From NCBI GenBank assembly GCA_043228905.1, contig JBHGNT010000013.1, positions 7,254,001-7,318,000 of the forward strand: DNA of 64,000 nt, read 5' to 3'. The translations under genes were made by a program, and so were the position numbers. The DNA is from Azolla caroliniana (taxonomy: Eukaryota > Plantae > Polypodiophyta). Below are positions 1 to 64,000 of the stretch, piece after piece. Below the pieces are notes generated by a model that saw nothing but the letters and a program-made list of their open reading frames with translations, made no database searches and had not been told where the DNA came from. Positions within the stretch are counted from its first letter, which is position 1, and each line of letters begins with the position of its first letter.

Positions 1-1595
1 CTGTGATCATCAATGAATGTTACGAAGTACTGGGCTCCGCCATGTGACTTCGTTTCTACCTGACACACATCAGTGTGCACCAACTCCAATGGTGCGCTAC
101 GTCTTGTCGGTGGCCTTGAGTGGAAGGAGGTTCGGTTCTGCTTACCGGCCAGGCAATCGGTGCACTTCTCCAGGTGCACATGCTTCACTGGAATATGGTT
201 GTCTTCTGCAAGCCTCTTCATCCCCTTCTCACTCATGTGGCACAGTCTTTTGTGCCACAGCTCACCGGCAGTGTCGGCTGCCACATTCAGCTCTTCCGGA
301 CATAACCGGGCATTCATCAAGTACAGTGTGTTGTTTTTCCGGGCCCGAGCCACTATCAGGCTCCCCTTGCTGAACTTCATTACGCCGTTCCGGATGCTAC
401 CTGTGTAGCCTTCATCGTCTAGCCTCCCGGCCGAAATCAGGTTCAATCGAACCTCCGGAACGTGTCGGACATCCTTCAGCAGCATTTTGCATCCGGTCGG
501 GGTTGTCAACCACACGTCTCCTATGACGGCAATCCGGTACGTACCTTCATTTCCCATCCGAACACAGCCATGCTCACCGGCTGTGTAGGATGAGAAGTAT
601 CTTCTCTCCGGGGTCAGGTGGAACGATGCTCCGGAATCGACCACCCAGGTCGTCTCATCGCCGGCAATGTTTAGTTCACCTTCTTCGGTGATGAGCATGA
701 TTTCTTCCTCACTTGCCGTGAGTGCCGTCGTTCCTTTCCGGTCCTGCCCTCGCCGATCCGAACCTCTCCGGTCCGTGGCTCCCCGGTATGCACCGTTTCT
801 CTCCGGTGACTTCTTCGAATCGGTGTCGTCGGCTCCGTTGTCTTTTCGGTAATGCCGACAATTCTTTCGGAAGTGCCCCGGCTTCCCACAGTGGAAGCAT
901 GTGGGCCTTCCTCTTGACTGCGACCGGGTCCCCGACTTCTCCCGTCTTTGCGGACTCCGGTTCCATTGTCTTCCCCGATCCGATTCGGTAAGCAGCGCCT
1001 TCGAGTCGGAGGCCGGTTCTTTATCTCTCCGACGCGCTTCTTCGTTCAAAATACTTGTCTTTACCGTTTGTAAGGACAAGTTATCTTCGGTGCAGGAGGT
1101 GCTGAGAGTCACCACCAAGTTCTCCCAGCTTTCCGGCAATGTACACATCAAGATGATGGCTTGCATTCCATCCTCCAACGGGAACTTGATCGCCGCAAGC
1201 TGATTCACGAATCCCATGAACGTGCTTACGTGTTCCACCATACTCTCGCCGTCCCGGTACTTGAGATTCACTATCTTCCTCATCAGGGAGGTCCGGTTCA
1301 ACGCATTCTTCCTCTCATAGAGGCCCGACAGCTTCCGCCACATCTCATATGCGTTGGTGTCGTTCGCCACATGTTGTAGAACGCTCACGTCGACGTATTG
1401 CCGAATGGTTGCAACGGCTTTCCGGTTCAGAAGCCTCCATTCCGACTCAAGTACCCCCTTCGGTATTTCCGACCTGTCAATCGGTTCGTACAGGTCCCGA
1501 ACAATCAGAAGATCCTCCATCTTGATCTTCCAGTCGGCGTAATTCTGCGCATTCAGCACCATCATCCCCGGCTGCCCGCTGCCGCCGCCTTCCAT
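1..1595 (-). CDS. C1 Gag-Pol polyprotein, N-terminal ~530 aa (Gag, CCHC knuckle, protease, GAG-pre-integrase, start of integrase)
   Basis: ATG at 1595. Motifs LNAQNYADWKIKMEDLL, CFHCGKPGHFRKNC, WVVDSGASFHL, LWHKRLCHMSEKG and YFVTFIDDH. The first and last motifs are in the same frame, and the ORF track shows no stop-bounded ORF in that frame. Confidence 0.85.
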   Translation of the reverse strand, partial: MEGGGSGQPGMMVLNAQNYADWKIKMEDLLIVRDLYEPIDRSEIPKGVLESEWRLLNRKAVATIRQYVDVSVLQHVANDTNAYEMWRKLSGLYERKNALNRTSLMRKIVNLKYRDGESMVEHVSTFMGFVNQLAAIKFPLEDGMQAIILMCTLPESWENLVVTLSTSCTEDNLSLQTVKTSILNEEARRRDKEPASDSKALLTESDRGRQWNRSPQRREKSGTRSQSRGRPTCFHCGKPGHFRKNCRHYRKDNGADDTDSKKSPERNGAYRGATDRRGSDRRGQDRKGTTALTASEEEIMLITEEGELNIAGDETTWVVDSGASFHLTPERRYFSSYTAGEHGCVRMGNEGTYRIAVIGDVWLTTPTGCKMLLKDVRHVPEVRLNLISAGRLDDEGYTGSIRNGVMKFSKGSLIVARARKNNTLYLMNARLCPEELNVAADTAGELWHKRLCHMSEKGMKRLAEDNHIPVKHVHLEKCTDCLAGKQNRTSFHSRPPTRRSAPLELVHTDVCQVETKSHGGAQYFVTFIDDH

Positions 1596-1624
1596 TTTCT
1601 GCAGCAGTCGCTCTGATACCAGTT

Positions 1625-2235
1625 TGTTGAGAAATCGACGCTCCGATTAGCCTTCACCACTCGGCCACAACCGAGTAAGCGCGAATCAATGCAGCAGAAA
1701 ATAGGAATCACAGAGAAAGACACGAATACACAGAGATTAACGTGGAAAACCCTGCACGGGAAAAACCACGGGAGTGCAAGACTCCAAACCAACACTATAC
1801 ACAGAGAAGTATACAATGGCGAGCTGCAAGGCGACGACCTTGAGCTCGCTGTCCTCGCCACAGGCGGCGGAAATACACAGAGGCGTCGACCTCTTCCTCT
1901 CTCACGCTCTATCTCTCTCTCTCTCTCACGGCTGCTCTCTCTCTTCACTCCTCTTGAGTGGAAAAACAGAAAAATGAGTAGCGACAATAAACCTGTTTGC
2001 CCTAAGTCATATTTATACATATATGACTTTGGGGCTATTTACAACTATAGCCTCAGGGGCCCTTAGCAAACATATTCACGGATATGTCCCTGCATCCGGA
2101 TCTCTCTCCGGGTACATTCGTCATCCGGCTCCGAAGCCGGGGTCTTCATCATCCGGTTCCGAAACCGAAACCGGGCTCGTCGGCATTCATCTCCGACATA
2201 CGACCATCCCATCCGAAGGGACCGTAATCCCAACA
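1625..2235 (-). repeat. 5' LTR of C1
   Basis: TGTTG...CAACA termini, adjacent to the PBS, with a (CT)n tract and a TATA-like motif. Confidence 0.85.
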
Positions 2236-4837
2236 GCTCGATAGGAGCAACTACGCATCTTGGTCGTACAAGATGCACCAGTACCTGCTTGTTCATGGTT
2301 ACTAGAGTTATGTCGAAGGAGCTAACGATACATCACCCGAATCAACACACAGAGACATTACGGCTTGGGAACAAGCGGCAAGCAGAGTTCTTTACTGCTC
2401 CGCGTCCTGTGTGAGCAACCAGCTCTTGAGCTACATTCAGGATGCTAAGACGCCAAAGGACATGTGGGCGAATCTCAAGAGGATTTTCGCCGCTAGCACA
2501 ATGGCCAGGAAGTTGCAGCTCAAGCAAGAGCTCAACAATGTCCCACAAAAAGATATGTCTGTGGTCGATTACACAACCTGAATCAAGGAGATCTGTGACT
2601 CTCTCACCTCCATCAACGTGAACGTCGAGGAGGACGAAATGGTGCAGGTGTGTCTTGGTGGGTTAGCGTCAAAGTTCGGAGCGTTTTGAACGGCGTTCTA
2701 CACAAGGGAGATTATGTCGTCATTCTTCGAGCTTCAGTCGATGTTGCTCATAAAGGAAAATCACCTGGGTGTGTCAACGAGTACACACACCGATAGCAAG
2801 ATGATGTACACGGAGGAAGATAGACCCCGTGGTCGTGGCGGACGAGGCGGATCGACATGCAATGGAGGCGGCCGAAAAGAGCACAACGTGCGGAATAATC
2901 GAAATGTCGGAAGCAATTCCAAACTCTTCCGAAGCAGGGAGAGTCGTAGCGGCACTAGAAGCCGGCAAGACAAGGCCGTAATGGAATGCGAGTACTGGAA
3001 GAAGAGAGCCGATTCGGACAAAGCCGAATCGAGCAGAAGAGACACAAGAAAGCATCAGAAATCGCACTACGTTGAGGGCTCCAAACAAGCCGAAAGTAGA
3101 TCGAGCCCAACCTTCGTATAGAAGCACAAGGCCAATTTGATGGCCGTGAACACCTCGAAACCAAGCGAGGTGTGGTATGTTGATTTTGGAGCATCGAATA
3201 ATATGACTAATCACGAGGAATGGTTCTAATACTTGGAGAACCCGGAAAAGCAAGGAGTGGTCGAAACGGGAGATGACACTCCGCATACCATCAAACATGT
3301 CAGAGAAGTTTACCAAACTGTCGTACTACTGAACTGTCTACTCTGTGTTCTTACGCATACGATTCCACACACGTATTATTTTACATGGTATCAAAGCGCG
3401 AGGGTTGAGACTCCTTTGGAGCCAACATAAAAGCTTGCAATAAAGACAGAGTTACCTTATTGTCTTCGGAAAGGATGGAGCTCGATAAAGACAGCAATAT
3501 GGACAGAGAAATGGCAAGCTCGCTACCAACTGAGGAGCACGACAGGAGCAACTACGCATCTTGGTAGTACAAGATGCACCCGTACCTACTTGGTCATGGT
3601 TACTAGAGTTATGTTGAAGGAGCTAACAATACATCACCCGAATCGACACACAGAGACATTTCGGCTTGGGAACAAGTGGCAAGCAAAGTTCTTTACTGCT
3701 CTGCGTCCTGTGTGAGCGACCAGCTCTTGAGCTACATTCGGGATGCTAAGACGCCAAAGGACGCATGGGCGAATCTCAAGAGGAGTTTCGCCGCTAGGTC
3801 AATGGCCAAGAAGTTGCAACTCAGGCAGGAGCTCAGCAATGTCCGACACAAAGATCTGTATTTGGCCGATTACACAACCTAAATCAAGGAGATCTGTGAC
3901 TGTCTCGCCTCCATGAACGTGAACGACGAGGAAGAAATGGTGCAGGTGTGTCTTGTTGGGTTAGCGTCAAATTTCAAAGCATTCCGAACGGCGGTCTACA
4001 CAAGGGAGATTATGCCCTTGTTCTTCGAGCTTCAGCAAATGTTGCTCGTGGAGGAAAATCACGCGGGTGTGTTGACAAGTACACATTCCGATAGCAAGAT
4101 TATGTACACAGAGGAAGATAGGCCCCGTGGTTGTGGAGGATGAGGCGGATCGACATGCAATGGAGGCGGCCAAAAAGAGTAGAACATGCTGCATAATCGA
4201 AATGCCGGAAGCAATTCTGAACTCTCCGGAAGCAGGGGGAGTCATAGCGGCGCTGGAATCCAGCAAGAGAAGACCGTAATGGAATGCTAGAACTGGAAGA
4301 AGAGAGCTGATTCGGAAAAAGCCAAATCGATCGGAAGAGACGCAGGAAGGCGTCAGAAATCGAACTACAGCGAGGGCTCCGAACAAGCCGGAAGTGGATC
4401 GAGCCCAACCTTCGTAATGATGCACAAGGCCAATTCGATGGTCGTGAACACCTCGAAACCAAGCGAGGTGTAGTATGTTGATTCCTAAGCATTGAATCAT
4501 ATGACGAGTCACGAGGAATGGTTCTCATACTTGGAGAAACCGGAAAAGCAAGGCGTGGTCGAAATGGGAGATGACACTCCGCATACCATTGAACATGTCA
4601 GAGAAGTTTACTGAACTGTCGTAGTACCGAACCGTGTACTCTGCGTTCTTACGCATACAATTCCGCACACGTATTCTTTTACATGGTATCAGAGCGCGAG
4701 GGTTGACTGCTTTGGAGCCAACATAAAAGCTTGCGATAAGGACAGAATTAAGTTATTGTCTTCGGAGAGGATGGAGCTCAATAAAGACAGCAATATGGAC
4801 TGAGGAATGGGAAGCTCGCTACTGACTGAGGAGCTCG
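2236..4837 (+). repeat. Tandem ~1298-bp units of [LTR U5 end + PBS + leader + gag + start of protease] in C2
   Basis: LTR-end segments at ~3309-3385 and ~4607-4683, each followed by TGGTATCA(A/G)AGC (3386, 4684). gag copies at 2236-3310 and ~3500-4608. The third unit jumps at ~4837 directly into integrase. Confidence 0.85.
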
Positions 4838-7172
4838 GCACAGAATGTGAGTCTCGGTGGAAGCTGTTACTTCGTAACCTTCATCGATGACTTCACTCGG
4901 CATACCTGGGCGTGCTTGATCGCGAAAAAGAGCGAAGTCTTCACATGGTTCCTAAAGGTGAAGAGCATTGCGCAAAGGGAAATTGGATGTAAGATCAAGT
5001 GCCTACGGTCCGATGGCGTGAAGGAGTACTTCTCCAAGTAGTTCACGAGTTATCCACGGAAGGAGGGAATTCGATGCGAATTCTCGTGTAGATATACGCC
5101 GGAGCAGAACAGTGTAACCAAGTGGAAGAATCGGACAATCGAAGAAGCTGTCAGGGCAATGCTTGAAGAGAAGCATATGCCGAAGTTTTACTGGGTTGAA
5201 GCTGTAAGGACGGTGGTTTACTTGTAGAATCAGACCTCTGCTAATGGAGGAGTGTCGCCACATGAGTTGTATTACGGCAAGAAGCCAAACATGGCACACT
5301 TCAGGATTTTCGGCAGCATCACGTACGTACATGTGCCGAAGGAGAAACGGAGGAAGCTGGATGCTAAAGCCGAAAAGTGCATCTAAGTCAGCTATTCATA
5401 CGAACAAAAGGGGTATAAGTGTTATAACACCCGAACGAAGGAAGTATGCGTAAGCCAAGAAGTCGTGTTTGACGAGTTCACTTCGTGGTACTTGCCTTCA
5501 CCTCCAATACCACATGACTCCATTCCAAATTCTGAAGAAGAGGTCAGCGAGGCCGAGCTGCCTCCGCGTAATGAGGAAATCGGAGCTCTAACAGAGAGTC
5601 TGATCTCATTTCCGCTAAGTGGGTTTAATGAAGGGTTGGGCCGTGAAGGCCAACCAAACGAAGAGCTGGCGAGTAGTGGAAACTCGATCGCGTTGTCCCC
5701 AAGTAGAGAACCGAGGAGACGGTTTACGCATAAAGAAAAAGGGAAGAAGAAAATGTCGGAACACGATTTCAGTAGTGCCGAGTCAGATCGGAGCGAGTCT
5801 GATTTCGGGCCAATCAAAAAGGAATCTCCACGGAAGAAGTCGAAATCGGCTGAAAAGGCCGTGAAATCGGGTAATCACGAATTACGCCGATCTACCCACC
5901 TGAGAACCCCGTAAAGAGGTATGAGTACAATGAATACATGGCGCACCATTACGCATACATGGCACAAGTGACGGAAGTGTGTGAGCCAGAGAGCTACACA
6001 GAAGCGGCAAAAGACGCCAATTGGCATGCCACGATGGAGGAAGAGATGTGCGCTTTAACGGACAATGAGACTTGGGACCTAGTTGAGGTACCGAAGGGTG
6101 TATAGCCGATCGGATTTAGATGGGTGTACATAGTGAAATACAACATTGACGGCTCCGTCAACCGATATAAGGCCCGTTTGGTTGCGAAAGGCTACGCACA
6201 GAAGCACGGCGTAGATTATGACGAGACCTTCGCACCAGTTGCAAAGATGACTACCGTGCGAGTTTTGCTAGCCATAGCTGCGGCGAAGGGGTGGCATCTA
6301 CATCAGATGGATGTAAAGAATGCATTCCTACAAGGTGATCTTGAGGAACGGATGCACATGGTACAGACCCCCGGATTTCTATCCGAACAGAACACGTTGG
6401 TAGTCTGTCGATTGAAGAAGGCGTTATACAGACTTAAGCAAGCCTTGCAAGCTTGGAACGCGAATATTACGCAACAATTTCATAGAATGGGGTTTACAAT
6501 GTCCAAGTCGAACTCTTCATTATTTGTTCGGGAAGGTAAACATGGACCGGTCAGCCTTTTCCTTTATGTTGATGATTTAGTCATCGCCGGTACCGACCTG
6601 GAAGAAATCGGCTGCATCAAGTCTCAGCTTGCGGCATCATTCGAAATAAAGGATCTTGGTGACCTTCATTACTACCTCGGGATCGAAGTGATCCGTTCCC
6701 CCAAAGGCATATTGATCAATCAGTGTCATTACGCGTTGAATATGCTCTTCAAGTTCAGGATGGCAAATTGTAAGCCCATCTTGACCCCTCTGAATAGAAA
6801 CGTAAAGCTTCGCCGAGATTCGGGAAAGCCATGCGACCCGACACGGTTTCGACAGATTGTCGGAAGCCTCATTTACTTGACAATCACTCGGCCCAACCTC
6901 AGCTATCCAGTCGAAATGATCAGTCAATTTATGTTGTAGCCCATGACCGAACACCTTCAGTGTGCGCAAAGAATATTACGATATGTCAGCGGCACGAAAG
7001 ACATGGAGTTGTTGTATCGTGCAGGCGTAGCCGAACAGTTAGTTGGCTACATGGATGCCGATTGGGCCGGAAATGCCCACGATCATAGATCCACTTCCAC
7101 ATACCCATTCTCATTGGGAAGTGCGGCGATCGTGTTGAGCATTAAGAAACAGCCGACAGTAGCGTTGTCAAG
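4838..7172 (+). pseudogene. C2 integrase-RT-RNase H remnant, part 1
   Basis: [44 protein letters not shown]; many stops and frameshifts. Confidence 0.9.
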
Positions 7173-7642
7173 TGTTGTCCGCCAGAATTGTAACCGCCAG
7201 ACATAATGCGTAAAATATGAAAAATGTATTAGAAGCATTAAGGAAAGAGATGTAATGGTTCACACAAGAAGTGTGACCGGCTGAACGCCCTGTGTATATA
7301 AAGGGCAGAAATCCTCTGTACGAGGTAGCATGTAATTTTTAAGCGTGAGGTTTTTCTAATAGAACCTTATCTTCTCTGATTTTCTGTGTGTGTGCAACCC
7401 GTGTTGTCTTGTGTAATCTCTGTGCTATTTGTAAGTGCATCTCTGTAAGCATAGGGTAAGAGTCAGCATAGTAGCGCACTCAAGTTCTCGGTCGTAGCCG
7501 TGAACCTTCACCCATAGATACGCATTATTACATAACTAATGGATTACGGCTCACGCCTCCTGTGGCATCATACCTTGCCACGCAATCACCTTAAGGTCTA
7601 TCTCGAAGGACTAAAGATAGACAGTGTTCCATATCGATAACA
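7173..7642 (+). repeat. G1 5' LTR
   Basis: TGTTGTCC...GATAACA; colinear with 51880-52349 and differing mostly by transitions. Confidence 0.95.
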
Positions 7643-7646
7643 TGTT

Positions 7647-7660
7647 TGGCATGCCTGGTG
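7647..7660 (+). other. G1 primer-binding site, probably tRNA-Arg(UCU)
   Basis: TGGCATGCCTGGTG lies 4 nt after the LTR. It equals TGGCACGCCCGGTG after two CpG transitions, resembling the Arg-type PBS of Tat/Ogre elements (recalled, not searched). Confidence 0.65.
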
Positions 7661-7696
7661 ATCTGTGATTTCTCACAGATGAATAGCAAGGGATGG

Positions 7697-10236
7697 ATGT
7701 CTAGCCGTAGACGACCCAGAGAACCGACCCGGCAAGACTGACCACTCACGAGGTCCATCACACGTCAAACAGAGGACCGCGCAAAGCAAAAACCTCACCT
7801 TAGCTATTCCTTTCAGGACTACAAAGTCGACTCCACGCTCACAAAACACCGCGACGTCAAGCAGGAAGTCCTGTCACCACACGAGAACCGTGGTCTTCTC
7901 GTGCCCACCATAGTGTCCGGAATGGTCTTCTCCTATCCGCGCTTCAACGGCAAAACAGACGTCGCAAGCCACATCCACTTGTTCCTGAATGTTTGGAACA
8001 ATAATCACATGGCGCAGCGGCTTCCAGAAGCGGAAGCGCACCAATCGAAGAGTGCAGAGTTCGGATTAACTCTAGATGGTAGAGCAGTGTGCTGGCACTC
8101 TCAGATGGAACTAGCAGCAATCACAACCTTCGATCAGTTGCAATCAGCATTTTAGCGATTTTTCCATAGAAGGGTACCGTTACGAAAGATTATTGGGCAA
8201 TTTTACACCATCAAGCAATCGCCAACAGAATCCGTCGCCAATTTTAGTCTACGATTCCAAAGTCTACGACGACAGCTTACACGGGCTCCAACAGATGAGG
8301 AAGCTAAGGAGACATTTTTGGCAGCCCTCCAACGACCTATCAAAACGACGTTGAACACGCATAGTGTGAAAGGGGAAACAGACGATATGGTTATCAAGCG
8401 AGCATTACAGCTCGAATTGGAAGAAGAAGAGGATGGATTTTCCATGTCGTCGTTACGCCAGGCATTGCCTCAGGACGAGGAACACCGCTTCCGCCAAGCT
8501 ATTCAATGCACGATCTATCTCAACTCCGAGCATTCCGCGGTGGAATGCATTATGCGAATTCATTACCCATTTGTCACTCAAAGGCACACACGGTCAAGCA
8601 GTGTGAATACAATATGCTTAACACACCTACACCCACAGTACGACGCGTAGAACCACAACGGCCACTTCACCAAAATGATCAAGGGCGACAAGAGGAACGA
8701 CCCCGATATACGGAACGAAATCCGCACGATGACCATCACTATCGTAATCGCCGAAACAACAACTTATATTCCGATGAAGAGGAACTGGAGGACGAAGAAT
8801 ATTGGGGCAACAACCGATATAATAAAGGGGGGTGTCGTTATAACAATCGATGTTTTGCAACCAATCGCGGGGGATTCAATGGACCATGGCCATAGGGACA
8901 TAATAGGCAGTATAAGGACCAACGTCGGTATGACGAAAGTTCGGAAGATGAGCGGCGCCAGGAGACACATCGTGAACCCCAACACCCACCACGGAATAAC
9001 AAGAGGCTTCAACAAAATCAGGATGAACAAGCAATAGCCATGGAAACGGCTACACCGCTAGAGAGAGAGACAGGCGAGTCCAGTGTCCATTGTTTCGTAT
9101 GCCAATAACCCAGACATTACGCGACTCAGTGTCCACTTCGCAAGGGCAAAGGACCTGCCGTAAATACGATTACCGCGGAAGTTCAGCAAGTGACAACACG
9201 GCAACGAATCAAGAACGCGGAGTGGGTTGTGCAAGAGGAGATACGCAAAGTGGCCCAAGCCTGGGTAGAAAAAGCTAACGGGGCAAATACGGAACATATG
9301 AGGCAGGAATCCACAAACAGCTTACCAAGGGGAGAAGATATGGCATCACCGGATTCCATATGGCAGGCACTGGCGGATTGCAAGATAATGATGGCCATGG
9401 AGAAGCTGCTCCGACTGGTTCCGCAATTCCGACAAGCAGTGGAGAAGCGCATTACGGGCACATCTAGGATAGATGTCTCGACAAATTTTGTAGAAACCAG
9501 TTCCGGTCCAACGGTACTAGACCATCACAGCCCAGCCATTAAACTGGTGATACAGGGTCAAGAAGTTGACAGATGTATAGTCGATGGGGGTTCTGGCGTC
9601 AATGTCATTAGTACGACTACATGTGAAAGATTAGGAATTTCGAATTTTGAAGTTTGCCCTTTTTGGCTTCACATGACAGACACCAAATCTGTCTGACCCT
9701 TAGGGTTGATCCGGAAATTAGGCATTATCGTCGGCGATCATCATTTTGACATTTCGGCAGTGGTATTGGCACTTGATGCGCCAGGAGCGTACCCAATATT
9801 GCTCGGCAGACCGTGACTTCGGACGGCTAACATCAAACAGGACTAGCAACATAATTGTATCAGTTTTCGACGAGGATGCAACAAAATCCACGTACCCACT
9901 CACGAAATGGCTGCACAACCCAAGGGCATAACACCATTATATGTAGAAAACATAAATATGCTAGAAGGGGTAGGTGATGCAGAATTGGAAGCATACCTTG
10001 ATGATCACCCGCGGATCGTCCCATTATTTGAAATTGATATTATAGAAACCGTTGCAGATTACGCGCCCAATAATACGCTTCAAGAAGAGGCATACGAGCT
10101 GGATCAAGAATCATTACTAGAGCTAAGCAAGGCACGAGCAGCATTTGAACGGGAAATGGAAATCTCACGGCGAGTCTCCGCCTCAGCATTAGAAGACATC
10201 AACGTCGGAATGACAACGGATGCACAAATACTCTCG
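7697..10236 (+). pseudogene. G1 gag-protease remnant
   Basis: YPRFNGKTDVASHI capsid-like segment, CCHC knuckles at ~8506-8610 and ~9085-9135, protease IVDGGSGVNV; several stops and frameshifts. The start is approximate. Confidence 0.85.
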
Positions 10237-10632
10237 TCTTCTAATGTTGAGGCAGAGACTCGCTGTCAGATTTCCATTTCCCGGTCCAATGCTGCTCGTG
10301 CCCTACTTAGCTCTAGTAACGATTCTATAATATCAATTTCAAATAATGGGACAATCCGCGGGTGATCATCAAGGTATGCTTCGGGCTCCGCATCATCTAC
10401 CCCTTCTAGCATATTTATGTCTTCTACATATAATGGTGTTATACCCTTGGGTTGTGCAGCCATTTCCTAAGTGGGTACACGGATTCTATTGCGTCCTCGT
10501 CTAAAACTGATACAATTATGTTGCCAATCTTGTTTGATGTTAGCCGCTCGAAGCCACAATCTGCCGAGCAATATTGGTTACGCTCCTGGCGCATCAAGTG
10601 CCAATACCACTGACAAAATGTCAAAACGATGA
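10236..10632 (-). repeat. Inverted (foldback) copy of G1 9738-10197
   Basis: Minus-strand ORFs 10266-10463 and 10439-10726 repeat the peptides of plus-strand ORFs 9907-10365 and 9746-9931. The loop is ~38 nt, and the inverted arm has a ~60-bp deletion. Confidence 0.92.
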
Positions 10633-11901
10633 CAAAGCACGCATTGATATGCAAATATGTACGCCGAACTTCAAACCGAAGAGATGGAAGTTGTGTTCGA
10701 AGGGGCGTGTTGAGAATCGAACTCAATTTCCCATAGGAATTGGTTCACCCTAGGCCATGGACATACCAGGCTAGTTTTGTAAATAGCAGAAAGGGCGCTT
10801 GCCCTAGCTTAGTTGGTATATAAACCAACTCATTGTAACTTAGTGCTTGCTAGAATAGGTTCACACTAGCCTATGGACATACCAGGCTAGTTTTGTAAAT
10901 AGCAGAAAGGGCGCTTGCCTTAGCTTAGTTGGTGTTCAGAGACAAGCTCAACATTCGATGCGTAATCGGGTGCGTAACCTAGTGCGTAAACCGGGTGCGT
11001 AAAACCGTGCGACGATAGGCCGTAGCGGTGCGTAAACCGCGAGGCCGTTAGAAAGATATTCCTCGTAAGGGAATAATTTTGGGAGTTTGTGTAGTCGGCT
11101 CATTTATGAGCGGTTAAGTACTATGAGTACTTGTGTCAGCCCGATTGTCAGGGCTTGTATATAAGGTGCGCACTGAGCACGCAGTATGTACAGAACAAAG
11201 AGTCATTATTTTTGAATCTGAGTTTTCTATGTCTACTCTCTCTCTCTCTCTGTCTCTCCCTCTCCATCTCTGCGTTTTCTGTATTTTACCGAACTGTCTT
11301 ATTCCTCCATGTAGAAAGTAGCGTGCGGAAGCAAGTATGAAGACCGAACAGAAGGAAGGAAACTCAGGTTTAATGGAGAGCTTGAGCTTACGCAGTATAC
11401 GCGGGAGAGACAGAGAGAGTGAGAGAGAGACACACACAAACTATATTCAACACTCTATTCACAACTCTATTACATATGTGTGTTTCATGAACACTTTTGT
11501 ACAAGTCCTCGAAGGACTGATTGAAGTACTGACCGTACTTCAATGCTCTTTAAGAGCTCCTACACTAACTCCCAAATATATTCCTCACTGAATATCTTTC
11601 CTAACGGCCTCCCGGTTTACGCACTCGGCCTAACCGATCGGTCCCAACCGATCCGGTCCTCGGCTTCTTCAGCCGATCCGGCCGATGTTGAGCTTGTCTC
11701 TCAACACTCCCCCTCAAGCTCAACTTGAGGCTCTTCAGGACCTTCGGGATCTTCGGGCTCACAGCTCCGATTCCTCCTGGCTTCACGCCTCGCTCGCGCT
11801 CCTCGACTTGTTCGACTCCGCGCACTTCGACCCTTCCGGTCGGCTTGTCTGCTCATGTGGCCCTTATCAGCTCTTCTACTGTTGCGGTGTTGACGCTTCT
11901 C

Positions 11902-14900
11902 CTACTGCCTTTTCTTCCGCTTGGGCCTCGGTTGATTCAGCGTATCTGAATCAAACATCCGAACCGACTCGGCTACCTCCGATCGGTTTTCACTCTCGTC
12001 CGAGTTGGCTGTCTCCAACTCGTCTTCGGTCTTCTCGCCCTCGATGGCGTCATCTTCCCCATGCGTGGTTCGCTTCGGCTTTCTCCTTCGGTTGCTCCCC
12101 TTCTGTCCGCTTCCGGACTTTTCCGTGGGTCCGCCCTCGACTTCTTCAACCGATCCGAACTCAAACTCAACAACCGAGTCAACCGACTCGGACTTAGTGT
12201 CGCAGTCTCCGCTCCTTTCCTGCTGCCTTGCTTGGTCATTCGGGACTGTTCTCCCCCTCAAGTATGGCATGTCGAGGTGATGCAACCCGAGCGCACCTGA
12301 GAATTGCCGCAACTTGTCCAGACCAAGCGGCTTTGTGAAGATGTCGGCAGTCTGCCGATCCGTCGGCACGTACTGAAGTTCGACTTCACCGGAAAGGACA
12401 CGCTCACGGACGAAATGGTAGTGCACCTCAATGTGCTTGGTCCATGCGTGGAAAACGGGGTTCTTCGCGAGCTGGATGTTGCTGAGGTTGTCGCAGTAGA
12501 TCGTCGTCGGATCTGACACCTCCACTTGCAAGTCCTTAAGTAGCCGCTTCAACCATATGGCTTCACATGTCACGACAGCCGCTCCTCGGTACTCAGCTTC
12601 GGTGCTCGACAGTGCAACTGTCAGGTGCTTCTTACTGCTCCATGCGATCGTGGCACTCCCGAGGGAGAACACGTATCCGGACGTGGATCGGCGATCGGCG
12701 GCGTTGCCAGCCCAATCAGCATCGGTGTAACCGACTAACTGCGCGGTTGCACCGGCCCGATATAGCAGTCCCCGGTCCTTAGTGCCGTTGACATACCGAA
12801 GTATGCCTCGCGCACACTGAAGGTGCTCCTCGGTAGGTCGCGCCATAAACTGATTGATCACCCCGACCGGATAACTAAGGTCGGGTCGGGTGATGGTCAA
12901 GTATATGAGGCTTCCGACAATTTGTCGGAACCTCGTCAGGTCGCATACCTTTCCCGTATCTGGACGAAGCTTGACGGTTCTGTCCAGAGGAGTCGAGACG
13001 GACTTACAGTCGGCCATCCCGAATTTGAAGAGCATACTCAGCACGTAATGACGTTGGCTGATCAATATGCCTTCGGGGGTACAGATCACTTCGATCCCGA
13101 GGAAGTAATGAAGGTCCCCCAGATCCTTCACGTCAAACGATGCCGCAAGCTGGAGCTTCACGCGGTCGATTTCACCTAGGTCAGCGCCGGTGATGACCAA
13201 GTCATCAACATATAGTAAAATACTCACCGGTCCGAGTCGACCTTTCCGGATGAACAGGGAAGAGTCTGATTTTGACGTGACGAAGCCCATCCGACGCAGT
13301 TGTTGCGTGATCTTCGCGTTCCAGGCACGCGGGGCTTGCTTTAGTCTGTAAAGGGAATTCTTCAGTCGGCATACTGCCGAGGAGTTCGTTCCGGAGTGAA
13401 ATCCGAGGGGCTGTACCATGTACACCTGTTCCTCAAGGTCACCTTGCAGGAACGCATTCTTTACATCCATCTGATGTAAGTGCCACCCCTTCGCCGCAGC
13501 TACTACGAGTAAAACACGGACGGTCGTCATTTTCGCGACCGGCGCAAATGTCTCATCGTAGTCGATGCCGTGTTTCTGCGCATAGCCCTTTGCCACTAGC
13601 CGAGCCTTGTACCGGTTGACCGAGCCATCGGTGTTGTACATGACTTTGTACACCCACCTACACCCGATCGGTTTTACCCCTCTTGGTGCGTCAACGAGGT
13701 CCCAGGTCTCATTCTCCGCTAATGCGTGCATCTCTTCCTCCATCGCGGCACGCCAATTCGCGTCTTTAGCCGCTTTTGCGTAGCTCTTCGACTCACGCAC
13801 TTCCGCTACACGGGTCATGTACGCATAATGATGCACCATGTACTCGTTGTATCCGAACCGCAAAACAGGATTCTTCTGGCGGGTAGATCGGCGTAATCTC
13901 ACATTAGCCGATGTCGAGGCCTTCTCGGTCGACGCGGTCTTCATCTTTAAAGACCCGTCACTGGTTCCCTCGGAGTCGAACTCGCATCGGTCTAACTCGT
14001 TCTTATCCGTGCCGCAATCCGACACCTTCTTCTTCCCTTTCTCTTTGCGCGTAAGCTGTCTCCTCGGCTTCCTGCACGGGGAATTCACGGCCGAGTCTCC
14101 ACTACTTGCCGGCTCTTCATCGGACTGATCGTACCGACACAGTCGTCCAATCGGTCCACTTAAGCGGAGTGAAATCGGACTCTCTTCGCGGGTCTCGATT
14201 TTGGGCTCATCCGGAGGCATCTCGGCCTCGCTGACCTCATTGTTAGAACACGGATTGGAGTCGGGGTTCGGAATCGGGGGCTGGTACCAGGACGCGGACT
14301 CGTCAACCACAACGTCGCGGCTAACACGCGCTTGTTTGGTACGAGGGTTATAGCACTTATAACCCTTCTGCTCGTCCGAGTAACCGACCAAGATGCATTT
14401 TTCGGCCTTTGCGTCCAGTTTCCTCCTTTTCTCCTTTGGTACATGCACATATGCAATGCTACCGAACACCCTCAAGTGTCGCAAGTTCGGCTTCGTTCCG
14501 AAATATAGCTCGTGCGCTGACACTTTGTCTCCGATCCGGTTCTGGATGTATACCGCGGTCCTTACCGCCTCGGCCCAGTAGAACTTGAGCAAGCTCTTCT
14601 CCTCCAGCATTGCCCGTGCCGCTTCCACAACTAACCGATTCTTCGTCTCGGCCACGCCATTCTGCTCCGGCGTGTATCTACAACTGAATTCGCGGCGAAT
14701 TCCCATTTGTTGTAGGTAACCGTTGAATTGACCGGAAAAGTACTCTTTCCCGCCATCCGACCGCAGGCACTTGATCTTTCGTCCCGTTTCCGTTTCCACG
14801 AACCTTTTGAGGTCCCGGAAACCGTCGAAGACTTCGCTCTTCCTCTCAATGAGGTAGATCCATGTGTGCCGTGTGTGGTCATCAATGAAGGAGACGAAAT

Positions 14901-15597
14901 ATCGGCTCCCGCCAAGACTAACGTTTTGTGCTGGCCCCCACACATCGGAGTGTATAAGGTCGAGCTTATTCCGGCTCCGGTTTCGCTCGTTGGGGAAAGG
15001 AAGTCGGTGTTGCTTCTCGAGCTGGCAGGCTTCACAAATTTGTGCCTTACGGCCACTAAATTTGGGCAATCCGAATACTACCTGTTTCGATTGCAAATCT
15101 TGAAGCCGCTGGTAGTTGACGTGGCCTATCCGCTTATGCCACAAGTCAATGTCCGACTCGGTTTTTCTTCCCTTCGCGAACATTGCGGTGCCGCCGTCAA
15201 TGGAGTCGAGGATGAACATCCTCCCATCTCTGCACCCTTGCGCAATCACACGGCCTTCTTCCTCAATGAAGCACCCGAGGTGTGTAAACCGAACCTCCAT
15301 CCCTTGGTCGACGATCTGTCTGACCGAGACCAAGTTCTTCGTGATTGTCGGAACGTGCAGCACGTTCATGAGTTTCCCTTTCTGCCCGACATGGCTAAGG
15401 GGAACTTCTCCGACATTCGCGATCGGATGCGGAGTGTCATCTCCTATTGCGACTACTCCAGGTTGTATCGGTTTTTCAAGGTACGAGAACCACTCCTTAT
15501 GGCTCGTCATGTGGTTTGACGCGCCGGAGTCTACGTACCACACCTCGTCCGATCTCGGGGTGGTCTGTTTCATTGAGTTTGCTTCGTGTCTTGTCAC
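11902..15597 (-). CDS. C5 Pol (protease, integrase, RT, RNase H, acidic C-terminal tail), open reading frame
   Basis: 1231-aa ORF with WYVDSGAS, LIHSDVWGP, QNGVAE, LYVDD, YTDADWAG and KHIEVHYHF. The upstream gag is broken, so it is unlikely to be expressed normally. Confidence 0.9.
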   Translation of the reverse strand: MTRHEANSMKQTTPRSDEVWYVDSGASNHMTSHKEWFSYLEKPIQPGVVAIGDDTPHPIANVGEVPLSHVGQKGKLMNVLHVPTITKNLVSVRQIVDQGMEVRFTHLGCFIEEEGRVIAQGCRDGRMFILDSIDGGTAMFAKGRKTESDIDLWHKRIGHVNYQRLQDLQSKQVVFGLPKFSGRKAQICEACQLEKQHRLPFPNERNRSRNKLDLIHSDVWGPAQNVSLGGSRYFVSFIDDHTRHTWIYLIERKSEVFDGFRDLKRFVETETGRKIKCLRSDGGKEYFSGQFNGYLQQMGIRREFSCRYTPEQNGVAETKNRLVVEAARAMLEEKSLLKFYWAEAVRTAVYIQNRIGDKVSAHELYFGTKPNLRHLRVFGSIAYVHVPKEKRRKLDAKAEKCILVGYSDEQKGYKCYNPRTKQARVSRDVVVDESASWYQPPIPNPDSNPCSNNEVSEAEMPPDEPKIETREESPISLRLSGPIGRLCRYDQSDEEPASSGDSAVNSPCRKPRRQLTRKEKGKKKVSDCGTDKNELDRCEFDSEGTSDGSLKMKTASTEKASTSANVRLRRSTRQKNPVLRFGYNEYMVHHYAYMTRVAEVRESKSYAKAAKDANWRAAMEEEMHALAENETWDLVDAPRGVKPIGCRWVYKVMYNTDGSVNRYKARLVAKGYAQKHGIDYDETFAPVAKMTTVRVLLVVAAAKGWHLHQMDVKNAFLQGDLEEQVYMVQPLGFHSGTNSSAVCRLKNSLYRLKQAPRAWNAKITQQLRRMGFVTSKSDSSLFIRKGRLGPVSILLYVDDLVITGADLGEIDRVKLQLAASFDVKDLGDLHYFLGIEVICTPEGILISQRHYVLSMLFKFGMADCKSVSTPLDRTVKLRPDTGKVCDLTRFRQIVGSLIYLTITRPDLSYPVGVINQFMARPTEEHLQCARGILRYVNGTKDRGLLYRAGATAQLVGYTDADWAGNAADRRSTSGYVFSLGSATIAWSSKKHLTVALSSTEAEYRGAAVVTCEAIWLKRLLKDLQVEVSDPTTIYCDNLSNIQLAKNPVFHAWTKHIEVHYHFVRERVLSGEVELQYVPTDRQTADIFTKPLGLDKLRQFSGALGLHHLDMPYLRGRTVPNDQARQQERSGDCDTKSESVDSVVEFEFGSVEEVEGGPTEKSGSGQKGSNRRRKPKRTTHGEDDAIEGEKTEDELETANSDESENRSEVAESVRMFDSDTLNQPRPKRKKRQ

Positions 15598-16550
15598 GAA
15601 GGTAGACCCTTCTCCGGCTCTCCCAGAGTCTTCAGCGTAGTGCGATCACTGCCAATTTCCCTTGTCGGTATGTCCGGAGCCGTTTCCGGAACCGGTTCTC
15701 TCCGAATCGGTGCGCTTCTTCCAACACTCACTTTCCCTGTGGCCTTTCTTGCCACAGTACTAGCACTCCGCGATGGCCTTCCCTTGCCGATTCTCATCGC
15801 TTCGACTCCCCTTGTTTCCGGAGGGTCCAGAGTTGCTGTCGGCATCACTTCGGTGCCTTCTTCCTTGATCTCGTCGGCCGCCTCCATTGCGCGCCGACTT
15901 GCCTCATCCTCCACGTCCACAAGGCCTATCTCCCTCCGTGTACAACATTCTGTTGTCGGTGTGCATGCTTGTAGACGCACCCGCGTGGTTCTCCTCCACC
16001 AGGAGCATTGACTGTAAGTCGAAAAAGGACGGCGTATTCTCCCGGGTACACACAGCCGTTCAGAACGCTCCGAACTTCGACGCCAAACCTCCGAGACAGA
16101 TCTAGACCATCTCGCTCTCCTCGATGTTCACCTCTATGGAGGCGAGGGAGTCGCAGATATCCTTGATCTTCGAGGTATAGTCCGCCACCGACAAGTCACG
16201 TTGTCGTAGGTTGCTCAACTCCTGTCGGAGCTGAAGCTTCCTGGCTGTGGTGCTCGCGGCGAAAATCTTCTTCAGATTTTCCCACGCACCCTTTGGCGTC
16301 TTTGCATCCCGAACATAGCTCAATAGCTATTCGCCCACACACGACGCGAAGTAGTATAATACCCTGCTCGCCGATTGTCCCACGACGAGAAGTCTCTATG
16401 TGTTGATTCGAGTGCCGCGTCATTAGCTCCTTCGACATAACTCCAGTAGTCGTGCCCGAGCAGGTACTGGTGCATCCTTTAGGACCAAGACGCGTAGTTG
16501 GTTCTGTCGAGCTTCTCTGTTGGAAGCGAGCTCACCATGCCTCTATCCAT
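15598..16550 (-). pseudogene. C5 gag with premature stops
   Basis: EKLDRTNYAS, WENLKKIFAASTTARKLQLRQEL and a CCHC region; in-frame TAG/TGA codons. Confidence 0.88.
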
Positions 16551-17175
16551 CGTTCTTCTTGTTCTTCTTCGTCAAGCTGTGTCGGCTGCAGAGAGGTTCT
16601 CAACCCTCGCGCTCTGATACCATGTAGAAAGTAGCGTGCGGAAGCAAGTATGAAGACCGAACAGAAGGAAGGACACTCAAGTTTAATGGAGAGCTTGAGC
16701 TTACGCAGTATACGCGGGAGAGACAGAGAGAGTGAGAGAGAGACACACACAAACTATATTCAACACTCTATTCACAACTCTATTACATATGTGTGTTTCA
16801 TGAACACTTTTGTACAAGTCCTTGAAGGACTGACCGAAGTACTGACCGTACTTCAATGCTCTTTAAGAGCTCCTACACTAACTCCCAAATATATTCCTCA
16901 CGGAATATCTTTCCTAACGGCCTCCCGGTTTACACACTCGGCTTAACCGATCGGTCCTAACCGATCCGGTCCTCGGCTTCTTCAGCCGATCCGGCCGATG
17001 TTGAGCTCGTCTCTCAACACTCCGAACAGTGTACTCTGTGTTTACGTACACGCCTCCGCACAACGTATTCTTTTACACGGTATCAGAGTGCGAGGGTTGA
17101 AGTCCTCTGCAGCCGACAAGAAAACCTTGCGACAAAACAGAGTTGAAGTTGTTCGGAAAAGAAAAAGACAGCAAT

Positions 17176-18362
17176 ATGGATAGAGGAATCGGAAGCTCAC
17201 TTCCGACTGAAAAGCTTGACAAAAGCAACTACACATCTTGGTCTTACAAGATGCACCAGTACCTGCTCGGCCATGGCTACTAGAGTTATGTCGAAGGAGC
17301 AAATGATGTGGCACCCGACTCGACACATAGGGTCTGTCCAGCTTGGGAACAAGCGGCAAGCAGAGTGTTGTACTGCTTCGCGTCCTGTGAGAGTAATCAG
17401 CTTTTGAGCTATATTCGGGATGCCAAGATGCCGAAGGACGCGTGGGCAAATCTCAAGAGGATTTTCGCCGCCAGTACAATAGTCAGAAAGCTGCAGCTCA
17501 AACAAGAGCTCAGCAATGTACGACAAAGAGATATGGCGATGGCTAATTACACCACCAAGATCAAAGAAATCTACAACTCTCTCGCCTCCGTCAATGTGAA
17601 CGTCGAGGAAGATGAAATGGTGTAGATTTTTCTTGGTGGCTTGGCGTCAAAGTTTGGACCTTTCCAAATGGCAGTCTGCACGAGGGAGATTATGCCTTCG
17701 TTTTTCGAGCTTCAATCAATGTTGCTCATAGAAGAAAACCACGCGGGTGCATCGATGAGTGCGCACGCCGATGGCAAGATGCTTTACACGGAGGATGATA
17801 GGCCCCGTAGTCGTGGTGGATGAGGCGGATCGGCACGGAATGGAGGCGGCCGAAAAGAGCAGAATGTACGGCATAATCGAGATGCCGGAAGCAATTCTGA
17901 ACCCTCCGCAAGCAGGGGGAGTCATGGTGGTGCCGGAAGACGGCAAGAGAAGACCGCGCCGGATTGCTGGTACTATGGCAAGAAAGGCCACAGGGAGAGC
18001 GAGTGTTGGAAGAAACAAGCTGACTCGGACAAAGTTGGACCAAGCAGAAGAGACGCAAGAAGGCGTCAGAGATCGCACTATGCAGAGGGCTCCGAACGAG
18101 CCGGAAATGGAGTGGGCCCTACCTTCGTAATGAAGCATAAAGTCAATTCAATGGTTGTGAACACCTCGAAATCAAGCGAGGTGTGGTATGTGGATTCTAG
18201 AGCGTCAAATCATATGACGAGCCACGAGGAATGGTTCTCGTACTTGGAGAAACCGGAATCACAAGGAGTGATCAAAACGGGAGACCACACTCCACATACC
18301 ATCGAACATGTCAGCGAAGTTCCTCTCAGCCACGTCGAGTAGAAAGGGAAACTCATGAACGT
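17176..18362 (+). pseudogene. C3 gag-protease remnant
   Basis: Same Gag motifs as C5, plus WYVDSRASNHM; contains stops. Confidence 0.88.
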
Positions 18363-19135
18363 TGTCGTGAAGAAAACCGTCCATAGGCGGAATCGGCGCA
18401 CCAAGGCGTGGGAACCGGTTCTTCACGCGCGCACGCTCCAAGTTGTACATAGAAGCGAATTAGGGGAAATCGGCAGGAACGGGCCCTAACTCAAGTGGAG
18501 ACAAAGACCGCACGAACAGTCTTTTCGGTCGCGCGCGCGAACTGTACGAGTCGGCGGCGTAACTACGCGGATGCGTGAAAAACGGAGCGGATCCCTGTCC
18601 AAAAGGGACAGGGAATAAAGCTGACAGGACGGCCTGCTCGTCGGCATATATAAGGAGCGGGGAAAGAGCTGTTGCAGGGATCTGGCACGAAGAGGACGAA
18701 GTGCTGTCGGACCGTTTCTGGACGCTTCTCTCTCTCTGTTCCCTTCCTTCTTGAGCTCCATAGCTTTTCTGTGCAGGGTTCCGAGGAGGCTCGCGCTGTT
18801 TCGAGGAACGCCCGAGTGCTTTCGGCAGCCCGTTTGTGCGTCGAAGCGAACAGGCATCGGCATCTGTTCGCCGGCCTGTTCGGTTGTAACCAACCTGTGC
18901 CCCATCGAGGGTTGTAGTCGTGTTAGCCATTTTTGTTAATACACATATTTAGTCATTCGCATCTGTCTGTGTCGGTGTCTGTTCGCGTTCTCCGTGCTGA
19001 AGGGCCGTGTCCCGTGTATCCCCGGTCCTGCGTAGCCGGTACTCTCTCTTTCTCCTCCCTCGCTTGCTCTTTGGTTCGAGACCCCCGCGGTCCCGCCTCG
19101 ATTCCACACGCACTTGCATAATATCTCGACATATT

Positions 19136-19153
19136 TGGTGAACCCGACGTGAA
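19136..19153 (+). other. G2 PBS complementary to tRNA-Trp
   Basis: TGGTGAACCCGACGTGAA is the reverse complement of the plant cytosolic tRNA-Trp 3' end (..TTCACGTCGGGTTCACCA, recalled). Confidence 0.85.
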
Positions 19154-21302
19154 AGAGGCGGCAGAAGAGCAGAAGATGAGGGGGTCGGATCTCGCAGAGG
19201 CCATGGCTTCGGCCGTGGATCGGATTGTAAACGCGCGCGAGAGCACCGGTGCCCTCGACAGAGCTATTGAGGCGGTCGTCGGCACGATCGGCCGGTTCGA
19301 TGGGAAGGATGCCACGAAGTATTTGGCGTCCTACGGTGCAGAGATGCTGATGCGGGACATTCCGGAAGAAAGGCGTCTTGCCGGATTTCCCCGAGTGGCG
19401 ATGCCGAGCATCCATGCGGAGGTGCTCGAGGTGCGGGCGGAGAGCCGTACCTGGGAGGAGTTCGAAGGTCGGCTCCTAGAGAAATACGGGCTGGACGACG
19501 CGCTCCGGCTCTCGAAGCGAAGGTTCATGGAATGGGTGGAGTCCCCGGGGAAGGGAAGAAACGCGTCGGCGCTCCTCCGGGAGTTCGAGGAAAACTTTGC
19601 TCGCCTTTCGGCGCTCGACCGAACCATCCTGGACACAAGCCGGGTCTTGCTGTTTGTCAAGTCGGTCGACGAGCGGGATCGGGAGCAAGTGGGCCTCTTG
19701 CTGGAAACCGAAGACGGGCTCACTACCGACTGGGCGGCTGTCAGGAAGGTCTGTGGCCGTTTCGACAAACGGCGAGAATGGGCGGATAACGGGGCGACCG
19801 GGTCGGGCTCGGTCGCAGCAAGGAAGCTCGAACCAGCGCCACAGGTGCGCAAGGAAGAGACCCGGGAGTGGTTGGAAACCGGTTCGGCTTCAACCGGCGT
19901 AGTCAGAGGCTCAACCGGAGGAGCGGCACTGGAGGAATTGACGAAGGCGATAAAGGACCTCCAAATCGCGCAGGCCCGAAGGGAAGGAGGCGAATCGGCT
20001 CGTGACCGACGGCCGGCGGCAGGAAACAGGTGCATGTGGTGCGATGAAGTCGGCCACATTCGGAAGGACTGCGGCGACTTCGCGGAGGCACTGAGGGACA
20101 GGGTGGTGTACCTGTGGGAAGGACGGGTGCATGCCAGCGACACCCGAAGGGCCCTGAGCCGAAACGACGGAAAGGGTGGTATGAAAAGGTTGATGGAAGA
20201 GGCGGCGGCCCGACACGCGGAAACCGTCCACTACTCGGCGTCGGCCGGCATTCGAGTCGGGGGCGGCGAGGCCCGGAGGGAAAGCAAAGCCGGATTCTGG
20301 CCGACGATGCTGGAAGGCCTTGCCGGTGCAAGGCTTAAAGGGGAGGAATCGGACAGTGCGGAGAAACGGGTACGGGAGATGACCGGGTGGAGCGACCCGG
20401 TCGAGGAAAGGACGGGCTTCGTGGAAACCGCTTGCCGGAACTACGAGGCTCTGGTAGAAGCGAAGCGGGTGGGGAGACCCGGGACGACCGGGCCCTCACA
20501 ACGATACGAGACCCGGTCCGGGCCACGACGGGACGAAGCCGGCGGGGCCGGTACGCAAGATAAACCCCAGAAGGGCGGGTACCGTCTGGGGACGGAGATA
20601 CAAAGGACCACAGACTTACGAAAGGTCCTGGAGGAACGGATCCTCGACAGCAAGGTGGAGCTGTCGTTGCGAGAGGTGCTGGGAATCGCCAAGAAGGAGT
20701 TCCACGACTCCATCGTGGACTTGGTGAAACGGAAGAGGCTGTCGACGGAGACAGAACCGGAAAGACCGGTGGAAGTGCGGACGACGCACCTAGACGACAT
20801 GGCGCTGGGAGACGAGTGGGCAGAAAGCCACTATTCGAGACCACACTGGGCCCGAGCGACCACGGAGACCCCGGTGAAGATCGGCGATGTCCGGGAACCG
20901 GTGATAGCTTTGGTGGACCACGGATCGGAGATCAATTTGATGTCCATGGACTTCTATAAGAAGGGCAAATGGCCGATCAACACCAAGCACGGGTGGAAAA
21001 TAAGGGCAGCAACGCGCGCCACCGAGGAACTGCACGGGGCCTGTCCGAATGTGCGAGTCAAGATTGGCGACGTCGAGATTGACCAGCACTTCTTCGTGCA
21101 GGAGACGTCTTCGCATCCGGTCATTCTGGGAGAGCCGTACATCACAGCGGCGCGAATGGAGACCAAAGTGCTGGACAATGGTTCGGCCTACGCGAGGGTC
21201 AAAAGCCAAGACGGGCGCCATTCGGTCCAGTTTCTGACGGTAAGGCCGAACCACGAACGTAACCGCGATTCCCTCGGTTCCGAAAACCGAGAGGATTTTT
21301 AG
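19149..21302 (+). CDS. G2 ORF1: Gag + CCHC + aspartic protease (true start probably ATG ~19176)
   Basis: 717-aa open frame with RFDGKDATKYL, CMWCDEVGHIRKDC, ALVDHGSEINLM and VILGEPY. Confidence 0.9.
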   Translation: MKEAAEEQKMRGSDLAEAMASAVDRIVNARESTGALDRAIEAVVGTIGRFDGKDATKYLASYGAEMLMRDIPEERRLAGFPRVAMPSIHAEVLEVRAESRTWEEFEGRLLEKYGLDDALRLSKRRFMEWVESPGKGRNASALLREFEENFARLSALDRTILDTSRVLLFVKSVDERDREQVGLLLETEDGLTTDWAAVRKVCGRFDKRREWADNGATGSGSVAARKLEPAPQVRKEETREWLETGSASTGVVRGSTGGAALEELTKAIKDLQIAQARREGGESARDRRPAAGNRCMWCDEVGHIRKDCGDFAEALRDRVVYLWEGRVHASDTRRALSRNDGKGGMKRLMEEAAARHAETVHYSASAGIRVGGGEARRESKAGFWPTMLEGLAGARLKGEESDSAEKRVREMTGWSDPVEERTGFVETACRNYEALVEAKRVGRPGTTGPSQRYETRSGPRRDEAGGAGTQDKPQKGGYRLGTEIQRTTDLRKVLEERILDSKVELSLREVLGIAKKEFHDSIVDLVKRKRLSTETEPERPVEVRTTHLDDMALGDEWAESHYSRPHWARATTETPVKIGDVREPVIALVDHGSEINLMSMDFYKKGKWPINTKHGWKIRAATRATEELHGACPNVRVKIGDVEIDQHFFVQETSSHPVILGEPYITAARMETKVLDNGSAYARVKSQDGRHSVQFLTVRPNHERNRDSLGSENREDF

Positions 21303-24300
21303 AGAGGACTGCCAAGGCGTGGGGCCGCGACAGTCCGGATGCTCCGGGAAAACCCCACATCTGTACGATAAAACCGTGTACAATAGGTAGGAAATTTTGC
21401 TTCTCCGACAGCGGAGCATGTACGATGGTCGGCATCACCGGCCGAGAGAAAACAAAGACGGAGGGGAGACTTCGGGCGTGCGGAGTTCTCGGCCCTGACG
21501 AAGGAATCAACGGAGCCGTGGAGGCAGTCTCCTTCGACGACACCTTGGGAATGCTGGGGGAGGTAGTCGAAGAAGACTTTAACGAAGACCGGACGATACC
21601 GGTATGTTCCGAAGAAATGTACGAAGTCATCGCGGACTTCGGTCGAGGGCTCGAGTCGGAACGGACGGCCCGAGTGAGCACCAAGTACAAGACGGTGGAC
21701 CGGAAGGTGAGGCCAGTTGCGGCGCCCTTACCGGAGGGCAGCGAATCCCCAATCAAAGGGGTTGCATCGGACCCCAGCTTACGAGATCGGGCCTGCATAG
21801 GACACACCTTCACCAACGAGACGCTCTGCGAGCTGAAGATCGGTGGGGGCGGGTTCCTACTGCCGGTGGAGGAAGACCGGTTCCGGAGAATGCTCGGAAG
21901 GCACGGGAAAGCCTTCGCATTCTCGCCGGAGGAAATCGGGTGCGTGGACCCGACGATCGTAGAGCCGATGGTGATATTCACGGTACCTCATGTACCGTGG
22001 AATCTCAAGCCAATTTCGGTTCCGAGAGCTCACATCCCGAAGTTGATGGAGCTGCTGAAACAGAAAGTTGATATGGGCATTCTCGAGCCGTCGAGCGCCC
22101 CGTATTCAAACCGCTGGTTTACCGTACCAAAGAAAAACGGATCATTGCGCTTCATTCAGGACCTGCAGCCGGTCAATAGAGTGACCATTCGGAACGCGGG
22201 GATCGGACCAACCATAGACGAGTTCGCAGAGGCCTTCGCCGGAAGGTCGATTTACTCGGTCGGAGATCTATACTCAGGGTATGACCAGTTCCAGCTAGCC
22301 GTGGAGAGCAGAGACGTTACGACGATGCGAACTCCCCTCGGCCTAGTGCGGATGTGTACACTGCCGCAAGGAGGGACCAACTCGGTGGCCCACATGGTGA
22401 ATGCGATGAACAAGGTGCTGAGGGACTGCATCCCGAACATCACCATGCCGTTTCTAGACGACATCCCGATCAAGGGATGCCCGGTAGAAGAGAAGGACGA
22501 GACGATCGGGCCGGACGGATGCCGGCGATTCGTGACGGCGCACATCGACGACTGCGAGAAGGTGCTGCAAAGACTAGAGGATGCGAGGCTCACCTTCTCG
22601 GGGGAGAAATCAGCCTTTGGGCAGTCGGAGATCATGGTGGTCGGACACTTATGTGGGCCGTATGGCCGGAAACCGTCTCCGGCAAAGGTAGAAGCCATCT
22701 CCGCGATGAAGCCCGACTGCAGCTCGGTCACGGAAGTACGAAGATTCCTGGGGGCATGCGCATTCTACCACATATGGATCCCGCATTACGCCCACATTGC
22801 GGAGCCGCTATACGGATTATTGAGGAAGGGGCGAAGATTCGAATGGCTAGACAAGCACACGGAGTCGGTCCGGAAGCTGAAGGAGGCTCTTTCGGCAGCA
22901 CCGGCGCTCCGAAAGGCCGTCTACAGGAAGGGCACCCCAGTGTACATGACGGTTGACACGAGTCCAACCGGAATCGGGTGGGTCGTCAACCAAGAAGACG
23001 AGGACGGGAATCGGTTTCCGATCCGATTCGGCGCGAAGGTCCTCAGCGAACGGCAGCGAGGATACGCCCAGGTTAAACGCGAACTCTGGGGTATCGTTTC
23101 GGCGGTGAAGGCCGACAAGGACTATCTGATCGGGACGGAGGTAATCATAGAGACGGATTGCATGCCGATTCTCGGCATGGTTTCCGGATGCGCGACGCCG
23201 GACCTGGCAATGCTCAGGTGGATAGCGTACATTAAGTCCCTAGACCCGGTAATACGACACATTTCCGGGAAAGACAACGCCATGGCCGACATGCTTTCAA
23301 GGGCGAGATTCGAGGACGAGGGCGGCATGGTTTCGGAGGACGAAGAGGTCGGCGTGGACTTCTTCGAGACTGCGTATGTAACAACCGGCGGGACAAGCAC
23401 TCCGGCGCTTAACGACTTCGACGCGAGCAAGTACGACGGGGAGTGGCTGCAGATCGGTGGGTTTTTGAAGACAATGACGCCCGATGCGTCATGGACGAAG
23501 GACGAGGCCAACCGGATCCGGAGGAAAGCGTACCGGTTCTTCCTCCGGGATGGCTATCTATGGAAGCACCCGAAGAAGAGGGACGGCGCTCCGCTCCGGG
23601 TGGTGGCGATGAAGGAAGAACAGGGGGAGCTGCTGACGGCCTACCACGACAGCCCTTGGGCTGGACACCGTGGAACATGGGCTACGTTTGAGAAACTGAA
23701 GGGGAAGTATTGGTGGCCGGGGCAGTACCAGGACGTGCATCGGTTCGTGACAACTTGCGAGAGCTGTCAGATGCACTCCATAGTCCGACATCGGGACGAG
23801 CTTCACCCCACGTACCCTCCGACCATCCACTTCAAATGGATGGTAGATCTGGTGACGATGCCAATGGGGGTAGGACAGATGCGGTACCTGGTCCTAGCGC
23901 GGGAGGATCTGACGAACCAGGTGGAAGGCCGGGCCCTTTCGAACAAAACAACCGCGGCCGTATGCCGGTTCCTAATCGAGGACGTGATATGCCGGTACGG
24001 GTGCGTCGGGAAGATCGTGGCTGACCGAGGGGAGTTGGACGCCGAAGAAGCCGCGGAGCTGTTCGACCGGCTGGGAGTCAAGCTCTCGCTCACCACTGCG
24101 TACAATCCGGAGGCGAATGGGAAGGTGGAGCGCGGACACGGGCCGATCGTCAAGGCGTTGGTTCGGGCATGCGGAGGCCAAGTCGGTAACTGGCCGCGGC
24201 TGCTACCTTATGCCTTGTGGGCAGACCGGACCACGCACAGTTCGGTAACAGGGTACATGCCGACGGAGCTCATGTTCGGCCAGAAGCCGATCATGCCGAT

Positions 24301-24781
24301 GGAACGGACGATCTCCTCGTGGGCAACGGTCGACTGGAGGGACGAGATGAGCCGGGAGGAGTTGTTGGCCGCGCGTATACGACAGCTCGAGCGGAGACCG
24401 GAGGACGTGGAACTGGCTGCGGAGAGGCTCCGGGTGGCGAGGGCAAAGGACAAAGCCAGGTTCGACCGAACGCACCGGCTCTGACCGAAGAAGATCGAAG
24501 AAGGTGACTGGGTGCTCGTCTACGACAGCAGCCTTGACAACCAGCACCGAGCTACACGGAAGTTCGCACGAAGGTGGTTTGGGCCTTACGCGGTACGGAG
24601 CGCCAATGACAACGGGACATATCACCTGGCGGAACTCGACGGCACGAGAATGGCGGTACCGGTTGCAGGGAAGCGGATCAAAGCGTTCAAGAAGCGACAC
24701 GACGACGAGCCAGACCCGGCTCTCCTGGTCGGCAGTGACGAACGATCCGAAAACGAGGAAGGACTGACGGGCGAGGAATGA
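21296..24781 (+). CDS. G2 ORF2: RT-RNase H-integrase, probably reached by -1 frameshift; one premature TGA at 24482
   Basis: The frame is open from the ORF1 stop region through ORF 21425-24484 and continues in frame (24512-24781, WFGPY). Motifs DLYSGYDQ, PFLDDI, VDTSPTGIG, HHCC and NPEANGKVER. Confidence 0.9.
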
Positions 24782-25621
24782 AGACGGGCCGGTTTTCTCC
24801 GTCCCAACTTTCTTGGCGCATACCGGAGGATGCGCGGTTAGGTGGGGGCGGATGTCGTGAAGAAAACCGTCCATAGGCGGAATCGGCGCACCAAGGCGTG
24901 GGAACCGGTTCTTCACGCGCGCACGCTCCAAGTTGTACATAGAAGCGAATTAGGGGAAATCGGCAGGAACGGGCCCTAACTCAAGTGGAGACAAAGACCG
25001 CGCGAACAGTCTTTTCGGTCGCGCGCGCGAACTGTACGAGTCGGCGGCGTAACTACGCGGATGCGTGAAAAACGGAGCGGATCCCTGTCCAAAAGGGACA
25101 GGGAATAAAGCTGACAGGACGGCCTGCTCGTCGGCATATATAAGGAGCGGGGAAAGAGCTGTTGCAGGGATCTGGCACGGAGAGGACGAAGTGCTGTCGG
25201 ACCGTTTCTGGACGCTTCTCTCTCTCTGTTCCCTTCCTTCTTGAGCTCCATAGCTTTTCTGTGCAGGGTTCCGAGGAGGCTCGCGCTGTTTCGAGGAACG
25301 CCCGAGTGCTTCCGGCAGCCCGTTTGTGCGTCGAAGCGAACAGGCATCGGCATCTGTTCGCCGGCCTGTTCGGTTGTAACCAACCTGTGCCCCATCGAGG
25401 GTTGTAGTCGTGTTAGCCATTTTTGTTAATACACATATTTAGTCATTCGCATCTGTCTGTGTCGGTGTCTGTTCGCGTTCTCCGTGCTGAAGGGCCGTGT
25501 CCCGTGTATCCCCGGTCCTGCGTAGCCGGTACTCTCTCTTTCTCCTCCCTCGCTTGCTCTTTGGTTCGAGACCCCCGCGGTCCCGCCTCGATTCCACACG
25601 CACTTGCATAATATCTCGACA

Positions 25622-26517
25622 ACGTGTTGCACGACCCAACAATAACGAAGAACCTAGTGTCTATCGGTTAGATCATCGACCAAGGAATGCAGGTTCGATT
25701 CACGCATCTCTGCTGCTTCATAGAAGAGGAAGGCAAAGTAATCGCGCAAGGGCGCCATGAAGGGAGGATGTTTATTCTCGACACTAATCAAGCCGGAACC
25801 GCGTTGTACGTGAAAGGACAAAAGGTCGAATCAGATATCGACCTGTGGCACAAGCAGTTCGGCCACATAAATTTCCCTCGGCTTCATGAAATGCAGACGA
25901 ACAACATTGTTTTCGGGTTGCCGAAATGTCGTGGCCGGAATGGCCAAGTCTGCGAAGCCTGTCAGATGGGAAAACAACACTGACTTCCATTCCCCAATGA
26001 GCGTAATCGTAGTCAAAGTCCGCTGGATTTGATCCATTCGGATGTGTGGGGTCCGGCACAGAGCATGAGTCTTGGTGGAAGCCGTTACTTTGTAACCTTC
26101 ATCGATGACTTCACTCGGCACACGTGGGCATTCATGATTGAGAAGAAGGGCGAAGTCTTCGCATCTTTCCTGAAGGTGAAGAGCCTTGCGGAAAGGGAAA
26201 CGGGGCGTAAGATCAAATGCCTATGGTCCGATGGCGGGAAGGAGTACTTCTCCGACCAGTTCACAAGTTATCTATAGAAGGAGGGAATTCGACGCAAATT
26301 CTCGTGTAGAAACCAAACTTGGCACACTTGAGGATTTTCGGCAGCATCGCATATGTGCACGTGTCGAAGGAGAAACAGAGGAAGCTGGACGTGAAGGCCG
26401 AGAAGTGTATCTCGGTCGGCTATTCACACGAGTAGAGGGTTATAAATGTTATAACCCACGCACCAAACAAGTGCGTGTGAGCCGCGACGTTGTGTTCAAC
26501 AAGTCCGCTTCGTGGTA
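25622..26517 (+). pseudogene. C3 protease-integrase remnant with an internal deletion at ~26310
   Basis: DLWHKQFGH, IHSDVWGPA; jump from FSCR to KPNL. Confidence 0.87.
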
Positions 26518-29500
26518 TGTTGAGCGGCAAGCTCAACTGGAGCCGGATCGGCTAAATAAGCCTGAGCCGGCAAGCGAGACGGATCGGTAAGCCGGCAAGC
26601 AACAGAGCCGGTGAGCTGGGGAGCCAGTTAGCCAGATCCAATCGGTAACTGGAAGCCTAGTATTAGTTAAGACTACTAGGCAATTATAGTCTCGTAGTAA
26701 GTGTCAGAAGCTCGTGTGAGCATTGAAGTACGCAATACTTCTGTCAGTCCCATGAGGACTTGTATAAATAGTGCTACTAAGCACAGTTGTAAAATACAGA
26801 ATGATTATATCGTTTTGAATATAACTCTTACGTTCTGCTCTCTCTGTCTCTCCCGTGTACTCCTTGTATTCCCTACTTCCTCTGTTTTCTAACGCTTCCG
26901 CAAGTAATCGTTTACATGGTATCAGAGCGTGAGGGTTGAGAACCTCTGCAGCCGACAAACGCTTGAAAGCAAACCCTAATAGGTCATAAGAACAGCAGAA
27001 AAGAAGTGATGGATAGAGGGATGGCTAGCTCGCTCCCTGTGGAGAAACTCAACAAATCCAACTATGCATCTTGGTCGTATAAGATGCACCAGTACTTGCT
27101 TGGGCATGGCTACTGGAGTTTCGTCGAAGGAGCCAACGAAACAGCACCTGATGCGGCACATAAGGATTTCCCAGTGTGGGAACAACCTGCAAGCAGAGTG
27201 ATGTACTACTTCGCGTCCAGTGTCGGAGACCAGTTGCTAAGCTACATCCGAGATGCCAAAACGTTGAAGGAGGCTTGGGGTAACCCTGAAGAAGGTTTTC
27301 GCCGCGAGCACTATAGCCCGGAAGCTACAACTCCGACAGGAGTTGAGCAATGTCCGACAAAAGGACATGTCGGTGGCGGATTACACGACCCGGATCAAAG
27401 AGATCTGTGACTCGCTTGCCTCCATTAACGTTACCGTAGAGGAAGACGAGATGGTACAGGTCTGTCTTGGGGGTCTGGCGTCTAAGTTTAGAGCGTTCCG
27501 AACGGCGGTGTGTACAAGGGAGAATACGTCGTCATTTCTCGACTTACAGTTAATGCTCCTTGTAGAGGAGAACCACGCCGGTGCGTCAACTAGCGCACCC
27601 ACTGACAGCCGGATGCTGTACACGGGGGCGGATCGGTCTCGTGGGCGTGGTGGACGAGGCGGGTCGGCACGCAATGGAGGCGGCCGGCAAGAGCAAGAAC
27701 GAAGGCATAGAGAACGTGGCGACAGCAGTTCCGGGACTTCCACATGCAGGGGGAGTCAAGGTAGTGCCGGAGGCTGGCAAGACAAATCTGCAACGGAATC
27801 TTGGTACTGTGGCAAAAAGGGCCACAGAGAAAGCGAGTGTTGGAGAAAACGAGCCGATTCGGACAAATCCGGATCCGGCAAGGATGGCCGGCAAAGCTCG
27901 CACTACGGGAAGGGATCGGGAGGATCCAAGAACGGTAACGGACTCGATGAAGAAGACCACTTCCAAATCGGAGGAAGTGTGGTATGTTGATTCTGGTGCG
28001 TCAAACCACATGACGAGCCACAAAGAGTGGTTCTTCTTTTTGGAGAAACCGGATCAACCAGGAGTAGTCGAAACCGGAGACGACACTCCTCACCCAATCA
28101 TGCACGTCGGAGAAGTCCCTTTGAGCCACGTCGGACAGAAGGGGAAGCTGATGAACGTATTACACGTTTTGACAATCACGAAGAACCTAGTATCGGTCGG
28201 ACAAATCGTCGACCAGGGTATGCAGGTGCGGTTTACGCACCTTGGGTGCTTCATCGAGGAAGAGGGCCAAATTATTGCGCAAGGGCACAGAGACGGGAGG
28301 ATGTTTATCCTCGACACCAATGACGTCGGCACCACTCTGTTTGGAAAAGGACAGAAGGTCGAATCGGACATCGACTTGTGGCACAAGCAGATAGGCCACG
28401 TCAATTACCAGAGGCTTCAAGACCTGCAAACGAAACAAGTTGTTTTCGGTTTGCTGAAGTTCAGCGGCCGAAAGGCCCAAGTATGTGAAGCCTGCCAACT
28501 CAGGAAGCAACACCGGCTTCCATTCCCCACCGAATGTAACCGGATCCGTAACAAGCTCGACCTTATCCATTTGGATGTGTGGGGACCGGCACAGAATGTT
28601 AGTCTTGGCGGGAATCGATATTTCGTCTCCTTCATCGACGACTATACGCGGCACACATGGATCTACCTCATTGAGCGAAAGAGTGAAGTCTTCGAGTGTT
28701 TCCGGAGTCTCCAAAGCATGGTGGAACGGGAATCGGAGAGGAAGATCGAATGCCTGCGGTCGGATGGCGGGAAAGAATACTTTTCCGGCCAATTCAACAG
28801 TTATCTACAGCAAACGGGAATTCGGCGGGAGTTCAGCTGCAAGTACACACCGCAACAGAATGGTGTTGCCGAGAGGAAGAACCGATCGCTTATTGATGCG
28901 GCAAGGGCAATGTTGGAGGAGAAGAGCATGCCCAAATTCTATTGGGCGGAGGCAGTCCAAACGGTTGTCTACATCCAGAACCGGATCGGTGATAAGGTGT
29001 CAACTTACGAGCTGTATTTCGGGCGCAAGCCAAATTTGAGACACCTTAAGATCTTCGGTAGCATTGCATATGTGCATGTACCGGAAGAGAAGCGGAGGAA
29101 GCTGGATGCAAAATCGAAAAAATGCATCCTAATCGGCTACGCTCAAGAGCAGAAGGGTTATAAGTGTTATAACCCCCGGACAAAGCAGGTCCGAGTTAGT
29201 CAAGATGTCGAGTTCGATGAATCGGCATCATGGTATTCCTTACCGACTCCGACTTCCGATTCCGACCCGATGCTGGTGGATGAGGCTAGTGAGCCTGAAC
29301 CGGCCCAGATAGAGGATGATGAAGCGTGGACTTAGGATGAGAGTCCGGAATCGTTCCGGTTGAGCGGGCCAAACGAGAGACTGAGTCAATCTGACCAGTT
29401 CGATGAGGAACCAGCGAGTAGTGGAGACTATATCGTGCACTCCCCGCGCAAGGAACCGAGGCGACGGTTCACACGCAAGGAGAAGGGGAAGAAGAAGATG

Positions 29501-32215
29501 CCGGAATTCGAAACCGGCAACGATGAGTCGGATCAGTGTGCATCTGACTCCAGCAAGGAGAAAGGCGGACCTTCGGCAAAGAAGACCGAACCGGCCAAGA
29601 AGGGCCTCAAACCGGGTAATAGTGAGTTACGTTGGTTCACCCGCCAGAAGGATCCCGTCAAGCGGTATGGGTACAATGAGTACATGGCGCATCACTATGC
29701 GTACATGACTAAGGTGGCAGAAGTGCGTGAGCCGGAGAGCTACGCAGAAGCGGCCAAGGACGCAAATTGGCGTGCCGCTATGGAGGAAGAAATGTGGGCA
29801 CTTGATGTCAACAAGACATGGGACCTGGTTGACCCTCCTCATCACTGTAAACCAATCGGATGCAAGTGGGTGTACAAAGTAAAGTACAACACCGACGGTT
29901 CAGTTAACCAGTACAAGGCCCGGTTAGTGGCGAAGGGATATGCGTAGACCCACGGAATCGACTACGACGAGACCTTCGCTCCTGTAGCGAAGATGAGGAT
30001 GGTTCGTGTGGTGTTGGCGGTTGTTGCGGCAAGGGGGTGGCATCTTCATCAGATGGATGTGAAGAATGCATTTCTTCAAGGTGATCTTGATGAAGAAGTC
30101 TTTATGACTCAGCCTCCCGGTTTTCAATCGGAGATGAACAAGTCGGCGGTATGCCGGCTGAAGAAGTCATTGTACGGCCTAAAGCAAGCCCCTCGAGCTT
30201 GGAATGCGAAGATCACGCACCAATTGTGTAAGATGGGGTTTGTGGCCTCCAAATCGCACTCTTCATTGTTCATCCGGCAAGGCTCAGCCGGTCCGGTATG
30301 TATACTGCTGTATGTTGATAATCTAGTCATCACCGGACTAGGAGTTCCAGAAATCAACCGCGTCAAGTCCCTGTTGTCAGACGCATTTGAGATGAAGGAT
30401 CTGGGGGACCTTCATTATTTTCTTGGGATCGAGGTGATCCGAACCCCCGACGGCATATTACTCTCACAACGACATTACGTCTTGAATATGTTGTACAAGT
30501 TCAGCATGACAGAATGTCGACCTGTCTCCACACCCTTGGACCGGAACCAGAAGCTCCGTCCCAACACCGAACCGGCCTGCAACGCGAAACGGTTCTGACA
30601 AATTGTCGGAAGCCTTATTTACCTGACCATCACCCGACCCGACATCAGCTATCCAGTCGGAATGATAAGTCAGTTCATGCAGAAGCCGACCGTGGAGCAC
30701 CTTCAATGCGTGTAGCGGATACTGCGATATGTAAGCGGCACGAAGGACCGGGGACTGTTATACCGGTGAGGTATAACCGAAGAGCTGGTCGGTTACACAG
30801 ATGCCGACTGGCCCGGCGATGCATCAAATCGCCGATCAACCTCCGATTACATGTTTTCCCTAGGTAGCTCCTGCTATTGCATGGAGCAGCAAAAAGCATC
30901 CAATAGGTTCTCTGTCGAGCACTGAGGCTGAGTATCGGGGAGCTACCATTGCTACCTGTGAAGCCATTTGGCTTCGGCGACTGCTGCAAGACCTACAGAT
31001 CGAGGTACCGACCCCGATTCTGGTCTGTTGCGACAACATAAGCAGCATGCAACTTGCCAAGAACCCCGTATTCCATGCTCACACAAAACACATAGAAGTG
31101 CACTATCACTTCGTGCGTGAGCATGTCCTAAGCGGTGAGGTTGAACTTCGGTATGTTCACACGGATCGGCAAGTTGCTGACATCTTCACCAAACCACTTG
31201 GATCAGACAAGTTGCAGCACTTCACCGAAATGTTTGGTGTTCAACATCTCGACATGCCACACTTGAGGGGGAGAACAGGCAAAGACACCGGAACGGGCAA
31301 AGGCAAAGAGACTGTCGATTGCGCCGGTGAGGGAAGAACAGAAGGCGGCAGAGTCAAGAAGGACAGAGCCGACCGAAGGAAGAAGGCCAAGACCCGGACA
31401 TGGTCCGATGTGGTGAAGGGCTTGGAACCAAAAGACGAATCGGGAGCAACCGATTCGGACAAGAGCTGGAACAAATCGGAGACAGTCGATTCGGTTCAAA
31501 AGACAAATTCGGAAGAACCGGATCAATTCAAGGCCAAGCAGACACGGATGCAACGGAAGTCGATGCCATCGCGGAGGAATTGACGGATCGATAAGCGCCG
31601 GAGTCATAGCAACGAAGGAGCTGAGAGGGGCCTATTGAGCAGACATACCGACCGAGAAGGTCGAGGCGCGCAAAACAAGAGGGGTTGCGGCAAACAGAAC
31701 CGGACCGGACGAGGAGCGCGAGCAAGGCGGAGCGACACCAAGAGAAGTCGGATGGAAGAACTGACTGCCATAGAGACTAACACTAGGATCCAACCTCAAG
31801 TTGAGCTTGAGGGGGAGTGTTGAGCGGCAAGCTCAACTAGAGTTGGATCGGCTAAATAAGCCTAAGCCGGCAAGCGAGACAGATCGGTAAGCCGGCAAGC
31901 AACAGAGCTGGTGAGCTGGGGAGCCGATTAGCCGGATCCAATCAGTAACCGGAAGCCTAGTATTAGTTTAGACTACTAGGCAATTATAGTCTCCTAGTAA
32001 GTGTCAGAAGCTCGTGTGAGCATTGAAGTACGTTGTACTTCTGTCAGTCCCATGAGGACTTGTATAAATAGTGCTACTGAGCACAGTTGTAAAAATAGAG
32101 TGATTATATCTTTTTGAATATAACTCTTACGTTCTGCTCTCTCTATCTCTCCCATGTACTCCTTGTATTCCCTACTTCCTCTGTTTTCTAACGCTTTCGC
32201 AAGTAATCGTTTACA
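26518..32215 (+). mobile_element. Full-length degenerate Copia C6
   Basis: LTRs at 26518-26916 and 31818-32215, PBS at 26917-26928, PPT at ~31803-31817, TSD TGGTA. Confidence 0.95.
27009..31583 (+). pseudogene. C6 gag-pol with frameshifts and stops
   Basis: ORF pieces 27006-27410, 27343-27990, 27581-29335, 29360-29947, 29993-30598 and 31047-31583 cover all Copia domains. Confidence 0.92.
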
Positions 32216-34619
32216 TGGTACCTGCCTTCCCCTCCAGAACCTCATGACTCCATTCTGATTTCTAAATAAGAAATCCGCAAGGATGAAATGCCTCCGCATG
32301 ATGAGGACGTTGGAGCTCTGAGAGAGAGTCCGATCTCATTTCGGCTAAGCGGGCCGAATGAGGGGTTGGGCCAAGATCGCCAACTAGATGATGAGACGAT
32401 GAGTAATGAAGACTCGGTCGTGCATTCCCCGCGTAAAGAAACGAGGAGACGGTTTACGTGTAAAGAGAAGGGCAAGAAGAAAATGCCGGAATACGACTTC
32501 GGTAGTACCGAGTCAGATCGGAGCGAGTTTGACTACAGGCAAACTGGAAAGGAACCTCCATGCAAGAGGTCGACAGTAGCCGAAAAGGTCGCAAATTGGG
32601 TAATCACGGATTACACCGATCTACCCGCCTCAAGAACCCCGTAAAGAGATATAGATATAATGAGTACATGGCGCACCATTACACGTACATGATGCGAGTG
32701 GCGGAAGTGCGTGAGTCGGGGCGCTACGTAGAAGCAGCGAAAGACACGAACTAGCATGCCGCAATGGAGGAAGAGATGCGCGCATTATTGGAGAATGAAA
32801 CATGGGACCTGGTCGATGCACCGAAGGGTATGAAGCCGATCAGGTGTTGATGGGTGTATAAAGTGAAATACAATACCGACGACTCCGTCAATTGATACAA
32901 GGCCCGCTTGGTAGCGAAAGGCTACGCGCAGAAGCACGGTGTGGACTACGACGAAACCTTCGTGCCTGTCGCGAAGATGACTACCATGCGAGTCCTGCTA
33001 ACCATGGCAGTGGCAAAGGGGTGGCACTTACATCAAATGGATGTAACGAACGTGTTCCTGCAAGGTGATCTTGAGGAACAGGTGTCCATGATACATACCC
33101 CTTGGTTTTCTATCCAAACGAAACACCTTGGCGGTTTGCCGACTGAAGAAGTCATTGTCGAGCCTGGAACGCGAAGATTACACAACAACTGTGTAGGATG
33201 AGCTTTAGAATGTCGAAATCAGACTCTTCGCTATTTGTTCAGCAAGGTCAACACGGACCGGTTAGTATCCTCTTATATGTTGATTATTTAGTCATCGTCG
33301 GTGCCGACCTAGACGAAATCCGCCGCGTGAAGTCTCAGCTTACGGCATCGTTTGAAATGAAGGATGTCAGAGGCCTTCATTACTTTCTCGGGATCGAAGT
33401 GATCTGTACCCCCGAAGGCATATTAATCAACCAGTGTCATTACGCGCTGAATATGCTCTTCAAGTTCGGGATGGCAAACTGTAAGCCCATCTCGACTCCT
33501 CTGGATAGAAATGTGAAGCTTCGCCCAAATTCAGGAAAGACATGCGACCCGACACGGTTCTGACAGATTGTCAGAAGCCTTATCTATCTGACAATTACTC
33601 CGCCAGATCTTAGTTATCCAGTCAGCTTAATTAGTCAATGCATGTCGCAACCTACGACCGAAGACTTTCAGTGTGTGCACCGGATATTGCGTTATGTCAG
33701 TGGCACGAAAGATATGGCATTGTTTTATCGGGCAGCCGTAGCCGAATAGTTAGTCCGCTACACGGATGCTGATTGGGCCAGAAACGCCAGTGATCGTAGA
33801 TCCACATTCGGATACGCCTTCTCGTTAGGAAGTGCGGCAATCGCGTGGAGCAGCAAAAAGCAGCCGACAGTGGCACTGTTGAGCACGGAGGCCGAATATC
33901 GAGGGGCGACTGTCACTACGTGCGAAGTCATTTGGCTAAAACGGCTATTACAGGATCTGCAGATAGAGGTGTTTGGTCCGACGAGGATCTTTTGTGACAA
34001 CCTCAGCAATATCCACCTTGCGAAGAACCTCGTTTTTCACACCCGGACCAAGCACATTGAGGTGCACTACCATTTTGTGCGCGAGCGGGTCCTTTCAAGT
34101 GAAGTCGGACTGGTGCATGTTCCAATTGATCGGCAGGTTGCTGACATCTTCACCAAGCCTCTTGGTCTCGACAAGTGACGGCATTTCTCAGGTGAGCTAA
34201 GGTTGTGTCACCTCGACATACCGAACTTGAGGGGGAGAAAGGAAGACGAACAGGAACAAGAGCGTGAAAGGAGCGGAGGCGTTCATCACGGCGGAAGTGA
34301 CCGTGATGAGGAATCGGATGAAGATTTCGATTTCGGACCGGCTGAAGAAGCCAAAGAAGAAAGCAAGGGCCACAATCGTAGGGAAGAACCGAGGACAGCC
34401 AAATCAGGGGGAGATACAGCCAAGAAGGGCGTAAAGGCCAAGACCAAGACGTGGTCTGATGTAGTCAAACGCCTAAAGACAGGAGACAAATTGGAGATAG
34501 CCAATTCTGATGAGAGCGGAATTGAATCGGAAGCGTTCTATTCAATCGGAATGTTCGATTCGGATACACTGAATCAACTGAAGGCCATGCGGAGAAAATT
34601 GCAGTTAAGGACGCACTGA
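32216..34619 (+). pseudogene. C3 RT-RNase H remnant and C-terminal tail
   Basis: [30 protein letters not shown]; contains stops. Confidence 0.88.
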
Positions 34620-35308
34620 CACCGCGACAGCAAGGGAGCTGAGAAGGGCCGAACAAGCAGACAAGCCGACCGGAAGGGTCGAAGCACGGGGAATCAAACG
34701 GGTCGAGGAGCGCGAGCCAGGCGTGAAGCCAGAAGGAACCGGAGCGTAGAATCCGGAAGAATGGATGGAACCTCAAGTTGAGCTTGAGGGGGAGTGTTGA
34801 GAGACAAGCTCAGCATTCAGTGCATAATCGGGTGCATAACCCAGTGCGTAAACTGGGCGCGTAAAACCGTGCGCACAATAGGCCGTAGCGGTGGGTAAAC
34901 CGCGAGGCCATTAGAAAGATATTCCTCGTAAGGGAATAATTTTGAGAGTTTGTGTAGTCGGCTCATTTATGAGCGGTCAAGTATTGTTAGTACTTCTGTC
35001 AGCCCGATTGTCAGGGCTTGTATATAAGGTGCTCACTGAGCACGAAGTATGTATAGAACAGAGAGTCATTATTTTTGAATCTGAGTTTTCTGTGTCTGCT
35101 CTCTCTCTCTCTCTATCTCTCCCTCTCCATCTCTGCGTTTTCTGTGTTTTACTGAACTGTCTTATTCCTCCGAATAGTGTACTCTGTGTTTACGCACACG
35201 CTTCCGCACAACGTATTCTTTTACAGTTGGTACATAAACCAACTTATTGTAACTTGGTGGTTGTTGGATGTATCTCATTTTGTTAATATCATATATACTT
35301 TTGTCTAT

Positions 35309-35347
<39 letters not shown>

Positions 35348-35510
35348 GTTCATCTTCCACTGCATTGCAACAACTCTTGCCTTCCCATTTCTTAACATGG
35401 TATCAGAGTGAGTGATTTCCTGATCAAGCATTTTTTATTGTGTTGTGTTGCACGCCGAAGATCAACAGAACCGGCCCATCGTAAGAGAAGAAATCACCAT
35501 GAATACTCAA

Positions 35511-38500
35511 ATGGGAAGCGATGTTCCTACCGAGAAGCTCGACAAAACGAACTTTGCATCTTGAGAATACAAGATGCATCAATATCTTGTCGGACAAGGC
35601 TATTGGAGCTACATCTAAGGAGCTCACGAATCACAACCCAACCCAACACACGCCAACTATCCCGCTTGGGAGCAGGCCGCTAGCCGTGTGTTGTATTGCC
35701 TTACATCATGCGTTCATGATCACATGCTTGGCTACATTCGAGATGCAAAAACGCCGAAGTAGGCGTGGGAAAATCTCAAAAAGATTTTCGCAGCCAACAC
35801 GGCTGCACGCAAGCTTCAGCTTCATTAGGAGCTGAATAGCATCCAACAGAGGGAGATGTCAATCTCCAGTTATACCTTGAAGATCAAGGAGCTATGTGAC
35901 GCCATCGGATCGATCAACATCGCCATTGACGATGAAGAACTGGTGCAGATATGCCTCGAAGGCTTAGCACCACGTTTCAGCGCGATTAGATCTGCAATTC
36001 TCGCAAGGGAGAATCCTCCCTCCTTCTTCGACCTTCGGTCGATATTGCTGGTTGAAGAGAATCACGCCCGGCAGAGGAGCAATGCACCAGATGGTCATCT
36101 GCTCTACTCCCAGTCGGATGAAAGGAATTTCGGCCGAGGTCACAAAGGTCGCTTCGGACAAGGTCGTAATGATCGGCAAAATCAATAGCATAACTCTCAC
36201 CAATGACAAACGGATAGAAATGGTCCCAGAGAGTTCGGCGGAAGGAGGAGTCATAACGCCAGACCGAGCAATCGCCGAAACCTAGTCGAGTGCGGGTATT
36301 GCCGAAAACCCGACCACTACGAAGAGGAATGTCGGAAGAAGAAACATGAGGCAGGCCGACAACTGACAAATTACGCCATGAACCCCAACTACGGCGACGT
36401 GGCGGAATGTTTATGATGAAGCACGAAGCACACTCAATGTCTGCATTTGCGACAACCTGCGCCTCCACTCCTAATAGTGTATGGTTTGTCGATTCGGGAG
36501 CCTCCAATCACATGACTTCCCATGAAGATTGGTTTCGGGAATTACGGAAGCCCTAACATCCCGGATATGTCGAAACAGGCGATGATACGACTCATCCAAT
36601 ACAGCATATCGGGAATGTCCCATTCGGAAACGACGGTGAACAGACCTACCTCAAGAACGTACAACATGTTCCCACCATCGCGAAAAATCTAGTGTCGGTC
36701 GGCCAAATTGTAGAACAAGGAATGCAGGTACACTTCAACAACGATGGGTGCTTCATTGAAAAAGGCGATCAAATCGTAGCTCACGACTGATGAGAAGGGC
36801 GTATGTTCATTCTCGAGTCGAGCGAAGTAAAGTCAGCTATGTACGGAAAGGGCCAGAAAGTCGAAACCGACTTAAAGTTGTGGCACAAGAGAATCAGCCA
36901 CATCAATCTCTAGAAGCTTTAGAACATGCAGACAAAAGGAGTCGTAATCGGACTCCCAAACTTTATGGCAAAGGAGATCACGGACATGTGCAAAGCATGC
37001 CAATTTGGAAAGCAACACCATCATCCATTCCCAAAAGAGCGGAATGTAAGCAAAGGGATCCTGGATGTCATACATTCAGATGTGTGGGGACCAGCCCAAA
37101 CAACTACTCTCGGCGGATGCTGTTACTATGTCACGTTCATCGATGACTTCTCCAAAAATACTTGGATTTATCCGATGAAGCAAAAGAGTCACGTGTTCGG
37201 CCACTTCCAGAAGTTCAAAGCCGAAGTAGAAAAAGCCACGGGCCGGCATGTACGCTACTGTCTTTGATCAGATGGAGGCAAAGAATATTTTTCGGATGAG
37301 TTCTCGGCGTATCTCCGCAAGGAAGGAGTCCGACAAGAGTTCTTGTGTCGACATACACCTCAGCAAAATGGCGTAGCTGAGCGTAAAAACCACCACATAG
37401 TAGAAGTCGCACGAGCCATGATGAATGAGAAAAACCTGCCGAAATCGTACTGGGCAGAAGCGGCGAACACAGCCATATACCTCATGAATAGGTGCACAAC
37501 CTCAGGAGTACACGACATAACTCCTCATGAGAAGTTCTTTGGAAAGAAGCCAGACTTATCACATGTTCGCATTTTCAGTTCTATCGCCTATGTACATATT
37601 CCCCACGATACGCGACAAAAGCTCGATCCAAAGTCGGAGAAATGTATCCTCGTAGGATACTCACTCGAACAAAAGGGGTACAAGTGCTACAACCCATCTA
37701 ACCGAAAAGTTCGCATCAGTCGAGACGTAGTCTTCAACGAGTTCACATCCTGGTACGCACTAGAGAATACTTCGACTTCGCTCAACATGGATGACATCGA
37801 AATAAGAATAGAAGCCGAAGATCGTCTCATGCATATGCACGAAGAAAGTCCAGTTTCAACATGGCTAAGCGGACCACAAGATCCCCCAAGTGATCAAAGC
37901 ACATCTCGGCCAAGTCCATTGTTAGACAAAGGCAAGACGAAAATGCAGGAGTATGAAGATCATTTCGATCTCCACAGTGAGGTCAAAGGCCTTGACATCC
38001 ACACGGACGGCATGAAGAAACCCCTAGTATCCACAAATCACAAGCCACGCCGATCCACGCAAGAGAAGAACCCCGTAAACCACTACGGCTACAACGAGTA
38101 CATGGCGTATCATTACGCGTTCATGATGAAGGTAGCGTCAGTACGGGAAACGGAAACGCTTTCCGAAGCCGCAAAGGATCCGCAATGGGTCAACGCGATG
38201 AATGAGGAGATGGAAGTGTTATGCAAAAACAAGACATGGGATCTCATTCCTCACTCTTCGAACAAGAAACCAATTGGTTGCAGGTGGATTTACAATGTGA
38301 AGCACAATGCCGATGGTTCCATAAATCGCTTCAAAGCATGGCTTGTTGCAAAAGGCTATGCACAGACACACGGCATAGACTACGAAGAAACCTTTGCCCC
38401 GGTGGCAAAGATGACAACAGTACGGACCGTAATCGCGCTAGCAGCAGCAAAAGGGTGGCACCTCCATCAGATGGACGTGACAAACGCTTTCCTCCAAGGA

Positions 38501-39673
38501 GAGCAAGAAGAAGAGGTGTATATGACACAACCACCCAGATTCGAATCACGTAATCATCCGCACGTCGTATGCCGACTCAAGAAGCCACTCTACGGCCTCA
38601 AACAAGCACCGCGTGCTTGGCACTCGAAGATCATGCAGTATCTTCACCAAGTCGAATTTCGGATGTCAAAATCCGATACATCCCTGTACATCCGAAACGA
38701 GTCGGATAGCCTGATAATCATCACCTTGTACGTGGATGATTTGGTCATCGGAGGAAAGGATCTCGCCGAGATTAACAAAGTTAAATCAATTCTTTCCGGC
38801 AGATTCAAAATGAAAGACCTGCACGAACTTCATTACTTCCTAGGTATTGAAGTAATTCGGACACCAGTCGGGATAATGATCTCACAACGGCACTATGTCC
38901 TCAACTTACTGTACAAATTCGGAATGACAGAGTGCAAACCTATGACTACCCCTCTTGATCGCAATCTCAAGATTGATGCCAATTCCGGCACAACCAAGAC
39001 TGAACCGACTAAGTATCGCCAACTGATCGGTAGCTTGATCTATCTATGCGATCGGCCTACGTAGCCAATTCATGCAAAATCCGCATAACCTTCATCTCGA
39101 TTGTGCTAAGAGGATACTACGGTATGTTAGTATGACAATGGATCACGACATCTTATATAAATCGAATACGACTATTCGACTCGAAGGGTACACAGACGCG
39201 GACTGGGCAGGAGACAAAGCAGATAGACGATCCACATCCGGATTCGTCTTCTCCCTCGGCAGCAGAGCGATCTCCTGGAGCAGCAAGAAACAACTGGCAA
39301 TCACATTGTCGAACACAGAAGCCGAATACAAGGGTGCGGCAGTCGCCGCATGTGAAGTCGTATGGCTTCGGCACGTACTAAAGGATCTAGGCATTCCCAT
39401 CAAAGACCCAATACGCTTGTACTGCGACAACATGAGCAGTATCTACTTGGCTCGCAACCCCGTATTTCACGCGCGGACTAAACACATCGAAGCGCACTAC
39501 CACTTCATCCGCGAGCGCTACAGGCCGGAGAAATTGATCTCTACCATATCATCACGCACCTTCAGGTTGCTGATATATTTACGAAGGCCTTAGGAGTAGA
39601 CAAGCTCGGGCAATTCGCATCGGATCTTGGTCTCATGCCGCCTACATTGCCGAGCTTGAGGGGGAGTACATAG
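35511..39673 (+). pseudogene. C4 gag-pol, degenerate
   Basis: EKLDKTNFAS, WFVDSGASNHM, IHSDVWGPA, 573-aa INT-RT ORF 37343-39064 and RNase H ORF 39072-39593. Confidence 0.92.
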
Positions 39674-39745
39674 AGCACACATTGATACACAGATATGTAC
39701 GCCGAACTTCAAACCGAACAGATGGAAGTTGTGTTCGAAGGGGCG

Positions 39746-39944
39746 TGTTGAGAATCGAACTCAACTTCCCATAGGAATAGGTTCACACTAGCCCATGGAC
39801 ATACCATGCTAGTTTTGTAAATAGCAAAAAGGGCGCTTGCCCTAGCTTAGTTGGTATATAAACCAACTCATTGTAACTTAGTGGTTGTTGGATGTATCTC
39901 GTTTTGTTAATATCATATATACTTTTGTCTATCTCTGTCTTTTG

Positions 39945-39977
<33 letters not shown>

Positions 39978-40052
39978 CTGTTACACACACACATACACAT
40001 ACATTCATCTTCCGTTGCATTGCAACCACTCTTGCCTTCCCATTTCTTAACA
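39746..40052 (+). repeat. C4 3' LTR
   Basis: TGTTGAG...CTTAACA; matches 10708-10845 and 35231-35397. Confidence 0.9.
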
Positions 40053-40671
40053 ACACCATTATATGTAGAAGACATAAATATGCTAGAAGGGGTACATGAT
40101 GCGGAGCTAGAAGCATACCTTGATGATCACCCGCCGATCGTCCCATTATTTGAAATTGATATTATAGAAACCTGTCATGAGATGGCAAGACTCGAACCCA
40201 TGACCTTATGGTATATGGGTCGAGCTCTTAACCATCTCACCATCTATTGTAATTCATAGAATATTATTTTCATTTATGTTTTATTATAAGAAAGTAATGT
40301 ATATTCTAGATTTCTCTGGAACATTCTAGAAGCTTCAGGATTATTCCTGAGAACACTATAAAAGAAGGCACTAAGCATTATGTTGAACCAAATTGGTTCA
40401 ACACCAGTCTTAAGCCTCTTAGTCGATTTGTACTTATCTTTCATATAATATAAGAGCTGTTGTCATCATCCTATTTCCCTCTCTCTCTCCTCTTCTCACT
40501 TCCTCTCTCTCGGGAATCTTACGCAGTCCCGTCCTCTTAGTACTAATAGTACTACTCTTCTTAGTACTAATTCCATCTCTGTTTTAGTACTATTCCTGAC
40601 AGTTTGAACCAATTTTCTTCCTCTAGCCTACTTGTCACTCTCCCTCATCCTCCTACCCTTTCCCCTATACT

Positions 40672-41829
40672 ATGGCTATTGTTAGCGCCCAAGAATACCA
40701 ATCCGTTTTCTCCGAGCTACAGTGCCTAAAAGAAAAGTTTGTTGCCTTGGAACAAGAAAACCAACGGCTGATAGGGGATCTGCAACAAATCGCTCTAGAA
40801 AAACAACAAACGCAACAACAACATGGGGAGTTAGCGTTACGGGTACAACAACTCGAAGCAGCGTTGCAACAACAAGGATCCAGTCCCCAAGGATTTCATA
40901 AAGAGCCCAAGATTGGACTTCCTGTGAAATTTGATGGAACGCGTTCGCAATTTCGGGGATTCCTTAATCAGGTACGCTTAGTCATCCAGATGCATCCTTC
41001 CCGATATCCCACTGATGCATCTCGAGTCGGCCTAATAGGCACGCTACTTAGCGGCTCAGCCTTGGCATGGTTCGCTCCGCTTCTAGAAAAACAATCGCCC
41101 TTGCTTAATAACTTTGAAGATTTTATTGGTGAGTTTAAAGCCTGCTTTGGAGACACCGACAGCATCAGGACGGCGATCAACAAGATCCGGCGATTGCGTC
41201 AAGGCGATCGTCCAGCCTCTGCCTACGCGGCGGATTTCCGCCTACTTGCTTCAGATATACCCTGGGATGATCAAGCACTAATGGAGCAGTTTCGCTATGG
41301 CTTGCGAAACGATGTCAAAGATCTACTTCTAACTTTCCCCGAAGAACCAAAGTCTCTTACGGAGGCAATCAGTCGAGCAGTTCGATGTGACAACTGCCTT
41401 TTTGAACGGCGTTCAGAACGTCAATTACAGATACCACGCTCTAGGCCAGAGCCCACTTACGCCGCAGTCGCGGCTAAACCGTTTGCACGAGACATACCTC
41501 AAGCAAATACTTCGACACCGATGGAGATCGATACCATGCGTCGACGCGGCCCGTTATCGGAAGAAGAAAAGCAACGACGACGTGCCAATCGATTATGCCT
41601 TTATTGCGGTGGACCAGGACATATCGCCATCAATTGTCCCCATAGGCCAAGAAGACAGGTAAATCAAATTGTCGCCTGTACTAAACCTGAGTCAATTCTT
41701 CCCTTCGGAGTGTCTGATAGTAGTAATAGTACTAATAGAGTGTCAGATAGTATTCATAGTACTAATAGCCCAAGTATCTCAAATAAATTTGAAATCCTTA
41801 GTCAATTAGATGAAGAGTTAAACGATTGA
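40672..41829 (+). CDS. G3 Gag (coiled coil, retrotransposon gag domain, CCHC)
   Basis: 385 aa with PVKFDGTRSQFRGF, LRQG, PMEID and CLYCGGPGHIAINC; PEG10/sushi-like. Confidence 0.95.
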   Translation: MAIVSAQEYQSVFSELQCLKEKFVALEQENQRLIGDLQQIALEKQQTQQQHGELALRVQQLEAALQQQGSSPQGFHKEPKIGLPVKFDGTRSQFRGFLNQVRLVIQMHPSRYPTDASRVGLIGTLLSGSALAWFAPLLEKQSPLLNNFEDFIGEFKACFGDTDSIRTAINKIRRLRQGDRPASAYAADFRLLASDIPWDDQALMEQFRYGLRNDVKDLLLTFPEEPKSLTEAISRAVRCDNCLFERRSERQLQIPRSRPEPTYAAVAAKPFARDIPQANTSTPMEIDTMRRRGPLSEEEKQRRRANRLCLYCGGPGHIAINCPHRPRRQVNQIVACTKPESILPFGVSDSSNSTNRVSDSIHSTNSPSISNKFEILSQLDEELND

Positions 41830-44800
41830 GTCCAGCCAAAATAGGAGCCATTTGGTTGGACAGCAGCCCTAGATCTGTACAGCCCATTAGTGGTTCCATT
41901 CCTTCCAAGCAAGTTAGCAATGTGTTCCTAGCCCAAGTCATTGTTAGTACTAAAAGTACTCCCCCAGTACCCGTCCTAGCACTTTTAGATTCCGGAGCTA
42001 ATTCCTGTTTCATGGATCGAAATTTTGCCCAAGCTTCTCAGATATCCTTAAGAAAACTTCCTTGTCCCGCATCTGTAGTGGTCATTGATGGTTGTCCCAT
42101 TGCTTCCGGGAATATTGTAGAAGAATCAGAACCCATTCAAGTTGTCCTAGGTAGTTTTGTGTGTATAATATCATTTAATATAATTAGTAGTCCAGAGCAT
42201 CCCATTGTCCTAGGATTACCTTGGCTTGAGTTACATAATCCAGCCATAGATTGGAGAACAAGAGAAGTCCGATATCGACCACCCCAAGAATCAACTCGCC
42301 GAGTTTCGACCATTTCACTCCATCAACTACGCGAAGAAGGACCCAAGGAGGCAATGTTCCTATTTTCCATATCAGTACATCCTTCCAGCACTATTAAGAA
42401 GGACTCCTCAGTACAACTTCCGGCAAAATATCATCCTTATCCCGATGTATTTGACAAGGTAAAAGCCGGTACCCTTCCTCATCACCGTCCCTATGACTGT
42501 CCCATCGATTTACAACCAGGAACCGAGCCACCATGGGGACCAATTTACAACCTGTCACCCACCGAGTTAGAAGTCCTTCGAGCCTACATAGAGGAGAACT
42601 TGGCAAGCGGGTTCATCCGTCATTCGAAATCTCCGGCCGGTGCACCCATCTTCTTTGTCAAGAAGAAAGATGGCTCACTTCGTCTTGTCGTTGATTACCG
42701 CGGATTAAATAAAGTCACCATCCGGAATAGGTATGCACTTCCTCTTATATCAAGTCTTTTAGAGCGAGTTAATGGTGCCAAGTTTTTTACTAAAATCGAC
42801 CTACGCGGAGCGTATAATCTCGTGCGGATCCGACCGGGAGATGAGTGGAAGACCGCTTTTCGCACGCGGTATGGGCATTTTGAGTATACTGTTATGCCGT
42901 TTGGCCTAACCAATGCACCCGCAGTCTTCCAACACATGGCAAATGATATATTCAGAGACCTCTTGGATATCTGTTTGATCATTTATCTGGATGATCTGTT
43001 GATTTATTCGAAGACCCAGGAAGAGCACGACTCTCATGTACTATTAGTACTAAAGCGACTCCGCGAGAATGGTCTTTATGCCAAGCTAGAAAAATGTAGC
43101 TTTGACTGCAAGCAAGTGGAATTTCTAGGCTACGTCATCTCCTCAAAGGGCATCGCCATGGATCCAGCTAAGATCCAAACTGTACTAGAGTGGCAAATTC
43201 CACGGTCGGTACGAGATGTACAATGTTTTCTAGGTTTTGCTAACTTCTACCGTAAGTTTATACAGGATTACTCGAAGATTATTTTACCTCTCACACAACT
43301 TATGAAGAAGGGCCAAGCATTTCTTTGGTCCATTGAAGCAGATATGGCTTTTCGGCATCTTAAGAAAGCCTTTACATCAGCACCGATTCTAGCTCATGTG
43401 GATACAAGCAAACCATTCATCATGGAGGCCGACGCATCAGATTTCTCCCTCGGTAGCATCCTTTCTCAACAAGGTGATAAAGAAGAGTTGCATCCGGTGG
43501 CTTTCCATTCGCGCAAATTCGATGTCGCAGAAATCAACTACGAAATACATGACAAGGAGTTATTAGCCATCGTGGATTCATTTGTACAATGGCGGCATTT
43601 CTTAGAGGGCTCTCCACATCAGGTCATTGTCTTCAGCGATCATAAAAATCTTGCTTATTTTCAGAACGCTCGCGTACTAAATCGACGGCAAGCTCGGTGG
43701 GCGCAATTCCTCACGCGTTTCGACTTCAAAATCACATATCGACCGGGGAAGCAGCAAGGAAAAGCAGATGCACTATCACGACGTTCATATCTTGCACCTC
43801 GTCCTGGTGAAGCAACATTTGATAATCAAAAGCAAGTAATCTTGGGACCAACACGATTGCACACGACGCGGATTTTTCACACCCCGATGGATTCACGGAT
43901 TACCGATGACATACGTGCAACCTTGAAGACGGATAGTTTTGCTCAAGACATCCTGGCGCACATTGATACTTCTCGGGCATCCTGTTCTCAGTCTCAACAA
44001 CCAGGTATTGACTACCGACAATTCGAATATCATGATGGTTTGTTATTCTTTAAAAAGCGTGTATATGTCCCCGATTGCTCCTGTCGCCTTCAAATTGTCC
44101 AACATTGTCACGACACCCATACGGCGGGACATTTCGGTAGTACTAAGACGTTGGAGCTAGTGCAGCGATCTTTTTGGTGGCCCCACATGCGCCGTTTTGT
44201 CGACGACTACGTTCGGACCTGTGATGCTTGCTGCCGAGCAAAGATGCCACGACACCATCCATATGGCTTGTTGGAACCTTTACCAATTCCAAGTAAGCCA
44301 TGGCAGTCTATTTGTCTTGATTTTATCACAGATCTGCCGGTCTCGAAAGGGTTCGATGCTATCCTAACCGTCGTCGATCGATATACGAAGATGGCACATT
44401 TTGTGCCATGTACTAAAGCCATCACTAGCGAGGAAACCGCCGCTCTTGTTATGCGTGAGGTTTTTCGGCATCATGGCCTCCCAGACAGTATTATCAGTGA
44501 CCGAGGCCCACAATTTGTCTCCAAATTTTGGCAGCATCTCTTCAAGATGCTCAAGGTCTCCTGCAACCTCTCCTCCGGCTACCATCCTCAGACCGACGGA
44601 CAGGCGGAACGAACAAACCAAACGCTGGAGCAATATCTCCGGTGTTTCCTGAGTTATCAACAGGACGATTGGGCCGAGATTCTCCACTTTGCGGAGTTTG
44701 CGTATAATAATGCTATTCACTCCTCGACTCGGGTCTCCCCATTTTTCGCTTATACCGGTTTCCATCCTCGCTGGTCGGTGATCGACACTCCGGAGCTACC

Positions 44801-45398
44801 TACCAACCCTCGTGCCGAGGATCATTTGGAGAGGCTACGCAAGATCCAGATGGATCTCTCTACTCACCTTCGTCATGCTCAACACACACAGAAGACTTAT
44901 GCGGATCGTCATCGGATTCCCTCCTCTTTTGCCATCGGAGATCGAGTATGGCTCTTACGTCGTCACATCAAGACTACTCGACCGTGCGACAAGTTGGATT
45001 ATCGACGACTCGGTCCTTTCCGTATTACGGGGAAGATTAATGATGTCACCTTCCGCCTTGATCTCCCTCCGCAGCTTCAGATACATCCGGTTTTCCATTG
45101 TTCTCTTCTTGAACCTTATCAAGCAAACACCATTCCCGATCGTGTGACACCACCGCCGCCCCCACTGGAGTTGGACGTCGGCCCGGAGTATGAAGTTGCT
45201 GCCATCCTCGATTCCAAACTTGTTCGCAACAAACTCTATTACTTGGTCGATTGGCTCGGTTATAGTCCGAGCGAACGTACTTGGGAACCCGTCGAGAATG
45301 TTGCCAATGCACAAGATCTTCTTGCTGATTTCCACCGAAAGTATCCGGACAAACCCGGTCCGCAAGTAGTGCTGACTCGTTCCACTCGTCGTCTTTAA
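41817..45398 (+). CDS. G3 Pol (PR-RT-RH-INT-chromodomain), in the -1 frame relative to gag
   Basis: 1190-aa ORF with LLDSGA, YLDD, DASD, HHCC, GQAER and GPF, ending in chromodomain EYEVAAILDS..YLVDWLGY..TWEP. Confidence 0.95.
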   Translation, partial: VKRLSPAKIGAIWLDSSPRSVQPISGSIPSKQVSNVFLAQVIVSTKSTPPVPVLALLDSGANSCFMDRNFAQASQISLRKLPCPASVVVIDGCPIASGNIVEESEPIQVVLGSFVCIISFNIISSPEHPIVLGLPWLELHNPAIDWRTREVRYRPPQESTRRVSTISLHQLREEGPKEAMFLFSISVHPSSTIKKDSSVQLPAKYHPYPDVFDKVKAGTLPHHRPYDCPIDLQPGTEPPWGPIYNLSPTELEVLRAYIEENLASGFIRHSKSPAGAPIFFVKKKDGSLRLVVDYRGLNKVTIRNRYALPLISSLLERVNGAKFFTKIDLRGAYNLVRIRPGDEWKTAFRTRYGHFEYTVMPFGLTNAPAVFQHMANDIFRDLLDICLIIYLDDLLIYSKTQEEHDSHVLLVLKRLRENGLYAKLEKCSFDCKQVEFLGYVISSKGIAMDPAKIQTVLEWQIPRSVRDVQCFLGFANFYRKFIQDYSKIILPLTQLMKKGQAFLWSIEADMAFRHLKKAFTSAPILAHVDTSKPFIMEADASDFSLGSILSQQGDKEELHPVAFHSRKFDVAEINYEIHDKELLAIVDSFVQWRHFLEGSPHQVIVFSDHKNLAYFQNARVLNRRQARWAQFLTRFDFKITYRPGKQQGKADALSRRSYLAPRPGEATFDNQKQVILGPTRLHTTRIFHTPMDSRITDDIRATLKTDSFAQDILAHIDTSRASCSQSQQPGIDYRQFEYHDGLLFFKKRVYVPDCSCRLQIVQHCHDTHTAGHFGSTKTLELVQRSFWWPHMRRFVDDYVRTCDACCRAKMPRHHPYGLLEPLPIPSKPWQSICLDFITDLPVSKGFDAILTVVDRYTKMAHFVPCTKAITSEETAALVMREVFRHHGLPDSIISDRGPQFVSKFWQHLFKMLKVSCNLSSGYHPQTDGQAERTNQTLEQYLRCFLSYQQDDWAEILHFAEFAYNNAIHSSTRVSPFFAYTGFHPRWSVIDTPELPTNPRAEDHLERLRKIQMDLSTHLRHAQHTQKTYADRHRIPSSFAIGDRVWLLRRHIKTTRPCDKLDYRRLGPFRITGKINDVTFRLDLPPQLQIHPVFHCSLLEPYQANTIPDRVTPPPPPLELDVGPEYEVAAILDSKLVRNKLYYLVDWLGYSPSERTWEPVENVANAQDLLADFHRKYPDKPGPQVVLTRSTRRL

Positions 45399-45843
45399 GG
45401 GGGAGATAGTGTCATGAGATGGCAAGACTCGAACCCATGACCTTATGGTATATGGGTCGAGCTCTTAACCATCTCACCATCTATTGTAATTCATAGAATA
45501 TTATTTTCATTTATGTTTTATTATAAGAAAGTAATGTATATTCCAGATTTCTCTGGAACATTCTAGAAGCTTCAGGATTATTCCTGAGAACACTATAAAA
45601 GAAGGCACTAAGCATTATGTTGAACCAAATTGGTTCAACACCAGTCTTAAGCCTCTTAGTCGATTTGTACTTATCTTTCATATAATATAAGAGCTGCTGT
45701 CATCATCCTATTTCCCTCTCTCTCTCCTCTTCTCACTTCCTCTCTCTCGGGAATCTTACGCAGTCCCGTCCTCTTAGTACTAATAGTACTACTCTTCTTA
45801 GTACTAATTCCATCTCTGTTTTAGTACTATTCCTGACAAAACC

Positions 45844-48211
45844 GTTGCAAATTACGCGCCCAGTAATACGCTTTAGGAAGAGGCGTACGAGCCGGATCGA
45901 GAATCATTACTAGAGCTAAGCAGGGCACAAGCAGCATTTGACCGGGAAATGGAAATCTCACGGCGAGTCTCCGCCTCAGCATTAGAAGACGTCAACGTCG
46001 AAACGACAACGGATCCATGAATACTCTCGATTGCAAAGGATTTACCCCCAAGTCAGAAGGAAGCAATGATAGCGCTACTCAAGGAATATAAAGATGTGTT
46101 CGCTTGGTCCCACGAAGTTATGAAGGGGTTGGACCCAAAGTTTTACCAGCATAAGATCAACTTAGCTACCGATGCAAAACCCGTACAACAACGTCGGTAT
46201 CGAATGAATCCGATTTACGCGGCTCGCATAAAAGAGGAAATTGACAAACTTCTCAAGGCAAGGTTTATTCGACCAGTTAAGCAAGCTACGTGGTTAAGCC
46301 CAATAGTCATAGTACCAAAGAAAAATGGCAAAATCCGTGTTTGCGTAGACTATCGGAAATTGAACGCTGTAACAATTACAGATGCATTCCCCTTACCTTT
46401 CACCAACAGCGTACTAGATGCAGTCATGGGGCATGACATGTACAGTTTTCTGGACGGCTTCATCGGATATAATCAAGTACGCATGCATCCTGACGACCAA
46501 GAGAAGACGGCGTTTGTCACCGACTGGGGGGTTTATGTCACGGTAGTCATGATGTTTGGGTTAAAGACGGCGCCTGCCACATTCCAGCGGACAATTATGG
46601 AATTTTTTGGGGAATACATACCCGCCTTTATGCAAGTCTTTCTGGACGATTTCGTGGTGTATGGGACAATAGCCGAACATCTGAGTCATTTATGGCTTTG
46701 TTTGGAGCGCTGCCATACTTCACGCTTAAGCCTGAATCCGACTAAATGTGCATTCGGCATCACCAGTGGAGCCCTCCTCTGCCACATCGTAAGCAAGGAG
46801 TGGATAGCAGTGGACCCGAATAAAATTTCCGTGATCATTCAAGCGAAAACGCCGATGACTGCCGTTTCCTGGGACAAATACGTTGGCATAGTCATATGTT
46901 ACGGTATTTGGCAGATTTTGCTACGCCACTACACGCCGCCGTACACCGCACACCTTTCAAATGGACGGCAATCGAAGAAAAAGCGTACAACGCACTTAAG
47001 ATAATGTTCACGCAAGCACTGGTCGTACAACCACGAGATTGGGTGAAACCGTTCCATGTCTTTTTGGATGCTTCAGATATAGCAATAGGCAGCGCGTTGA
47101 TGCAGCTCACATAGCTGAATTGGTACAGACCAGTCTATTACGCCAGTCGAAAGCTATCAACGGCCGAACGTAACTACTCCACAACAGAACGAGAGGCGTT
47201 GGGAATGATATACGACATCAATAAATTCCGCCATTATCTGTTGGGTCGAAAATTTACGTTTCACATAGATCATGCGGCGTTGCTCTACCTTGTGGAGAAA
47301 CATGCGCTGACATGAAAACTGGCTAGATGGATGGTATTGCTCCAAGAATTCGACTTCATAATTCAGCATCACCCAGGTACGCAACACGCCGTAGTAGATT
47401 TCTTGAGTAGGGTGGATAACGGGGAAACTACAAGGAAAGATGACGATGACTTTCCCGATGTGGACGTTCTGCGGGTCGTGATGATAGCGTCACGGGAAGA
47501 GAAAAATTTTCCGGATCGATGGCTAATGGAAATGACGTACTTTCTTACTACAAGAATGCCACCGCCACAAGTAAGGACAGGCGAAAAGAAGCGATTGGTT
47601 GTCCATAGCCGTAACTTTTGCCTGGTCGAAGGAATACTGTATCACAAGGGCAACGATGGAATCTGGCGACACGGGATACGTCAAGATGAGAAGGAAGTTG
47701 TTTTGCGCGAAGCTCACTGTGGTACAGAAGGGGGGCACTATGCGGGAGATGTTACGGCCAGAAGTCAGCCCACAAAGGGCACGAGAATGCCACATCAACC
47801 CGTTCTTATGCTAGATCCATTCCAGAAGTGGGGCCTTGATTTTGTGGGACCCTTTACACTGGCAGTAGCGCGAACAGGTAATAGATATATTCTGGTAGCC
47901 ACAGACTATTGCTCTAAGTGGGTGGAAGCAAAGGCGTTACAGGACAACACAACGGCATCTACAGCAAAATTTCTGTATGAATACATCCGGTGCCGTTTTG
48001 GTTGCCCCATCGAGCTTATCAATGATCAGGGAGTCACTTTCTGAATTCAATCATCCACGAGCTCATGCACCGTTACGTCGTCGTCCATAAGAAAAGCACG
48101 TCATACTATCCATAGGCGAATGGACTAGCAAAGTCCATGAACAAAATCTTGCAGACAATACCGCAGAAGATGCACTTCTCATAAATCCCTACCCCCTGAA
48201 AGATTATATAC

Positions 48212-48253
<42 letters not shown>

Positions 48254-48903
48254 TTTTTGTAACATCTAGTCTAGCCCGAAGCGGGGTAATCCGTCGGAGA
48301 GGGAAAACTAGCAAAACGAATGTCTAACTAAAAAAAAATGAAAATAGAATGGATTGGGTCACTAAATTGCACAGCGCTTTATGGGTGTATCGGACCAGCT
48401 ATAAGACTAGCATACAGTCTACGCCATTCTGGCTGGCATTTAGGTTAGAAGCTGTAATGCCCGTCGAATTCCAGGTGCCAAGTCTGCGGATTCAAGTGCG
48501 AGACTGACTAGCGGAAGGCCAGTCCGAGCAGCTACGGTTACAACAACTCCTCAAATTAGGAGAGGCTCGGGTACGTAGTATGGCCATACTGGAGCAAGAA
48601 CAGAGACGGCGTAAAGTATTCGTCGATCGACATCAAGTCACACGGGGTAAGGACTTCGCAGTCGGAAAGGCCATATTGGTCTTTCAAACACGCATGGGTC
48701 AAATGCCCGGAAAATTAAGTTTCCGCTGGACGGGGCCGTACTGGATAGTCTGAGTGGAAAACAACACTTTTTAATTAGGCACCTTGGCCGGAGAGGCACT
48801 TCGACAAAAAGTAAATGGGTTTCGATTGAAACCCTATCTGGGACCTACGCCTCCAAACCCGTTCCACGTCGTGACTGCCACAACAGAGGGGCCCGTACAT
48901 TAA
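45844..48903 (+). pseudogene. G1 RT-RNase H-integrase remnant
   Basis: WLSPIVIVPKKNGKIRVCVDYRKLN, FLDD, DASD, WGLDFVGP, RWTGPY; contains deletions and an AT-rich insert at ~48172-48336. Confidence 0.92.
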
Positions 48904-49254
48904 TTAATAAGTTGGGGGCCACTTGTAAAATACTGTAAATAGTAATCATGTATTTAACCGTTAAAAAAAAAAAAAAAGAAGGTAGTGATGATTATTAAAA
49001 GGGACTTTGTGCATGCACAAACTTCTAGGGCAAGAACACACGGCACTACGATGTCACACAGACCGATGCACCCTAGGCCACAAAAAGAGGAAAGCATAAG
49101 GTTTTTTGCGCATTACAGACAACCAACTTCAGTCTCCAGCCCTCCTTGCTCTCTTCGCTCTTCTCGCTCACCTCGCTCTCCACCATACCACAGAGCTCGC
49201 GCTCACCATAATTTGCAATCTTCGACTAGCCGTCATGAGCCCCATCCACCCACG

Positions 49255-51793
49255 ATGCCGATCACTATCTTTGCAGCTCTACGCATATGGCTCCTGGAAA
49301 AGGGGTTTGAGGGCTATATCAGGGTCGTCGAAGCTCTACCACACCTTGAGGCTCTTGACATAGCCAAGAAGTTGAATGTGTACACAGTGACGAACGCCAC
49401 CATTCGGAAGAAACTCGGTTTATCAGTGATTAGGGAAAAGCACTTCGAGATTCCTCCTGCAAAAACGCTCGGGAAATACTTTGGGGAATATTCAACGTCG
49501 GCTAAGGCATACAGAACAAAGGACATTCCAAATCCATTTTTTCGGGAAGTCGCCAAGTTCCTACTGGAAGTCGGGTGCGTACACGTGAATGCATATGGGA
49601 TGCCTAAACAAAAAGCAAGTGTCATCATCGAAACCTTTGAAGGACGTGTCGTAGATTGGGGTGTAATCACAGGGCCAACACTTAGGGAAGGACTATACAC
49701 GTATCAAGACGGGAAGAAACTCTGGCCGATCATTCAACAACACCTTATTGTACTATTTCCTCCTCGCAGACTTCCCGCCCCCCACACCAAGCGAGCCGAC
49801 GCCTCTGCCACGATCCGCGAAACGACAGCTAGTAGAGTTAGCTACCACCGAATGGGAGGAGGAAAAACAACCTTCTCCTACCACCCAGTGGACGACACAG
49901 ACGGAACCACCAGCCAAAGACACTAAGACACAACCCTCCACGACAACAGAGGAACAAGAGCCCACCGATGACAGTCCCAGGCCCAAACGGCGACGATTAG
50001 ACCAGAAGGACAGTCGCAGATTGCTAAAAGATACGGTCGTCACCACCAAAACGTCCACTCCCACAAAGCCCACTACGACACTGGAGATATTTCACGAACT
50101 TTGACCCATCATTATGGCACAATCTTAGTGGGGCAAAGGAGTGCTTATGGTAGAAAGTGAAGTCCTGAAATATCCGGACATTCCGGACACGGCACATGAG
50201 TTCAATGCGTTATTGCAGTATGGCACCACATATGAGCTCATGGAATTTTTGGCGACTCAGCAAATCAAGGTGTCACAGCGAATGGCTGAAGAACACGCGG
50301 AGCAGCATATGGTGGAGCGCGCGCTAACGCGAACAACGGAAAGTGAGGATGAGGGGCCTCTAGCCAAGATAGGCAGGCAGCAGAACACGGGGATTCAGCG
50401 TATGGGCATTGAACTACCCCCATTGAATACGGCCCTTGTTGAGGCACATCAGGAATTGGCTAGAGTTAGTATGGGCGCCAAGGATACGGCTATCAAGAAT
50501 AAAGATGTTTGGAAAACAGTCAAGCTGACTCAAGCCAAATTATAGAAGACCCAAGAGCGCATTGTGGAGTTAGAACACAACGTCACTATGGCACCGCAAA
50601 ACCCCGAACCAACATCCGGTGAAGACGCATCGATAACCCTACAAGAGGAGATTGCAGCGCAGAAGGCCATCGCCGCTAAAGCAAAAAGGGCTACGCAGTT
50701 TGCGGAGTCCGAGATTGATCGCCTCCGCGCCGAACTCCGCCAATCCTCCGACAGAGAAACAGACATACAGGCCAAAGGCCGAAGGGCAATAAAGGCACTA
50801 GAAGATAAACTCAAAGCGAAGACAATAGCACACACCAACACGAAAGAAGAAAACAACAAGCTACGGGAGGAAGCCCAAAAGTCGGAAGCGGTGATCACAG
50901 GACTCCAAGAGTTATTGGAAAAGAAGAAAGTGTGGTACGACGAGCAGCTCGTACGAGAACGGGAGGTGACGCATCAGGTAGAAGTCCGCCTGAACAATGA
51001 AATGGGTCGGTTAGAGGAACTATACTTGAAAGAATCCCAAATATGGGCAAAGATGAAAAGCCATTATGAGGAAGCGGCTACGGTTAATAAGCAAGAAATC
51101 GAAAACCTCAAAAAAACCCTGGAAGAAGTGCAAAACTGCTCCTAAGCGATAACAGATAATGTACACATACTTCTTCAAACAAATCGGGAGAGGTTTACGA
51201 CGCAATTAAAAACAGTGCTAGATAAAGGCTGGATGGTGTGGGCAACACAAGCGGTGGAGTTGCATACCTATCGGGCAGACTAGGAGAGCCGAAGGAAAGA
51301 AGGCCAAGGTTTCTACAAACTCAATGAGGAAGGCATTGTGGCAGTATGTGAGGACCTAGCACAGGATTATCGCACGCTAGCGAACCAACACTTTGAGGAA
51401 CTCACACAACTATTAGACGACTTCGGGGAATGTCAAGAAGATATTTTTCATCGACTAATGGAGATCAAGAGAGAACAACTTACGGAGCCAATTTTGGTAC
51501 CCGATACCGATTCCACCGAGCACAGGGAGCCTCAACCTAATTCATTGGAGATGACAACTACGCCATGCAACATTGCGGACGATACGAACAGGATAGAGCC
51601 TCAGCCAACCACTTGCCCACAGACGGAAGAGCCAGCCCCAGCAGAAAGGAATGAGCCAACAAAGCCGGGTCTGACCACGCAGGGAGAAGTTGACAACATA
51701 GAAACCCCCCCGACGGCCGAGCAGGGACAAGACGCTCAACAAAGCAACGAAGCACCTACGGACATTACATCGTCTCCGAACCAGAACGTATGA
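49255..51793 (+). pseudogene. G1 additional sense ORF downstream of pol (unknown function, long coiled coil), disrupted
   Basis: Consecutive plus-strand pieces 48985-49926, 49748-50104, 50141-50545, 50564-51145 and 51338-51793; E/K/Q-rich heptad-like region. Confidence 0.7.
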
Positions 51794-51879
51794 GCGGAGT
51801 CGAACATCCTAGACATCTTGGAGGATGAATAGAGGGATGGATCCGACGTGCCATGGCACTATCCCACAGGCGTGCCAGG

Positions 51880-52349
51880 TGTTGTCCGCCAGAATTGTAA
51901 CCGCCGGACATAATGCGTAAAATATGAAAAATGTATTAGAAGCGTTAAGGAAAGAGATGTAACGGTTCACGCGAGAAGCATGACTGGCTGAACGGCCTGT
52001 GTACATAAAGGGCAAAAATCCTCTGTAAGAGGTAGCGTATAATTTTTGAGCATGAGGTTTTTTTAATAGGATCTTATCTTCTCTGATTTTCTATGTTTGT
52101 GCAACCCGTGCTGTCTTGTGTAATCTTTGTGCTATTCATAAGTGCGTCTCTGTAAGCATAGGGTAAGAGTCAGCATAGTAGCACACTCAAGTTCTCGGTC
52201 ATAGTTGTGAACCTTCACCCATAGATACGCATTATTACGTAACTAACGGATTACGACTCATGCCTCGTGTGGCATCATACCTTGCCATGAAATCACCTTG
52301 AGGTCTATCTCGAAGGACTGAACATAGATAGTGTTCCATATCGGTAACA
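51880..52349 (+). repeat. G1 3' LTR
   Basis: Colinear with 7173-7642 and followed by TSD TCAAG. Confidence 0.95.
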
Positions 52350-53048
52350 TCAAGCATGAAGGCCGAATATCGAGGGGTGACTATTGCTACGTGCGAAGTC
52401 ATCTGGCTGAAATGGTTATTACGAGATCTACATGTGGAGGTGTCTGATCCAACGATGATCTATTGCGACATCCTCAACAACATCCACCTTGCAAAGAACC
52501 CTGTGTTCCACGCCAGGACCAAGCACATTGAGGTGCATTATCATTTCGTCCGTGAGCATGTCGTTTCTGGTGAAGTCGAACTAGTGTATGTTCTGACAGG
52601 TCGGCAGATTGCCGACATCTTCACCAAGCCCCTTGGTCTCGACAAGTTACGGCATTTCTCGGGTGATCTAGGTTTGCATCACCTCGACATGTTGATCTTG
52701 AGGGGGAGACAGGAACAGGAACAAGAGCATGTAAGGAGCGGTAGTGATTGCTATGTTGAAACGGATGAAGAATTCGATTTCAGGCCAATTGAAGAAGCCG
52801 AAGAAGAAGGAAACAAGGGTCGTAATCGCAAGGAAGAGCAGAAGACAGCCGAACAAAGTACAACAAAGAAGGGCGTAAAGGCCAAGACCAAAACGTGGTC
52901 TGATATTGTCAAGGGCCTAAAGATAGAAGACGAATTGGAGATAGCCAATTCGAGCGAAAGTGGAATTAAATCGGAAGTGTCCGATTTAATCGAAATGCTC
53001 GATTTGGACATTACGAATCGACTAAGGGCCAAGTGGAGGAAAGGGTAG
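52350..53048 (+). pseudogene. C2 RNase H remainder and C-terminal tail
   Basis: [31 protein letters not shown]. Confidence 0.9.
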
Positions 53049-53237
53049 CGAAAGAAGCACCAACACCGTGATAGCAAGGGAGCTAAAAAGGGCCGAATGA
53101 GCAAACAAGCCGACCGGAAGGGTCGAAGCGTGCAAAATCAAACGGGTTGAGGAGCGCGAGCGAGGCGTGAAGCCAGAAGAAGCCTGAGTGAAGATCCGGA
53201 GGATCACACGAAATCTCAAGTTGAGCTTGAAGGGGAG

Positions 53238-53661
53238 TGTTGAGAGACAAGCTCAACACTGGGTGCGTAAATGAGTGCGTAACCTAGTACGTAGACTGGG
53301 TGCGTAAAACCGTACGCAAAATATGGTCGTGGCGGTATTTAAACCGAAAGGCCGTTAGAATGATATTCCTCGTAAGGAATAGTTTTGGGAGTTAGTTTAG
53401 GAGGCTCATTTATGAGCGGTCAAGTACAGTCAGTACTTGTGTCAGCCCAATAATCGGGGCTTGTATAAAAGGTGCTCATTGAGCACGAAATATGTAACAG
53501 AGAACATACAGAGAATTATTTTGAATATAGTTTTGTATTTTTGCTCTCTCTGTCTCTCCCTCTCTTTCTCTGTGATTTCTGTGCTTTACCGAACTATTGT
53601 ACTACCAAACCGTGTACTCTGTGTTCTTACGCATACGCTTCCACACACGTATTCTTTTACA
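53238..53661 (+). repeat. C2 3' LTR
   Basis: TGTTGAG...TTTTACA after the PPT; similar to the C3 LTR, and its 3' end matches 3309-3385 and 4607-4683. Confidence 0.9.
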
Positions 53662-53797
53662 TTGGGATTGAGAGTGAATCAATATATAATATAGACCATG
53701 GTCAATCCAATCCAACTTTGAGATTATTTACCATACATGTTTGATTGAATCATTCTCGAATACAAATGCATGTATGATACATATGGTTCATTCTATG

Positions 53798-55057
53798 CTT
53801 CCGCGCATATATCCGAACACACAACCACAAAAGATACCTTCTTTTCGGCATTACGAGAGCCACTTCGAATGACGTTTAGTTGTGTTCGATTTTAAAGATC
53901 AATCACTCGAGCAAGTGATTGAAAAAGCACTCATCATGGATAAAACACAGACTAGTAATAATATGCCGATGGCATTGTTACAAAGGTCCTTACCAATGGC
54001 GGAAGAAGTATGGTTCCACCAAGCAATTCAATGCACAACATGTCTACATCCAAGGCATTCTACAGTGGAATGCACATTACGTACACATTGTCCGATCTGT
54101 CATTTAAAGGCATATACAATCGACCAGTGCGAAAACGTGATTAATAAAACCACTTGTGATTGCCTAGGTATCACAAAATGGGAGGCATGTCCATTCTGGT
54201 TACGAATGACTGATACATGTATTGTCCGACCAATAGGGCTCATTCGACAATTGGATATTGTCATTGGCGGGCATACATTTCAGATATTGGCAGTCATCTT
54301 ACACTTAGATGTAGCAAGTGCTTATCCTTTGTTGTTGGGCCAACCATGGCTTTGAACTACCAATATCAAACAGAATTGACAGAAGAATCTTCTAGCATTC
54401 CAGAAGGGCCAAACCAAGATCAGAGTTTTGACTCAGGAGAAGGTAGCAACAACACAAGAATGTGTCCCTTTATATGTCGAATCTATCAATATGATGGAAG
54501 GCTTAGATGATGGGGAAGAAAACCAATATTTTGAGGAAAATCCGAAAATCATTCCCTTATTTGAAATTGACGTAGTCGAAATAATCACATCATATCTTGG
54601 TAATGATGAAAAGGAGGTCGATGTTCTCGTCGATGATAAAACTTTAATGGAGTTATGTCATCAATAGGAAGCTATGGAGAAAGAAATGCAAGTATCACAA
54701 AGAGTGCAACCTTCTTCACTCGAGGAATTAAATATGGTGGACAATGATGGAGATCCAAAAACAATGTTAATAGCGAAGGAGATGCAGTCGAACGAAAAGA
54801 CCAAGCTCACAGAATTATTGCGACAATACAGAGATGTCTTTGCTTGGTTGTTTGAGGATATGAAGGGACTGGATCCAGCCTTTTGTCGGCATCAAATCAA
54901 CCTGCATAAAGATGTGAAGCCAGTACAACATCGACGTTACAAATTAAATCCTAATTATGCGGTCAAAGTGAAAGAAGAAATTGACAAACTGTTACGGGTC
55001 GACTTCATTTGACCAGTCAAGAAAGCCACTTGGCTTAGTCCGATTGTTGTCGTTCCT
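53798..55057 (+). pseudogene. Old fragment of a G1-related Gypsy (gag knuckles, protease C-half, RT start)
   Basis: QAIQCTTCLHPRHSTVEC, YPLLLGQPWL, KIIPLFEID and VKEEIDKLL parallel the G1 peptides. Confidence 0.85.
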
Positions 55058-55239
55058 ATATTTGATTTATATCTATTGTTGGTTTTGAGTGTAAGTTAAA
55101 GAATAAAGAGCCAATCAAACATATTTAATAAGTAACCTATTTAGTTATCAATTTCCTAGTGTAAATTCCATCCCTCTAATCACAACCTTTGGTCAAGGGT
55201 ACGTAGGGATTAAGTATCCGACTACGTGTTTTTAGAGAG

Positions 55240-55680
55240 GAGTACCACACCTTTTTCGACTTTGCGGTGCCCACTCCTCTGATTGGCCTTCTGGTTCATC
55301 ACAAATGTAGGGCCTATTCTAGCATGCCCTAAACCCCGAGCATAGTTCTCTGCTGCCTTTCAGATTCGGCTTTGTCCTAATCAACCTTCTTTATCTAACA
55401 CTCGCTTTCTTTGTGGGCTTTCTTTCCACAGTACCAACATTCCATGGCTTTTCCTTGCCAACATCTGGCACCACGCTGACTCTCCCTACTTATGGAGGGT
55501 TCATAACTGTTGTTAGCACTCATGTTGTGCCTTTGATTCTGCTCATATCGGCCACTATTTGTGCGCACCGATCCACCACTCCCACCATGACCAGGGGTTG
55601 TTCTGCTTCCATGTACATCATCTCACTGTCGGCGTGCATGCTCCTTGACGCATCCATGTGGTTCTCCTCAACTAGGAGTC
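55240..55680 (-). pseudogene. Fragment of C2/C5-family Copia gag-protease
   Basis: Reverse complement encodes LLVEENH, a degenerate CCHC and EVWY. Confidence 0.65.
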
Positions 55681-55689
55681 ATATGGTGC

Positions 55690-56560
55690 GACGCGCCCAA
55701 ATCAAGAAGCTAAGTAGTACATTCTTCGGTCCTAAGCAGAACTTCTAATTTGACCGAATTCTCGATAAACAAAATATTCAGGTTGTTGGACAAGAGTTCG
55801 GCTGAAGAGCCGATGAAATTGACCTCCTATCGGCTGCCCCTTTTGCTCCGATCTCTGAGCTTTTCCGTTTTTGGCCTTGAGGACGCAACAATCGGCCTTA
55901 ATGTGTCCAAGTTTCTTGCAATAATTGTGCACTTTTCTATCCCTGGACTTCCTCCGACTTTGAGCATATTTCGGCTACTGGGAAGAACTTCTTCCTTGAC
56001 TATTCGATTGGTCGGTTGAACTCTGCACTACGTAGGCATCGCTGGCCGAATCGTGTATGAACGATTTTCTCTGAGCATCTTCTGTCATAATTGAGCTCAT
56101 GACTTCAAAGTACTTCACGGCAACAACTGACGCATTGCACATGGTAGTAACGAAAGTTTCCCATGAAAGGGGGAGACTACTCATTATCCAAAGAGCTTTC
56201 ACCTAATCTTCAATCATCATCCCCTGAGCCGAAATATGGGAATTTATGCTTTCATACTCATTGAGGTATGTCTGGATTGAATCAAACTCTTCCATCCAAA
56301 GGTTATAGAGGCACTGGATCAAATATATCTTAGTGGCAGCCACCTTCTCATAAGTGCCCGACAATGTTTTCCATAATTGGAAAGTTGTCGAACACAACTG
56401 CACCATGCAATAGATGGATTCGAATAGGTCGATCTCAATGGTGACGCGAACAATTTGGTCCACTCATTCAATTTGTATCCTTCAAGAGCTTGTTCATACT
56501 CAATCGGATATTTTTGCTCCTTCCAAAAGTTGAAGTTCAAGCCGTTGAACTTCTTGAGGA
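55690..56560 (-). pseudogene. Tnt1-like Copia gag fragment
   Basis: KFNGLNFNFWKEQ, SSLPLSWETFVTT, NYCKKLGHIKADC. Confidence 0.8.
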
Positions 56561-56803
56561 TCATCTCTAATGAGCCGGATGTGGATATCATTTTGATGTG
56601 GATGAGCTTGTACGAAAGTCTTGTCCGGGTTGGCTACGATGTGTAGATGGGTTCACCCCGGACTTGCCTTGCCGTTGAACATCCTGAGGATCATCTCTAA
56701 TGAGCCAGATGTGGATATCATTCTGATGTGGGCGGGCTTGTACGAAAGTCCTGTCCAGGGTGGTTACGATGTGTAGATGGGTTCGCCTCGGACTTGTCTT
56801 GCC
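56541..56803. repeat. 130-bp tandem duplication
   Basis: GCCGTTGAAC.. starts at both 56541 and 56671 and is colinear. Confidence 0.9.
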
Positions 56804-57049
56804 TTGCAAATTTGAGAAGGAGATTAGAGAAGATAGGTATTCGCTTGAGGGAGAGTATTGCTTTGCAAATGTGAATCATCAACAAAATAAAAAACTAATG
56901 CGATTGAGATTTCAATATAACGAAGATTGACAAAGATGTTCAAAGACAACATGATGATAATTTGCAAAGAGGGTTAGAGAATTATTGGAAGAAAGGGAGG
57001 CAAAGGACAACTAGATTGAAGTAAAAGATCACTTGGGTGCTTGTACTCT

Positions 57050-57056
57050 CTCTTTG

Positions 57057-57090
<34 letters not shown>

Positions 57091-57170
57091 CACCACCACC
57101 ACTTAATGAGGGATTCCCAATTATGCATCTCTCTCTCTATATGTGTGTGTGTGTGTGTGTGTGTGTATAA
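57050..57170. repeat. (CT)n, (CA)n and (TG)n microsatellites
   Basis: Seen directly in the sequence. Confidence 0.9.
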
Positions 57171-57734
57171 ATGTACACACACCAATTTATTTGGGGCATT
57201 AGTATATATATGCATGTCAATGCCCTCAATTTGTTTAACAGGTCAGAAGTGGATGGCAACGATATTCCCTTCTCTCTACATAAGTCCTCCTTATATGATG
57301 GGTGAGAATGGTAGACCACATAGTGAAGGAGAATGCTATAGGATGGATGAACAACCATTTGGGAAATTGCTCCTTTGATCAAGAGGGATGGAGATGGGAA
57401 GGGGGACGACAAGATGTATGTATATAGGTAGTTAGCACCGACAGACATAAGATGAGAATGAGAGAATGTGGTAGGTAGTATGTATGGTCAGAGAGGAATC
57501 CCCCCCAGGCCAGGCCGAAGAAAGGTTGGGGGGGCACAACACATCAATCTCAATATGCATATATGTAAATATATATATATATATAGATAGATAGATAGAC
57601 ATGTATGTACATATATAAATAATGTATGCATAGAACTTAATATTCGTGTTCATGCAAGCATTCAAACGTTTGGAAACGAACATGTTTGAAATGGGAAAAA
57701 TCCATGCTCCTTTTTTTTTTCCATTTATTGTTAT

Positions 57735-58375
57735 TACAATTTAGCTCACCCTAGTGGTAAGGAGTCATGCTATTGTTGTTTATGTCTTGGGTTTGATTCC
57801 CAATTTTCTCATCTCTTTCTCTCTCTCTCTCTCATTAGTACCATGTCATAGCAAAATTTTATCTTAGTGTTATAATAGTTTTTTTCTTTTATTTTATTAT
57901 TATTAGAACTAAGCACAATCTAGTGATAAGTTGATGTGCTTACTATTACTTGTGTCTTGGGTTCAATTCCCAACTTTCTCATGTCCTCTTGTTAGTGTCA
58001 TGTTCCTTTTTCTTCTTTTTCTTTCTTTCTTTGTTATTAGAAATTAGCTCACCCAAGTGGTAAGTTGTTATGCTACTACTGCCTATGTCATGGCAAAATT
58101 TTATGTTAGTGTCATGTTCCTTTTTCTTTCTTTCTTTCTTTCTTTCTTATTAGAAATTAGGTCATCCTAGTGGTAAGTTGTTATGCTACTACTGCCTATG
58201 TAATGTTTTCTTCATATTCTCGAATATACGTTTTATGAGTTTTTGATCGTTTCTTTTTTTCTTTTTTTGTTATTAGAAATTAGGTCACCCTAGTGGTAAA
58301 GTTGTTATGCTACTACTGCATATGTCATGTTTTCTTCATATTCTCGAATATACGTTTTATGAGTTTTAAAACGTT
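57735..58375 (+). repeat. Degenerate tandem array of ~5 tRNA-SINE-like units
   Basis: Recurrent TTAGAAATTAG(C/G)TCACCCTAGTGGTAAG..TGCTACTACTG..TATGTC at ~57735, 57903, 58036, 58149 and 58273. The first two units end in GGGTT(T/C)(G/A)ATTCCC, which is B-box-like. Confidence 0.6.
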
Positions 58376-58963
58376 TGATTATAATTTATAATGACATATT
58401 TTGATTCAATATCTATAGTTCATACTCATTTTTTTGTAAAGTTCTAAAGTGAGGATGATAGAGATGTCTTGATTCGCATCCCAAAAGTATGCATGTGATA
58501 TAATGCAAATATTGCAACCATACTTATGTTGGTGGTTCAAAATGGATTAGAGTCCACTTATTGGGATTGAGAGTGAATCAATATATAATATAGAACTTGG
58601 TCAATCCAATCCAACTTTGAAATGATTTACCATACACGTTTGATTAATTCATTCTCGAATGCGAATGTACGTATGATACATATGGTTCATTCTATGAATG
58701 TATGTAAATAATGATGTGGTGGGGATATATGTATGTCATGTGTGTCCGGGTGGGTATGTTGGGGGGTGTGATGTCCGTTTGAACAAATTGTTTTTCTCTT
58801 TTGAAATTACATCTTCTTCTTCTTCTTCTCCCCCCCCCCCCCCACAAAAAAAAAAAAAACACAGCAGACAGAACGCAGAGAGAAAAACGATCGAGAGAAC
58901 GTGAAGCTCTAATGAAAACACGCAAACTAGCGTGCTGTTGGACTCTTCACAGATGAACTTCCC

Positions 58964-59104
58964 ATGGAGACCTTCCATCCACATAACATGGACGATTCTT
59001 CTTCCACGATCACCACTACCACAACTGGTGTCGAGCGTTATAAAAAAGGGAAAACACTCGGAGAAGGTACCTATGGCGTTGTTTACAAAGCCCATGATTC
59101 CCTG
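58964..59104 (+). CDS. Exon 1 of a cyclin-dependent kinase (CDKD/CAK-like or CDKA-like); start may be ATG 58964 or 58988
   Basis: RYKKGKTLGEGTYGVVYKAHD is the CDK glycine-rich loop. It is followed by donor CTG|GTAAGA at 59105. No exon 2 was found in the window. Confidence 0.85.
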
Positions 59105-60250
59105 GTAAGAATCGTTTCCGGTGCCCTGTTTTCTCTCTCTCTGAAGTGATTTCGAAAATTAGGTCATTTTGTGTGATTTAGATCTATTTGTATGCATAAA
59201 AACCAGCGCATTCCGGGTTTTCCATAATCTCCCTCATATTTGGACCTTTCGGGAGAAATCCTTGTTTAGGTTATGATTGTCATATGGCCATTTTCTTTTA
59301 GTTTTGTCTGCAAAAGTTGTAAGTCTGAGATTTCGTAATATCTTTTCTCATAAAAACGTTCCTGTATATGGGCCGTAATGTAATCTGTTGGAGATTTTAA
59401 CGCTCCTAGATTCACTTGTAACAACAGGGAAAGGACGGGTAATTTGAAGTGGAGAACTCGACTTGTAATGATAAAACTTGATTTGTTAATGAAGAGCTTG
59501 AATTTGGCATCATACTCTCCTAAATTTGGTTTTTAATATTTGTCTTGGAGGCATATATTCATTGTTTGTGTTTCTGTTTGGAGTTTCATATCTACAAGAT
59601 GGAAGCATATTTCTTTAATCATGCTCACATCCTAGTTAGGGAGTTGGGTTCATCAAGAAAATATGGTTGATTATGCACCGAACGATACTAGTTCTATGGA
59701 TAGAACCAAAAATTGCTACAAATTACTACATACAGGTTTTCACATCTGCAAGTCATTTATCTTTCTCTAAGGTTTTCGGGTTGACAAAGATTGGGATTAG
59801 TGGAGCTCTATATTCCATGCTTGAATAGAAAGAGAGAATATGGGAATGAAAGATGAGGAGAAGAGGGATATTGGAATGTCAAAATGGCATTGGCTTGTGA
59901 TGGTATTTGAGTGCTGCTTGCAAAGTTCATGTGCAGTCATGGGCAAAAATGCATCATTTTTTGGTGCACTTTTAGTAATTAAAGATGAAGTTGTTGATGT
60001 GATGTGGGAAGAAATGACTGTGGCATGACTGAGTGTAAGACAACTGAATGCAGGATTACTGCTCAGAATGTGTCGAAAATTTGACAAGCAGCAACAAAGA
60101 TGATGTTGATGTTTGTGTAGACAGGCAAGCAGATCCCAATAGCTACCTGTCCATACCATGGAGTTTGGAATTATGGTAGGGCTGCTCAATGTTTTTAGGG
60201 TGGGACTGACACTCTAGAGCTGGCAATCATCAACGGCATTGAGACACAGC

Positions 60251-60920
60251 GCAGATTGAGGAGAAAAGATTGAGATGTAAATAATGTAATGTGAGCAACC
60301 AAGAAATGTGAGGGAGACTAGGTTTGGTAGAAATGATTGGAGGAAGTGGACTAGGCTTACATCCTAAATTAATGCTGATGTATAACATTCTTGTTTATAT
60401 GTTTTGGTGTTCTGAGTGAGTGTGCATGTTTTGGTGTGAAGCTGGGGGTTTCCGTTTTCCTCATGGATTAGTCAGTTTCTGAACCCTTTACTGTGTGTGT
60501 GTGTGTGGATTATGTGTTGTATCTATCGCAGATTGAGGAGAAAAGATTGAGATGTAAATAATGTAATGTGAGCAACCAAGAAATGTGAGGGAGACTAGGT
60601 TTGGTAGAAATGATTGGAGGAAGTGGACATACCATCATAAATTAATATGCCTTGCCATGGTTACAAACACATGGAAACCAAGTATTGCAGCCCACATTGA
60701 GGGAGAAAAGGCCTTGATTGCATGGTAGAAATTCTATGGAGAAGTAGGCTTACATCCTAAATTAATGCTGATGTATAACATTCTTGGTTATATGTTTTGG
60801 TGCTCTGAGTGAGTGTGCATGTTTTGGTGTGAAGCTGGGGGTTTCCGTTTTCCTCATGGATTAGTCGGTTTCTGAACCCTTTACTCTGTGTGTGTGTGTG
60901 GATTATGTGTTGTATCTATC
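60251..60920. repeat. Intronic tandem duplication (60251-60527 and 60528-60920; copy 1 lacks ~115 bp)
   Basis: GCAGATTGAGGAGAAAAGATTGAG.. and ..GTTGTATCTATC each occur twice. Confidence 0.9.
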
Positions 60921-61936
60921 AAATTATGTTGTAAACCATTTGGTTGTCTTATATTGGAATGTGTTAAGTGGAAGTGACGATGTCTAAGCACATTGTCAGT
61001 GGAAGTGTGGGGGTACCTACAACATATTCCCCGTGTTCGTTTTCTCTTTCACACAATTTGCAAAATCGTTTAGCTCTAGATATTTGAATTGCTTGTCTTG
61101 CTTCTATCTCTCAATGGTGGGAGGAGAATCTGAGTTGGCCAATTGCTTTGTGAGAACTGTGGAGCATGTAGACGTCCATGTACCTCATCTTTGGGGAAAA
61201 TGGTTTCCTTGGTGTGATCCAAGGCTTTTGGATCATTGTATTAATCCATTCTCTAAAATGTTAATGAAATGATCCTTGTAATATATGCCATCTTTGGGGA
61301 AAATGGGCCCCTTGGCGTGATCCAAAGCTTTTGGGTATAGAGCTTCTGTAGAACTTGCCCCAGTACCTTGTTCCATACATAATTTTGGATCAGTACACAA
61401 TATCAATAGGCTGGCAACTCGATGTTGAGGCTATTGTTGAACCGCTTCATTATTGTGAGTACCATGATCATTTTATGGGTTTTGTTGTTTCCCTTTGCTT
61501 CAATGCTTCAAAGCCATTTTCGGGGCAAAACCATTGAGGACATTGAGATGGTGTTGTAGACGTGCATGAAATGCCGAGACCAAGATTATGTTATCAGCAT
61601 AAGGAGAATATGCGTACATGTTTTTGTAACCTCTTTGATTTACAGCCCGGAAAGGGCAGGGGAGATTGGGCATCCATGATTCACACCCATGACACTTGTA
61701 ATTACCTCTGATAGCCCCCTTGGACATCTAACTCGTCCCAACACTTTCTCATATAGTGCATATATCGGCCATGTAATATTTAAAATAGAATTATGAGTGG
61801 GTGGAGACTTTCTAGATGTTGCTCCCTTGGTACAATATCAAATGCCATGTGCATTTTCTATGAAGAATTAATACAATCGCTTCTTTTGTGCCTTTGCTTT
61901 GTCCACCTAGTAATGTAATATGAGAATGTAGTTGGT

Positions 61937-64000
61937 TGTAGGGAAGCCTCTTTGAATCCTGCTTGGCATGGGGATGTATCTCTATGGCCTTGGCATAAGT
62001 GTTCCAGTATCAATCGATTTGTCCTTTGAAGGGGCAGCACGAGGATTAGGGTTTAGGTCAACCAGAGAGGGAGAGAGTCCGAATGAGAGACAAAGGGAGA
62101 GAGAGAGAGAGATGCACACTATCTTCGGTACAAAGAGTGTACCACTTTTTTGGTTTTTAGATATTATGTATATACAAGTTAAAAATGTGCTTGTTCACAG
62201 TCATGCACTAATAAAAGGCACGATGGCCCTTTATTCCCAACAACCTCCCACCTAAAGGCAATGTGCCGTGAGAAAAAAGAGAGGAAAGAAAGTCAGCTAA
62301 GTCCAAGTATGTACAAAGCTGAACTACATACATCTATCCAACCCCCATCATTTATCGGCAATGAGCAAATCGCTCAGCTGGAAGACCCTTCGTGAGAAGA
62401 TCTGCAGGATTATTATTTGTATGTACTTTGACAAGCTCAATGTTCTTGCTGTCAAGTACATCTCTGATGAAGTGATACTTCACTTGTATGTGCTTCGTCT
62501 TTGCATGAAAGACGAGATTCCGAGCTAGCATGATAGAACTCTGGCTGTCACAATGAAGAATAGGTAACTCTGTAATGCCAAGATCTCTCACTAGATATGA
62601 AAGCCATAAAGCCTCCTTGCAGGCCTCAGTGGCAGCTACTAACCACTCCATCTGTAGTAGACAATGCAACACACTTTTGTAGTCTGGAGATCCAAGAGAC
62701 TGCTCCTCTTGTGAAAGTAAACACATACCCAGAAGTAGACTTTCTGCAGTCCGCGTGACCAGCATAGTCCGCATCCGTAAAACCAACGATAGATGCCTTT
62801 TGCTTTCCAAAGCAAATGCACAAGTCCTTTGTGCCTTTGAGGTATCTCATAATGCCTTTCACCGCTTCCCAATGCTTTTTGCCGGGATTTGCCATGTACC
62901 TACTAACCACTCCCTCTGTAGTAGACAATGCAACACACTTTTGTAGTCTGGAGATCCAAGAGACTGCTCCTCCTGTGAAAGTAAACACATACCCAGAAGT
63001 AGACTTTCTTCAGTCCGCGTGACCAGCATAGTTCGCATCCGTAAAACCAACGATAGATGCCTTTTGCTTTCCAAAGCAAATGCACAAGTCCTTTGTGCCT
63101 TTGAGGTATCTCATAATGCCTTTCACCGCTTCCCAATGTTTTTTGCCGGGATTTGCCATGTACCTACTAACCACTCCCTCTGTAGTAGACAATGCAACAC
63201 ACTTTTGTAGTCTGGAGATCCAAGAGACTGCTCCTCCTGTGAAAGTAAACACATACCCAGAAGTAGACTTTCTTCAGTCCGCGTGACCAGCATAGTTCGC
63301 ATCCGTAAAACCAACGATAGATGCCTTTTGCTTTCCAAAGCAAATGCACAAGTCCTTTGTGCCTTTGAGGTATCTCATAATGCCTTTCACCGCTTCCCAA
63401 TGTTTTTTGCCGGGATTTGCCATGTACCTACTAACCACTCCCTCTGTAGTAGACAATGCAACACACTTTTGTAGTTTGGAGATCCAAGAGACTGCTCCTC
63501 CTGTGAAAGTAAACACATACCCAGAAGTAGACTTTCTTCAGTCCGCGTGACCAGCATAGTTCGCATCCGTAAAACCAACGATAGATGCCTTTTGCTTTCC
63601 AAAGCAAATGCACTAGTCCTTTGTGCCTTTGAGGTATCTCATAATGCCTTTCACCGCTTCCCAATGCTTTTTGCCGGGATTTTCCATGTACCTACTAACC
63701 ACTCCCATTGCAAAAGCAATATCAGGGTGTGTAGCAACTATCGCATATATCAAACTGCCAATGGCTGAAGCATATGGAACCTTAGCCATTTCAGCCTTCT
63801 CATCATCAGATGTAGGGCTGTCTTCTGCACTGAGTTTCAAATATGGAGGCAATGGAACCCCATTTGTTCCCCCCCCCCCCCCCCCCTCCATATTGAAATG
63901 CTGCAAAACCTTAGAGATATACTCTTGCTGAGATAGAAAGAGTACCCCTTTCGACCGGTTTCGGAGTATTCTCATGCCAAGGATGTGATTTGCATCACCA
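61937..64000 (-). mobile_element. Tnt1/Tork-like Copia C7, 3' part (RT end, RNase H, PPT, 3' LTR ~61937-62242), inside the CDK intron
   Basis: VPYASAIGSLIY, HWEAVKGIMRYL, KTKHIQVKYHFIRD; PPT AGGTGGGAGG before TGTTGGGAA. The left LTR boundary is uncertain. Confidence 0.82.
62636..63705 (-). repeat. Four near-identical 264-bp tandem units within C7 pol
   Basis: The ORF track repeats with period 264 (62755, 63019, 63283, 63547). Confidence 0.95.

Follow-up and report, generated by a model that had tools for sequence, protein, structure and literature searches.

Self-comparison of the window, i.e., the whole 64-kb stretch of DNA analyzed here, showed it to be a stack of nested long terminal repeat (LTR) elements. 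One of these, designated G1, carries the defining features of a Ty3/gypsy LTR element, namely a pair of LTRs, TG...CA ends, and a target-site duplication (Table 1). The two LTRs are 91.1% identical over 470 bp, with 36 of their 42 differences being transitions, and a tRNA-complementary primer binding site (PBS) lies downstream of the 5′ LTR, as in canonical elements. The G1 copy is degenerate, and its gag-pol region is split by nested insertions. Profile searches identified an RVT_1 domain at position 46021 and an rve domain at position 47316, the latter scoring below the curated cut-off; reverse transcriptase (RT), RNase H, and integrase domains were recognized in the proteins P0002 to P0005, relatives that are 70% identical to G1. 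For the extra open reading frame (ORF) region that follows pol, a scan of three frames gave no Pfam match, and a protein search limited to longer proteins found no homologue of its tail. By eye, this region is partly charged and coiled-coil-like, and it ends in a conserved acidic ILDIL tail whose stop codon abuts the cassette described below. Two further observations concern the pol region. A (TA)n microsatellite is present at positions 48205 to 48248 within the integrase region, and positions 9738 to 10632 hold an inverted duplication of approximately 310 nt of the pol region, with arms that are 91% complementary and joined to nested insertions; related pieces are located at positions 40052 to 40172 and 45839 to 46029.

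Table 1. Features of element G1, given as positions of the 64-kb window
Feature	Position	Strand	Description
5′ LTR	7173..7642	+	470 bp, TG...CA; TCAAG target-site duplication at 7168-7172
PBS	7647..7660	+	14 nt; 4-nt spacer from LTR; complements 3′ end of plant tRNA-Arg(UCU) by the fragments in PMC8482286, supplement 3
RT ORF fragment	46021..47004	+	RVT_1-type; non-chromovirus Ty3/gypsy
Extra ORF region, after pol	48958..51832	+	~2.9 kb; several broken frames in window copy; ends NILDILEDE-stop
Purine-rich run	51820..51841	+	mostly acidic codons and stop of extra ORF
Cassette part 1	51837..51846	+	sense copy of tRNA nt 49-58: T stem 5′ strand and T loop to A58; substitutions in window copy
Insert	51847..51860	.	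14 nt between tRNA positions 58 and 59; contains palindrome GTGCCATGGCAC
Cassette part 2	51861..51877	+	sense copy of tRNA nt 59-76, CCA included; lacks one base where T stem joins acceptor strand
Spacer	51878..51879	+	2 nt, from CCA to the TG of the LTR
3′ LTR	51880..52349	+	470 bp, TG...CA; TCAAG target-site duplication at 52350-52354

The proteins closest to the G1 RT are approximately 70% identical to it; among the named matches from non-seed plants, those of Riccia reach 48 to 55% and those of Adiantum mostly 41 to 58%, which suggests that a non-seed plant is the probable host. According to the available text of Neumann et al. 2019 (PMC6317226), G1 resembles the plant non-chromovirus Ty3/gypsy elements (OTA superclade, Phygy, and Selgy) in its related RT, its tRNA-Arg PBS, its extra ORF after pol, and its 4-nt spacer between LTR and PBS. 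Unlike these groups, however, its RT falls into a well-supported group together with relatives from liverworts and metagenomes; seed-plant sequences of the Athila-like and Tat-like types and those of Pinus, Lathyrus, and locus L056 lie outside this group in quick trees that used SH-aLRT support only, a midpoint root, and no REXdb references. G1 is not a chromovirus, as its RT lies away from that of the chromovirus in the window and no chromodomain is listed for P0002 to P0006. The domains PF13456/PF00075, a trait of OTA/Tat elements, are absent from the closest full polyproteins (P0002 and P0005) and present in the Vitis sequences, the pol region of G1 itself having been scanned only in part for an additional archaeal-type RNase H. 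Phygy and Selgy elements are short and have no extra ORF, which differs from the region of approximately 2.9 kb in G1.

G1 has no polypurine tract (PPT) beside its 3′ LTR. Within the last 15 nt before this LTR, the longest purine run comprises 3 nt, whereas the same test at 13 control junctions, which include the near-identical pair L033/L037, gave purine runs of 8 to 11 nt in 10 cases and G-rich runs of 4 to 5 nt in the other 3. Over the 150 nt upstream of the G1 3′ LTR, the longest pure purine run is 7 nt, and a PPT is also absent from the relative L003 described below. A sequence-only reading of this DNA had already pointed to the missing tract, and its coordinates for the adjoining motif, palindrome, and purine-rich run all hold. 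That reading located the purine-rich run correctly, approximately 38 nt from the LTR, and missed its protein-coding nature. Specifically, positions 51803 to 51832 encode NILDILEDE followed by a stop codon, in frame with the last extra ORF, which in the window copy contains an earlier in-frame stop. All six variant places listed for this interval are third codon positions, with the stop being kept, and the L003 ORF ends with NILDILDEDKGAG and a stop, the same peptide as the G1 tail. Judged from codons and variants, the run at positions 51820 to 51841 is the coding tail and not a displaced PPT. Other purine runs, each of 11 nt, were noted inside LTRs: one at positions 51947 to 51957 of G1, approximately 70 nt inside the LTR, which is followed by TGTAA and has a matching site in the 5′ LTR, and one at position 505 of L003. 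These could be relics of an older PPT/LTR edge or could be due to chance.

The place of the PPT is taken by TCCCACAGGCGTGCCA at positions 51862 to 51877, followed by GG and the LTR, with the palindrome GTGCCATGGCAC upstream at positions 51848 to 51859. In agreement with the earlier claim, the reverse complement of TCCCACAGGCGTGCCA matches 10 of the first 11 bases of the G1 PBS; a match of this quality has a chance of approximately 7e-6 per offset, and this is the sole such minus-strand site in the 64 kb. In five control elements (a sixth was left out), the same test gave matches of 4 to 6 of 11 bases. The assignment of the motif to tRNA-Arg(UCU) was likewise borne out by documented plant tRNA 3′ ends, as supplement 3 of PMC8482286 contains, for tRNA-Arg(UCU), the fragments TTCGAGTCCCACCGGGCGTGCCA from Arabidopsis and, in the maize columns, one that ends in GTGGGTTCGAGTCCCACCAGGCGTG, with the tRNA-Arg(UCG) fragments there ending CCCACTGTGGTCGCCA. 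By these fragments, the G1 PBS is a 14-nt complement of the tRNA-Arg(UCU) end; its position 7652 is T in the window copy and C in 72 to 84% of contig depth, giving TGGCACGCCTGGTG.

The likeness to the tRNA had been recognized for positions 51862 to 51877; its upstream extent to position 51837, covering the T arm, had been missed. The whole cassette, positions 51837 to 51877, is a sense copy of tRNA-Arg(UCU) nt 49 to 76 including CCA, by the fragments in PMC8482286 and in standard tRNA numbering; read on the minus strand, its second part amounts to a 17-nt PBS. Compared with these plant fragments, the cassette is of the maize type in G1 and of the Arabidopsis type in L003; both are angiosperm tRNAs, from which the host tRNA may differ. 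Because the cassette includes CCA as well as T-arm bases that the G1 PBS lacks, it likely stems from a mature tRNA rather than from an inverted PBS. ARAGORN found no tRNA gene in the 64-kb window or in 80 loci compared with G1, and Rfam gave no match in positions 51600 to 52400. Its location outside the LTR and its restriction to nt 49 to 76 distinguish the cassette from a tRNA gene or a Helenus-type Pol III cassette. The identity of this word as T arm plus acceptor strand was checked on phage loci, and in 78 of 90 it falls within an ARAGORN tRNA, a result that is not informative on the host. At the other end of G1, directly 3′ of the PBS, positions 7661 to 7680 form an 8-bp hairpin with family variants largely in or next to its loop, mirroring the hairpin that follows the 17-nt site.

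Conservation was assessed with contigs from 4 of the 15 listed runs that were placed on G1, representing three organism labels and three studies. Summed contig depth, which is not copy number, peaked on the cassette with the same shape in all four runs. In X1, which may be the window's own source, it reached 160,794 at positions 51864 to 51872 versus 479 at positions 51783 to 51791 and 959 at positions 51927 to 51935; in X9, it was 5,401 on the cassette versus 209 and 716 in the flanking bins. None of the 40 variant rows listed (out of 194) falls into positions 51845 to 51860 or 51862 to 51890, and positions 51861 and 51841 are G in 81 to 88% and 91 to 98% of the depth, respectively, which improves the match to the tRNA. 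Contig loose ends before position 51844 terminate in GTGGGTT, and the same cassette block is joined to various flanks and LTR interiors. The presence of several LTR interiors after the block indicates that many subfamilies share the cassette. We regard it as real that, throughout the lineage of this gypsy element, a tRNA-Arg cassette has taken the place of the PPT. The sequence-only reading had named an unconserved motif or the lack of a tRNA match as grounds for abandoning its proposal; what was found is conservation across the family and a match to the plant tRNA-Arg(UCU) fragments of PMC8482286. As a separate matter, two candidates were discarded because their bases vary within the family: a 9-nt repeat common to both untranslated regions, and a pairing close to where gag begins.

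A metagenome scan covering 6 of 64 parts, of which the best 80 of 573 matches (79 loci) were considered, yielded one close contig that reaches both element ends, L003, which was identified by BLAST and has 74% RT identity to G1; none of the other close loci is long enough to extend to an element end, and base-by-base readings of the cassette are confined to G1 and L003. Coverage of L003, which is a single contig, is low, its LTR is collapsed, and a target-site duplication is lacking, so that it could be chimeric. Its 3′ portion consists of the ORF tail, GTGGGA TTCGA, a 13-nt insert (GTAC-AAG-GTAC), GTCCCAC GGGCGTG CTA, 2 nt, and the LTR. The insert occupies the same place as in G1, with one stem pair changed on both sides, and the same tRNA base is missing; CCA is replaced by CTA, and the T-stem part has one extra base. 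The distance from the CCA to the LTR, 2 nt in G1, is probably 2 nt here as well, given an LTR start at position 458 and an uncertainty of 2 nt in the LTR edge. By contrast with its tRNA-Arg(UCU)-type cassette, the PBS of L003, TGGCGACCAC at position 925, is of the tRNA-Arg(UCG) type by the fragments in PMC8482286, so that the two ends name different tRNAs. The covariation of motif and PBS type that the earlier reading had suggested as a check thus fails in the only relative with both ends readable. Since the cassette was kept despite a PBS for another tRNA, it is independent of its own PBS in this one relative. More distant two-LTR loci (approximately 44 to 52% RT identity) form a neighboring group with PBSs resembling the UCG type. 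As most of them have a purine tract at the LTR (that of L040 being weak), the cassette looks derived, with relationships taken from midpoint-rooted quick trees. An exact search for the core of the cassette gave no match in the 80 loci, and the viral contigs contained one distant element only, with no close relative and no cassette.

Pairing energies were calculated as RNA-RNA values, which served as a proxy. The 3′ fragment of Arabidopsis tRNA-Arg(UCU) taken from PMC8482286 paired with the minus sense of the cassette at −33.5 kcal/mol in G1 and −33.6 kcal/mol in L003, values that were reached by none of 200 shuffles in either case. In the window, the G1 cassette ranked first of 5330 tiles, with the next-best tile at −31.9 kcal/mol, and its margin over the GC-rich background is small. 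The tRNA paired more strongly with the minus sense of the G1 cassette than with the PBS of G1 itself (−28.8 kcal/mol), and the energy calculation gave no pairing of this fragment with the plus sense of the cassette or with the L003 PBS. Neither strand of the cassette folds better than shuffles (z scores of −0.94 to +0.67).

We consider it somewhat better than even, at roughly 55%, that a second host tRNA-Arg anneals to the minus-sense cassette and primes the plus strand. By the standard geometry of reverse transcription, the left LTR boundary would correspond to the point at which the plus-strand primer has its 3′ end, which here would fall on CCA. Over approximately 17 bp, interrupted by one bulged base, tRNA nt 59 to 76 are predicted to pair with the minus-sense cassette; the insert would form a looped-out hairpin at the point where m1A58 is unable to pair, with further pairs to T-arm bases on its far side. 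Minus-strand DNA freed by RNase H would serve as the template, an antisense transcript from the 3′ LTR being the less simple possibility, and integrase would trim the 2 extra bases before the LTR. According to the available text of PMC13191261, m1A58 prevents Watson-Crick pairing and delimits the 18-nt PBS of retroviruses; the break of the cassette between A58 and G59, exactly where this base cannot pair, therefore counts in favor of a tRNA primer. There are also objections. A tRNA end on DNA is an RNase H substrate, the base missing from both cassettes weakens the pairing, and L003 has CTA instead of CCA. HIV-1 RT reportedly extends such hybrids poorly. That the bulge protects the tRNA from RNase H is speculation. 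From the earlier proposal, the second tRNA site on the minus strand in the place of the PPT stands as the best-supported reading, conserved and matching a tRNA; the priming itself we infer. The fuller picture would be that of an abundant plant Ty3/gypsy clade without PPT for which host tRNAs act as primers of both DNA strands, the second being a fixed tRNA-Arg(UCU) on a split site with a conserved bulge and hairpin protective against RNase H, and the first primer being free to switch between tRNA-Arg isoacceptors; for this, the chances appear evenly balanced. We are considerably more confident that one of the two leading readings, a tRNA in trans or a tRNA-like self-primer, holds, and under either of them the route would differ from PPT priming.

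The main competitor of the host tRNA, and the form in which the tRNA mimic suggested by the sequence-only reading survives, is such a self-encoded primer, to which we assign a clearly smaller but appreciable likelihood. The tRNA-like segment of the genomic RNA would survive RNase H, be cut after CCA, and act as a non-purine PPT, and one enzyme specificity for the tRNA-Arg end would then serve both strands. Such a primer would retain the canonical route, in which it is cut from the genome RNA, with the same position and the same end point, and the missing tRNA base would cost nothing. The changes on both sides of the insert stem between G1 and L003 fit this idea, as does the extra base in L003, which lengthens the self-pairing GTGGGA/TCCCAC; furthermore, a five-base motif of the T loop would be left intact by an insert placed after A58. 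On the other hand, plus-strand RNA of the cassette region is no more stable than shuffles (z scores of −0.38 and −0.85) and adopts differing structures in G1 and L003, and RNase H would have to spare a mixed-base segment without a known reason. A weak argument from two sites points in the same direction, as A at position 51837 and C at position 51843 of G1 would be wobble pairs versus the tRNA, with the former breaking the self-paired stem.

Pairing of the cassette with the element's own PBS, which would circularize the RNA, control the access of tRNA, or protect the PBS against tRNA fragments while the plus strand is primed in another way, is improbable. The ends of G1 pair at −24.1 kcal/mol, and 5′-3′ contacts are known in Ty3 from the available text of PMC5371799, but the ends of L003 reach only −9.2 kcal/mol, and the mismatch between its PBS and cassette tRNA types weakens the circularization that the sequence-only reading had offered. 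In addition, tRNA bases 49 to 62 of the cassette have no partner in the 14-nt PBS, the GATGAATAG repeat next to the PBS is not conserved, and both the LTR boundary and the absent PPT are left unexplained. We regard as slightly less probable still that the cassette is a captured tRNA relic, a packaging or dimer signal without a priming role, or a simple local hairpin. A 12-nt palindrome drives dimerization of the Ty3 initiation complex, although there on the tRNA (PMC5371799, available text); the palindrome of G1 is not kept in L003, however, and the TGGCAC/GTGCCA hairpin, put forward earlier as the simpler explanation, is of ordinary stability (z score of −0.38 versus shuffles) and absent from L003. 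Moreover, conservation of the tRNA bases far exceeds that of the flanking sequence, and CCA is at the primer position. Finally, a PPT displaced to positions 51820 to 51841, with the extra 38 nt being trimmed or bypassed, is very unlikely, since the run, although purine-rich and preceded in relatives by a T run like U-tract plus PPT, encodes the conserved ILDIL(E/D)(D/E) tail with its third-position variants and kept stop, since contig loose ends before position 51844 reveal a subfamily with T-rich sequence abutting the cassette, and since priming at the run would place the cassette in both LTRs, where it is absent.

Canonical LTR elements such as Ty3 and the retroviruses prime with a tRNA at the PBS and an RNase H-resistant PPT (PMC5371799, PMC12789967), and the available texts of PMC12789967 and PMC10886601 treat plus-strand priming from the PPT as a general rule for LTR retrotransposons and retroviruses. 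G1 is like these elements in its TG...CA LTRs, 5-bp target-site duplication, PBS, and a conserved element abutting the 3′ LTR, but this last element is a copy of a tRNA 3′ end and not a purine tract. Split tRNA sites contacting acceptor stem and T arm are known from the bipartite PBS of Ty3 and the T-arm contacts of retroviruses (PMC5371799, PMC13191261); these are situated on plus RNA and serve minus-strand initiation, whereas in G1 it is the minus sense that is complementary, at the site where the plus strand begins. Helenus TRIMs (Kojima 2024, PMC10886601) are also LTR elements with tRNA-derived sequence, but their tRNA-like part lies inside the LTR, the PPT is kept, and no role in priming was found by the author. 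Self-priming Tf1/Sushi and Tcn1 elements (PMC10085805, PMC6317226) likewise use an unusual primer, which is element-encoded as in the main alternative discussed above; they replace the minus-strand tRNA primer and keep the PPT, whereas G1 replaces the plus-strand primer. As far as these sources extend, split tRNA sites, self-priming, and tRNA-bearing LTRs are thus already known, and all of them keep the PPT or concern the minus strand. Exact-word matching in the open full-text literature, with subscription papers mostly outside, found no report of a tRNA site replacing the PPT. The available text of PMC6317226 reports no PPT replacement for plant non-chromovirus Ty3/gypsy elements, the motifs are absent from the supplementary text available for PMC6317226 (17 kb) and PMC5389709, and the ATHILAfinder preprint, in its accessible part, applies the label "no PPT" solely to seeds that were missed.

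That a high-copy lineage in nature lacks a PPT means that the rule of PPT priming can be broken. The cassette is a short, defined substrate on which to study how an RT comes to accept an RNA primer on DNA and why such a primer escapes RNase H, and annotation tools that depend on PPT seeds would overlook such elements. Reportedly, Cer7 of Caenorhabditis elegans encodes its own tRNA primer.

Several other elements were observed. A contig from the viral collection (L001, positions 1 to 8465) represents a gypsy-like LTR retrotransposon that has terminal repeats as well as a PPT. Within the window, positions 18363 to 25621 hold a young gypsy element with LTRs that are 99.6% identical, a GC content of approximately 58%, and DUF4100 in gag; its PBS differs, it has a G-rich tract, and its RT is on a very long branch. 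Positions 62636 to 63706 comprise a tandem array of approximately four 264-bp units that are 93 to 98% identical. The young chromovirus at positions 40173 to 45838 has LTRs that are 99.5% identical and an ordinary PPT, and no TGG-type PBS follows its 5′ LTR, as expected of a self-priming Tcn1-like element.
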